Assembly (NCBI GenBank): GCA_036495715.1
Contig: DASXML010000051.1
Location: 38,745 to 70,744, forward strand
Source: Scandinavium sp.
GTDB lineage: Bacteria > Pseudomonadota > Gammaproteobacteria > Enterobacterales > Enterobacteriaceae
DNA length: 32,000 bases
Direction of reading: 5' to 3'
Shown here: piece by piece, positions 1 through 32,000 of the stretch
Layout: each line of letters opens with the position of its first letter
Position numbering within the stretch: position 1 is the stretch's first letter
Notes under the pieces: model-generated
Database searches by the model: none
The model's input: only the letters and a program-made list of their open reading frames with translations
What the model was told of the DNA's origin: nothing
Program-made: the position numbers and the translations under genes

Positions 1-879
1 TTCACCGCAAAAGAATACTTGTCAGAAGATGAATTGTTTAACGCCGATTCAATGAAGACACTTATTGGCAAGCCGGTAGCCATGACCCCGCACCCAAAAG
101 GGGGGAAGGTTACCGCTAAAAACTTCCGTGCGCTCACTGTAGGCACGGTAATTGACGCCTTCAGGCGTGGCGATGACCTGATAGCCCGGTCACTCGTTCA
201 GGATGAAAACAGCATCAAGCTTGTTCTGAATGATAAATCACTGCGTGGGGCGTCTGCCGGTTATCAGTGTGACGATAAACCCAAAATAACCGGCACATCT
301 CAATGGGGCGATTACGACACGGTGCAGCGTGGAACGAAATATAACCACGTCATCATTTGTCGTAATCCACGTAACAGCCATGCGCGCTTTAATCTGGATG
401 AAATTATGGACCCTGAAAACATCAACGTTGATGAACTGAAAACGCAGGTCACAACATTAACCAAAAAGAGTGATGACCTTGAAAAAAAGGTCGGTTCTCT
501 TAACGGCGAATTACTGGCCGCAAACAAAAAAATTGTGAATCTGGACTCACTGAACAGTGAAGCCTACGAGCGCGGCCTGAAAGATGGCAAAAACCAGCAT
601 TTGCTTAACGAGCACGCCAAAAAGCTTGGCATCAATGTTGATAGCCTCGATCCAAAGCTGGTGAAAGTTGCCGTTATCAAGAAAGCCAGCCCGGAAATTA
701 ATACCGATTCATGGGATGACGCGCAAATTGATACCGCGCTTGAAATGGCGATGACCATCAAACCGGCGAAAGATTTCCCGCAGAATCCGCGCCGCCCGCA
801 GGTTAACAACGATGGCGATAACGGCGGCGATGTTGACAGCCATGACGACTATCAAAAACGCGCTTTCGGGGGCAAATAA
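1..879 (+). CDS. Phage head scaffolding/maturation protein (DUF2213-like), 5' partial
   Basis: The frame is open from nt 1, so the listed TTG at 19 is probably internal. A C-terminal coiled-coil-like stretch (ELKTQVTTLTKKSDDLEKKVGSLNGELLAANKKIVNLD) and the position just upstream of decoration and capsid genes fit a scaffold. The family name is from memory. Confidence 0.55.
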   Translation, partial: FTAKEYLSEDELFNADSMKTLIGKPVAMTPHPKGGKVTAKNFRALTVGTVIDAFRRGDDLIARSLVQDENSIKLVLNDKSLRGASAGYQCDDKPKITGTSQWGDYDTVQRGTKYNHVIICRNPRNSHARFNLDEIMDPENINVDELKTQVTTLTKKSDDLEKKVGSLNGELLAANKKIVNLDSLNSEAYERGLKDGKNQHLLNEHAKKLGINVDSLDPKLVKVAVIKKASPEINTDSWDDAQIDTALEMAMTIKPAKDFPQNPRRPQVNNDGDNGGDVDSHDDYQKRAFGGK

Positions 880-1667
880 TGCAGACTGAAATCAAAACAG
901 ATTATGACGCGGGCCTACCCGGTCAGCTTGCCGTGTTGCCATCGTTTAACAGCGCGGCAAAAGTGCGCTCCTGCCGTGCTGGTGGCCTGATTTATGCCGG
1001 TGATGCGCTGAAGCTTGGCAGCACTGACAACAGTGTTGTTGCGCTGGAAGATGGTGACACCGCCGACATGATTTGTGGTGTAGCCGTGCGCTCTCATTCC
1101 AACTTTGGCATGACGCCAACCCGCACGTATGGCGCAACCAGCGCTTATGCCGTGGACGCGAACAGCGCGCAGGGCTCTTGCGAAGATGGCCCGATTTACG
1201 TTGCGCTGAAATCAGGACAGGCACCGAAAAACGGCGACCTTGCAACCCCGATGGGGCGCAACGCTACCAGTAACGTTATGGAGTGGGGCGTACTGGCGGC
1301 GGACGGCGGGCAGACACGCGCGAAATTCATCACCAGCGCCTTAACGGGCGGTGTGGCCATTATTCAGATTACTGATGGCGCACTGCTGGGAAAGTATAAC
1401 GCGCCAGTTGTTAACGTGACTGGCGCGACCGTCGCCCCGACCACCGCCAGCATTGCGGCAGGTGCAACACAGCAGTTAACGGCAAGCGTTACGCCAGCCA
1501 ATGCGACCGATAAAACAGGCGCATGGAAAAGTAGCGATGTAACCAAAGCCACGGTTGATGCAGCAGGGCTGGTGACGGGCGTTGCAGCAGGAACGGCAAC
1601 AATCACATTTACGACAACGGACGGCGCGAAAACCGCCACTTGTGCCGTTACTGTTACGGGAAGTTGA
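879..1667 (+). CDS. Head decoration-like protein with a C-terminal bacterial Ig-like (Big_2) domain
   Basis: The start overlaps the previous stop (TAATG). The C-terminal ~80 aa (VTGATVAPTTASIAAGATQQLTASVTPANATDKTGAWKSSDVTKATVDAAGLVTGVAAGTATITFTTTDG) shows the typical Big_2 signature. Confidence 0.7.
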   Translation: MQTEIKTDYDAGLPGQLAVLPSFNSAAKVRSCRAGGLIYAGDALKLGSTDNSVVALEDGDTADMICGVAVRSHSNFGMTPTRTYGATSAYAVDANSAQGSCEDGPIYVALKSGQAPKNGDLATPMGRNATSNVMEWGVLAADGGQTRAKFITSALTGGVAIIQITDGALLGKYNAPVVNVTGATVAPTTASIAAGATQQLTASVTPANATDKTGAWKSSDVTKATVDAAGLVTGVAAGTATITFTTTDGAKTATCAVTVTGS

Positions 1668-1669
1668 GC

Positions 1670-2605
1670 ATGAAAAAGAATGAAATTACGCAGGTGATGC
1701 AGGCTTATTGCGCCAGCACGTTGCGCGCAAACGGCCAGGACGTCAACGTCGATGAGCAAGGCTTAATTTTTGCTGATGATGTGATTGCGGTATCAAAAAA
1801 GATTTATGAGAAGAAAATGCCCGCGCCGCAAGCGCTGTCACTTTTTCCTCAAGAGCCTGATGTCACTGACGCCGATGAATGGTTTGAATACCGCATGTAT
1901 GACGCACAGGGCATGGCAAAAATCATGGCCGCGTATGGTACTGACATGCCAATGATGACCGTGAAGGGCGAAGCCTTCATTGCGAAAATGTATACCGTGG
2001 GCCTTGGCTATGGCTGGACGTACAAAGAAATGCTTCAGTCAGCTAAAAAAGGTATTCCGCTCAAGCAGATTGAAGGCACCAGTTGCCGCAAAATCCATGA
2101 GCGCACCGTCAGTAATATCCTTTGGAAAGGTAACGACGAATATAAAATCGTCGGCTTTTCCAATCACCCGAACATCCCGGAAGTGGCTGTTGCGGGCGGG
2201 TGGGGTAGCGCGGACGGTGACGCCATTGTTGATGACGTTGCCGCGAATATTTCCGCAGTGAACGGCACTTCAATCTTTGACGTCAATAAGTACCAGATGC
2301 CGTCAAAAGCCTGGACGATTGCGCAAAGTAAGCGCCTGAGCGCAACCGCTGACACTGTGCTGTCATTCCTGAAGAAGGCATTCCCTGAAGTTACCTTCAG
2401 CAAAAACCCGGATTTGGACGCGGACGGAATTTGCATGGCGATTGACATGAATGAAGAAAACTTCAGCCAGGCAACACCAGTGCTTTTCCGTCAGTTAGCC
2501 CCGCAACCGGTCGGCATTGATATTTCCGTGCCGTGTATTTCCATGACCTGTGGCGTGATTGTTCGTCAGCCGCTGGCCGCTGCAAAAACAACGAAAGTGG
2601 TGTAA
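1670..2605 (+). CDS. Major capsid protein (HK97-fold, DUF2184-type by recollection)
   Basis: ATG at 1670 lies 3 nt after the previous stop, whereas the ORF-track start at 1640 overlaps the upstream gene. The 311-aa size and the position after scaffold and decoration genes fit a capsid protein. Confidence 0.65.
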   Translation: MKKNEITQVMQAYCASTLRANGQDVNVDEQGLIFADDVIAVSKKIYEKKMPAPQALSLFPQEPDVTDADEWFEYRMYDAQGMAKIMAAYGTDMPMMTVKGEAFIAKMYTVGLGYGWTYKEMLQSAKKGIPLKQIEGTSCRKIHERTVSNILWKGNDEYKIVGFSNHPNIPEVAVAGGWGSADGDAIVDDVAANISAVNGTSIFDVNKYQMPSKAWTIAQSKRLSATADTVLSFLKKAFPEVTFSKNPDLDADGICMAIDMNEENFSQATPVLFRQLAPQPVGIDISVPCISMTCGVIVRQPLAAAKTTKVV

Positions 2606-2608
2606 CCG

Positions 2609-2935
2609 ATGACCGCAAAAAACAACCAGACCCAAAGCAACCAGACCGCCACCGAACAGACGACAGGCCAGCCGGTATGGCTGGCCAACAAAACGCAACG
2701 CCCAATTCATATTATGCAGCGTGGCAAGGATGCTGAGGGTAATAACCTCGACAATATCCGTCTTTCCACCATGGGTGCGGTGAAGGTGGCAGAAGCAACG
2801 CTCAAGCTTTCTGGCGTGCAGCAGCTTTTGAAAAAGGGCTCATTGGTCAAAGTCAGTGCCGCAGAGGCCAAAAAGCTTAACAAAGAGCATGACGACACCG
2901 TCAGCGCGGAAGATGACGACGAAAGCGAGGAATAA
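2609..2935 (+). CDS. Hypothetical head-module protein with an acidic C-terminus
   Basis: Tightly packed in the operon, 3 nt after the capsid stop. The C-terminal tail is DDTVSAEDDDESEE. Confidence 0.6.
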   Translation: MTAKNNQTQSNQTATEQTTGQPVWLANKTQRPIHIMQRGKDAEGNNLDNIRLSTMGAVKVAEATLKLSGVQQLLKKGSLVKVSAAEAKKLNKEHDDTVSAEDDDESEE

Positions 2936-2940
2936 AGCCC

Positions 2941-3309
2941 GTGACAACTGTTGAAGGCTGGCTTGCCATCCTTTTACCGGGTTACACAGTTGATGAGGGC
3001 GCTATTAGCGCCCTTTCTTCATTGTGTGCGCGGGTCTACGACCTGCAAGCGGCGGTAGATGATGGCTATGAAGAAACATACTTACTGGCGCTGTATATCG
3101 CGGCCAATCAGGTTTACGCGATTGAAGGCAGTAGCGGCAGCATCAGGCCCGTCACCAGTAAAAAAGAGGGCAAAGTGTCCGTTTCATACGGCACAGACAA
3201 GGGCGGAGCCACACAGGGTGGATGGAAAGGCACCACGTTTGGCCAGGAGTTTTTAGACATCATGCGCATCAGTCGCGGTGGGGCAATGCTGTTGGGTAGT
3301 GCGTCATGA
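2941..3309 (+). CDS. Head-tail connector/adaptor-like protein
   Basis: GTG start with GAGG upstream. Function is inferred from position between the capsid and neck genes. Confidence 0.5.
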   Translation: MTTVEGWLAILLPGYTVDEGAISALSSLCARVYDLQAAVDDGYEETYLLALYIAANQVYAIEGSSGSIRPVTSKKEGKVSVSYGTDKGGATQGGWKGTTFGQEFLDIMRISRGGAMLLGSAS

Positions 3310-3782
3310 AAGGCGGGGCGCAGTTTAACACGATGGGCTTTGACAGGGTCATACGTAAGAACATCAGCGCCCTTGCCGGGATAAAGTTGAAGGTCGGCAT
3401 TCAGAAGGGTGCAAAAGCCACTGGCGGTGGTCTTATCGCGCCCTATGCGGCAGATAACAACTTTGGCACCAAAACCAAACAGGGCAAGACAAGAATACAG
3501 GCGCGCCCGTTTATGACCTATTCAGCAGACCGCATGGCGGACTGGCTTGAAACCGCCGCATTTTATGAAGTGGTCAACGACGTTATCACCGGCAAGATAA
3601 CCGCAGATATGGCCGCAACGCGTATCGGCACAAAAGCGGTTGATATTACGCGGCGCACTATCCGTGACTCGGCGCTGTATAAACCAAACGCCGCAAGCAC
3701 CATCGCCCGCAAAGGTCACGCCAGACCACTTCAGGACTCAATGTCTATGTTCCGTAACGTTAAATTTATCAGGGTGATGTAA
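3306..3782 (+). CDS. Head-tail joining protein (HK97 gp10-like by position and N-terminal pattern)
   Basis: ATGA overlap with the upstream gene. The 158-aa size is typical for neck proteins. Confidence 0.5.
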   Translation: MKGGAQFNTMGFDRVIRKNISALAGIKLKVGIQKGAKATGGGLIAPYAADNNFGTKTKQGKTRIQARPFMTYSADRMADWLETAAFYEVVNDVITGKITADMAATRIGTKAVDITRRTIRDSALYKPNAASTIARKGHARPLQDSMSMFRNVKFIRVM

Positions 3783-4132
3783 TGCGCCGACAGGTTCAGA
3801 TTATGCAGCCCGCAAAGGGTGAGCTGGTGGCCGGGGTGTATCGGCAGAGCCACGGGAAGCCAGTATTGGCCATGTTGAGCATGCAGCCCGCCAACGGCGG
3901 TGGCACGTTCAAGGAATACTTAACGGGTAGAAAAGTATCCGATTACATGGAGGCTATCGGGGAAATAGATCTCAAATCAACAGAGGAAGGCGAGCACAAC
4001 GGTGCGTTAGTCATTTGTGGCGGCAAAACGTATGAAGTGGTTGACCGGCTTGAATGGCTTAACGGCGTCATCAACCATTATGAATACCTGCTTTACAGCA
4101 CCAACACGGAAAAAGCGAAGGTGAGCGGATGA
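3782..4132 (+). CDS. Hypothetical neck/tail-completion protein
   Basis: TAATG overlap upstream and ATGA overlap downstream. Confidence 0.5.
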   Translation: MRRQVQIMQPAKGELVAGVYRQSHGKPVLAMLSMQPANGGGTFKEYLTGRKVSDYMEAIGEIDLKSTEEGEHNGALVICGGKTYEVVDRLEWLNGVINHYEYLLYSTNTEKAKVSG

Positions 4133-4911
4133 ACGAGTCACCAGTTAACCTGCTTACCGTTGATGGGGTAATAAAATACCCGTCATACCGGGCAGAGGAA
4201 GCGGCGTTTGACGAGCGCGGCAACGTCAATGAAATAGTGTTCACTGCCTATGATGACAACGACCCGCAGCAACTAACGGGCGTATCGTTCACGCTGGATG
4301 GCGCACCCGTCACCGTGGCAATTGATGTGCTGGTCACGGTCGGCACCGTCGTTAAGTTCAATCCCGGCACACTGACGGCCACCACGGCAACGCCTGAAGT
4401 GTTACGCGGTGCGCCGTATTTTGCCGCCGTGCGCGCCCGTCAAATGCTTGTCGAGTTAATGGGAACGACTGACGCCGCCTATGCGCTGCAAAGCATGCCA
4501 GAGCCAAAAGCTAATTTCGCCATTGCGCACGTTACCAGCCATTCAACCAGCCCGTCAGAAATAGACAGCGACTTTGACGAGCACGGGCGCTGGTATGACT
4601 TTAACGCCTGGGCAGAAATCACCATCTACCGCAGCAGCACCACGGCCATTCAGTATCTTCACGACCTGCTAACCATTCTGGAAACCCGGCGCGGCTATTA
4701 CTGGCAGTTTGACCGGGGTTTTGATTTAGTCAGGTCGCAAGAAGTGTCTAACGGCTCGCCCCTTATTAATAATCTCGGCTACCAGCAACAAGCAGAGGTT
4801 GCCATGACGTTTTCGTTTGTTTATCGCCACTACGAGCAGGAAGGCTGGATTGCCCGTGCGGTGGTAGGTGACGACATGGCGCACGTTGATTTAATTCGAG
4901 AAGGGGAATAG
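4129..4911 (+). CDS. Hypothetical virion structural-module protein (260 aa)
   Basis: Translationally coupled and sits immediately upstream of the sheath-like gene. Confidence 0.5.
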   Translation: MNESPVNLLTVDGVIKYPSYRAEEAAFDERGNVNEIVFTAYDDNDPQQLTGVSFTLDGAPVTVAIDVLVTVGTVVKFNPGTLTATTATPEVLRGAPYFAAVRARQMLVELMGTTDAAYALQSMPEPKANFAIAHVTSHSTSPSEIDSDFDEHGRWYDFNAWAEITIYRSSTTAIQYLHDLLTILETRRGYYWQFDRGFDLVRSQEVSNGSPLINNLGYQQQAEVAMTFSFVYRHYEQEGWIARAVVGDDMAHVDLIREGE

Positions 4912-4913
4912 AC

Positions 4914-6272
4914 ATGGCAGACTTGCGCCGCCTGTTTAATATCAGCATCACCCGGCAGACCAAAGCCGCCGCCTATGGCGTTTTTGGTGTCGGGCTGGGG
5001 CTTTCGCCCGCGCCGGGCTTTTATGGCGTAACCGCAGAAAATTTCGAAAGCATCACCATTGATGATGTTTCAAAGTCGGTGAAGGTTTACACGATGTATG
5101 ACGACGTCATTGACGATGGCGTCAAAGGTGCCGCACTGAAGGCCGCTAACGCTTATTTTGCGCAGTCGCCAACACCTGACACGCTGGTCATGGCGGATAT
5201 TTCCGGGGCGTTCTCGGCGGTGGCCATCGTGATTAATAACGATGATACCGGCATCGCTGAGGTCAAAGCCGCTGTTGCGTTTGTGGACGGTAACGACGTG
5301 GTCAACGCCACCTTTGATGGCACGGCGTGGGTTGGTACGGGCGCAGACAAAATCACCGCCGATGAAAACAACCCCGACTTGTACCGCATTGCCGGGCGTA
5401 TTGTATTTGTCACGGGTGCGGATGTGTCGGTTGGTTATTCCACGGTTAAAGCCGATTCATTCACCGACGTTATCACCGATATTCGCCATCAAAATGATAA
5501 CTGGTTTATGTCGTTTACCACGTCGCGTGATCCAGTTTTGTTGACTCAAATTGCAGACTGGACAGAAGCCCAAACAAACAAAATGGCCAACTTTGTTGAC
5601 GACGGCGGCGCGGTCTATAGCTCTGACCCTAAATGGCCGCTTGGCGGCATCACGCAATATCTTTTTGATAAAGAGTGCGCGGGTAGTTTTGCGACCACAA
5701 CGCGCGTTGAGTCAAATTATCTGGATGCGGCACTTGCCGGGCGCTGCCTGACTATGCAACCCGGTACAGAAACATGGGCGCTCAAGACGCTTTCAGGCGT
5801 GGTGGCGGATAACTTCACCGAAACGGATTACCAGACCATTACGGCCATTAACGGCAATACGTTTGAAGATTACGGGTCGGGCGTCACTGTCAGTTATCCC
5901 GGCACCGTGGGTGATGGCGAGGCAATCGAGGTTGTGCGGTTCTGTTACTGGTTATCCGATTACATGCAAAAAAATCTGGCCACGATGACCATTAACCAGA
6001 AAAAGCTTAACTATGGCCCAACGGGCATTGAGCTTGTATGTAAAAACATGGAATCCAGCCTTAAAACCGGGCAGGACAATCAGGGCATTTTGCCTGATTT
6101 CACCAATGGTGATGAGTACGTGCGCGGCTTCACTGTCACGCGTCCTACCATGAGTCAAATCACCGCCGCACAGCAAATTAAGGGTAATTTGCAGGTAGCT
6201 TTCAAATTCTATCTACAGTACGCCATCAAGCACGTTGACGGCATCGGTACTGCTATGACGTGGGGAATGTAA
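4914..6272 (+). CDS. Tail sheath-like protein (DUF3383-type by recollection)
   Basis: A 452-aa ORF followed by a ~140-aa tube-like ORF, a chaperone with frameshift and a tape measure. This is the canonical contractile-tail gene order. Confidence 0.55.
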   Translation: MADLRRLFNISITRQTKAAAYGVFGVGLGLSPAPGFYGVTAENFESITIDDVSKSVKVYTMYDDVIDDGVKGAALKAANAYFAQSPTPDTLVMADISGAFSAVAIVINNDDTGIAEVKAAVAFVDGNDVVNATFDGTAWVGTGADKITADENNPDLYRIAGRIVFVTGADVSVGYSTVKADSFTDVITDIRHQNDNWFMSFTTSRDPVLLTQIADWTEAQTNKMANFVDDGGAVYSSDPKWPLGGITQYLFDKECAGSFATTTRVESNYLDAALAGRCLTMQPGTETWALKTLSGVVADNFTETDYQTITAINGNTFEDYGSGVTVSYPGTVGDGEAIEVVRFCYWLSDYMQKNLATMTINQKKLNYGPTGIELVCKNMESSLKTGQDNQGILPDFTNGDEYVRGFTVTRPTMSQITAAQQIKGNLQVAFKFYLQYAIKHVDGIGTAMTWGM

Positions 6273-6274
6273 CT

Positions 6275-6688
6275 ATGGGTTCTTATCTGGGTAGCCAAAA
6301 CCCCAAAGACTGGATTTTAACCGTTGGTGCGTTGCCTGTTGTGGGCTTTGCGAAAGACAGCAACATCGAGCTTGAGTTACGGGAAGATGCCGTTGATGCA
6401 GATGTCGGCATCCAGGGTGACTGGACGTTTGTTGAGAAGAATGACGGCTCATCGACGGTTAAGTTTACGTTGTACCGCAATTCATCATCAAACGCCGCTT
6501 TGCATGCGTACCTCAAAACACGGGCGGTGGTTCCGACAACACTGACCAACATCCGCAACGGCACTGTCCATGCGCTGCCTTATTCAGCTATTCAGAAGCA
6601 GCCCAAAGACGGCAATAACGGCGGCTCAAACGCAAATACACTGGAATGGACAGTCATTGCCGGTGAAACGGATTCCACCATCATTTAA
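6275..6688 (+). CDS. Tail tube-like protein (DUF3277-type by recollection)
   Basis: ATG at 6275 lies 3 nt after the sheath stop (TAA 6270-6272), with GGGGA upstream. The listed GTG at 6260 overlaps the sheath gene. Confidence 0.55.
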   Translation: MGSYLGSQNPKDWILTVGALPVVGFAKDSNIELELREDAVDADVGIQGDWTFVEKNDGSSTVKFTLYRNSSSNAALHAYLKTRAVVPTTLTNIRNGTVHALPYSAIQKQPKDGNNGGSNANTLEWTVIAGETDSTII

Positions 6689-6697
6689 GGCGGTAAA

Positions 6698-7198
6698 ATG
6701 TCATCATCACCGGCAGTATTTAAGGAAGTCAGCATTGGTGAGCGAAAATTCACCATTGTCAAAATGTCCGCATTTGACGCGATTCACTTCAAATTGCGCA
6801 TTATGGAGCTTATCGCAAAGCATGGGATTAACACGTCAGGCTCAATGATGGAAGCCGCCGGGCGTGCCTTCACATTGTTAAACCGTGAAGACCATGACGA
6901 AATGCTGTTAACCCTGTTGCAACAGTCGCGCGTACAGTGCATGACTAATGAAATGATGTTGGACGACTGGGGCGCGCTTGATGCCACTTTCGGCGTGGAC
7001 AGCATCGCGGATGTTTACCTTGTTGCGCTTGAGTGCGTTAAATTCTCAATCGCGCCGGTAGCAGAAGGGTTAAAAAAAAATATTGGTCTGGACATCAGTC
7101 TCAATCAGAGTCTTCAGAGCGCCGTCAGGGGATTATTGAGCGACTTGCTGAAGGGCTTGACCCCGCCGTCAGAGCAGAAGTCACAATCTGGCGAGTAA
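6698..7198 (+). CDS. Tail assembly chaperone (G-like, zero-frame product)
   Basis: Position between the tube and tape-measure genes. It contains the slippery A-run at 7072-7080. Confidence 0.7.
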   Translation: MSSSPAVFKEVSIGERKFTIVKMSAFDAIHFKLRIMELIAKHGINTSGSMMEAAGRAFTLLNREDHDEMLLTLLQQSRVQCMTNEMMLDDWGALDATFGVDSIADVYLVALECVKFSIAPVAEGLKKNIGLDISLNQSLQSAVRGLLSDLLKGLTPPSEQKSQSGE

Positions 7199-7338
7199 TA
7201 CAATCGGGCCTGATTTCGTTTGACGATGTCAAAACGGGTCGGGCCTCCTTTGATGACATCATGCGCGCCGCCGCAATCCTCCAGTATGACTCCGCAGTCT
7301 CCGCCGCTATATCAGAAGCCGAGAAACCAAAAAAATGA
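6698..7338 (+). CDS. Tail assembly chaperone, -1 frameshifted extension product (GT-like, about 213 aa)
   Basis: My hand translation shows the -1 frame open from 7078 to TGA 7336-7338. The sequence is KYWSGHQSQSESSERRQGIIERLAEGLDPAVRAEVTIWRVIQSGLISFDDVKTGRASFDDIMRAAAILQYDSAVSAAISEAEKPKK. Its stop overlaps the tape-measure ATG (ATGA at 7335-7338). Confidence 0.6.
7072..7078 (+). promoter_or_regulatory. Programmed -1 frameshift slippery heptamer A AAA AAA, within a 9-A run at 7072-7080
   Basis: The zero-frame reading is GGG TTA AAA AAA AAT. It fits the X XXY YYZ pattern and the -1 frame downstream is open for 86 codons. Confidence 0.6.
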
Positions 7339-9296
7339 CCGAACAAACCAAAGAGCTTGTCACAAAGGTAGACGTGCAGCCCGATCTTGCCGGGCTGTTA
7401 GCCTTTGAGGCTGAATTAGACCGCGCCATTGGTAAAGTTAACCAGCTTGACGCCGCGATAAAACGCACAAATGAACTGAAGCCAAAAGGGCGTTTTGCAC
7501 CGCCTGTGAACAATCCCAGCGCAACCGTCGCCGCCGCTGGTCTTGCCGCCGGGCTTGGCGCTAATCTCGTTAACCGTGGCGCGCTGGCACCGCTGGTACG
7601 TAAGGCGTCAGAGGATGTGGCAAAGAATGCCGCGAAAACCGCCGCAACGGGCGTCAATATGGCCATTGAGGGCATGCGCGGGCGCATTGGTGGCGGTGGT
7701 GGACTTCTTGGCATTGCAGGGCCGCGCAGTGCGGGTGGTGGCGGTGGCACACTGGCGACACGTCCGGGGCCGTTTGATGGCATGAATTTTTCCCGCAGTA
7801 ATTTTGATGGCACACCATTAGACGGGAAGAAAGCCGCCGCAGCCAAAGCGGCCAGAGCACCCGGCAGCGGCTTTAAAATGCCTGACATGATGGCGGGTGC
7901 GGCGTCGGCGTATGCGTTAAGCGCAGGGCTTGACGCAATAGCGCACAGCCTCGACCGCGTACAATCCGCAGAGGCACAATTAGCCAGGCTACCGCAAACC
8001 ATCGGCAGCAGCAAAGACGCCTTCATTGAGTTAACCAACGCTGCAACGCAGGTGCGCGGCGACGGTGACGCATTCATCAGCACATACACCAACATGGCCA
8101 CCGCAACGGAAAAGCTAGGGTTAAGCCAGGCGGAAACCATCAAAGCCACGCAAGGGCTTGTGAGCTCGTTACAGTTGGGTGGAGGCAGCAAAGAGGCGGT
8201 CACAAACGCGCTGTATCAAATGGGGCAGGCGTTTTCGTCTAACCGGTTCGGCGGCGATGAGTTCCGCTCATTCATGGAGGCCATCGGCACTATGGCACCA
8301 GAGGTGGCCAAAGCGTTTGGCACGGACGTTGCCGGGTTGCGTCAGATGTCGGAGCAGGGAAAGTTAACCGCAGAAACCATGACCAAAGCTTTTGAAACCA
8401 TGGCAGATAAAAACATGGATTTGCTTAAAAAACAGGGCTGGACGTGGGGGCAGGTCACAACGGTCATGGGCAATGATTGGGGTACCTTTATCGCCACGGC
8501 CACGGAAAATGGCGAATGGTCGCACCTGATGTCATGGATAGCCACCAACGTTACACCCGTTTTCAAAACAGCAGAGCAAGCCGTTGCGGGATTCTGGAAC
8601 ACGACAACGGATGAAAGCAAGGCCAGCATATTGATTGGTATTCTGGCATCCATAGGCGCAGCGTTTGCGGCGCTGGCAATTCCTGTTCTGGCGGCGACGT
8701 GGCCATTTCTGGCCGTTGGCGCGGCGGTGTTCCTGCTGTATGAACTTTTCCAGGAGTTTCAACACTGGATGGACGGAAGCGCGAAGACGATTTTTGACAA
8801 TTTGTTTGGATCGTTCGATGAGTTCGAAAAACGTTACCCGGCTATTGTGAAGGGGTTGAAAGCGCTGATTAATGCCACTGGTGGTGCGGCAAGTGCCGTG
8901 AATGACGCGTCAGGGGGAGCCATTACAAATGGCAGTGTTTTAGGTGACTTGAGTCGGCATCTACCTGTCATCGGCCCACTGATTAACAGTTGGAAGTCTT
9001 TAAAAGATGTCAATGATGTCTCTGGCGGTAAGTTAAATCCTTTGGATGGGCTTGAGGGGCTTTTCAGCCTCTTCGTTGGCGATGACAAGCCAGCGTCTGG
9101 CTTGAATGGGTTAACGCCTCCATCGGTGGCGAATGGCTCACAGACAACCATCTCTAACACCAATAGTGGGAACACAACAATACAGGTTGCAACGCCTGAA
9201 GATGCCGCGACCGTGGCAAATGCGCGCGACAAAACGTTTGTTAATCATATGGGTAATGACCTCGGGAATATGGCAGAGGGCGGCGGATACCTGTAG
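7335..9296 (+). CDS. Tail tape measure protein
   Basis: 653 aa, Ala/Gly-rich helical repeats, Gly runs (GGGGGLLGIAGPRSAGGGGG) and a hydrophobic segment (ILIGILASIGAAFAALAIPVLAATWPFLAVGAAVFLLY). It follows the chaperone frameshift site. Confidence 0.85.
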   Translation: MTEQTKELVTKVDVQPDLAGLLAFEAELDRAIGKVNQLDAAIKRTNELKPKGRFAPPVNNPSATVAAAGLAAGLGANLVNRGALAPLVRKASEDVAKNAAKTAATGVNMAIEGMRGRIGGGGGLLGIAGPRSAGGGGGTLATRPGPFDGMNFSRSNFDGTPLDGKKAAAAKAARAPGSGFKMPDMMAGAASAYALSAGLDAIAHSLDRVQSAEAQLARLPQTIGSSKDAFIELTNAATQVRGDGDAFISTYTNMATATEKLGLSQAETIKATQGLVSSLQLGGGSKEAVTNALYQMGQAFSSNRFGGDEFRSFMEAIGTMAPEVAKAFGTDVAGLRQMSEQGKLTAETMTKAFETMADKNMDLLKKQGWTWGQVTTVMGNDWGTFIATATENGEWSHLMSWIATNVTPVFKTAEQAVAGFWNTTTDESKASILIGILASIGAAFAALAIPVLAATWPFLAVGAAVFLLYELFQEFQHWMDGSAKTIFDNLFGSFDEFEKRYPAIVKGLKALINATGGAASAVNDASGGAITNGSVLGDLSRHLPVIGPLINSWKSLKDVNDVSGGKLNPLDGLEGLFSLFVGDDKPASGLNGLTPPSVANGSQTTISNTNSGNTTIQVATPEDAATVANARDKTFVNHMGNDLGNMAEGGGYL

Positions 9297-9337
9297 AATT
9301 GCGACGTTACTACATACACACGCAAGGAAAAAACAAG

Positions 9338-9454
9338 ATGGAATTGACCAGGTTACAAAAATATTTTCTGTGCCCTTTGGCAAGCGTCGCGTTGACGGCG
9401 GCTTTGTACCTTCAGATTGAATACTTATCCGGTTTGGTGAAATCGTTTTTGTAA
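9338..9454 (+). CDS. Possible 38-aa hydrophobic peptide (MELTRLQKYFLCPLASVALTAALYLQIEYLSGLVKSFL)
   Basis: Hand-found ORF below the track cutoff. AAGGA lies upstream, and the ORF sits in the AT-rich insert just before the membrane-protein gene. Confidence 0.3.
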   Translation: MELTRLQKYFLCPLASVALTAALYLQIEYLSGLVKSFL

Positions 9455-9466
9455 AGGATTAAAAAC

Positions 9467-9838
9467 ATGAGAATTTTAACGTTAGATGACATGATTACCC
9501 CAAAGATTTTGACCAGTCTTTATATTTTCACCACGCTAGTTGCGTTTGTTGCTTTGGTCTTCACATTGTCAGTGGGGCATTACACGGGTTCAATTATACT
9601 CGCTGTGGTCATTGTGTTTAATCGCGTTTTTTTTGAGTGCATCATTGTTGTTTTTAAAAATAATGAACATCTTAAAAATAGTGCTGAATATTTGCGATAC
9701 ATCGCAAACACCATGGCCAACAACTATGATGAAGAACATATTGCAGCAGCCCGGAAGGCCAAAGAGTCGCAGCAATTCGAAAATGACGCAGACTTTAGCA
9801 CTGACAGCAAAGAAGACACCCCACAAGACAAACAATAA
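9467..9838 (+). CDS. Small two-TM membrane protein (DUF4282-like by recollection); a moron within the tail module
   Basis: Visibly AT-rich relative to its neighbours. It has its own AAGGA RBS, two hydrophobic helices, an acidic tail and its own terminator. Confidence 0.7.
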   Translation: MRILTLDDMITPKILTSLYIFTTLVAFVALVFTLSVGHYTGSIILAVVIVFNRVFFECIIVVFKNNEHLKNSAEYLRYIANTMANNYDEEHIAAARKAKESQQFENDADFSTDSKEDTPQDKQ

Positions 9839-9860
9839 TAAAGATACAGCGCCCGGCATA

Positions 9861-9890
9861 AAATCCACCTTCAGCGGTGGATTTTTTATT
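9861..9890 (+). terminator. Rho-independent terminator of the moron
   Basis: Stem AAATCCACC (9861-9869) pairs with GGTGGATTT (9876-9884), with a 6-nt loop, followed by TTTTATTT. Confidence 0.75.
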
Positions 9891-9900
9891 TGGGGGCTTT

Positions 9901-10467
9901 ATGTCAGATATGGGCGGGTTAAACGCACCAGCGGGGCGCAGGGTTGTTATTGTGTCATCGTCGGGCGTTTCCGTGTCATTACGATTACGCAAGCGCGAAG
10001 CATATTCCGCAAAGCGGAACGTTTCGCAAGGCGCGCTTGAAACGGGTTATAAAATATCCGACGGAACTGTAAACGAACAACCCGGCATAGAATTAGAAGG
10101 CATCGTCACGGGCAGTGATGGTTATGCGCTCGCATTTGATCCTTCACGTATTAACGCCGAAGTGGCCAGCATCAAAAACGCCTTTAATCTCGATGAGCTT
10201 GTCTCTGTATACGCATCATTTATAGCGATGAGTGATGCAGTGCTGACAGAGTTCACCGCAGAGGCAACCCCGAAAGACAAAACCATCACCATAAAACTTG
10301 CCGCGAAAAAAATTAAGTTCGTGACCTTCCAGCGCACCCAAAACGAAGCGCCAGCCCCTAAATCAACAAAAACAAAAAATCCCGCCGGGCAGGGGAGGGC
10401 AGACACCGGCAAAAAATCAGCCACACCAAAAGACAAACCTAAAACGGATATTCTTTACTTTACATAA
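9901..10467 (+). CDS. Hypothetical post-tape-measure (distal tail?) protein with a Lys-rich C-terminus
   Basis: ATG at 9901 is preceded by GGGGG. The listed GTG at 9877 lies inside the terminator stem. Confidence 0.5.
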   Translation: MSDMGGLNAPAGRRVVIVSSSGVSVSLRLRKREAYSAKRNVSQGALETGYKISDGTVNEQPGIELEGIVTGSDGYALAFDPSRINAEVASIKNAFNLDELVSVYASFIAMSDAVLTEFTAEATPKDKTITIKLAAKKIKFVTFQRTQNEAPAPKSTKTKNPAGQGRADTGKKSATPKDKPKTDILYFT

Positions 10468-10479
10468 GGTTAAATAAAA

Positions 10480-10815
10480 GTGGATGAGCAATTTTACAGT
10501 TTGCCGCTGGTGGCCTCCATCCCTGACCAGTCAATGACCGTCAGTTTTGATGGCTCCTTCTTTTCGGTTCGGGTGTTCTTTTCGACCAGCACAAACTTGT
10601 GGTGGTTGGAATTGAGTAGCGTTGATATGGCTGTGACACTGTCACAAATCGCACTGCGACCAAATGTGATGCATGGGTTGTCTGGCAAGGTTCCGGGTTA
10701 TGCCGGTGCCGCGTCAGTCGGCATGATTAGCTTGCGAAGTGGTGGGGTTTACGGCTCGATTGATGCCTTTGCGGGTGATTTTGGGCTTTTCATGGCTGAT
10801 GCCGTGACAGTGTAA
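10480..10815 (+). CDS. Hypothetical phage protein (111 aa)
   Basis: GTG start, same operon. No function recognised. Confidence 0.45.
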   Translation: MDEQFYSLPLVASIPDQSMTVSFDGSFFSVRVFFSTSTNLWWLELSSVDMAVTLSQIALRPNVMHGLSGKVPGYAGAASVGMISLRSGGVYGSIDAFAGDFGLFMADAVTV

Positions 10816-10847
10816 CGTCGGGGCGCTGTTTTAGCTGGTGGTTAACG

Positions 10848-11192
10848 ATGAATAACACATTACAGGAGTTGATTGGTCAAGTGACTAAATGGATTGAGAT
10901 TTATTTCCCGGCGATTTGTGCCGGTATTATGGCCGCAGCAATCAATATTTTAATGGGTGTCAGAGCCAGTGAGCCGCCAAAGAGAAATGTAACAGGGGGC
11001 GCTATATGTGGGCTTATTGCGACAGGTTGCTACTCATTCGCAATTTATTTAGGTATGCCACCTGAAGCGGGCATTTTCTTTGGCGGGTTCCTCGGCTTTC
11101 TCGGCCCTGATGGCATCAAAGAGATTTTTGTCACTGCTGGCAACGTTATCAAAAAACGCAGGTCTGGAGGGTTAACAGATGCAAATAAGTAA
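10848..11192 (+). CDS. Holin (three predicted TM segments and a charged C-terminus)
   Basis: Hydrophobic segments IYFPAICAGIMAAAINILMGV, GGAICGLIATGCYSFAIYLG and GIFFGGFLGFLG, with the tail KKRRSGGLTDANK. It overlaps the endolysin start. Confidence 0.7.
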   Translation: MNNTLQELIGQVTKWIEIYFPAICAGIMAAAINILMGVRASEPPKRNVTGGAICGLIATGCYSFAIYLGMPPEAGIFFGGFLGFLGPDGIKEIFVTAGNVIKKRRSGGLTDANK

Positions 11193-11646
11193 CAACATGA
11201 AAGCGTATTTATCAATGCTTGGGTGGTCTGAAGGAACGACCACAATAAAAGGCAGTGATAATGGCTACAACGTTATCGTTGGCGGTGGTTTATTTACCTC
11301 ATATGCAGACCATCCGCATAAATCGGTAAAAATACCATCATTGGGGATTAGCTCGACAGCGGCTGGGCGTTATCAGTTACTTGCAAAATATTGGGATGGG
11401 AAGAACGGGTATAAATATAGCCTCAAGCTGTCGAATTATGGCCCCGAAAGTCAAGATGCTGTTGCCGTTCAACAAATTAAAGAGCAGGGCGCATACGCTG
11501 ATATTGAGAGTGGCAATATTAAAGCGGCAATTCAAAAGTGCTCGAATATATGGGCATCATTGCCCGGCGCTGGTTACGGACAGCATGAGCAAAAGATTGA
11601 TGATTTACTTGCGGTCTACCGTGAAAACGGTGGGATTGTCGCTTGA
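11179..11646 (+). CDS. R: Endolysin, lambda R-type lytic transglycosylase
   Basis: Collinear similarity to lambda R as I remember it. Shared blocks include LGWSEGT (catalytic Glu), GYNVIVGG, AAGRYQLL, SQDAVAVQQIKE and CSNIWASLPGAGYGQHE. Confidence 0.9.
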   Translation: MQISNNMKAYLSMLGWSEGTTTIKGSDNGYNVIVGGGLFTSYADHPHKSVKIPSLGISSTAAGRYQLLAKYWDGKNGYKYSLKLSNYGPESQDAVAVQQIKEQGAYADIESGNIKAAIQKCSNIWASLPGAGYGQHEQKIDDLLAVYRENGGIVA

Positions 11647-12173
11647 TGCGCACGCTATGGAAGCCGCTGACCGCTGGCGGCTTAATTCTGCTGGCTCTGT
11701 GCTGGTTTTCCCATGCGCGCTATGAATCTGGCTATCAGGCGGCGGATTCATCCTGGAAACTGAAGGACGAAAAGCGCCAGAAAGCAAACGCGCTGGCGCT
11801 GGCCAGCAAACAGGCCGACGAGCGAAGCAAGGAGAAAGAACGACGTGACGCCGCAGACAAAGCAGCAGCAGAAGCGGACACACAACTTGCTAAAGCGCGT
11901 GCTGATGCCGCTGATGCTGAGCGTACTGGTGACCAGTTGCGCGCAACAATATCAGCCATCCGCAAGCAGTTTGCAGCAAGTGAAACCGGCAGATTATCCG
12001 CAGTTGCCGCAGCAAGCTCGGCAAGAGCCAATACCGGCATTTTGCTTGCCAACGTGCTTGAAAGCGCTGACAAGCGAGCGGGAGAACTGGCGGAATACGC
12101 TGACAGGGCAAGAATAGCCGGTCAGACATGCGAGAAAATTTACAATCAAGTAACCAAAGGAAATCAACAATGA
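11646..12173 (+). CDS. Rz: i-spanin (Rz-like)
   Basis: ATG overlaps the endolysin TGA (TGATG). It has an N-terminal TM segment (LTAGGLILLALCWF) followed by a long charged coiled coil. Confidence 0.85.
   Translation: MRTLWKPLTAGGLILLALCWFSHARYESGYQAADSSWKLKDEKRQKANALALASKQADERSKEKERRDAADKAAAEADTQLAKARADAADAERTGDQLRATISAIRKQFAASETGRLSAVAAASSARANTGILLANVLESADKRAGELAEYADRARIAGQTCEKIYNQVTKGNQQ
11905..12117 (+). CDS. Rz1: o-spanin lipoprotein (Rz1-like), embedded in the +1 frame of Rz
   Basis: MPLMLSVLVTSC carries a lipobox (VTSC). The mature part is Pro/Gln-rich with Cys residues, and the ORF lies entirely inside Rz. Confidence 0.8.
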   Translation: MPLMLSVLVTSCAQQYQPSASSLQQVKPADYPQLPQQARQEPIPAFCLPTCLKALTSERENWRNTLTGQE

Positions 12174-12406
12174 GCGAAGCAAAACCACAGGACGGCAGCA
12201 CCGTAAAGGGTTATCGCAGCCTGACCGACAAAGACATTGCCAACATGAATCGACTTAAAGAAATCAGCCGCCAGTTTTTGGCCCAGCTTTCATTTTTAGA
12301 TAATGGAGAGCATGACGGGCGCTGGCTGGCGATTGCTAAAACTGAAATGCAGAAAGCCTGTATGTCTGCGTGCCGAGCAGTAGCGCAACCGGATGAAGAC
12401 TGCTGA
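12170..12406 (+). CDS. Small phage accessory protein, possibly an Acb2-family cyclic-oligonucleotide sponge (anti-CBASS)
   Basis: ATGA overlap with the Rz stop. The 78-aa protein contains KGYRSLTDKDIANMNRLKE and RWLAIAKTEMQKACMSACRAV, patterns I associate with Acb2/Vs.4-like proteins. Coding is likely, but the function is tentative. Confidence 0.45.
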   Translation: MSEAKPQDGSTVKGYRSLTDKDIANMNRLKEISRQFLAQLSFLDNGEHDGRWLAIAKTEMQKACMSACRAVAQPDEDC

Positions 12407-12432
12407 ATCTGGTGAAGCCCTTGTTGGATTTA

Positions 12433-12458
12433 GCCCGGAACTGACCGGGCATTTTTTT
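12433..12458 (+). terminator. Rho-independent terminator ending the lysis/Acb2-like transcription unit
   Basis: Stem GCCCGG (12433-12438) pairs with CCGGGC (12445-12450), with a 6-nt loop, then ATTTTTTT. Confidence 0.8.
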
Positions 12459-12473
12459 GTCTGTTGACTGGCG

Positions 12474-12491
12474 GGTAACATATAAGTTACC
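12474..12491. promoter_or_regulatory. Perfect palindrome GGTAAC-ATATAA-GTTACC, a candidate operator overlapping a possible promoter (TTGTCT 12457-12462, N18, TATAAG 12481-12486)
   Basis: Read directly from the sequence, about 35 nt upstream of the HTH gene start. Confidence 0.45.
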
Positions 12492-12523
12492 TTTATTATG
12501 TGAATGCACATCAAGGGGGCTTT

Positions 12524-12829
12524 ATGGCCAGCATTGAAACTGATGAAGCAACAATCAGTTACTTAAAGGAAGACCCGCAAGCAAGGCTTGCAATCATAAA
12601 TGAGGTATACCGGCTAATAAGCGATGGTGATGTCGATGTCGCCAAAACCACATTGCGCATGGTTATCAATATGACCTGTGGATTTCGAGCCATTTCTGAT
12701 GAAGTTGGCAGACATCCAAAATCCATCATGCGCATGTTGACCCCGGATGTAGATCCAGGCATCAAGGCGTTTATGTCAGTGGTCAATGCCACAAAGCGCC
12801 AGATAACGAGCGCCGCAAAGGAGGCATAA
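12524..12829 (+). CDS. HTH DNA-binding protein resembling 'addiction module antidote' (HigA-like) proteins
   Basis: ATG at 12524 with AAGGGGG upstream. The pattern YLKEDPQARLAIINEV...DVDVAKTTLRMVINM...ISDEVGRHPKSIMRMLTP fits the antidote family as I recall it. Confidence 0.55.
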   Translation: MASIETDEATISYLKEDPQARLAIINEVYRLISDGDVDVAKTTLRMVINMTCGFRAISDEVGRHPKSIMRMLTPDVDPGIKAFMSVVNATKRQITSAAKEA

Positions 12830-12831
12830 AA

Positions 12832-13266
12832 ATGCAGAGCAATTTACATGAAACCGATTTTTACGGGTGGACGCAGCAACAGGCCGAACTGTTAAGAAAA
12901 GGGAAACTCACTGAGGTGGATGTGATGAATTTAATCGAGGAAATCGAGGACATGGGCGGCAGCGAAAAAAGGGAACTTGAATCACGTCTTGGCGTGTTGT
13001 TTATGCATTTGCTCAAGTGGCGTTATCAGCCCACACACCGTGGCCATTCATGGCGTCTGACCATTGCAGAGCAGCGCAGCAAGATTGCGCGCCGCTTGAG
13101 GAAATCGCCGTCACTCAAGTCTTCACTGGAAGAAATCGCCGCTGACGCTTACAGCGATTCACGTTATGGCGCATCGCGTGAAACCGGTCAGGTGCTGGAA
13201 GTGTTCCCGGATGATTGTCCGTGGACGCTCGCACAGGTGCTGGATGTTGACTATTTGCCAGACTAA
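12832..13266 (+). CDS. DUF29 family protein
   Basis: The N-terminus LHETDFYGWTQQQAELLRKGKLTEVDVMNLIEEIEDMG...ELESRL..LFMHLLKWRYQP is the characteristic DUF29 signature. The start lies 2 nt after the HTH gene stop. Confidence 0.8.
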   Translation: MQSNLHETDFYGWTQQQAELLRKGKLTEVDVMNLIEEIEDMGGSEKRELESRLGVLFMHLLKWRYQPTHRGHSWRLTIAEQRSKIARRLRKSPSLKSSLEEIAADAYSDSRYGASRETGQVLEVFPDDCPWTLAQVLDVDYLPD

Positions 13267-13286
13267 ACAAAGCAGCATCACACCAG

Positions 13287-13311
13287 ACCCGGCCATCGTG
13301 GCGGGTTTTTT
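13287..13311 (+). terminator. Rho-independent terminator after the DUF29 gene
   Basis: ACCCG(G)CCA pairs with TGGCGGGT, giving a stem with one bulge and a 3-nt loop, followed by TTTTTTATT. Confidence 0.7.
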
Positions 13312-13482
13312 ATTGCCCGCGCTCACAGAATCACGCGCACAGCGCGGGTGGGGCGGGGTCAATCGCTCAAACGTGCTGTTTGTAGTTGAAATAAACAGGC
13401 TTCAGAAGTAGACTAAGTGTAAGAGTCTTGCAACAAGGGCGTAAAGTCGCTTGTCCTGCCTGTGTTCGTTCTAATCTCTGCT

Positions 13483-13510
13483 ATTTAACATAATATACAT
13501 TATGCGCACC
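13483..13510 (-). other. dif: dif, the XerC/XerD chromosome dimer resolution site
   Basis: ATTTAACATAATATACATTATGCGCACC is the exact reverse complement of E. coli dif GGTGCGCATAA-TGTATA-TTATGTTAAAT (28/28). Confidence 0.9.
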
Positions 13511-13567
13511 AAAAAAAGATACGAAGAATTGTCCGCTTTGTGCGGGTAAACCCCTAAGGAGAAGCAC

Positions 13568-14032
13568 GTGAAAAAGACCATTGCCATTCTTATAGTTGGA
13601 TTGTTGTTTTCTTCATTAAACGCCAGTGCAAGCACAGAACTAGTTTTTCAGTGCATGACAAAAAGCAAAAAAACAATAAAAATAGAACGTGAAAATGAAA
13701 CTTTAAAATACACATATGGCAACGAGAAAAAAAATGACTTAACGTTGGAGACTCCGCTTTTCAGTGAGAAAATTCCAACTCTTTTTTCATCAGATGTTCA
13801 ACTTGGAAACAAATCCGGACCTTATATTTTCAACACTGTTACATTTCATAATGGAGAATATGCATATTCAGTCTCCGCATTAAGTGACATCAATGTTCCA
13901 TCAGACGAAACCTTTACAGGGGTTTATGTCAGCGGAGAGCGCATAAAAACCACTAAAATCAAATGTATAGAGGGCACCATACAAGATAACTTTGAGTCCC
14001 TCTTTGATTTTAATCGCTCACGCAACAAATAA
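13568..14032 (+). CDS. Secreted (Sec signal peptide) 154-aa protein of unknown function; a possible periplasmic immunity partner
   Basis: GTG start with AAGGAG 6 nt upstream. The signal peptide is MKKTIAILIVGLLFSSLNASA/STE. The gene is strongly AT-rich, encodes two Cys residues and is convergent with the 789-aa gene. Confidence 0.7.
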   Translation: MKKTIAILIVGLLFSSLNASASTELVFQCMTKSKKTIKIERENETLKYTYGNEKKNDLTLETPLFSEKIPTLFSSDVQLGNKSGPYIFNTVTFHNGEYAYSVSALSDINVPSDETFTGVYVSGERIKTTKIKCIEGTIQDNFESLFDFNRSRNK

Positions 14033-14059
14033 AAAATGGGCTTACTATTAGGTAAGCCC
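14028..14059 (-). terminator. Rho-independent terminator of the 789-aa gene; the hairpin is shared with the convergent gene
   Basis: Stem GGGCTTAC (14038-14045) pairs with GTAAGCCC (14052-14059). On the minus strand it is followed by ATTTTTTATTT. Confidence 0.75.
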
Positions 14060-14072
14060 TTACATCAAATCA

Positions 14073-16442
14073 CTAAATGCCACTGAATATTTTTTCGTCG
14101 AAAAACGCAATCAGATTTTTGTATCGAGCATTTTTTGTATTAGTGCCCGGGTTTACTATATTCGTCACATTATGTGATGCATTCTCTGTTATACCATCAT
14201 CAGCTTTTTTGTAAGCTTCATAAAAATCCCAAAAGAACAATGCTGACCGCACAACTTGTTTTGTTGATGCAGTAATTAACTCTGGATGCTCTTCATAATC
14301 CACTGGGTCGTTCCAGACCTTATTAGCATATCGAGTAAAGGCTCTATAATTATATCTTCCAGTGAGCTGCTTCATTCCCCTGCCCTTATAGCGCCATCCA
14401 TCCCCTGGTTCTGTATTACCATTACGCCCGCCATAAGCTTTATTGGCAATCGCTTCCTGATTTGCTCTGTGTGCAGCTGTTCGCCCGTCAATTTCCTGTT
14501 CATCAGGATGTCTTCGGTAGTAACTGAAGAGACCAGGGAGCGCTGTTGCCGCATAATTTAAACTCTCATCTATTGTGAACGTAGCCCCCGTTTCCTGATA
14601 AACCTGAGCCATAAAGTGATACAGCCGAACCTCAGTATTAAGATGACAGCGTTCCAGATTATCATTTAACTCATCCGCAACCTGCTGGAGAACCTCGTCG
14701 CTGACATTGCGACTATTCGTCCATATCTTACGCAACATTGGTAGCGTGATTTTGCCGCTTCCGGGCTTAAGCATCTCCAGAAACTCAAGCGGATGAAAAT
14801 GCCATACTGACCGCTGACTGGCGAACGGCGGCACCTTATCCATCCAGCGCGTTGCATCCAGAAATCCCCCGTTGGCCATCTTCACAACCGGGCTTTCATC
14901 CCTGACCTTAAATACCGACGACCAGCGTGTATCATCGCGGGTACTGTGCCAGTCGCTGTCGTGTTTCACTATCAGGCGTCGCGCATATTCCGGGATATTC
15001 ATCTGGTTCGTATGCAGTGCACCAAACAAATACTGGTCCTGTGATTTATCGGGATACGGGTTCGGCGGTCTTCTGTTTTCGGCGTTATGGATCAGGCTGT
15101 CATAAAACATTTTTGCCTGCGCGAACTGTGGTCCCTTTTCACCGTCAAAGTGCGAGCTGATGCTTTTCAGGGCATCAATGAGCCAGCGTTCATCCAGCGT
15201 GCGCGTAAAATCGGTTGTGTGTTCAGCCTCAATACAGTGAAAGTTTAGCCCTGCTAAATCGTGCTGGCTGAGCTGCTCCACGTCGTCCTGGTGCATCCAC
15301 GTATGCGGGCGGATCTGAAAGTATGTGACCCCGGTTTTATCCGTAAACGGGTACGTGGCATCGCGCGGAATAATTTTTCCGGCATCGGCACGGGTAATGG
15401 CGCTCATCTGCTCAAAGCTACTTTCCTCGTCCTCCCCGTTTCTCAGGTACATCGGGCGTTTCAGCTTCAGCTTAATAAACTGTTTGCCCGTTTTGATGCC
15501 CTTTACGTTTGCCACAAAATCAGGCACATGTTCATCGAGGCTCAGCAGCTCGATATGGGCTTTATAGTCCGTGGTGATAATCTGCGGATGGTTATCTTCG
15601 TCAGCCAGATCCTGAGCGCCCAGGAACCCGACCGCATCCCCTGCTTTCACCGTCACTTTCAGCGGCGCTGGCGGCACCACCACATCATCAAACACGCCGT
15701 GATTCAGGGCGCTGTGCATCCAGTCAGGCAGACACACGTAGCATTCGCCGTCAGGCTCCAGATATTCCGGGCGGATCGAGACCCAGAACAGCTCCCCGGC
15801 GGGTTTACCGTCCTGAAGACGCTGCACCAGGGCGAACGGCTCCGGCCGTTGTTCCAGTAAAAACGATTTTTGTTGCAGTACGGCAAGCGTGTCACCCTGC
15901 GTCAGCGTTCTGGCGTGGCCGTGTTTGTTTGCCAGCACGTCCGGCGCGATTTCACGGCTGTCATCGTGGCGGGAATGTTTACGCATCCGCACGCCGTGGC
16001 CTTTCTGCGTAACCCGGTAAAGCGGGCGTTTCGGAAATTCTGACAATGGCGCGATGTGCATGTACAGCTGGTACAGCGTCAGCCAGGTGGCTTCATCCTG
16101 TTCGTCGGGCTTATACACTGATTTAACCAGCACAAAGGTGCCGGACTGGCGCAGGGGGCGTTCCTGATAACACTCAATAGCCGCATAATCGCGGTTAATC
16201 CGCCATGCCACCACCTCGCCGTCCATCATGAACTGGAGCGGCACCGATTTTTCCGGCGTATCCGGATCCAGCACCGAGGCCGGGGACGATGACGTCCCGA
16301 TGTGGATCCCACCGTGCCAGTAACGATTTACGCCAAGTAACCACCACCCGTGGGCGTTTTTGCGGATGTCGGTCAGCAGCTCGTCATAGTTCTTATAGTC
16401 CCGTCCGTCGGCTTTCCGTACCGGATAACGTATGTTCATCAT
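14073..16442 (-). CDS. Large two-domain cell-wall hydrolase-like protein with an N-terminal LytM/M23-like region, a central unknown region and a C-terminal GH19 (chitinase/lysozyme-like) domain; no signal peptide
   Basis: GH19 block: LYHFMAQVYQETGATFTIDES (two Glu 9 residues apart), YGGRNGNTEPGDGWRYKGRGMKQLTGRYNY. M23-like pieces: WHGGIHIG, LYQLYMHI and VKAGDAVGFLG...YKAHIEL, where the HxH motif is degenerate. AAGGA RBS upstream and its own terminator. Confidence 0.75.
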   Translation of the reverse strand: MMNIRYPVRKADGRDYKNYDELLTDIRKNAHGWWLLGVNRYWHGGIHIGTSSSPASVLDPDTPEKSVPLQFMMDGEVVAWRINRDYAAIECYQERPLRQSGTFVLVKSVYKPDEQDEATWLTLYQLYMHIAPLSEFPKRPLYRVTQKGHGVRMRKHSRHDDSREIAPDVLANKHGHARTLTQGDTLAVLQQKSFLLEQRPEPFALVQRLQDGKPAGELFWVSIRPEYLEPDGECYVCLPDWMHSALNHGVFDDVVVPPAPLKVTVKAGDAVGFLGAQDLADEDNHPQIITTDYKAHIELLSLDEHVPDFVANVKGIKTGKQFIKLKLKRPMYLRNGEDEESSFEQMSAITRADAGKIIPRDATYPFTDKTGVTYFQIRPHTWMHQDDVEQLSQHDLAGLNFHCIEAEHTTDFTRTLDERWLIDALKSISSHFDGEKGPQFAQAKMFYDSLIHNAENRRPPNPYPDKSQDQYLFGALHTNQMNIPEYARRLIVKHDSDWHSTRDDTRWSSVFKVRDESPVVKMANGGFLDATRWMDKVPPFASQRSVWHFHPLEFLEMLKPGSGKITLPMLRKIWTNSRNVSDEVLQQVADELNDNLERCHLNTEVRLYHFMAQVYQETGATFTIDESLNYAATALPGLFSYYRRHPDEQEIDGRTAAHRANQEAIANKAYGGRNGNTEPGDGWRYKGRGMKQLTGRYNYRAFTRYANKVWNDPVDYEEHPELITASTKQVVRSALFFWDFYEAYKKADDGITENASHNVTNIVNPGTNTKNARYKNLIAFFDEKIFSGI

Positions 16443-16755
16443 CTTTCCTTAAGTGAAATCCCTCAAAACCTTAATCATCGCAGGGAGTTAAAAAAAGGGA
16501 AGCAGAAATTAACGTAACTGTATTGCGATATATGACGAAAAAGACGGCTTAGCAGGGGGCGCGAAGCGCTGGGGATTGTGCTTTATGGTATCTCGCCCTG
16601 GTATCGGCGGGCTGACGACGGGCGAATTATGACGCGTTGTCATGCCGCCTTCCATGCCTGGCGGCATCAACACATCACCGGTGCTCTCTTCCATGCTGCT
16701 GACACGAGAAGGCATCACACTAAGCCTGCCTCCTCGCACAGCTGCGGGGGCATCC

Positions 16756-17973
16756 TTAGTGTGACACCTTCCTGGCCTGAAGAATGACGACAATATCCGT
16801 TTTGTATTTTTCCGTACTTTTTGTCGCGAACCACGACGGCATAAAGGTTAATCCCGTATCGGTATCAGTCGTCTTGTTTTCCGCCAGACCGCCGATAAGA
16901 ATGATATCGCCATCCTTCACAGATACCGCCGTCTGTATGCTGCGCTTTATCAGCGTTGGCGAATTGTTCACGCCCGTGTTTGTCTTCGCAAAGTTCGACA
17001 GTTCCTGACTGATGTTCAAATCAATAACGTCGGAACGCACCCACGGCTGCACGTTAAAAATCACGCCGCTGGAACGGTATTCAACGGACTGCACGGCCTT
17101 GTCGCCTTCATACGAGACGTTCCCCAGCACGGGAACATCTTCCCCGACGGAAAACGACGCCTGCGTGCCGGATCGCGCCCTGAGCGATGGCGAGCTGACA
17201 ACATGAAAGCGGCTGTCGGTTCTGAACAGCTCATACAGTGCGGTGAGGCTCCCCGAACTGAACTTGATGAAGTTCTGATAGCCCGCTTCACCCGTGCCGC
17301 CAATCTGGATCGAAAGCTTTTCATTAAGTAACTTTGCCGCCAGTGCCAGACCGGATCCATTTCGTTCATTGGTCTGCACCTCAAAGACATATCCGCCCAC
17401 GTAAACCTCAGAGGTTGGCGTATCCACTGACGGTAACAACTGCTCTATTTTGCGGATATCCGCCCGCGAGCCGTAAAACACCAGAACATCGCCGTCCCCG
17501 TTGATATTACCGGTTCTGGCAACGGCGGGCTGAAGCGTTGCCCCCTGCACCGATTCCGCACCGGAAACGGATCCGAAATCCCCGCCGACGATCCCGCGCA
17601 GAAGGCCGGAAAGATACGCGACGCTGCGGTGTTTTGGCGCATAGACAAAGCTGAATTTCGGCTCAATGACCTGTTTTGGCGTCACCGGGAAAATATAGTC
17701 AACGCCCCCTTTCTGGCTTATCGCGATGTTCATATTCTGGAGATAACGGGCAAAAAACTGTTTTGCGTCGGTCTGCTCCGTGATGTGGAACGACACGATA
17801 CGCGGATCTGCCGCCAGTTCCGGAGCCAGCATAAAGGGCTGTTTCAGCACATCAGCGTAAAAAAAGGTGATGGCCTTCGGGAGCTGCATCGCGTCAAGAC
17901 GAAAATCCACGCTAACCGCCATCGCGGACAGGCTGAACAGACTCAGCAGGCAGGACAAAAGTAACTTTTTCAT
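16756..17973 (-). CDS. Inovirus pIV-type secretin
   Basis: Signal peptide MKKLLLSCLLSLFSLSAMA. The C-terminal secretin-like region includes GEDVPVLGNV and DGDIILIGGL. ATGA overlap with the Zot/pI-like gene. Confidence 0.85.
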   Translation of the reverse strand: MKKLLLSCLLSLFSLSAMAVSVDFRLDAMQLPKAITFFYADVLKQPFMLAPELAADPRIVSFHITEQTDAKQFFARYLQNMNIAISQKGGVDYIFPVTPKQVIEPKFSFVYAPKHRSVAYLSGLLRGIVGGDFGSVSGAESVQGATLQPAVARTGNINGDGDVLVFYGSRADIRKIEQLLPSVDTPTSEVYVGGYVFEVQTNERNGSGLALAAKLLNEKLSIQIGGTGEAGYQNFIKFSSGSLTALYELFRTDSRFHVVSSPSLRARSGTQASFSVGEDVPVLGNVSYEGDKAVQSVEYRSSGVIFNVQPWVRSDVIDLNISQELSNFAKTNTGVNNSPTLIKRSIQTAVSVKDGDIILIGGLAENKTTDTDTGLTFMPSWFATKSTEKYKTDIVVILQARKVSH

Positions 17974-19007
17974 GATTTATCACCGCTGAAATAAGAGACG
18001 ATTTCACCGTCAACGATGCCATTCAGCATCATGCCGTCATTTGAAAATCCCGCACGGGATACCATGCGGTTAAGCCCGGATGCATCAGTGAGCACCACAT
18101 AGCTTTTACCTTCCCGGCTTAGCGTCCCGTTGACGCGCCAGCGCTTCGACAGTGACGGTTTCGCGGGTTCCGGTTGGACATTCTGCATTCCCTGAGACAC
18201 GACAGCGCCGGGTGGCAAAGTCCCCTGGCTGTCCGCCAAAGTTACTTTTTTATCGGACCCGGCTGAATGAAAAAACGACGTGATGACATAAGCGGATCCG
18301 CACATACACATAATGATGATGGTGAACAGCACCCAGAGTTTCTTTTGCTTAAAAATATTCTGGCGGTCATCCACGGTCTGCTCATTGCCCTGCCCGCCAT
18401 AATGCGAGTGATACAGCCCGTAAATTTCATCCTCAAATTTATTCTGGTAACTGGTAATTTTCGACGACTTAAATAATTTAGCCCCGGCAAACACGTCCAC
18501 CCTGTAGCGTTTTTTCAGCCCCAGCGAAACGTGTTTCTGCATTCTGTACGTGGTCTCAATTCGCGTTTTGATAAAACGGGCAATGGAATCCAGACTCTGG
18601 TTAATCACCACAATATCGCAGGTGGTCGCCGTTTCAGCATCGGACATATGGCGGTGTTCAGCGAAAAAGGCGCGGTGCTCTTTACACAGGCTTTTATCCG
18701 CATCCCAGAACCGCCAGGCTTCATCAATACAGATTAAATCCCCGTGCTGACAAAACGTCTGCTCAGCATCCTTGTACGGTAAAAAGTTTTTATCCGTCAC
18801 CTGATCGTTGCTGACGTGAATGATTTCCCCGAGCGTATTCAGGTCTTTGCTATTGCGACGGGCATAATCAGAAAAGTTACTTTCGTTCACGCCGTCGATA
18901 TTGGTCACAATACGTCTGCCCGACAGATACGCCGGAAGAATAACCGACTTGACGACCTCATACGATTTTCCGTGACCGGGAATACCAATATATGCAGAAA
19001 TTGCCAT
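17970..19007 (-). CDS. Zot / pI-type assembly ATPase
   Basis: N-terminal Walker A in MAISAYIGIPGHGKSYEVV, a central TM segment (LWVLFTIIIMCMCGSAYVITSFF), and the expected position between pVI and pIV. Confidence 0.9.
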   Translation of the reverse strand: MAISAYIGIPGHGKSYEVVKSVILPAYLSGRRIVTNIDGVNESNFSDYARRNSKDLNTLGEIIHVSNDQVTDKNFLPYKDAEQTFCQHGDLICIDEAWRFWDADKSLCKEHRAFFAEHRHMSDAETATTCDIVVINQSLDSIARFIKTRIETTYRMQKHVSLGLKKRYRVDVFAGAKLFKSSKITSYQNKFEDEIYGLYHSHYGGQGNEQTVDDRQNIFKQKKLWVLFTIIIMCMCGSAYVITSFFHSAGSDKKVTLADSQGTLPPGAVVSQGMQNVQPEPAKPSLSKRWRVNGTLSREGKSYVVLTDASGLNRMVSRAGFSNDGMMLNGIVDGEIVSYFSGDKS

Positions 19008-19009
19008 GA

Positions 19010-19297
19010 TTAACCTATTACCGGAAGACGACGAATAATAAACCGGGTAAACATTGCGCTGAATACCAGGGGGATCCCGATATCGGCTTTAAAGTAATAC
19101 AGGAAAAACCACATTCCGTCCGGCAGCAGATTAAACAGCCCGGCAATATCGCCAGACTGCGGCAATCTGTCCGCCACCACGGAGAAAAGTTCCTTTACGG
19201 CAAAAAAGAGCGTGGTGAATAACACAAACTTTAATACCGCCCCTCTTAACAGATACGCCAGAACGGCATTAAACGCAGAAACAAGAATGCCAAACAT
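19010..19297 (-). CDS. pVI / Ace-like minor coat protein
   Basis: 95 aa and very hydrophobic. The C-terminus MFTRFIIRRLPVIG resembles the Ace C-terminus as I recall it. Correct position. Confidence 0.65.
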   Translation of the reverse strand: MFGILVSAFNAVLAYLLRGAVLKFVLFTTLFFAVKELFSVVADRLPQSGDIAGLFNLLPDGMWFFLYYFKADIGIPLVFSAMFTRFIIRRLPVIG

Positions 19298-19304
19298 ATG
19301 TCAC

Positions 19305-20648
19305 CTATGCACTGAGCACCACACGAAGCGCCACAATTGCCCAAATAAGCGTTGAAACGACTTTTGCAATATCCCGTAATTTTTCAAGTAACAGGCACTG
19401 TGAATCAATGGTGATTTCCGTTCCAAATATCTGGAAACTGCCCGTCGGACATACTGAGGCATGGCCTTCCAGCTTCATATTATCGATCCACGACAGCGGT
19501 GAAATAACCGGAGCCATTATCTGTCTGGCCGTGGGGACATCATCAATATCGGGCGCTTTAATATCCGGGTTCTCACCTAAATCAATTGAGGGCTTATCAG
19601 ATGTCGCTACTTTATTGGGAATATTCACCGTCCCGTCTGCTTTAAACGCCGAATCAAACAGGGATGATTTACTGACGGACGTATTATCTTTCGCCAGAAG
19701 CTGTTTAATTTCATTTGCCGTAATCGCATCCGTATCGGCGAACGGCACACCGTCATAGCCCGTCTGTGTAGCCGCATCATGCATCAAATCATTCATGGCC
19801 TGCGCCAGCACATCCGCCTTCACCTCTGTCTGGCCTGCAACCTGCTGTAATGCTTCTGCCGTCGTCAGCACAGACGCGCCCAGAGACGGCAGCGTTTCCC
19901 CGTCCTTTAACGTGCGCTGATAATTGTAAATCGTCACCTGCGTTGCCCCGGTCTGGCCGTTGGGAGAATACCAGCGCTCGGACGTACTGTTCACGCTTGC
20001 CCAGTTCTTAAAGACAGGCTCATCGGTCAGGGAATAAATGTTATACGTACTGCCCGTGGTTGTTTTCGTAAACGCCGGAAGATACGGCATCCCGCGCACA
20101 TCGCGCCCGGCGGTGTCCTTCATGTAAACCAGTTTACCATCCCAGAACTTCAGTTCGCCGATACCCGCCGACTCAGGCGAACGATAAACCGGAACCGGCG
20201 AAAAAGGGACTTTTGTATCCGTGCCGTCAACGGTGACGGTATAACTCCCGTCGGAACTGGCCTCACCGTTCACCATTTTCACGGCATCATCAAACACGTC
20301 GCCAAACAGCTGCGTCACCGTGTACGCGGTTCCTGCCGTATTCAGTCCTGCCCAGGTGGCCTTACCTGCTTTTGACAGAAAAGAAGACTTCGGAACCAGC
20401 AGTTCCCGCGCCAGTGCGGCTTTATTGACGTTCTGTATGGTTGCGGCCGCAACCTGTCGGGTAAACGCAATATCCGCCGCCTGCTCTGCCGCATAAATGG
20501 CCGAACGTCGGGCAATCACTGAACCGAATAATTCACCCAGTCCGATTAACACCGGATTGGCATAAGCAAGTCGCGGAAATGAACCGTAAGCGATCATAAC
20601 ACAGGTGAAATACACAATTAGCCGTTTAAGCCCTGAATTACCGCCCAT
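19305..20648 (-). CDS. pIII-like receptor-binding/adsorption protein
   Basis: ATG at 20648 gives the signal peptide MGGNSGLKRLIVYFTCVMIAYGSFPRLAYA/NP, and there is a C-terminal membrane anchor (VVSTLIWAIVALRVVLSA). The listed GTG at 20738 would read through the gVIII terminator. Confidence 0.7.
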   Translation of the reverse strand: MGGNSGLKRLIVYFTCVMIAYGSFPRLAYANPVLIGLGELFGSVIARRSAIYAAEQAADIAFTRQVAAATIQNVNKAALARELLVPKSSFLSKAGKATWAGLNTAGTAYTVTQLFGDVFDDAVKMVNGEASSDGSYTVTVDGTDTKVPFSPVPVYRSPESAGIGELKFWDGKLVYMKDTAGRDVRGMPYLPAFTKTTTGSTYNIYSLTDEPVFKNWASVNSTSERWYSPNGQTGATQVTIYNYQRTLKDGETLPSLGASVLTTAEALQQVAGQTEVKADVLAQAMNDLMHDAATQTGYDGVPFADTDAITANEIKQLLAKDNTSVSKSSLFDSAFKADGTVNIPNKVATSDKPSIDLGENPDIKAPDIDDVPTARQIMAPVISPLSWIDNMKLEGHASVCPTGSFQIFGTEITIDSQCLLLEKLRDIAKVVSTLIWAIVALRVVLSA

Positions 20649-20699
20649 GCACACAATAACCCCCAGAGAAATACAACGAGATCGACCATTTCCGGCACC

Positions 20700-20733
20700 A
20701 TAAATAAAGGGAGGATAATGATTACCCTCCCTT
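20700..20733 (-). terminator. Rho-independent terminator directly after the major coat gene
   Basis: The minus strand reads AAGGGAGG-GTAATCATTAT-CCTCCCTT followed by TATTTAT. The stems are at 20707-20714 and 20726-20733. Confidence 0.7.
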
Positions 20734-20752
20734 TTCACTTTTATTGTTGTTA

Positions 20753-20986
20753 TTACGCCGAACGCACCATACGCAGTACGTGTTTCACGCCAGCAAAGAG
20801 CGCATACAGCCCGGCGACCGCTGCCGCAATACCCAGAATCGCCGTACCCACATCACCAAAATCAATTGCGCCTGTCAGTGCGGTGAGATCGAATTTACTG
20901 GTGCCTTCCGCCGCCATGACGGACGGTGCAGTAACAGCAGAGACAGCGGCCAGTGCAACCAAAGTTACTTTTTTCTTGATGGACAT
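20753..20986 (-). CDS. Major coat protein (pVIII / Cep-like)
   Basis: Signal peptide ending VMA/AEG. The mature ~52 aa has an acidic N-terminus, a hydrophobic core (VGTAILGIAAAVAGLYALFAGV) and a basic C-terminus (KHVLRMVRSA). Confidence 0.85.
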   Translation of the reverse strand: MSIKKKVTLVALAAVSAVTAPSVMAAEGTSKFDLTALTGAIDFGDVGTAILGIAAAVAGLYALFAGVKHVLRMVRSA

Positions 20987-20995
20987 ATTTTCACC

Positions 20996-21193
20996 TTATA
21001 CATTTTTGATAAAACGTAATACCGTACCCACTCCCAGAGAGAATAAATAAAGCGATATTACCGAGGTAAACGCAACGCCCCAGACCTTACCTAAATAAGC
21101 GTAATCAATACTGTCTGGCGCATTGCCTGTTAACGTTAAAGAAATTTGCTGGCAGACCTGCGCAGCGTCACACACCGTTCCGGTGATATCCAT
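20996..21193 (-). CDS. Minor coat protein (pVII/pIX position)
   Basis: 65 aa with a single C-terminal TM segment (VWGVAFTSVISLYLFSLGVGTVL), located between the ssDNA-binding and major coat genes. Confidence 0.5.
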   Translation of the reverse strand: MDITGTVCDAAQVCQQISLTLTGNAPDSIDYAYLGKVWGVAFTSVISLYLFSLGVGTVLRFIKNV

Positions 21194-21208
21194 TATTTCA
21201 CTGTGTGA

Positions 21209-21496
21209 TTATTTGGTGTTTTCAGAAACCGGAACCAGCTTAATGTTTTTTACTTTTAATGCGCCGAAATCGCCCACATCAAAAGACGCATTATCCAGCG
21301 TATAAAAACCTGCCGGATAAGGTGCGGCATCTTTATCCAGACTGATAACAAACTGCTTCGGGTAAACACCGCCGTTATAAATATAGGCAATCTGCTCGCG
21401 GAAATTTAATACCTCCCCGGTTTGTTTGGATGTTACCTGTTTAGTGCGGACTTTACCATCGACATCGTTAATTTCAATCTTGACCACATTCACCAT
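21209..21496 (-). CDS. Gene V-type ssDNA-binding protein
   Basis: Collinear with M13 gVp as I recall it. YPKQFVISLDKDAAPYPAGFYTLDNASFDVGDFGALKVKNIKLVP compares with YPVLVKITLDEGQPAYAPGLYTVHLSSFKVGQFGSLMIDRLRLVP. Confidence 0.85.
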   Translation of the reverse strand: MVNVVKIEINDVDGKVRTKQVTSKQTGEVLNFREQIAYIYNGGVYPKQFVISLDKDAAPYPAGFYTLDNASFDVGDFGALKVKNIKLVPVSENTK

Positions 21497-21512
21497 GATT
21501 ATTTCCTTTCAT

Positions 21513-22640
21513 TTAAAACGGGCATTTTCCCGTCTGGAGTTTTTCATTGAGTAACGTCTGGTAAACCGGAGGGATATCCAGACTTAATTTCGCATTAATT
21601 AAATGTTCTTCCCGCACTATCATTGATATGACGGTCTTAATATCGCCTTCAAAGAAATGAAAGACTTTCGCTATCGTTGACGATGCCTGATTACGTAACC
21701 ATCTGACTTTTGCTTCAATCGTATCGACGGCCTTACGTCCAAATAGTTTTGGAATGGAATATGGTGCAACAGGGCTTATTTGTGCAGCATACGCACACAG
21801 CCCCACATATATCCCGGCAATATTCAGCAGCACATCAACCGACACGCCTTTTAATTCCACTTCTGAACGGTACCAGATACCGGAAACCTTTTGTTCCAGC
21901 GCCTTGTTATAAATTCGCCAGTAAACGCGGGACTGACGGGAACCCACCGTCAGGATCTCTTTTGTCAGACAACCATTGGCATCACGGCCACGGGATTCAT
22001 CAATTTTGGGTTTCGGACCCGCTCCGCCGTAAAAGGCATCATCGGAGTACGCCGAACTGGCGGCATCACAGGTATAGATACCATCGTAATCGTCGGTCGC
22101 CAGGTCAATACGCTTGAGCGTGTAAATATCCAGATGCTGAAGCCATTTGTGGATCTTCTGCGGGGTCGTCCCGCTGAATACGTGGGCGCAGCCCTTGCCG
22201 GTGATCTGCACGTAGAACGTGTCTTTATTCCCGCCCCAGAACAGCTTGCCGTAAAACTCGCTGCCGCCCTCTTCACTGTACAGCACGGCGGAATCTTCAT
22301 ACGCAAATCCACCTTTTCCCAGCGAGGGACCGACGGCCAGACCAAACACGGCGGCGATCCACGTCTTTAAACGCGAGTGGTAACAGGCATACAAATCCAT
22401 GGCGAGCTGGCATTTTTGCTCTTCGGTCATGCCTTCATCGTCGGATCCGGGCAGATCGTCATACCCTTCAGAACAGGCATAAACACTTGAATGCTTATAG
22501 TGCCGATAGGACGGCAGATACTGGAATTTACGCCATTCAAAGCCCTGCTCCGGGAACGTATGCACGGACTTCATAACCGAAAGCGGCGCAGTGAAGGCCA
22601 GCCAGTCAGTAATGACGTAGCGTTCAGCTGCATCAGCCAT
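21513..22640 (-). CDS. Rolling-circle replication initiator (Rep_trans / RstA-like)
   Basis: Motifs RIDLATDDYDG, VYWRIYNKALE and YRSEVELKG fit the Rep_trans family. ATG at 22640 gives an ATGGCTGA overlap with the upstream small ORF, whereas the listed TTG at 22679 overlaps it by 47 nt. Confidence 0.75.
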   Translation of the reverse strand: MADAAERYVITDWLAFTAPLSVMKSVHTFPEQGFEWRKFQYLPSYRHYKHSSVYACSEGYDDLPGSDDEGMTEEQKCQLAMDLYACYHSRLKTWIAAVFGLAVGPSLGKGGFAYEDSAVLYSEEGGSEFYGKLFWGGNKDTFYVQITGKGCAHVFSGTTPQKIHKWLQHLDIYTLKRIDLATDDYDGIYTCDAASSAYSDDAFYGGAGPKPKIDESRGRDANGCLTKEILTVGSRQSRVYWRIYNKALEQKVSGIWYRSEVELKGVSVDVLLNIAGIYVGLCAYAAQISPVAPYSIPKLFGRKAVDTIEAKVRWLRNQASSTIAKVFHFFEGDIKTVISMIVREEHLINAKLSLDIPPVYQTLLNEKLQTGKCPF

Positions 22641-22827
22641 TGAGCGACTCCCGATAGCCGGTGAACTGACCCGAAGCAATCACCGTTGTCGCCAGCAGAA
22701 AATCATCGCCAAAATGCAGGTGGCATTCTTTGATCAACTCATCGAACGAATGGAAGAAATCCCACTCAGGTCCGACCTGAGCGTTGATGCCACAGTTTTC
22801 GAGAAAATCAAAGTAGACGATGTTCAT
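22633..22827 (-). CDS. Small acidic protein (64 aa), first gene of the inovirus minus-strand operon
   Basis: ATG start, translationally coupled to the Rep gene. No family recognised. Confidence 0.5.
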   Translation of the reverse strand: MNIVYFDFLENCGINAQVGPEWDFFHSFDELIKECHLHFGDDFLLATTVIASGQFTGYRESLNG

Positions 22828-22924
22828 ATGCCCTCAATTGCAAGATGAAAGACCTGACAAAAGCCGACCACATCAAAAATAACACATGAGTTCATTAGCT
22901 TTTTCGATTACAAACATACATTAC

Positions 22925-22940
22925 TGAACATGTGAGTTCA
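22925..22940. promoter_or_regulatory. Inverted repeat TGAAC-ATGTGA-GTTCA; a candidate operator in the divergent control region
   Basis: Read directly from the sequence. Related GTTCA half-sites occur at 22885-22895 (CATGAGTTCAT) and 22959-22966 (ATGTTCAT). Confidence 0.4.
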
Positions 22941-22951
22941 AGAGGCCTTGA

Positions 22952-22978
22952 TTGATAATGTTCATGAGCGGATATAAT
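22952..22978 (+). promoter_or_regulatory. Candidate sigma-70 promoter for the plus-strand regulator operon (TTGATA, N15, TATAAT)
   Basis: -35 at 22952-22957 and a consensus -10 at 22973-22978. The spacer is short at 15 nt. The start codon is at 23010 with GGAG upstream. Confidence 0.45.
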
Positions 22979-23009
22979 TGAATGAAATTGCACTTATGGA
23001 GCGTAAGAG

Positions 23010-23192
23010 ATGGCAAAACGCATGACTTACAACGTGACAGAAGAACGAAAGATGAAGCTGGAACGACTGGCGATTAATACCAGCGTTAAATTAGGAAAAA
23101 CAATCACATGGACTGAATTGCTGGGATATCTGATTGATAATTATGCAAAAGACGCTGCTGACGATCTAATGTCAAGCAGACAAAAGACATAA
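23010..23192 (+). CDS. Small ribbon-helix-helix-like regulator (RstR-equivalent position)
   Basis: 60 aa. MTYNVTEERKMKLERLAINTSVKLGKTITWTELLGYLIDNY fits a beta-strand plus two helices (RHH) pattern. It is divergent from the Rep operon. Confidence 0.5.
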   Translation: MAKRMTYNVTEERKMKLERLAINTSVKLGKTITWTELLGYLIDNYAKDAADDLMSSRQKT

Positions 23193-23216
23193 TAAAACAG
23201 ACATGGGTTCCACAGT

Positions 23217-23483
23217 ATGAACGTGCCGTTGAAAGCAACTATAAGACTAAAAAAGCAAGAATCTGCAGAACTACAAGATCTGGCGTTTTCATTGAATAAA
23301 GAAGCACTTAAATACGATCAAAAGCGCTATTTCACTGAGTCTGACCTTGTTCACTTCGTGCTGGAGAACACGCTGGGTTGTGTGGAAGTCACCCATGGCG
23401 GCTACCTTAGCCTTAACCGTGAAAAAATGGCCGAGGTCATCACCGTACTGGAGACAAGAAACGGTGAAAGAGCTGCACGCTGA
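23217..23483 (+). CDS. Hypothetical small protein, possibly a second RHH-like regulator
   Basis: 88 aa. KATIRLKKQESAELQDLAFSLN...SDLVHFVLENTL. Confidence 0.4.
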   Translation: MNVPLKATIRLKKQESAELQDLAFSLNKEALKYDQKRYFTESDLVHFVLENTLGCVEVTHGGYLSLNREKMAEVITVLETRNGERAAR

Positions 23484-23601
23484 CGAACTGCAAAAAGTTT
23501 GATCGTAACGGTCGGAGCGCGCTTTATCCCGGAGTTATCCTGAGACTACCCCCGTAGTACATGACGGGGGTTTAACAGTGCCCTTCTTTGAGAGCGATGG
23601 A

Positions 23602-23928
23602 ATGAAGAGACGTAAACTCGATAAATGGCTTAAAAAATTCGAAGAGAAACACGGCGTAACAGCTGGCGATCCAAATGTCGTTGGCTATGCCCTGTTCAAC
23701 AAGGAAAAACGTGCATTCGTGAGCCTCACTGATGGTGATTACGAACCGACAGACATTTACACAGGCGATCTTGACGATGCCTTCCTGACTGACAACATGG
23801 GTGATGCCTTCAGTGTCATGATGGAACTGGAAGATTACGACAACATCAGCATTGTTCCGGTGATTTATAACGAGCTGTTTGGGATGACGGTGAAACCCGG
23901 CTCATTAGACACACATAATCAAGGTTGA
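23602..23928 (+). CDS. Hypothetical acidic protein (108 aa)
   Basis: ATG at 23602 is preferred over the listed GTG at 23578, which abuts the hairpin ACCCCCGT/ACGGGGGT at about 23548-23571. Confidence 0.45.
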   Translation: MKRRKLDKWLKKFEEKHGVTAGDPNVVGYALFNKEKRAFVSLTDGDYEPTDIYTGDLDDAFLTDNMGDAFSVMMELEDYDNISIVPVIYNELFGMTVKPGSLDTHNQG

Positions 23929-23936
23929 ATGGATTT

Positions 23937-24031
23937 GGTTCGCACAATGACGTTATGTGTAAATAGGCCGCTGCGGTGCTCGATTCTCGCAGCGGCCTAT
24001 TCAACATAACGCGTGCTACATTATGCGTACC
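23937..24031. repeat. Forked inverted repeat made of two dif-like sites; a candidate folded ssDNA attP remnant (CTXphi-type)
   Basis: Left arm 23937-23975. Right arm 23988-24031. Perfect 14-bp stem AATAGGCCGCTGCG/CGCAGCGGCCTATT with a 12-nt loop. Outer parts are XerD-arm-like and XerC-arm-like, with central regions of unequal length. Confidence 0.7.
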
Positions 24032-24111
24032 AATATTGTAACAGCAAAGTTGTAATGTCCGCCTATGGCTAAGTTAAGATGTCCGGCGTGTATAATCAAG
24101 TAAGGATTACC

Positions 24112-24891
24112 ATGACGGCTCTCGCAGCGGAGTTTTTCACTTTGGATGAAGTTAACCGACTCAAGATTATTCAGGACGTCATCGACCGGCGTCTGACAAC
24201 ACAGATGGCAGCGCAGCGGCTTGGGATATCCGACCGTCAGTGTCGCCGTCTTCTTGCGCGTTATCGTGAAGATGGTCCACTTGGCATGACCAGCCGTCGC
24301 CGTGGTAAAGCAAGCAACCATCAGTTGCCTCAGGGACTGGCCGCATACGCGCTGAATATTATTCGCGAACGCTATAACGATTTCGGGCCGACGCTGGCCT
24401 GTGAAAAACTGTCTGAGGTTCATGGAGTTCATCTTTCAAAAGAAACAGTTCGCAAACTCATGACTCAGGCCAGTCTTTGGGTCCCACGCAAGTACGACAA
24501 AGTGCTTTACCTGATTGAAGACAGCGAATTCAGTCGTCGGGCGATTGGAAAATACATCGATGTCTGGCATTACCCTGACGGACATAAAGAGCTCCGGCTT
24601 AATGGCGTATCACTTCCCTACTCCACCTATGACAAGCTTTCTGAAATCGATCAGGGGGCCATTGTGGACAACAAACGTCTGGGGCGGGCTCTGGAAATGG
24701 CGCAACTGGTTCAGGCCGAGCGCGATAACAACCGGTCCCAGTCCGTGCCAGCTGGAGATGGCCCTTCACGCAGGCGTAAAGCGCCTACGACGAAGAAATC
24801 CCAGCGTTCCCTGGATCAGGACGATATGTTCAATGCACTGGTGAAACTTCAGTCACGCTCTGAAGAAATATTTGGGAAAAAGCAAATTTAA
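24112..24891 (+). pseudogene. ISNCY-type transposase with an internal deletion (no catalytic core)
   Basis: The N-terminal HTH part (LTTQMAAQRLGISDRQCRRLLARYREDGPLGMTSRRRGKASN...FGPTLACEKL) joins directly to a C-terminal tail (YPDGHKELRLNGVSLPYSTYDKL...IVDNKRLG). It is 259 aa versus the ~450 aa I expect. TATAAT at 24091-24096 and TAAGGA upstream. Confidence 0.65.
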
Positions 24892-24914
24892 ACCCCTGAA
24901 TTATATCAGGGGTT
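24891..24914. terminator. Bidirectional hairpin terminator between convergent genes
   Basis: AACCCCTGA (24891-24899) pairs with TCAGGGGTT (24906-24914). A T-rich tract follows on the minus strand. Confidence 0.6.
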
Positions 24915-24922
24915 TCCTGCCG

Positions 24923-25300
24923 TCAGATTTTTTCCTGATTGACCCGTGCGGAGAGTTCCTGATGGCTTTCTTTCCTTTCGCTGTAGCGGTCGGCAAGATA
25001 ACCTGCGTGTCCTTTCAGGAGTAAGGTAATTTTGAATAATTCTTCTGTAACGTCCACAATCCGGTCATACCAGGCTGAAGGTTTCATGCGTCCTTCTCCA
25101 TCAAATTCCTGCCATGCCTTTGGCACTGACGATTGGTTCGGAATGGTGCACATACGCATCCAGCGGCCAAGTATCCGCATCTGATTTACCGTATTAAATG
25201 ACTGCGAGCCGCCGCAAACCTGCATTACGGCCAGTGTTTTGCCCTGGGACGGACGAACAGCATCTTCACTCAAGGGAACCCGTGCGTACCCAATTAGCAT
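24923..25300 (-). pseudogene. C-terminal fragment of a flavodoxin-like-fold NAD(P)H dehydrogenase (quinone)
   Basis: The sequence from [16 protein letters not shown] onwards resembles the second half of Flavodoxin_2-type reductases. The N-terminal nucleotide-binding part is absent and there is no convincing start. Confidence 0.45.
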
Positions 25301-25504
25301 GGTATCAATTCCAGTAAGTCACCTGATTTGAGTATAGATGGAAAATGAATACTGGAATGAGATGGTGTAATCCTGCATCGCGGGTTGCAGACCACTAAAT
25401 AATGAGGCGACGATGGGTCCACAAAACGGTCGTTTTATGGAAAATAAGTGTAGCGGCATTCAGAAGCAGAAGATCCCATTACATGAGATCTCCCGCCCAG
25501 GTAT

Positions 25505-25714
25505 TTAATTGCTCAGTTCTGCTGTCATATATACCCGGTTTTTATACAGGGCACTGACGATTTTATAGGACGCATTTTCACTGGCTGCCTGTTGAGCCAC
25601 TTTGGCCTCTGCACCTTCGAGCGTCGAATCGGTCACACTGACAGTTTTGGCGAAGACGTTAGCACTCATAAAAGCAAGGGCAGATATTAACGCAATACGT
25701 TTAGCTGAAAACAT
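25505..25714 (-). CDS. YdgH/BhsA/McbA-family (DUF1471) small periplasmic stress protein
   Basis: 69 aa with the signal peptide MFSAKRIALISALAFMSANVFA, then VSVTDSTLEGAEAKVAQQAASENASYKIVSA, which is typical of the family. Confidence 0.8.
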   Translation of the reverse strand: MFSAKRIALISALAFMSANVFAKTVSVTDSTLEGAEAKVAQQAASENASYKIVSALYKNRVYMTAELSN

Positions 25715-25836
25715 GGAATAACCTCACAACATTATGATGACATGCATACCAGACCGCTTCCGTTATTCACGAAAGTGGCTGGTATGGCATATATTATTTC
25801 AGGAAATAATCACTAAGTGGCTACAGATTTGGGTAA

Positions 25837-26577
25837 TTAGAATTCTTGGCAAGTTGGACGCAAAACAATTTCGTTGATATCAACATCAGAAGGCTGTTCG
25901 ATGGCATAGGCGATCGCTCTTGCAACTGAATCAGCAGAAATAGCTTGTTTATAGAAGTCGATGACGAAGTTTGAACTGTCCTGGTCAGAACTCCCCAACT
26001 TCAACTCACTGTCGATGGCTCCAGGACAGATAGTGGTTGTGCGAATATGCGCCCCCACTTCATGACGCAGACCCTCAGAGATAGCCTTAACAGCAAATTT
26101 GGTGCCGCTATACACCGTGCCGCCAGGGCTGAATACCTTGATACCTGCAACCGACGCCAGATTAATGAAATGACCGGATTGCTGCTTTTCGAAGACTGGA
26201 AGGGCTGCCGCAATACCATAAAGAACGCCTTTGATGTTGATATCAATCATGCGATCCCACTCGTCGGTTTTGGCAAGGCTTAGTGGAGCTATCGACATCA
26301 GGCCCGCGTTATTCACCATCACATCAACACGGCCAAAAGCTTCAATGGCTTTGTCGATAATATTCTGGACATCTGCTTTACGTGTCACATCAGCTTCAAC
26401 AGCAATAGCTTTGCCACCGTCAGCAATAATTTGGGCAGCCAGCTGATCAAGACGCTCCTTGCGGCGAGCAGACAGCACCAGAATAGCCCCTTTCTTTGCC
26501 AGATTCAGGGCTGTAGCTTCACCCAGTCCACTGCTCGCACCTGTAATGACGACAACTTTTTTATCGATATTATTCAT
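25837..26577 (-). CDS. Short-chain dehydrogenase/reductase (SDR)
   Basis: Contains TGASSGLG (cofactor motif), NNAG and YSGTK (the YxxxK catalytic motif). Confidence 0.9.
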   Translation of the reverse strand: MNNIDKKVVVITGASSGLGEATALNLAKKGAILVLSARRKERLDQLAAQIIADGGKAIAVEADVTRKADVQNIIDKAIEAFGRVDVMVNNAGLMSIAPLSLAKTDEWDRMIDINIKGVLYGIAAALPVFEKQQSGHFINLASVAGIKVFSPGGTVYSGTKFAVKAISEGLRHEVGAHIRTTTICPGAIDSELKLGSSDQDSSNFVIDFYKQAISADSVARAIAYAIEQPSDVDINEIVLRPTCQEF

Positions 26578-26713
26578 TGTATTAGCCTCTGAAATGAATG
26601 ATTACTCTCTGAACGGGGTTAAGTATCGCAGCGCGAAATGGCATAATAAATGGAAATTAATACCTTTCAGAATTCCTAAATGTGGAATCACAAAGCCTCA
26701 AGGAACTGCTACG

Positions 26714-27613
26714 ATGCAAAACAAACTGGAGATGCTGCGTATTTTTTGCGTGGCTGCCGAATCACGAAATTTTAAAGAGGCGGCGACATTACTGGGGATT
26801 TCACCCCAGGCTGTCACCCGGGCAGTAAAGGAACTTGAAGAGCAACGGGGAGAGATTTTATTTTACCGGAGTACCCGACAAATAAAGATAACCGCAGATG
26901 GGGAACGTCTTGCAAAACAGGCGCGCCTGGCAGTCGACTCTCTCGATTCACTGTTAGTAAAAGGCATTAAGGATAAAACTGATGAAATGCGGGGGACTGT
27001 GAGATTAACCGTGTCTTCGGTATTAGGCCGAAAGCTGGTTGTTCCTGCACTGGCTGAATTTGCGCGTCAGTATCCGGATATCGTGGTGGACTGTGTGCTG
27101 ACCGACTCGCACAGCGATGTGATCGATGAACGTATCGATATTGGTATCCGTTTTGGATTTTTACCTGATAACCGATATGTGGCTCGTGAACTGGCAAAAA
27201 TTCATTTTTACCCTGTCGGTACGCCAGAATTAATTGATAAGGTTGGAATGCCTGCCAGCATCGCTGAACTGGATTCCTATCCTCTGACGGCATTATTCGA
27301 CCATAAGACTGGTCGCTATTGGCCCTGGACGTTTACCGAAAGCCGCAGCTTCATCCCATCGAAACCTCGCTTTATTGCCGATGATCTTGAGGCTGAGTTT
27401 CAGGCTATTCTGGCCGGTGTTGGATTTGGGCATATGCCAGGATTTTTAGTTCTGCCGTGGCTTAAAAGTGGCAAGCTTATTCAGATACTGACCGAGGAGA
27501 CGTCACCAGTCTGGCGGTTATACCTTTACCGCCCTCAGCGTGGGCCAACACCACTGAGGATCAGAGCGCTGTTTGACTATCTTGTAGACGTGCTGGGTGA
27601 ACTGGAAACCTGA
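26714..27613 (+). CDS. LysR-family transcriptional regulator, divergent from the SDR gene
   Basis: ATG at 26714 (MQNKLEMLRIFCVAAESRNFKEAATLLGISPQAVTRAVKELE) is the typical LysR HTH N-terminus. The longer listed ORF overlaps the SDR gene. Confidence 0.9.
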   Translation: MQNKLEMLRIFCVAAESRNFKEAATLLGISPQAVTRAVKELEEQRGEILFYRSTRQIKITADGERLAKQARLAVDSLDSLLVKGIKDKTDEMRGTVRLTVSSVLGRKLVVPALAEFARQYPDIVVDCVLTDSHSDVIDERIDIGIRFGFLPDNRYVARELAKIHFYPVGTPELIDKVGMPASIAELDSYPLTALFDHKTGRYWPWTFTESRSFIPSKPRFIADDLEAEFQAILAGVGFGHMPGFLVLPWLKSGKLIQILTEETSPVWRLYLYRPQRGPTPLRIRALFDYLVDVLGELET

Positions 27614-27635
27614 CCCGAAAGAGGGTCAGGTCTAT

Positions 27636-28636
27636 TCAGACAGGATCAATCCTGACAATGATTTTGCCAAGTTGTTGGTTTGACTCGAGATACTGGTGTG
27701 CTTCCCGCAACTCTTCAAATTTAAAGCATTTATCTATCTGTGGCTTCAGGAAACCAGCCCCCATACCGCTCAGGATAAAACGCTTCGCTTTCTCCCGGAT
27801 GGATGGATCATTCAACACTTCCAGAAAGAGGAAGCCCCGCATAGTGAGACTCTTACGTAATGCGAGTCGCAGAGGAAAAGGCGTTACATCAGGACTCAGC
27901 GCACCATGTATGATCATACGCCCTTTTGCGGACATGGCCTGCGCGATATGTTCAATCTGCGGTCCACCAACAGCATCAAACGCGACATCAAGATGCTCGC
28001 CCCCTAACCGCGAAACAATCGCCTGATAGAGGTCAGGTTCATCTTCGCTGGCTACGACATCTTTCACACCTAAGGCAAGCAGACGTTCCTTTTTCTCCAC
28101 CGTCAGGGTGCTGGCAATAACTCTGGCACCCGCCGCTTCTGCAATCTGAACAGCACCAGACCAACACTACTTGATGCGGCAGTGACCAGCACGGACGCAC
28201 CCTTTGTCACTTCCCCGGCATGCATGATCCCTCCCCAGGCGGTAAGATATTGCATCCACACCGACGAGGCTTCCTCCCAGCTAAGGCTATCAGGTTTATG
28301 TACAATATAGCTTTCAGGGATCAGCAGTTTATCCGCGCAGGTGCCAAAGCGCGCCAGGCTGTCAGAAGGCAGCACTGAAACATTATCTCCAGCAGAGAAC
28401 TGCTTAACACCTTCGCCCGTAGCCAGCACCACGCCAGCACCTTCGTAACCAAGACGAGAGGGAAACACGGCCTTCTCGATGTAAGTACCTCGTCTGAACA
28501 TGGTGTCTGCCCGGTTCAGACCGATGGCTTTCATCTGAATAAGCACCTCACCTGCTGCCGGTAAGGCAACAGGCAGGTTTTCGAGTTCAAGGACGTCGGC
28601 TTCTCCGGTGCAGTTAAAGCGCCATGTTCTCGCCAT
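27636..28636 (-). pseudogene. MDR-family (zinc-type ADH-like) quinone oxidoreductase disrupted by a 1-nt frameshift
   Basis: ORFs 28103-28636 and 27636-28100 are the two halves of one protein. The reading AASSSVGL|AVQIAEAAGARVIASTLTVEKKERL is restored by adding one G near 28156-28157 (a GG that should be GGG on the minus strand). Confidence 0.8.
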
Positions 28637-28643
28637 CAGGCCG

Positions 28644-29639
28644 TTAAATGACATCAATCACAACCTTGATGGAGGCTGAACCATCCTGAACTGCGTGGTG
28701 GGCATCAATGGCCTGGTCGAGGGCAAAATGGCGAGCATCGACGACCGGGCGAATTTTGCCTTCTTCAACCAAACGGGTCGCAGTTTTCAGAACGTCACCG
28801 TGATGCGCCCTACGTTCACCTGTGAGCATTGGCAGAAGAATGAAGACACCCGACAGGGTAGCGCAACGCAGGGATGACGTTGCCAGATTATGGTCACCAA
28901 ATGCTGCACAACTGGTGATATGGCCGTAATAGCGCGTCATGGAAAGTGAAGCATCGAGAACAGGGCCACCAACAGTATCGTAAACGATATCAAAACCTTC
29001 ACCATCGGTGCATTTCTCAATGATGTCCTGCGCGGAAACTTTTGTGTAATCCAGTGGAGTAGCACCCAGCTTCGTAATCAGCTCCTGATCTGCCGTACCT
29101 CCGGTCGCCGACACTTTTGCACCGAGTGCAGCAGCCAGTTGGACAACCATGTTACCTACACCACCGGCACCACCCTGAACCAGCACATGCTGACCAGCCT
29201 GCACATTAGCGTTATCGACAAGACCAGACCATGCCGTGAGGAACGTTAACGGCAGGGCTGCGGCTTCGCGCATGGAAAGGTTGCGGGGTTTGATGGCAAG
29301 CAGGTCCGCATCCGCAGCAATGAACTCAGCCAGTGATCCCTGAAGGCCGCGAACGCCACCGGTCAGGCCGTAGACTTCATCTCCAACACTGAATCGGGTT
29401 ACGCCTTCACCGACAGCAACCACTTCTCCTGCCATATCAGTACCCTGCACAGCCGGAAGCTGAGGCATGGCATACGGAGCTTCTCCAAGACGAATTTTAT
29501 AATCAATCGGGTTTACGCCGCTGGCATGGACACGCACTAAAACCTGACCGGCCTGTGGCTGTGGCACCGGGAGTTCTTTACGGGCAAATATATCATCACC
29601 GAAATTTTCGAGTACGAGAGCAGTCATTGTCTGGTTCAT
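28644..29639 (-). CDS. MDR-family NADPH:quinone oxidoreductase
   Basis: Contains GQVLVRVHASGVNPIDYK and the GGAGGVG nucleotide-binding motif. 331 aa. Confidence 0.9.
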   Translation of the reverse strand: MNQTMTALVLENFGDDIFARKELPVPQPQAGQVLVRVHASGVNPIDYKIRLGEAPYAMPQLPAVQGTDMAGEVVAVGEGVTRFSVGDEVYGLTGGVRGLQGSLAEFIAADADLLAIKPRNLSMREAAALPLTFLTAWSGLVDNANVQAGQHVLVQGGAGGVGNMVVQLAAALGAKVSATGGTADQELITKLGATPLDYTKVSAQDIIEKCTDGEGFDIVYDTVGGPVLDASLSMTRYYGHITSCAAFGDHNLATSSLRCATLSGVFILLPMLTGERRAHHGDVLKTATRLVEEGKIRPVVDARHFALDQAIDAHHAVQDGSASIKVVIDVI

Positions 29640-29816
29640 GTGTATTCCTGTTATGTAATTGGGGGACGGACAGAAGATAACAGGAACAAATCATCCAATT
29701 AATGGCACAGTATGGATTTGATAATTCCATAATTTACACCAATAAAATCCTGTGCTCAGAATGGCTTCCTCAATCAAAGCTGGTCTGTCGTTGGGGTAGT
29801 CCGACTTGTTTTCAGT

Positions 29817-29965
29817 TAATGTGGGTTTGTGAAAATGGAATGCAGGTCGAGAGGTATAAATGCAGGCTCATTTGCATGTATTGTGGGTTTGAGAGCAGCG
29901 CTGGTTGCAGCTAATGTGGGCTGATAATGAGTGGTAAATGCAGGTTTGAGCATTTATAAACGCAG
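29817..29965 (+). repeat. Array of seven degenerate direct repeats (AATGTGGG / AATGCAGG type) phased about 20-23 bp apart
   Basis: Copies start at 29817, 29838, 29858, 29879, 29912, 29935 and 29958. Read directly from the sequence. Confidence 0.6.
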
Positions 29966-30009
29966 GTCGCTACAGTTATGGGGCCATCAATATCATGTCA
30001 ACTCCCGGA

Positions 30010-30035
30010 CTCACAGGCGGCCAGAACCGCCTGTG
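30010..30035. other. Perfect 10-bp GC-rich hairpin TCACAGGCGG-CCAGAA-CCGCCTGTGA, with no U-tract
   Basis: Read directly from the sequence. It lies 43 nt downstream of the minus-strand oxidoreductase stop. Confidence 0.5.
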
Positions 30036-30077
30036 ACCAACGCAAGCAATAAGATTGATCTGGGTTGGCTAGAATGC

Positions 30078-31070
30078 TTAATCTACCGTGACTACAATTT
30101 TACCGAACTGTGCATTGGACTCAAGATAACGGTGAGCTTCAACTATTTCTTCCAGTTTGAATGTTTTCGCAATATGGGGGCGGAAGTGACCGGCACGTAA
30201 ACCATCAATAATGAACGCTTTCGCACGTTCAAGCTTGGCATCATCTGAAGTCACTTCAATAAACTCAAAACCACGAATAGTTGTGTGTTTACCCAGTACA
30301 TGCAGAACCGGAACCGGTGTGGTGTCGTGGCTCAGCGCGCCATAAATAAATACGAAAGCATCCTTACCGGTCGCCTTGACGATGCTCTCGAAGTCAGGTC
30401 CGCCAACTGGATCAAAAACAACCCTGGCTCCTCGTCCTTCAGTGATACGCATCACTTCGGCAGTGATATCTGCCTGGCCGTATTCCAGAATGTGTGTTGC
30501 ACCGGCCGCTTTCAGTTCAGCTATTTTCTCTGCTTTACGAACGATAGCAATCGGTGTTGCACCGACGTGAAGAGCAATCTGCATAGCAGCCAAAGCAACA
30601 CTGCTCGCTGCGGCAGGTAAAATAACGAAATCACCCTTACCCAATTTTGCTATGTCGATTAATGCTCCCCAGGCGGTGACAAATGGCATCCAGGTTACAG
30701 CAGCCAGTGACCAGTCGAGCCCTTCTGGATTTTTGACAACGGCGCGAGCTGGGGCAACAACAAGGTCACCATATAACCCATATTCACCAAACATAAACGC
30801 AGGAATGACACTGACTGCATCACCAATAGCGAAGCCTTCGACACCTGCTCCGATAGCGTCAATTGTGCCCGCAGCCTCATAACCCAGTTTCGCTGGGAAT
30901 GTGGGCTCAATAACGTAACGTCCTGAACGATACATACTTTCAGCGCGGTTCAGGCCCAGTGCATGAACTCTGATACGTACTTCCCCGGCTTTAGGTTCAG
31001 GGGTTGGGACCTCATCAATCTTGAGAACTTCAGGGCCACCGGTCTGATAAAAATGAACAACGCGTGCCAT
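30078..31070 (-). CDS. MDR-family quinone oxidoreductase, a paralogue of the frameshifted copy
   Basis: The N-terminus MARVVHFYQTGGPEVL...GLNRAESMYRSGRY parallels MARTWRFNCTGEADVL...GLNRADTMFRRGTY in the pseudogene. Confidence 0.9.
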   Translation of the reverse strand: MARVVHFYQTGGPEVLKIDEVPTPEPKAGEVRIRVHALGLNRAESMYRSGRYVIEPTFPAKLGYEAAGTIDAIGAGVEGFAIGDAVSVIPAFMFGEYGLYGDLVVAPARAVVKNPEGLDWSLAAVTWMPFVTAWGALIDIAKLGKGDFVILPAAASSVALAAMQIALHVGATPIAIVRKAEKIAELKAAGATHILEYGQADITAEVMRITEGRGARVVFDPVGGPDFESIVKATGKDAFVFIYGALSHDTTPVPVLHVLGKHTTIRGFEFIEVTSDDAKLERAKAFIIDGLRAGHFRPHIAKTFKLEEIVEAHRYLESNAQFGKIVVTVD

Positions 31071-31218
31071 ATCGCACTCCTTTCAAGTTGAGCCTGACTT
31101 AATTGCCAGAACATGAGTGCAATTATTGATGTTTATCGTAAAATAACAATACTACAATCTTTTACACATACTACCCAAAAGTATAGTGTGAATGTTAAAT
31201 GATAAATCCGGAGACAAT

Positions 31219-31581
31219 ATGCCGAAACGACGGAAATATGATGAAGTCCCAACCTGCGCAATGATGGCAACGCTCAATCTGTTGAATGGTCGCTGGAAAG
31301 GGGTGATCCTGTACTATCTTCTGATTAAAGGAACCATGAGATTTAATGAGTTGCATCGGCATTTGCCGGGATGTACCCCACGCCTTCTGGTAAAACAGTT
31401 ACGGGAACTGGAAGAGGATGCTTTCATTATCAGAACCGTTTATCCGGTTGTCCCACCGAAGGTAGAGTATTCCCTCACTGAAGAAGGAAAAACCATTGGT
31501 CCTCTGCTGCTTCAACTCAATGAATGGGGTGAGGGCTGGCTTGAGAGACGGGGATTAAGACCTCAGAACACTTCAGCTTAA
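31219..31581 (+). CDS. HxlR-family winged-helix transcriptional regulator, divergent from the oxidoreductase
   Basis: CAMMATLNLLNGRWKGVILYYL...MRFNELHRHLPGCTPRLLVKQLRELEEDAFIIRTVYPVVPPKVEYSLTEEG is the HxlR signature. ATG at 31219 with GGAG upstream. Confidence 0.9.
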   Translation: MPKRRKYDEVPTCAMMATLNLLNGRWKGVILYYLLIKGTMRFNELHRHLPGCTPRLLVKQLRELEEDAFIIRTVYPVVPPKVEYSLTEEGKTIGPLLLQLNEWGEGWLERRGLRPQNTSA

Positions 31582-31757
31582 GCCATCGTGCGGTGAATCA
31601 GGTGTTGAAAATCGGTGACCAGATTATTCAGGTGGGTACTGGCGTGCGTTACTGGGCGGTGACGGATGATACCCGAGGCCATGAAGGCTGGGGCCTTCGA
31701 ATGAACCTGACGTTCCTCTTTCCAGGAAAATAACATTCTGGGTTTAACTGTCTATTT

Positions 31758-31779
31758 ACGGGCTGCTTCGGCAGCCCGT
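31758..31779. terminator. Hairpin ACGGGCTGC-TTCG-GCAGCCCGT between convergent genes
   Basis: 9-bp stem with a tetraloop, lying 11 nt beyond the stop of the minus-strand efflux gene. The U-tracts are weak on both strands. Confidence 0.5.
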
Positions 31780-31789
31780 GTTGTTAACG

Positions 31790-32000
31790 TTAACGCGGGT
31801 AATTTCCCACCGCACGGTTCACGGCAGCCCATGCGGTCATGACATCACGCTGACTCATGGCCAGTGCCTGTCTTGCCTGGATATTGCTGCGCTGTGCATC
31901 CAGTACATCGATAAAGTTGCTGAGCCCACCATCATATCGCGCCTGGATTAAAGCCAGTGCCTGCCCTGCACTCTCTGCGCGTGTCTGCTGTTCGATAAGC
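31790..32000 (-). CDS. 3' end of an outer-membrane efflux protein (TolC/NodT-family) gene; partial
   Basis: Not in the ORF track because there is no start within the window. My hand translation of the minus strand is LIEQQTRAESAGQALALIQARYDGGLSNFIDVLDAQRSNIQARQALAMSQRDVMTAWAAVNRAVGNYPR*. The RYxxGxxxxxDVLDAQR repeat pattern is typical of OMF proteins. Confidence 0.6.
   Translation of the reverse strand, partial: LIEQQTRAESAGQALALIQARYDGGLSNFIDVLDAQRSNIQARQALAMSQRDVMTAWAAVNRAVGNYPR

Follow-up and report, generated by a model that had tools for sequence, protein, structure and literature searches.

The window analysed here, a stretch of 32,000 nucleotides of Scandinavium sp. DNA, carries at 13483–24031 a filamentous prophage lodged in dif, the chromosomal dimer-resolution site. 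The phage (+) strand corresponds to the minus strand of the window, and encodes a single operon that runs from a small leader ORF to a pIV secretin; small divergent ORFs face this operon on the side of a forked repeat, and 3 kb of cargo sits between gene IV and the dif-proximal end. The features, with the evidence for each, are as follows.

13483–13510, minus: dif rebuilt by integration, functional-looking (exact 28-mer, absent from shuffles)
13500–24020, minus: complete phage genome, 10,521 bp (circular contig L002 and 17-nt direct repeat)
13518–16511, no strand assigned: cargo cassette of putative toxin and immunity genes (identity to an Enterobacter ludwigii segment; GC content)
13568–14032, plus: putative periplasmic immunity protein, 154 aa (signal-peptide-like N-terminus read from the sequence)
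14073–16442, minus: putative polymorphic peptidoglycan-hydrolase toxin, 789 aa (phrog_181 endolysin, 3e-41; PDB 4ok7 endolysin, 7e-17)
16708–16771, minus: packaged-strand hairpin where gene IV ends (-24.1 kcal/mol, z = -4.1)
16756–17973, minus: pIV secretin, 405 aa (PF00263, 4e-25; phrog_1012, "protein IV of M13", 1.6e-122, full length)
17970–19007, minus: pI/Zot-family assembly ATPase, 345 aa (PF05707, 3e-24; phrog_197, 3e-72)
19010–19297, minus: pVI-like minor coat protein, 95 aa (DUF2523, 9e-9; phrog_974, 3e-19)
19305–20648, minus: pIII-like adsorption protein, 447 aa from the gene caller's start (phrog_3942, 9e-57)
20706–20734, minus: terminator-like hairpin directly downstream of the major coat gene (13-bp stem then T-run; consensus match only)
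20753–20986, minus: pVIII major coat protein, 77 aa, with signal peptide (phrog_2186, 3e-16; Phage_Coat_B, 3e-4)
20996–21193, minus: small hydrophobic minor coat or membrane protein, 65 aa (phrog_3679, 7e-13)
21209–21496, minus: gene V-type ssDNA-binding protein, 95 aa (PF02303, Phage_DNA_bind, 7e-18; phrog_1199, 3e-24)
21513–22640, minus: RstA-type rolling-circle initiator, Rep_trans, 375 aa (PF02486, 2.8e-20; phrog_453, 3.6e-92)
22633–22827, minus: leader ORF of the operon, 64 aa (phrog_3104, 1e-6)
23010–23192, plus: divergent regulator candidate in the RstR position, 60 aa (phrog_2503, 3.5e-31)
23217–23483, plus: second divergent small protein, 88 aa (phrog_5642, 1e-15)
23602–23928, plus: ORF adjoining attP, 108 aa (without Pfam or PHROG match)
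23937–24031, minus: forked attP kept in the prophage (fold; likeness to forks of E. coli dif prophages)

Gene content and order

A preliminary description of this DNA had proposed a gene order leading from a small ORF to a pIV secretin, and the Pfam and PHROG profile matches bear this out, the Rep_trans, gene V, Zot and secretin assignments included. The initiator, described there as RstA-like, is 35% identical in amino acid sequence to CTXΦ RstA over 97% of the length, and the leader ORF is conserved along with it, at 45–65% identity in every Rep_trans relative examined. The 65-aa protein is 39% identical to a CUS-1 "membrane protein", whilst the pIII-like protein has both a signal peptide and a C-terminal membrane anchor, its C-terminal 178 aa being 32% identical to a 520-aa CUS-1 protein. 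As had been proposed, the assembly genes follow the Ff order and close with the element's own secretin, whose gene shares its first 4 nt with the end of the pI gene and which the profile for protein IV of M13 matches from end to end. The hairpin at the end of gene IV is a candidate packaging (morphogenetic) signal, as suggested by its position, which is that of the annotated morphogenetic signal of I2-2, and a similar hairpin occurs in pLD39-1-6kb. The gene features of the Inoviridae are all present: an initiator, an ssDNA-binding protein, a signal-peptide major coat protein, a pIII-like protein and pI/Zot, encoded in one operon on a circular genome.

The divergent arrangement of the small ORFs facing this operon likewise stands as first described, whereas the label "RHH-like" given to them is weakly supported: Pfam searches with these ORFs returned no match, HTH domains included, and the sole match in a PDB profile search with the 60-aa protein was a weak one to ParG (E = 0.63). 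This protein is widespread in Enterobacterales, and its AF2 model (pLDDT 90.5) comprises an extended N-terminus followed by two helices, for which Foldseek gave no significant match. The small divergent proteins probably repress the operon. The region of the 108-aa ORF is variable, and differs in a sibling phage (L224, below).

Junctions at dif

An exact 28-bp dif (GGTGCGCATAATGTATATTATGTTAAAT, minus strand) occupies 13483–13510. It was the single match in the window when up to 3 mismatches were allowed, with none of 100 shuffled sequences giving any, and the cumulative GC skew reaches its maximum at ~13000–13500, as expected for the replication terminus. None of the ORFs within the element matched an integrase or recombinase domain in Pfam, PHROGs or NCBIfam, in agreement with the earlier proposal of an integrase-less inovirus integrated at dif. 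The site is composite: the XerD arm and central region (13483–13499) are host-derived, and the XerC arm (13500–13510, GGTGCGCATAA) is phage-derived, GGTGCGCATAA being the attP XerC arm in contig L002, which comes from an independent SRA run.

At the opposite end, two inverted dif-like sites (site A, 23937–23964; site B, 23999–24031) flank a GC-rich stem-loop (23965–23998). As minus-strand ssDNA this fork folds at -35.4 kcal/mol (z = -9.1; none of 200 shuffles folds as well); the arms pair and the central region is left as an internal loop, so that the forked dif-like repeat previously noted here can be identified as an attP of CTXΦ type. Its nucleotide sequence is ~86% identical to that of forks in E. 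coli dif prophages, and its design is visibly common to CUS-1 and E24377A. An IS1202-family remnant adjoins the fork-side junction.

On the assumption that the final 11 nt of site B (24021–24031, GGTACGCATAA, minus strand) represent the old host XerC arm, the junctions also locate the crossover. Position 4 of the XerC arm is G in the circle and A at the prophage fork junction, which confines the exchange to the interval from arm position 4 to central position 5, within which the XerC cleavage site lies; the same junction logic applies to E24377A and 503440, with an A/G difference at XerC arm position 1. The arrangement is that predicted for a XerC-side single strand exchange, with the fork retained at one end and dif rebuilt at the other. 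It is very unlikely that integration instead followed the VGJΦ/TLCΦ type, in which a double-stranded attP is used and Xer excision makes the process reversible, rather than the hairpin route of CTXΦ. Site B alone is dif-like with good XerC and XerD arms, and Xer-mediated excision could in principle yield a circular form; however, the central region of site B is 11 nt long rather than 6, and site A, 34 nt away, is in inverted orientation, which is the attP1/attP2 design of CTXΦ with its strong ssDNA fold, a fork at one end and a clean dif at the other fit the hairpin model, and CUS-1 and YpfΦ, with the same fork design, are classed as CTX-type (PMC4246890).

For the CTXΦ-type route, we infer a dependence of integration on the host Xer recombinases that would operate as follows. 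The two inverted dif-like sites of the packaged (+) strand would fold into a forked hairpin, XerC would swap one strand pair with chromosomal dif at the border between XerC arm and central region, and host replication would resolve the intermediate. This would leave at 23999–24031 a hybrid junction, composed of the host XerC arm with the phage central region and XerD arm and adjoining a fork that is now double-stranded and presumably inactive, and at 13483–13510 a working dif rebuilt from the phage XerC arm with the host central region and XerD arm.

Circular or tandem form and mobility

The phage DNA is flanked by a 17-nt direct repeat whose copies lie 10,521 nt apart. Logan contig L002 (10,551 bp) has a 30-nt terminal overlap that reduces it to a circle of 10,521 bp; it is 99.96–100% identical to window 13496–24033, and the circle corresponds to window 13500–24020 with its ends joined via an intact attP (junction GGTGCGCATAA–TGTAGCACGCG–TTATGTTGAAT). 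In JGI contig L001 the cargo end runs directly back into attP, and the circle or tandem junction is present in two other datasets at 99.96–100% identity, whilst a sibling circle, L224, was recovered from a third. Since the contig closes through an intact attP, the element is a discrete unit, either as a circle or in a tandem array; a circular-looking contig alone can also be compatible with a tandem prophage array. The fork lies within both L002 (10,521 bp) and L224, which makes it hardly credible that it is the remnant of an older, separate IMEX found beside the phage by chance, even though dif regions accumulate arrays of elements and the IS1202-family remnant adjoins the same junction.

The prophage is probably still active. 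That it is instead a fixed, defective remnant, its genes intact by chance and its replication and mobility lost, is unlikely. The window contains one prophage copy, an arrangement that in CTXΦ does not suffice for phage production; integration of the CTX type is, moreover, thought to be irreversible (PMC4246890). Against such a remnant, the ORFs are without exception intact and have overlapping or coupled starts, the circle or tandem junction recurs in other datasets, protein clusters at 90% identity include proteins from E. coli, Citrobacter and Enterobacter, frequently encoded on contigs of 10.2–11 kb, and the exchanged cargo of L224 indicates recent activity. No phage-free close relative with an empty site was found among the related genomes searched. 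We consider it very probable that the element is a temperate filamentous phage of the Inoviridae, 10,521 nt in size, and a CTXΦ-type IMEX using host XerC/XerD at dif.

In an active phage, the RstA-type Rep would drive rolling-circle replication to produce new genomes, gV would coat the ssDNA, and a filament built from pVIII, pIII, pVI and the small protein would be exported without lysis by pI/Zot and the phage-encoded pIV. 

Relationship to known phages and cargo

The preliminary description regarded a union of Xer integration with an encoded export channel as an unusual mosaic, taking the CUS/Ypf phages to depend on secretins of the host. This premise is not supported, and neither, therefore, is the conclusion: CUS-1 and YpfΦ, the classic enterobacterial phages that integrate at dif, encode a secretin of their own, which in YpfΦ is YPO2280 or "GspD2", a review assigning YPO2279 and YPO2280 of YpfΦ to a "secretion" module (PMC4266046) and a 2023 paper describing a YpfΦ-encoded secretin, "GspD2" (PMC10354491). 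We accordingly reject the reading as an unusual hybrid. Rep_trans, secretin and dif, moreover, already occur together in E. coli E24377A, as a tandem pair in strain 503440, and in several IMG/VR inovirus contigs and deposited saliva inoviruses; the E. coli relatives are also at dif, in keeping with the placement originally proposed.

CUS-1 (E. coli O18:K1:H7) and YpfΦ/CUS-2 (Yersinia pestis) resemble the element in lying at dif without an integrase, in their forked inverted dif-like pair, in the rebuilding of an intact dif next to the cargo, in a gene order that closes with Zot and their own secretin, and in having cargo ORFs that separate the secretin gene from dif as well as variable ORFs beside the fork. 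Both are listed as CTX-type IMEX, with a (+)ssDNA substrate, XerC acting first, completion by replication, and irreversibility (PMC4246890). The UTI89 CUS-1 locus has the same layout (dif, two small ORFs, GspD, Zot, DUF2523, pIII-like, coat, gV, Rep, divergent regulator, fork, hipA), and the assembly proteins are 49.5% (pIV, against CUS-1 GspD), 44% (pI), 46% (pVI) and 47% (pVIII) identical. In contrast, CUS-1 Rep is of the gpII type (Phage_CRI + G2P_X_C), its gV has no detectable similarity to that of the window, its regulator is an HTH_3 protein rather than a 60-aa small protein, and the CUS-1/YpfΦ genomes differ in cargo and in size (7.1–8.7 kb as opposed to 10.5 kb). Because it lacks the gpII-type Rep and HTH repressor, the element is, as judged from sequence comparison, a relative and not a member of the CUS-1/YpfΦ group.

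The remaining relatives each share other modules. The E24377A/503440 prophage, also with a forked attP at dif and beside hipB, and related IMG/VR contigs match at 46% (Rep_trans), 45% (leader ORF) and 53.5% (pIV) amino acid identity; tblastn could not match its pI, pVI, pIII and pVIII, which have diverged too far, and its genome of ~8.3 kb is without toxin cargo. The closest assembly module is that of pLD39-1-6kb, a 6,938-bp circular "plasmid" of E. coli LD39-1 and an episomal inovirus (pIV 83%, pVI 83%, minor protein 80%, pVIII 74%, pIII 72%, pI 71%), which nonetheless has a gpII-type Rep and a gV only 40% identical, and no dif-like fork or cargo. CTXΦ (Vibrio cholerae) shares the RstA-family Rep, the single-strand forked attP, XerC-first integration and cargo adjoining the dif-proximal end, but its RstR is an HTH protein and its coat and assembly genes are unrelated in sequence; to our knowledge it has no secretin gene and exits through host EpsD. 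The Ff group (f1/M13/fd), IKe and I2-2 share the order II-V-(VII/IX)-VIII-III-VI-I-IV and likewise encode a pIV secretin and a protein of the gene V fold family; in these phages too, a hairpin follows gene IV and a terminator follows gene VIII. Window pIV is, however, only 27% identical to that of f1, over 60% of its length, and Ff phages have a gpII-type Rep and no dif-like attP; we know of none that integrates. The element is a new lineage with shuffled modules within a known group design, and its novelty, which includes the toxin/immunity cargo, is modest.

This cargo occupies the position of ctxAB in CTXΦ and of YPO2280a/2281 in YpfΦ, and is 90.7% identical in nucleotide sequence to a phage-free chromosomal segment of Enterobacter ludwigii, in which the 154-aa gene likewise accompanies the toxin gene. 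GC content rises from 35% in the immunity gene to 43% in the C-terminal and 55% in the N-terminal part of the toxin gene. The 789-aa protein would act as a peptidoglycan-hydrolase toxin and its neighbour, for which Pfam and NCBIfam gave no match, is likely its periplasmic immunity protein. The former combines a conserved N-terminal region of ~555 aa, without an assigned fold, and a GH19-like lysozyme domain at ~aa 560–780; its homologues retain the N-terminus at 88–97% identity and end in GH19, PF11860 muramidase or PF16754 pesticin domains, and the neighbouring signal-peptide proteins (154, 148 and 118 aa) change along with the toxin domain. A conserved putative delivery domain, swapped C-termini and a co-varying neighbour, the sequence-level features of polymorphic toxin/immunity cassettes, are thus all found, and the cargo of L224 carries a different toxin domain.

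Gene content and boundaries of the prophage

The filamentous prophage is organised as a minus-strand operon faced by a few divergent small ORFs, and is flanked by dif on one side and a forked attP on the other, with the following features.

13500-24020: the prophage
13483-13510, minus strand: dif
Minus-strand operon, first half: 64-aa ORF, Rep_trans initiator, gene V ssDNA-binding protein, 65-aa hydrophobic protein, 77-aa major coat protein with signal peptide
Minus-strand operon, second half: pIII-like protein (signal peptide, C-terminal anchor), DUF2523 pVI-like protein, Zot/pI ATPase, pIV-type secretin
Opposite orientation to the operon: three small ORFs of 60, 88 and 108-116 aa
23937-24031, fork site A: GGTTCGCACAA-TGACG-TTATGTGTAAAT
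23937-24031, fork site B, as read on the minus strand: GGTACGCATAA-TGTAGCACGCG-TTATGTTGAAT

Pfam and PHROGs support every gene of the operon, and agree with the preliminary description both in gene order and in the assignment of the Rep_trans, gene V, Zot and secretin functions. The secretin gives a full-length match to phrog_1012 (1.6e-122), and the initiator is 35% identical to CTXΦ RstA across 97% of its length. As had been claimed, none of the ORFs of the element contains an integrase or recombinase domain. The divergent 60- and 88-aa ORFs match phage families without assigned function; the AF2 model of the 60-aa product, a candidate regulator, has two helices preceded by an extended N-terminal stretch and would be compatible with an RHH fold, and a Foldseek search with this model returned no significant match.

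Exact-protein look-up of pI led to L002, a Logan contig (run SRR11833493) of 10,551 bp whose 30-nt terminal overlap indicates a circle of 10,521 bp. This aligns to the window from 21495 to 13496 and then from 24033 to 21466, with 99.96-100% identity, and its junction (...TTTTTTT GGTGCGCATAA TGTAGCACGCG TTATGTTGAAT AGGCC...) is an intact attP linking the end of the cargo to the fork. The interval 13500-24020 itself spans exactly 10,521 bp and is bounded by a 17-nt direct repeat with 10,521-nt spacing. L001, a JGI metagenome contig of 122.8 kb, is identical to window 13496-29007 and, beyond the cargo end, runs into attP a second time, and the sibling phage L224 (Logan SRR31572242) forms a 10,582-bp circle with 96.9% identity over 8 kb and an attP of the same kind. 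Together the two circles and the re-entry of L001 into attP show the element to be a self-contained unit that exists, across several datasets, as a replicative circle or in tandem array; both forms are known for YpfΦ (PMC4266046). That the fork might be a separate remnant is ruled out, as it sits within the circles. Draft genomes of E. coli, Citrobacter portucalensis and Enterobacter hormaechei encode proteins that fall into the same 90%-identity clusters as those of the window, frequently on contigs of 10.2-11 kb. Attribution of the ~10.5 kb size to cargo fits the length of the phage without it, about 7.5 kb, which is typical of the group.

Junction footprints and surroundings

The dif at 13483-13510 is, as first described, perfect: an exact match to the E. 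coli-type 28-mer, the only one in the window, with no match among shuffled sequences. Cumulative GC skew peaks at ~13000-13500 and declines beyond, indicating that the dif region is the replication terminus. The dif-like forked repeat at 23937-24031 likewise resolves into a pair of inverted dif-like sites flanking a GC-rich stem-loop, for which a strong fold is calculated as minus-strand ssDNA (-35.4 kcal/mol, z = -9.1), in which the arms for XerC and XerD base-pair and leave the central regions as an internal loop.

The XerC arm of the circle attP is GGTGCGCATAA, and in the prophage this same arm abuts the dif central region and XerD arm at 13483-13510; at the other prophage junction, GGTACGCATAA is fused to the phage central region. 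This arrangement of arms at both junctions is what XerC cleavage with subsequent resolution by replication would leave behind. In the postulated reaction XerC would cut both hairpin and dif on the top strand, where arm and central region meet, and the resulting intermediate would be resolved by replication. A G/A marker limits the crossover to the common CGCATAATGTA. The rebuilt dif of the prophage in E. coli E24377A (AGTGCGCATAA...) shows the same pattern with another marker, and in the prophage of E. coli 503440 the AGTG arm is found at the copy-to-copy junction and the host GGTG arm at the chromosome-side junction. CUS-1Φ and YpfΦ are listed as CTX-type Xer-dependent integrating elements (IMEX) that use a (+)ssDNA substrate, on which XerC acts first and host replication completes an irreversible reaction, with phage made by rolling-circle replication (PMC4246890). 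We infer Xer-dependent integration for the present phage also, and the locus would preserve, in cleanly readable natural form, the trace of a CTXΦ-type reaction, in which single-base markers in the XerC arm separate phage arm from host arm.

The right flank is 91.6% identical in nucleotide sequence to Entomohabitans teleogrylli and Pantoea piersonii, the closest genomes identified via the flanking SDR gene; synteny with these ends at ~25274-25734, neither has a dif within 10 kb, and the flank was not found in E. coli genomes, for which reason E. coli was rejected as the host. The proteins of the window are on record from a MAG labelled Scandinavium sp. Scanning metagenomes for the inferred host dif (GGTACGCATAATGTATATTATGTTAAAT) turned up 61 contigs, none of which shares the flanks of the window, and exact-protein look-ups of the two genes flanking the element returned occupied or truncated contigs only, with no empty site. 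One Logan contig (L230, SRR11835595), equivalent to window 6832-13497 and thus to the tailed-prophage end, stops within the dif central region at 13497, a few bases short of where an empty site would begin to differ from the occupied one.

This tailed prophage occupies window 1-13266, a contractile-tailed late region (head protease, major head protein, sheath, tape measure, holin, endolysin, Rz) that ends about 220 bp from dif and for which the phage collection offers no close counterpart; its small ORF at ~12170-12406 is labelled by the gene caller as Acb2/Tad1-like (PF24729), an anti-defence sponge family. [quoted passage not shown] Insertion at precisely this distance from the XerC arm is known of IS1202/ISAjo2-type elements, termed 'dif hunters', which have been described mainly in Acinetobacter so far (PMC10132070). 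A similar IS end at this distance is present in metagenome contig L125, where dif starts GGTACGCATAA. Two likely pseudogenes lie near the terminus, a fragment with a faint FMN_red match (24923-25300) and a zinc alcohol dehydrogenase split into ADH_N and ADH_zinc_N ORFs (27636-28657).

Relationship to known filamentous phages

The functional description holds, and in comparison with known phages the element is a further member of a known enterobacterial type. The preliminary description erred, however, in stating that CUS/Ypf phages use host secretins, as both YpfΦ and CUS-1 encode their own: a review of YpfΦ assigns YPO2279 and YPO2280 to secretion (PMC4266046), and a 2023 study describes the secretin GspD2 as encoded by YpfΦ (PMC10354491). 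In UTI89, CUS-1 has the order dif, two small ORFs, GspD, Zot, DUF2523, 520-aa protein, coat, membrane protein, DNA-binding protein, Rep, divergent HTH, fork and hipA. Whilst the assembly proteins of the present phage are 44-50% identical to those of CUS-1, the CUS-1 Rep is of gpII type (Phage_CRI and G2P_X_C) rather than Rep_trans, and its regulator is an HTH_3 protein, unlike that of the window. On these sequence comparisons it is the predicted replication and regulation module that sets the two apart.

Nor can the proposal of an unusual mosaic be maintained, the design being standard in this group: Rep_trans, secretin and dif already occur together in E24377A, and the same trio is present, in tandem, in 503440 (identity of these prophages to the window 46% for Rep, 45% for the leader ORF and 53.5% for pIV). 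The combination is also found in several IMG/VR contigs; deposited saliva inoviruses combine inverted dif-like sites in pairs with genes for Zot, a secretin and a 'replication initiation factor', and about 188 of 5,426 complete E. coli genomes contain a relative of the pIV-pI region. This corrects the tempting but mistaken view that filamentous phages which integrate via Xer depend on a secretin of the host, and that those encoding a secretin do not integrate; in Enterobacterales the two traits commonly occur together.

The closest assembly module (71-83% amino acid identity) is that of pLD39-1-6kb, a 6.9-kb episomal E. coli inovirus that differs in possessing a gpII-type Rep and in lacking a fork, whereas the closest replication modules (72-75%) are in IMG/VR contigs with different assembly genes. 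These differing nearest relatives indicate that the phage is a modular recombinant, as is usual for inoviruses. Neither the element nor the left flank had a megablast match among 50,697 phage records, and megablast against the 5,426 E. coli genomes picked up nothing beyond the fork and a portion of the toxin gene. The main value of the element, which is modest, resides in its toxin cargo and clean Xer junction footprints.

The predicted toxin cargo

Between gene IV and dif, window 13518-16511 encodes a predicted 789-aa toxin and a putative 154-aa periplasmic immunity protein. The C-terminal ~230 aa of the toxin form a GH19-like lysozyme domain (phrog_181, 3e-41; PDB 4ok7, 7e-17), and the N-terminal ~555 aa are 88-97% conserved across hundreds of enterobacterial proteins, among which PF11860 muramidase or PF16754 pesticin C-termini replace the GH19-like domain. 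The neighbouring signal-peptide protein also varies (154 aa in the window, 148 aa in an E. coli plasmid, 118 aa in L224), and GC content, at 55% where the toxin gene encodes the N-terminus, falls to 35-43% over the toxin domain and the immunity gene. An AF2 model for the 789-aa protein (pLDDT 33) was too poor to use. A constant N-terminus, swapped C-termini, a changing neighbour and a drop in GC are the hallmarks of a polymorphic toxin/immunity cassette, for which we infer a function that is probably bacteriocin-like. The window contains no LexA box (CTGT-N8-ACAG), and so gives no indication of an SOS-controlled, colicin-style promoter.

The predicted killing domains on the two sibling backbones differ, being GH19-like in the window and pesticin-like (PF16754) in L224, which also has a distinct signal-peptide protein of 118 aa and differs in part of its regulator region; this shows that a single phage backbone has recently exchanged its toxin/immunity module. 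It is conceivable, if rather unlikely, that this inovirus lineage shuttles a polymorphic peptidoglycan-hydrolase toxin together with its periplasmic immunity protein, such that lysogeny at dif would create a bacteriocin-like killer host immune to its own allele. On this reading the toxin, which lacks a signal peptide, might exit through the phage's own pI/pIV export machine. Interchangeable cell-wall-degrading toxin/immunity modules on a mobile, non-lytic phage of E. coli, Citrobacter, Enterobacter and Scandinavium could shape competition among gut and environmental enterobacteria.

The same cassette, at 90.7% nucleotide identity, is present in a phage-free segment of an Enterobacter ludwigii chromosome (L225, 9929-13854), ~0.9 kb from a perfect dif and on its XerD-arm rather than XerC-arm side; this could be the remnant of another Xer-dependent element, or coincidence. 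Toxin homologues are also found on the chromosome of Salmonella enterica subsp. arizonae, between IS3-family elements, and on the 67-kb E. coli plasmid p2, indicating that the cassette moves on several kinds of vehicle.

Follow-up and report, generated by a model that had tools for sequence, protein, structure and literature searches.

Prophage and junctions

We identified a filamentous (inovirus) prophage of 10.5 kb at positions 13496-24033 of the window, the whole 32-kb stretch of Scandinavium sp. DNA that was analyzed. Its left junction (attL, 13483-13510, minus strand) is an exact 28-bp dif site of the E. coli type (GGTGCGCATAATGTATATTATGTTAAAT; 0 mismatches, 0 expected by chance). The right junction (attR, 23999-24031, minus strand) is an attP-type site with one mismatch, consisting of a XerC arm (GGTACGCATAA), an 11-nt spacer (TGTAGCACGCG) and a XerD arm (TTATGTTGAAT). 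A 17-bp crossover core at 13496-13512 is repeated, with one mismatch, at 24017-24033. The 33-bp attP-type site also occurs in a circular contig (L002), a circularly permuted contig (L008), L006 (2 mismatches) and a phage remnant (L009, 1 mismatch).

Genes for the phage backbone were identified on the minus strand. They encode a Rep_trans pII protein (21513-22679), an ssDNA-binding pV protein (21209-21496), a Coat_B major coat protein (20753-20986), a pIII-like protein (19305-20738), a pVI-like DUF2523 protein (19010-19297), the pI/Zot ATPase (17970-19007; Pfam Zot, E 3e-24; PHROG phrog_197, E 3e-72) and the pIV secretin (16756-17973; Pfam Secretin, E 4e-25; PHROG phrog_1012, E 2e-122). A small ORF (20996-21193) and a 64-aa ORF (22633-22827) are also present on this strand. 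Three small divergent ORFs of 60, 88 and 116 aa (23010-23928, plus strand), for which no Pfam family was identified, presumably form a regulatory or lysogeny module. The prophage encodes no integrase. With its pI/Zot, ssDNA-binding, Rep_trans and coat genes, and with dif regenerated at the junction, this integrase-less element is a dif-integrating inovirus (IMEX), presumably inserted at dif by the host XerCD recombinases.

In three other samples the same phage was recovered with its ends joined at attP, on contigs that are circular or circularly permuted. One of these (L002, 10,551 bp, whose ends overlap by 30 bp) matches window positions 13496-24033 at 100% identity as a circular permutation. 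L006, too, is a circle, and in L008 the permuted sequence runs across attP. The joined ends could derive from tandem prophages and not from replicative forms. Backbone proteins of the nearest IMG/VR contig are at most 71-85% identical (pI 71%, pIV 85%), and searches of INPHARED and of complete E. coli genomes returned no near match to the backbone (best INPHARED pI ~43%).

Cargo genes

The secretin gene is followed, after a 313-bp gap (16443-16755), by a large ORF on the same strand (14073-16442, minus) that encodes a 789-aa protein, here termed the effector. It is convergent with a 154-aa gene (13568-14032, plus). The pair occupies the interval from pIV, the last morphogenesis gene, to attP, which bears out an earlier sequence-only reading that placed it in a position equivalent to that of ctxAB. 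Also as that reading had it, the large gene has its own ribosome binding site and terminator: the Shine-Dalgarno sequence AAGGAAA precedes the ATG, and a GC-rich hairpin (14038-14059, not assigned to a strand) with a T-run on the effector strand lies just past the effector stop. The hairpin is likely a terminator shared by both convergent genes. A promoter scan upstream of the effector found sites that were no more numerous than in shuffled sequence.

The effector N-terminus lacks a hydrophobic segment (maximum Kyte-Doolittle value 0.43, vs. 3.33 in the 154-aa neighbor), in line with the earlier statement that the protein has no Sec signal. The neighbor is, as described before, AT-rich, with a signal peptide and two cysteines (residues 29 and 133); it begins MKKTIAILIVGLLFSSLNASA. 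GC content is 0.551 in the N-terminal part of the effector gene, 0.43 in the C-terminal part and 0.353 in the 154-aa gene. Neither protein was matched by Pfam, NCBIfam or PADLOC.

N-terminal WHIX domain

Residues 1-560 of the effector (14763-16442, minus strand) correspond to a WHIX domain, a T6SS loading and secretion domain that was described in 2025 with Vibrio alginolyticus WP_005373349.1 and Aeromonas jandaei Awe1 as tested examples (Fridman et al., PLoS Biol 2025, PMC12135965). The WHxxxH motif is present as W42-H43-G-G-I-H47. Among 46 homologues, with identity down to 22%, H43, G44, G45 and H47 are invariant and W42 is at least 90% conserved. Across Enterobacteriaceae, conservation of the N-terminal ~560 aa is 88-97%, and the C-terminus is a GH19 domain, a PF11860 muramidase or a PF16754 pesticin-lysozyme domain. 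This conserved scaffold with exchanged C-termini comprises 472 clusters. Distant homologues have additional M23 or NlpC/P60 domains ahead of the scaffold, and both the subclass I and the subclass II architectures of WHIX effectors are represented. A scaffold relative at ~39% identity directly follows vgrG inside Enterobacter T6SS clusters.

Class membership was judged through a homologue listed in the WHIX paper, where the criterion is a match to the PSSM of WP_005373349.1 aa 1-477 by RPS-BLAST at E<=1e-6 with at least 70% coverage, and where the dataset comprises 12,071 WHIX loci. WP_243043306.1, encoded in L001, is 94% identical in amino acid sequence over effector residues 1-559 and is present in supplementary files 8 (C-terminal extensions) and 28 (WHIX tree) of that paper (PMC12135965). 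Through this listed homologue, and as judged from sequence, the effector is a subclass I member of the WHIX class. Lelliottia and E. ludwigii GH19 accessions that we tried were not among the supplement entries examined, an absence that is uninformative. In the same study, WHIX was sufficient for T6SS secretion in Aeromonas, more than 98% of genomes with WHIX have a T6SS, and the commonest toxin class is "chitinase-like"/GH19 (Fridman et al., 2025, PMC12135965).

The predicted structure of residues 1-560 is confident (pLDDT 91.3). Foldseek found no PDB match to this model at E<=0.001 and nothing significant in BFVD, and a PDB sequence search with residues 1-560 or with the family profile identified no relative beyond the GH19 part.

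The N-terminus had previously been likened to LytM/M23 peptidases. The strings on which that likeness was based are present (WHGGIH at residue 42, AHIEL at residue 295), but the M23 identity does not hold. Pfam Peptidase_M23 (PF01551) never matches the WHIX region in the 46 family members, its matches being confined to separate toxin domains. Alignment of the family profile with an M23 mini-alignment (hhalign) gave a probability of 2%, no M23 entry is among the top 50 Foldseek matches of residues 1-560, and the effector has HxxxH and AHIE instead of the M23 zinc motifs HxxxD and HxH. The ~250 central residues that had seemed to match nothing belong to this WHIX domain and make up its second half.

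C-terminal GH19 domain

Residues 561-789 (14073-14762, minus strand) form a predicted GH19 peptidoglycan glycoside hydrolase toxin domain. We identified FMAQVYQETGATFTIDES at residue 610, with the putative catalytic residues E617 and E626 nine residues apart, as had been noted. In the alignment with the GH19 endolysin 4ok7 (phmmer, E 1e-17), both fall on its Glu pair. Foldseek agrees, matching this part to 4ok7 (E 9e-10, TMt 0.70) and also to the T6SS effector TseP (8xcl). The best PHROG match is to endolysin phrog_181 (E 3e-41). Pfam Glyco_hydro_19 matches 15 of the 46 family members, although not the 789-aa effector itself. Two catalytic Glu residues in the conserved N-terminal lobe and a GH19 lysozyme-like fold place the domain in GH19, and it probably is muralytic, cutting the glycan strands of peptidoglycan.

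The fold and the catalytic Glu pair are the same as in GH19 endolysins (Salmonella phage SPN1S, PDB 4ok7) and in the C-domain of TseP (8xcl). Unlike these, the GH19 domain of the effector follows a 560-aa secretion domain in one polypeptide, and an immunity gene accompanies it. In contrast to phage GH19 endolysins, the effector gene also lies outside any holin/endolysin lysis cassette.

Candidate immunity gene

The 154-aa protein is a candidate periplasmic immunity protein for the GH19 domain. Its family is small (14 clusters only), has no Pfam entry, and its members adjoin only GH19-type WHIX effectors. In L003 and L007, immunity copies that are 86-99% identical to the window's lie beside GH19 domains that are 91-99% identical; in L008, L011 and L018, copies that are 28-33% identical lie beside GH19 domains that are 68-74% identical. 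A Shimwellia pair, with 49% identity for the immunity protein and 44% overall for the effector, is still convergent, and the GH19 part of the Shimwellia effector is far better conserved than the WHIX part. The immunity gene co-varies with the toxin domain and not with the WHIX scaffold. We infer that the protein protects against the GH19 toxin in the periplasm. That a periplasmic immunity gene follows the toxin domain in this way argues for the bacterial wall as the target.

Cassette exchange and distribution

Exchange of the cargo could be mapped by comparison with L006, which is ~97% identical to the window from Rep to position 14781 (effector residue ~554) and then unrelated up to attP. The swap point is the junction between WHIX and toxin. 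Beyond it, this near-identical phage encodes a toxin of the pesticin type, accompanied by another immunity gene that lies on the same strand, encodes 118 aa and weakly matches the LprI lysozyme inhibitor. Toxin and neighbor were exchanged together. The closest relative without an effector is L034, an inovirus of 6.9 kb, whose homology to the window stops at 16706.

The cassette is also found without the phage, on conjugative plasmids (64 PLSDB records), on chromosomes and in IS-flanked islands; the part common to these loci starts at ~16511, between pIV and the effector. A P2-like prophage (L029) carries a WHIX cassette as well. Effector/immunity hotspots occur beside dif in Enterobacter, Salmonella, Klebsiella and Scandinavium chromosomes.

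No T6SS genes were identified in the 32-kb window, and no vgrG, PAAR or hcp neighbors in ~25 loci of the close clade. This survey covered Pfam-annotated neighbors in five loci and, in other loci, ten large flanking ORFs, all of which are unrelated to T6SS, and vgrG was checked within 8-10 kb. Linkage to such genes or to other inoviruses had been proposed as informative; other inoviruses do carry the cassette, but the T6SS genes are missing from the close loci, so that only domain homology points to T6SS dependence.

Proposed role of the cargo

We consider it probable (roughly 0.75) that the locus is a case of lysogenic conversion, in which an inovirus with a WHIX-GH19 effector-immunity pair would arm a T6SS-positive host and protect the lysogen. 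The cargo between pIV and attP comprises two genes, one for a subclass I WHIX effector and one for a Sec-exported 154-aa candidate immunity protein. The effector, without a signal peptide, would be cytoplasmic and load via WHIX onto the T6SS spike, probably at the C-terminal tail of VgrG. A compatible T6SS of the lysogen would fire it into the periplasm of neighboring cells, where the GH19 domain would degrade the wall. Lysogens and their kin would be shielded by the periplasmic immunity protein, and the host would thereby kill non-lysogens and itself withstand attack by its siblings. T6SS-dependent export in the Scandinavium host itself is predicted from the WHIX homology. Of the roles suggested in the sequence-only reading, that of an antibacterial effector with a periplasmic immunity protein and T6SS export is thus the one favored by the WHIX domain, the joint exchange of toxin and neighbor, and the co-variation of the immunity gene with GH19. 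Export through the phage secretin, also suggested there, is not supported because the effector has no signal peptide with which to reach the periplasm.

The cassette may instead be an intact but silent passenger in a host without a compatible VgrG or T6SS, with immunity alone, or nothing, being functional. We regard this as unlikely. The effector is always an orphan in the loci inspected, and fragmented copies are found in other genomes (L019, L021-L025), but the full-length effector ORF is 100% identical in one independent sample, and its catalytic residues and WHIX invariants are intact.

Colicin M and pesticin loci have a convergent periplasmic immunity gene, a layout resembling that of the cassette. 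The effector might accordingly be a bacteriocin of the colicin/pesticin type, released and imported via an outer-membrane receptor and Ton/Tol, with the 154-aa protein acting like Pim. Orphan genes carried by conjugative plasmids, phages and IS-flanked islands, away from any secretion-system genes, fit such a protein, as do the sister variants with a pesticin-type lysozyme domain. However, WHIX is folded from residue 1 (pLDDT 84-93 over the first 40 aa), leaving no disordered translocation domain; no LexA (SOS) box (CTGT-N8-ACAG) was identified anywhere in the window, and the cassette has no lysis gene. The ~39% identical scaffold right after vgrG in Enterobacter and the sufficiency of WHIX alone for T6SS secretion (PMC12135965) also make a bacteriocin quite improbable.

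Even less credible is an enzyme serving the phage itself by opening peptidoglycan for insertion of the pIV secretin or, as had been suggested, for extrusion of virions. Trans-envelope machines frequently have dedicated muralytic enzymes, and the effector gene comes immediately after pIV on the same strand. Against this, the effector has no signal peptide, related inoviruses (including the 6.9-kb closest relative) do without the gene, toxin domain and immunity gene both differ between near-identical phages, the cassette is common in places where there is no phage, and a housekeeping lysin would need no dedicated inhibitor. Equally implausible is the earlier suggestion of a chitinase or other host-directed conversion factor like a phage-borne exotoxin: GH19 is historically a chitinase family and some sources label homologues "predicted chitinase", but among solved structures phage GH19 endolysins and TseP come closest, the effector has no export signal, and the dedicated periplasmic immunity gene co-varying with GH19 points to the bacterial wall.

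If the effector is a T6SS weapon, the presence of a wall hydrolase on a non-lytic phage is explained: it would serve the host's T6SS and not lysis or assembly. A possible but rather doubtful extension is that this inovirus lineage specializes in carrying polymorphic T6SS effector-immunity cassettes, and that repeated integration and decay of such phages built the dif-side hotspots. Such a drive, if real, would be "infect-or-die": lysogens would kill uninfected kin by T6SS, and immunity would be gained only through infection. With 10.5 kb and two cargo genes, the system is small and tractable, and suits asking whether resident T6SS spikes accept effectors that a phage brings in and whether such effectors select for phage carriage.

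Relation to known systems

The pair and its phage are clearly a fresh case of known kinds and not a new kind of system. Precedents come from inoviruses of Ralstonia (2024) and CTX-like phages of Vibrio (2025). To the few bioinformatic reports of T6SS toxins on filamentous phages, the case from Scandinavium adds an enterobacterial example with unusually direct evidence: phage contigs that are circular or circularly permuted, a dif junction that is exact, and a mapped swap point. It also connects the dif region and the phages that exploit Xer with the T6SS arsenals of Enterobacteriaceae.

Like CTXphi-type dif-integrating inoviruses (IMEX) and the Vibrio CTX-I phages with cargo regions, the prophage is integrase-less and located at dif. 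As in the CTX-I inoviruses, accessory cargo fills the interval from the last morphogenesis gene to the attP end, phages with cargo exceed their relatives without it by ~3 kb, and degraded relics retain cargo (Commun Biol 2025, PMC12715192). Unlike CTXphi and CTX-I phages, the prophage has an enterobacterial host, encodes its own pIV secretin, and has an attP that is a single site with an 11-nt spacer; no XafT homologue turned up among its annotated genes.

Ralstonia prophages of the Inoviridae, and the P2-like phiRSY1, likewise carry T6SS toxin and immunity genes. Their effector classes and host order are different, and the cargo is summarized in that report as gene clusters for auxiliary ("aux") T6SS toxins, whereas the window has a bare effector-immunity pair (Aoun et al., mBio 2024, PMC11481896).

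Compared with the WHIX effectors described to date, the Scandinavium protein shares the N-terminal bipartite WHIX domain with WHxxxH, a polymorphic C-terminal toxin predicted to target peptidoglycan, and an adjoining immunity gene with a signal peptide. It differs in being an orphan, with no vgrG near, and in riding on a filamentous phage. The WHIX paper has no discussion of phages or mobile elements; in its text the word "phage" appears twice, in reference titles only, and "mobile" not at all (PMC12135965).

Pesticin and Pim of Yersinia pestis offer a further parallel: the toxin is modular, its C-terminal domain is lysozyme-like and active in the periplasm, and its immunity protein is periplasmic. 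Sister alleles of the effector carry the Pfam Pesticin domain. Delivery would differ, by WHIX and not by a TonB-box/FyuA-binding domain, and the homology is confined to the toxin domain.

Gene content of the prophage and its cargo

The inovirus genes in the window form one minus-strand block. We identified genes for a Rep_trans initiator (21513-22679), ssDNA-binding pV (21209-21496), a Coat_B major coat protein (20753-20986), a pIII-like protein (19305-20738), a DUF2523/pVI-like protein (19010-19297), Zot/pI (17970-19007) and the secretin pIV (16756-17973). The ORF for the 789-aa effector (14073-16442) lies on the same strand after a gap of 313 bp. It is preceded by AAGGAAA and followed by a hairpin and T-run (14038-14059). 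The effector lacks a hydrophobic N-terminal segment. The 154-aa ORF (13568-14032, 35% GC) is convergent, and its product has a classical signal peptide (MKKTIAILIVGLLFSSLNASA) and two cysteines. The physical layout given by the sequence-only reading is thus correct.

Architecture of the effector

That reading also placed a GH19 domain at the C-terminus, which we confirm. Residues 561-779 have matches in PHROG endolysin family 181 (E 3e-41) and in 4ok7, a GH19 endolysin from Salmonella phage SPN1S (E 1e-17); the two glutamates of 4ok7 align to E617 and E626. The only PDB structures hit by the AlphaFold2 model of the complete effector (pLDDT 86.3) were GH19 endolysins and 8xcl, the C-domain of TseP, a T6SS effector.

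A search of 5.8 billion proteins recovered the N-terminal 560 residues at 88-97% identity from Enterobacter, E. coli, Salmonella arizonae, Lelliottia, Buttiauxella and Scandinavium. On this conserved scaffold the C-terminus is GH19 in some proteins and N-acetylmuramidase (PF11860) or a pesticin-type lysozyme (PF16754) in others. A full HMMER scan recovered 472 cluster representatives, and many of these begin with about 170 additional residues, which are M23 or NlpC/P60. WHIX effectors have been published with this architecture. Their WHIX domain is bipartite, takes its name from a WHxxxH motif, is sufficient for T6SS secretion and carries peptidoglycan-targeting toxins C-terminally and, in subclass II, N-terminally too (PMC12135965). 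The effector has WHGGIH at residues 42-47. A homologue from an E. coli plasmid (WP_243043306.1), with a 94% identical scaffold, is present in the supplementary sequence file and tree of the WHIX paper (PMC12135965). Residues 1-560 are a WHIX domain, not M23.

The earlier suggestion of an M23-like N-terminus failed by Pfam, hhalign and structure model. Pfam M23 matches relatives only in separate toxin domains, and the hhalign probability was 2%, with the alignment limited to a VKAGDxVG...HxE hairpin. The model of residues 1-560 is very confident (pLDDT 91.3, pTM 0.90) and has no significant neighbour in PDB or BFVD.

Seven His/Glu residues in both WHIX halves are invariant over 46 homologues down to 22% identity: H43 and H47 of the WHGGIH motif, H296, E298, H494, and His 548 and 550 of W547-H-F-H-P551 (codons within 14793-16316). 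Their conservation suggests a metal or ligand site. EF-hand Pfam models match the WHIX linker part of 25 of the 46 family members, among them P0127, P0133, P0140, P0147, P0159, P0205 and P0206, at positions ~430-490 or, in N-terminally extended homologues, ~684-710; the window effector has no such match. In the PDB, the C-domain of TseP is likewise named 'EF-hand domain-containing protein'. Some subclass-I homologues (P0139, P0147, P0149) have two tandem C-terminal toxin domains, Peptidase_M23 (~aa 590-700) then Phage_lysozyme (~aa 760-900), unlike the published 'double-blade' layout with one toxin either side of WHIX.

The 154-aa protein and a proposed mechanism

Immunity proteins of WHIX effectors are encoded by adjoining signal-peptide genes (PMC12135965). 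The family of the 154-aa protein is tiny, restricted to Enterobacterales, and has no match in Pfam. Across loci, its identity follows the GH19 domain, not the scaffold: it is 86-99% where GH19 identity is 91-99% (L003, L007), and 28-33% where GH19 identity is 68-74% (L008, L011, L018). Shimwellia blattae has a homologue of 49% identity, encoded convergently to a WHIX-GH19 gene whose product is 44% identical overall, the GH19 part being far more conserved than the WHIX part. Other toxin alleles adjoin other genes. Muramidase alleles have an overlapping 147/148-aa gene downstream, and the pesticin allele is followed by an overlapping gene of 118 aa that weakly matches the lysozyme inhibitor LprI.

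The effector would load onto a resident VgrG, be fired by the T6SS and degrade the wall in prey, and the periplasmic 154-aa protein would protect. For this orphan, mobile clade, T6SS dependence is predicted from domain homology.

Integration at dif and exchange of the toxin

Contig L002 (SRR11833493), 10,551 bp long, matches window 13496-24033 at 100% identity in circularly permuted order. Its ends overlap by 30 bp, which gives a circular unit of 10,521 bp with both cargo genes on it. Contig L006 is also circular, and a JGI metagenome contig (L008) is permuted across the same phage-end junction.

At 13483-13510 lies a dif site that matches the E. coli type exactly. The site at the other junction, 23999-24031 (7986-8018 in L002), is of the phage attP type, with a canonical XerC arm, an 11-nt spacer (vs 6 nt in dif) and a XerD arm. 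After integration, the cargo side has the exact dif and the regulatory side the site with the 11-nt spacer. The prophage has no integrase gene, so integration is probably mediated by XerCD.

In the nearest effector-less relative (L034, 6.9 kb; pIV 85%, pI 71%), homology to the prophage stops 50 bp past pIV. L006 is ~97% identical to the window from Rep to 14781 (effector residue ~554) and unrelated beyond, until attP. Thus, toxin and immunity gene have been swapped together, at the boundary between WHIX and toxin. A mosaic origin fits the stepwise change in GC (WHIX 0.551, GH19 0.43, immunity gene 0.353).

A tailed myovirus-type prophage (1-13411, plus strand) directly adjoins dif, and the chromosome terminus site is thus flanked by two different kinds of prophage. 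Its genes include those for head protease, major capsid, tail sheath and tape measure proteins, an endolysin-like gene at 9877-10467 and one for an Rz-like spanin at 11643-12173. Immediately outside the right end of the inovirus, 24079-24891 (plus strand) encodes a 270-aa protein whose HTH domains are homeodomain-like, as is typical of the N-termini of IS transposases. Beyond it are ordinary chromosomal genes (SDR, LysR, several zinc alcohol dehydrogenases), with an apparently split ADH at 27636-28657.

The cassette in other contexts

WHIX effectors were published in 2025 (PMC12135965). Dif-integrating inoviruses of Vibrio have cargo regions at the attP end, with a 'T6SS' category among them (PMC12715192), and in Ralstonia clusters of T6SS toxin genes are reported from prophages of the Inoviridae and of P2-like type (PMC11481896). 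The effector-immunity prophage is well supported as a further case of these kinds. We came across no published account of a phage-borne WHIX effector, and WHIX had no match in INPHARED (the search matched only the C-terminus) or BFVD. The most useful additions are the link to a dif hotspot and the mapped toxin swap.

The cassette occurs free of phage genes on 64 plasmids (43 predicted conjugative), and is IS-flanked in S. arizonae. In several chromosomes (E. ludwigii, Klebsiella sp., S. enterica, Enterobacter sp. and Scandinavium sp.) the cassette adjoins dif, the dif site being 1-5 kb downstream of it. The 28-bp dif sites by these phage-less cassettes, exact or nearly so, are at L003 13827, L010 13484, L013 15144, L019 14425, L025 11046, L027 11321 and L028 12647. 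The region around dif appears to be a hotspot for T6SS effector and immunity genes. In E. ludwigii, cassettes are seen on either side of dif. At the Enterobacter dif region (L028 10493-12067, L027 10297-10740), the gene for an 812-aa WHIX effector has two genes after it, the first of 249 aa and the second of 147 aa. The latter has the size of the muramidase-allele immunity gene at the same place in another strain, and may be an orphan immunity gene from an earlier cassette.

On an E. adelaidei chromosome (L009, 9719-13237) and in Citrobacter sp. (L014, 9782-9893), 50-112 nt of the pIV 3' end lie directly upstream of the effector. Downstream in L009 are the 33-bp phage attP-type site and 100 bp of phage end, with no further phage gene left. 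Both look like decayed inovirus prophages that kept only the cargo.

A more distant pair, with a 61% identical scaffold, is in a P2-like prophage (L029 9995-12749 and L030; IMG/VR UViG_2724679380_000004 and UViG_2706794597_000005). It comprises a 774-aa WHIX effector and, overlapping it, an ORF of 147 aa. The pair occupies the classic P2 moron hotspot, with the portal gene (8630-9661) on one side and replication gene A (14980-17250) on the other. We identified no vgrG nearby at any inspected locus of the close clade. More distant WHIX paralogues (~39% identity) directly follow vgrG in Enterobacter T6SS clusters.

Follow-up and report, generated by a model that had tools for sequence, protein, structure and literature searches.

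A forked hairpin of two inverted dif-like sites at an inovirus prophage junction in Scandinavium is a probable CTX-type attachment site

The forked hairpin at positions 23937–24031 of a 32,000-nt stretch of DNA from Scandinavium sp. (GCA_036495715.1 DASXML010000051.1:38745-70744; the whole stretch is referred to as the window) is very probably the attachment site of an integrative filamentous phage of the CTX type, kept at the XerC-side junction of the prophage. It consists of two inverted dif-like sites flanking a perfect 14-bp stem, and a direct read of the window returned the sequence quoted in the initial annotation. Every prediction that the CTX type makes at the level of sequence holds for the window's element, and a single-stranded substrate, catalysis by XerC only, resolution by replication and irreversibility would follow by analogy with CTXphi. 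The interpretation is itself already known: CUS-1 of Escherichia coli O18:K1:H7 and YpfPhi of Yersinia pestis were previously classed as CTX-type. The parts of the hairpin, in window positions, are as follows.

23937–23964, + strand: inner dif-like site 'b', made up of GGTTCGCACAA, the 5-nt spacer TGACG and TTATGTGTAAAT; counterpart of CTXphi attP2
23962–23975 with 23988–24001, unstranded: perfect 14-bp inverted repeat, the stem that extends and nucleates the forked hairpin
23976–23987, unstranded: 12-nt loop closing the 14-bp stem
23999–24020, − strand: phage part of the outer dif-like site 'a'; counterpart of CTXphi attP1
23999–24009, − strand: XerD-like arm of site a, TTATGTTGAAT, with 1 mismatch to the XerD arm
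24010–24020, − strand: 11-nt spacer of site a, TGTAGCACGCG, whose first 4 nt are those of the dif spacer TGTATA
24021–24031, − strand: XerC arm at the hybrid junction, GGTACGCATAA, assigned to the host

On the − strand the order is GGTACGCATAA (24031–24021), the 11-nt spacer, TTATGTTGAAT, the stem-loop and the complement of site b. Folded as single-stranded DNA, both strands formed one long forked hairpin, at −31.6 kcal/mol (z −7.3) for the + strand and −35.4 kcal/mol (z −9.1) for the − strand, and 0 of 200 shuffles matched the native fold. The check on both strands that had been proposed therefore came out in favour of the structure, and the perfect 14-bp stem with its 12-nt loop was found as described, at 23962–24001. 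In the fold the XerC-like arms are paired with each other, as are the XerD-like arms with one bulged base. Relative to the canonical XerC arm GGTGCGCATAA, GGTTCGCACAA has 2 mismatches and GGTACGCATAA has 1, in agreement with the counts originally given. The claims for the XerD-like elements and for the spacers held in part. The XerD-like element of the right arm stands, but that of the left arm, with 3 mismatches and a 5-nt spacer, is weaker than had been implied; the spacer lengths of 5 and 11 nt are correct, but the two do not simply stay unpaired, since 5 nt of the longer spacer pair with the shorter one and 6 nt bulge out.

Lone XerC-like arms are not rare: 15 11-mers with at most 2 mismatches were found, where 11.8 were expected. 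Because such matches are common by chance, the significance of the hairpin lies in its paired arms, inverted order, complementarity and conservation in relatives taken together rather than in any single arm. As duplex Xer sites both sites would be abnormal, with spacers of 11 and 5 nt, and homology to the dif spacer TGTATA is confined to TGT(A) beside the XerC arm.

The other end of the element lies about 10.5 kb away, at a perfect dif, and the region between the two ends has the gene content of an inovirus.

13483–13510, − strand: perfect dif GGTGCGCATAATGTATATTATGTTAAAT, composed of GGTGCGCATAA, TGTATA and TTATGTTAAAT; exact match, 0 expected by chance
13500–24020, − strand: inovirus prophage unit, 10,521 nt, with structural and replication genes on the − strand
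13568–14032, + strand: 154-aa ORF, phage cargo, adjoining the regenerated dif (cargo region 13568–16442)
14073–16442, − strand: 789-aa protein, phage cargo, with a C-terminal lysozyme-type domain
16756–17973, − strand: Secretin (Pfam, above cutoff)
17970–19007, − strand: Zot (Pfam, above cutoff)
19010–19297, − strand: DUF2523 (Pfam, above cutoff)
19305–20738, − strand: candidate receptor-binding protein
20753–20986, − strand: coat-protein-like ORF, Phage_Coat_B, 21.1 bits, slightly under the Pfam cutoff of 23.5 bits
21209–21496, − strand: ssDNA-binding protein, Phage_DNA_bind (Pfam, above cutoff)
21513–22679, − strand: Rep_trans replication protein (Pfam, above cutoff)

This gene set bears out the earlier proposal of an inovirus prophage lying between the hairpin and a perfect dif, with the dif next to the cargo end. 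The replication protein shares 35% identity with RstA of CTXphi. Small ORFs on the + strand adjoin the hairpin, and most of the small phage ORFs have no Pfam family. No integrase, resolvase or transposase domain was detected in any ORF of 13500–24020 with Pfam or PHROG, and the element between dif and hairpin is accordingly read as an inovirus that has no recombinase gene of its own. The dif abuts the phage DNA directly and is of the E. coli type; its identity to E. coli dif suggests that it is functional.

The cargo beside the dif was examined separately. PHROG endolysin families matched residues 561–779 of the 789-aa protein, and PDB endolysins matched the protein with E = 7e-17; the lysozyme/endolysin-type domain is placed at approximately 560–780, the N-terminal part matched no function, and the gene is divergent from the 154-aa ORF. 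In a sister phage that shares the hairpin (L011, 45–2712), this place is taken by a different 773-aa protein, with a weak Pesticin match, and a 118-aa ORF. The arrangement looks like a candidate bacteriocin-plus-immunity pair.

The reaction that joined phage and host could be read from a second, independent sequence. A 10,551-nt contig from sample SRR11833493 (L009), retrieved by exact-protein look-up, has a 30-nt end overlap and closes into a circle of 10,521 nt, which after rotation matches window positions 13500–24020 with 100% identity. Logan assemblies use k = 31, so that a 30-nt end overlap is the signature of a closed path, and a tandem prophage gives an identical path. The contig could therefore derive from a tandem prophage instead of a free circle; the junction would be identical in either case. 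This junction reads GGTTCGCACAATGACGTTATGTGTAAATAGGCCGCTGCG, the loop, CGCAGCGGCCTATTCAACATAACGCGTGCTACATTATGCGCACC and then AAAAAAAGATACG, which is the full hairpin with the canonical arm GGTGCGCATAA, and is followed by the same DNA as the window from 13511 onward, past the dif. The proposed check on whether a circular form recreates exactly this structure came out positive, with the canonical outer arm in place of the one in the window.

Between the circle and the prophage junction, the outer XerC arm is the sole difference. It follows that the XerC arm within the perfect dif (13500–13510) is phage-derived, the spacer and XerD arm of that dif host-derived, and GGTACGCATAA at 24021–24031 the host's own arm, an assignment that draws on the circle and on the other species described below. 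On this comparison, circle and chromosome exchanged the XerC arm and nothing besides. The comparison also agrees with the original proposal that both sites remain together at the XerC-side junction while a dif is regenerated at the other end. The crossover can be placed within one short interval.

24017–24027, with its twin at 13496–13506, unstranded: crossover interval TACATTATGCG, an 11-nt stretch common to attP and the host dif

The interval is bounded by the nearest differences and includes the XerC cleavage position at the border of arm and spacer. As the arms of host and phage are one base apart, the locus amounts to a natural experiment in which the exchanged arm, and a crossover within 11 nt, are readable. 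On the strand that is sense for the phage genes, the exchanged site reads XerC arm, spacer and XerD arm from 5' to 3'. In inoviruses the gene-sense strand is usually the packaged (+) strand, and from the gene orientation we infer that the packaged (+) strand corresponds to the − strand of the window.

The proposed mechanism can be set out as a series of predicted steps. The phage genome would be a 10,521-nt circle with two imperfect dif-like sites in inverted order, site a reading GGTGCGCATAA, an 11-nt spacer and TTATGTTGAAT, and site b reading GGTTCGCACAA, a 5-nt spacer and TTATGTGTAAAT. These sites would anneal on the packaged (+) strand (the − strand of the window) into a duplex in which a XerC-binding side and a XerD-binding side flank a centre that is partly unpaired, with a 6-nt bulge. 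Host XerC would cleave past the XerC arm of site a and swap that single strand with the host dif. A second exchange could not follow because the match to dif is limited to the first 3–4 spacer nucleotides (TGTA), and the intermediate would be resolved by replication. The predicted product has the host XerC arm and the whole hairpin at one end, and at the other end a new functional dif, in which the phage XerC arm is followed by the spacer and XerD arm of the host. Integration would in this way have replaced the host's variant dif arm by the canonical arm of the phage. The 5-nt spacer of site b is shorter than those of known Xer sites (6–8 nt) and of CTXphi attP2 (7 nt), and this counts against the model.

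The non-canonical arm at the hybrid junction had been regarded as a discrepancy in the simple model, an objection that is resolved by reading GGTACGCATAA as the host's arm. The corresponding variant dif 28-mer, GGTACGCATAATGTATATTATGTTAAAT, is native in 53 species representatives, including Pantoea, Erwinia, Rahnella, Tatumella, Mixta, Buttiauxella, Franconibacter, Pseudocitrobacter and many Pseudomonas. The host-type junction also recurs in a second sample, SRR11835595 (contig L007). A point mutation after integration was considered as a source of GGTACGCATAA and is less likely than a native variant, given that the base recurs in L007 and the variant is common. In Tatumella morbirosei (L055, ~930–1019) an IS of the window's type has its left end 5 bp past the variant dif, an arrangement that reads as the predicted pre-integration configuration in a different genus. 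For the window itself, the model's empty host site would read ATTTAACATAATATACATTATGCGTACC, AATAT and then the IS. No match to such a site was obtained in two metagenome scans, with the variant dif plus IS and the left flank plus dif as queries, where a known carrier contig was likewise not returned. Flanks in common with the window were absent from the 53 variant-dif genomes, and E. coli genomes gave no match to the window's flanks either.

The DNA next to the host arm belongs to an insertion sequence.

24032–24891, + strand: ISNCY element of the IS1202 family, ISAba32 subgroup, with the 5-bp spacer AATAT and the left end TGTAACAGCAAAG... from 24037
24079–24891, + strand: truncated transposase, 270 aa as against 467 aa at full length

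The element is ~90% identical to annotated ISNCY transposase genes and has an internal deletion of ~620 bp. Its membership follows from the arrangement TTATGCGTACC, AATAT and then TGTAACAGCAAAG..., with the IRL 5 bp from the XerC arm and the transposase reading away from it. In E. coli A25 and in Tatumella this IS end is likewise separated by 5 bp from the native dif, and on a plasmid by 5 bp from a Xer site (loci compared: L002 5988–6030, L003 2984–3030 and L055 ~930–1019). Members of the ISAba32 subgroup have their IRL 5–6 bp from the XerC arm of a Xer site (10.1101/2022.12.17.520857). The right end (IRR) and a 5-bp direct repeat were not found for the window copy. The IS lies outside the phage unit, and an arsH fragment comes after it, an order also seen on E. 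coli plasmids.

Further to the right, the flank is ~92% identical to accessory plasmid regions of Klebsiella, Enterobacter and Pantoea, and for this reason the replicon of the window may be a large plasmid or chromid. The cumulative GC skew has its peak at the dif, at ~13–14 kb, which would suit a replication terminus, but the two prophages, with their genes in opposite orientations, confound the signal. At 27636–28657 a zinc alcohol dehydrogenase is split into two adjacent ORFs (154 and 183–184 aa), one for its N-terminal and one for its C-terminal half; the ~92%-identical plasmid regions have it as one gene of 339 aa, and the split gene is probably a frameshifted pseudogene. On the opposite side, window positions 1–13400 hold a tailed-phage structural and lysis module that ends ~100–200 nt from the XerD side of dif, so that mobile DNA is present on both sides of the dif. 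The module includes DUF2213, an Ig-like protein, a major capsid protein, DUF4054, a DUF3383 sheath-like protein, a tape measure protein, a Dit-like protein, a holin, DUF2514 and DUF29. An ORF at ~12170–12406 has a precomputed Acb2/Tad1-hairpin Pfam match and is a possible anti-defence sponge.

Hairpins homologous to that of the window were found in 230 of 5,426 complete E. coli genomes (~4%, at ≥80% coverage), with 85–88% identity between the window and E. coli. Each of the eight full-length copies examined has an inovirus prophage on one side and hipA on the other, and is on the XerC side of the E. coli dif; where prophages are in tandem, their junctions carry the hairpin too. The comparison with attP regions of related inoviruses that had been recommended thus shows homologous hairpins at the ends of inovirus prophages in E. 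coli. The prophages that carry them differ as follows.

DLI.6n, 90-9280, NC101 and SCU-101: CUS-1-like prophages with the hairpin and a layout of Rep II/X, DUF2523, Zot and GspD-like secretin
KFu015 and FDAARGOS_1256: second backbone, with an 'attachment protein' and DUF5455
G5: third backbone, with a layout like that of the window's phage; ISKpn21 abuts the arm
Strain 700481: fourth backbone, with a 666-aa replication endonuclease

The hairpin records (L001, L004, L075, L076, L077, L082, L083 and L084) thus represent at least four inovirus backbones with differing replication and structural genes. In KFu015 the prophage is present three times in tandem, and the far end of the array is a perfect dif. 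The genes directly upstream of the E. coli hairpins vary as well, and encode a Doc-family toxin, an STM4504-family protein or hypothetical proteins. Megablast found no similarity between the window's phage, outside the hairpin, and either the E. coli genomes or the phage collection. It appears that phages swap the attachment module and the neighbouring cargo slot. Against the phage collection the hairpin itself gave no blastn match, and an exact-pattern scan of IMG/VR viral contigs with the left arm returned 0 matches. In these E. coli prophages the outer arm is GGTGCGCATAA at host junctions and internal junctions alike, as would be expected of identical host and phage arms.

Among nine homologues the arms, most of site b with its 5-nt spacer TGACG, and the stem core are invariant, and the loop and the long spacer vary. 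The long spacer is 10–11 nt (10 in NC101) and variable in sequence, with an invariant TGT beside the XerC arm. All nine fold alike, with 96.6% of cells paired as against 31–48% with slid partners. Covariation was limited to one compensatory pair and did not exceed the shuffle controls because the homologues are too similar to one another. The hairpin reliably marks where inoviruses integrated at dif end on the XerC side, tandem arrays included.

These homologues bear on whether the folded single strand is needed. The double-stranded replicative form might instead integrate through site a alone, by a XerC exchange like that of VGJphi, with site b and the stem serving otherwise. Such a duplex reaction would leave identical junction sequences, and site a does have a perfect XerC arm and a XerD arm with one mismatch. 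We nevertheless regard it as improbable, because the spacer of site a is variable at 10–11 bp, where known duplex Xer sites have 6–8 bp (10.1101/2022.12.17.520857; PMC3089051), and because every homologue, over four or more different inovirus backbones, has kept a site b that is complementary to site a. The architecture moreover parallels CTXphi attP1/attP2 (PMC3089051).

Recurrence of the hairpin also bears on whether it could be a chance palindrome, or one made by assembly at a contig join. De Bruijn assemblies do break at the repeat, as L007 starts in the hairpin and L078 ends in the dif. However, several independent samples share this sequence, as do complete E. coli genomes, and no shuffle folds as well, so that chance or artefact is left with a negligible probability, and an assembly-made palindrome is refuted by the recurrence in finished genomes. 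Breaks at this locus in public assemblies include the JGI contig Ga0376679_0000053, which starts at window position 13380 (L010), Logan contig L078, which ends at 13497, and L007, which starts at 23998. The window spans joins that short-read assemblies left unresolved.

A part of the hairpin was also found away from phages. Approximately 700 further E. coli records, in which 487 of the places are on plasmids, match the inner 70 nt only. In the two records examined, one on a plasmid (L067, 4002–4115) and one at a chromosomal dif (L068, 6003–6125), the fragment runs from site b over the stem-loop to the XerD-like arm of site a (compare window 23937–24008) and lies directly inside the IRR of a passenger-carrying ISNCY element of the IS1202 family. 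The plasmid element has 5-bp repeats at its flanks, and the two 5-mers beside the chromosomal one are alike but for one position. Upstream of the fragment is the passenger gene, of the STM4504 family in the former and SIR2 in the latter. The STM4504 passenger is 60% identical to the cargo of the NC101 prophage (L076, 13068–13997), which lies beside a complete hairpin, suggesting capture of inovirus cargo, along with a part of attP, by IS elements of this kind. No published description of such a capture was found in the literature.

On a broader and more tentative reading, which we hold to be somewhat doubtful, the hairpin would be a mobile module that links two kinds of Xer-exploiting element, with the IS having taken inovirus cargo and part of attP to plasmids; within that reading, spread may possibly have been as cassettes bounded by inverted Xer-like sites. 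The neighbouring Xer-targeting IS in the window and the hairpin fragment within a passenger-carrying IS suggest that cargo genes move between dif prophages and plasmids.

The phage-free fragments downstream of passenger genes are also what might be expected if the inverted repeat served chiefly to terminate transcription, or as another single-strand signal of the phage (for packaging, or as complementary-strand origin), with incidental dif-like arms. The inner stem is GC-rich, the repeat is placed past the last gene before the junction, and the E. coli versions are flanked by an A-run and a T-run (AAAAGGCCGCTGC...GCAGCGGCCTTTT) in the manner of a bidirectional terminator. In the window, however, a terminator scan returned nothing at the hairpin and no T-run follows the stem, and a terminator leaves unexplained the 11-mers matching XerC and XerD arms on both sides, the crossover at the XerC arm and the regenerated dif. 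We consider this explanation very unlikely as the main function of the repeat, while a secondary terminator or packaging role may exist alongside attachment. A CTX-type attachment site thus remains the preferred reading of the hairpin, and is compared below with known systems.

In CTXphi, attP1 (12-nt spacer, starting with TGT) and attP2 (7-nt spacer) are inverted and fold on the (+) strand into attP(+); XerC swaps one pair of strands with dif and replication finishes integration, which leaves a functional dif and two non-functional sites (PMC3089051). The attP(+) work is that of Val et al. (2005), in the summaries given by PMC3089051 and PMC4246890. The attP sites of CUS-1 and YpfPhi have features of single-stranded DNA integration (PMC3089051), and YpfPhi has an inverted pair of XerC/XerD sites with an intact dif at one end (PMC4266046). 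Both phages are listed as relatives of CTXphi in the CTX-type column of PMC4246890 and as enterobacterial IMEXs related to CTXphi in PMC3442271. The mechanism is established for CTXphi, and for CUS-1 and YpfPhi it has been proposed from sequence only.

The window's element resembles CTXphi in its inverted pair of dif-like sites, in a long spacer beginning with TGT (12 nt in CTXphi, 11 nt here), in a second site with a short spacer (7 nt in CTXphi, 5 nt here) and in a forked hairpin on the (+) strand. The two also share the lack of a phage recombinase, an RstA-type Rep, tandem arrays (here in relatives), and the presence of both sites at the XerC-side junction with a functional dif regenerated opposite. 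They differ in that the sites are ~90 nt apart in CTXphi but ~40 nt apart here, across the 14-bp stem and 12-nt loop, and in that the arms in the window match enterobacterial dif and not dif1. The window's phage furthermore has its own secretin, and its cargo is a protein with a lysozyme domain rather than a toxin. The likeness to CUS-1 and YpfPhi is that E. coli prophages of that gene layout carry the 85–88% identical hairpin; the comparison runs through E. coli prophages of the same annotation pattern, and the cargo and small regulatory ORFs of the window's phage differ.

IMEXs of the VGJphi and TLCphi types likewise use host XerCD and dif and have no integrase. They integrate reversibly through one duplex attP whose spacer is normal, whereas the window has two inverted sites with abnormal spacers, and in TLCphi XerD acts first with the activator XafT. 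Integron attC sites offer a parallel, drawn in PMC3089051: the substrate is a folded single strand, one strand is exchanged and replication resolves the product, but the recombinase is IntI and the sites have no sequence relationship to dif.
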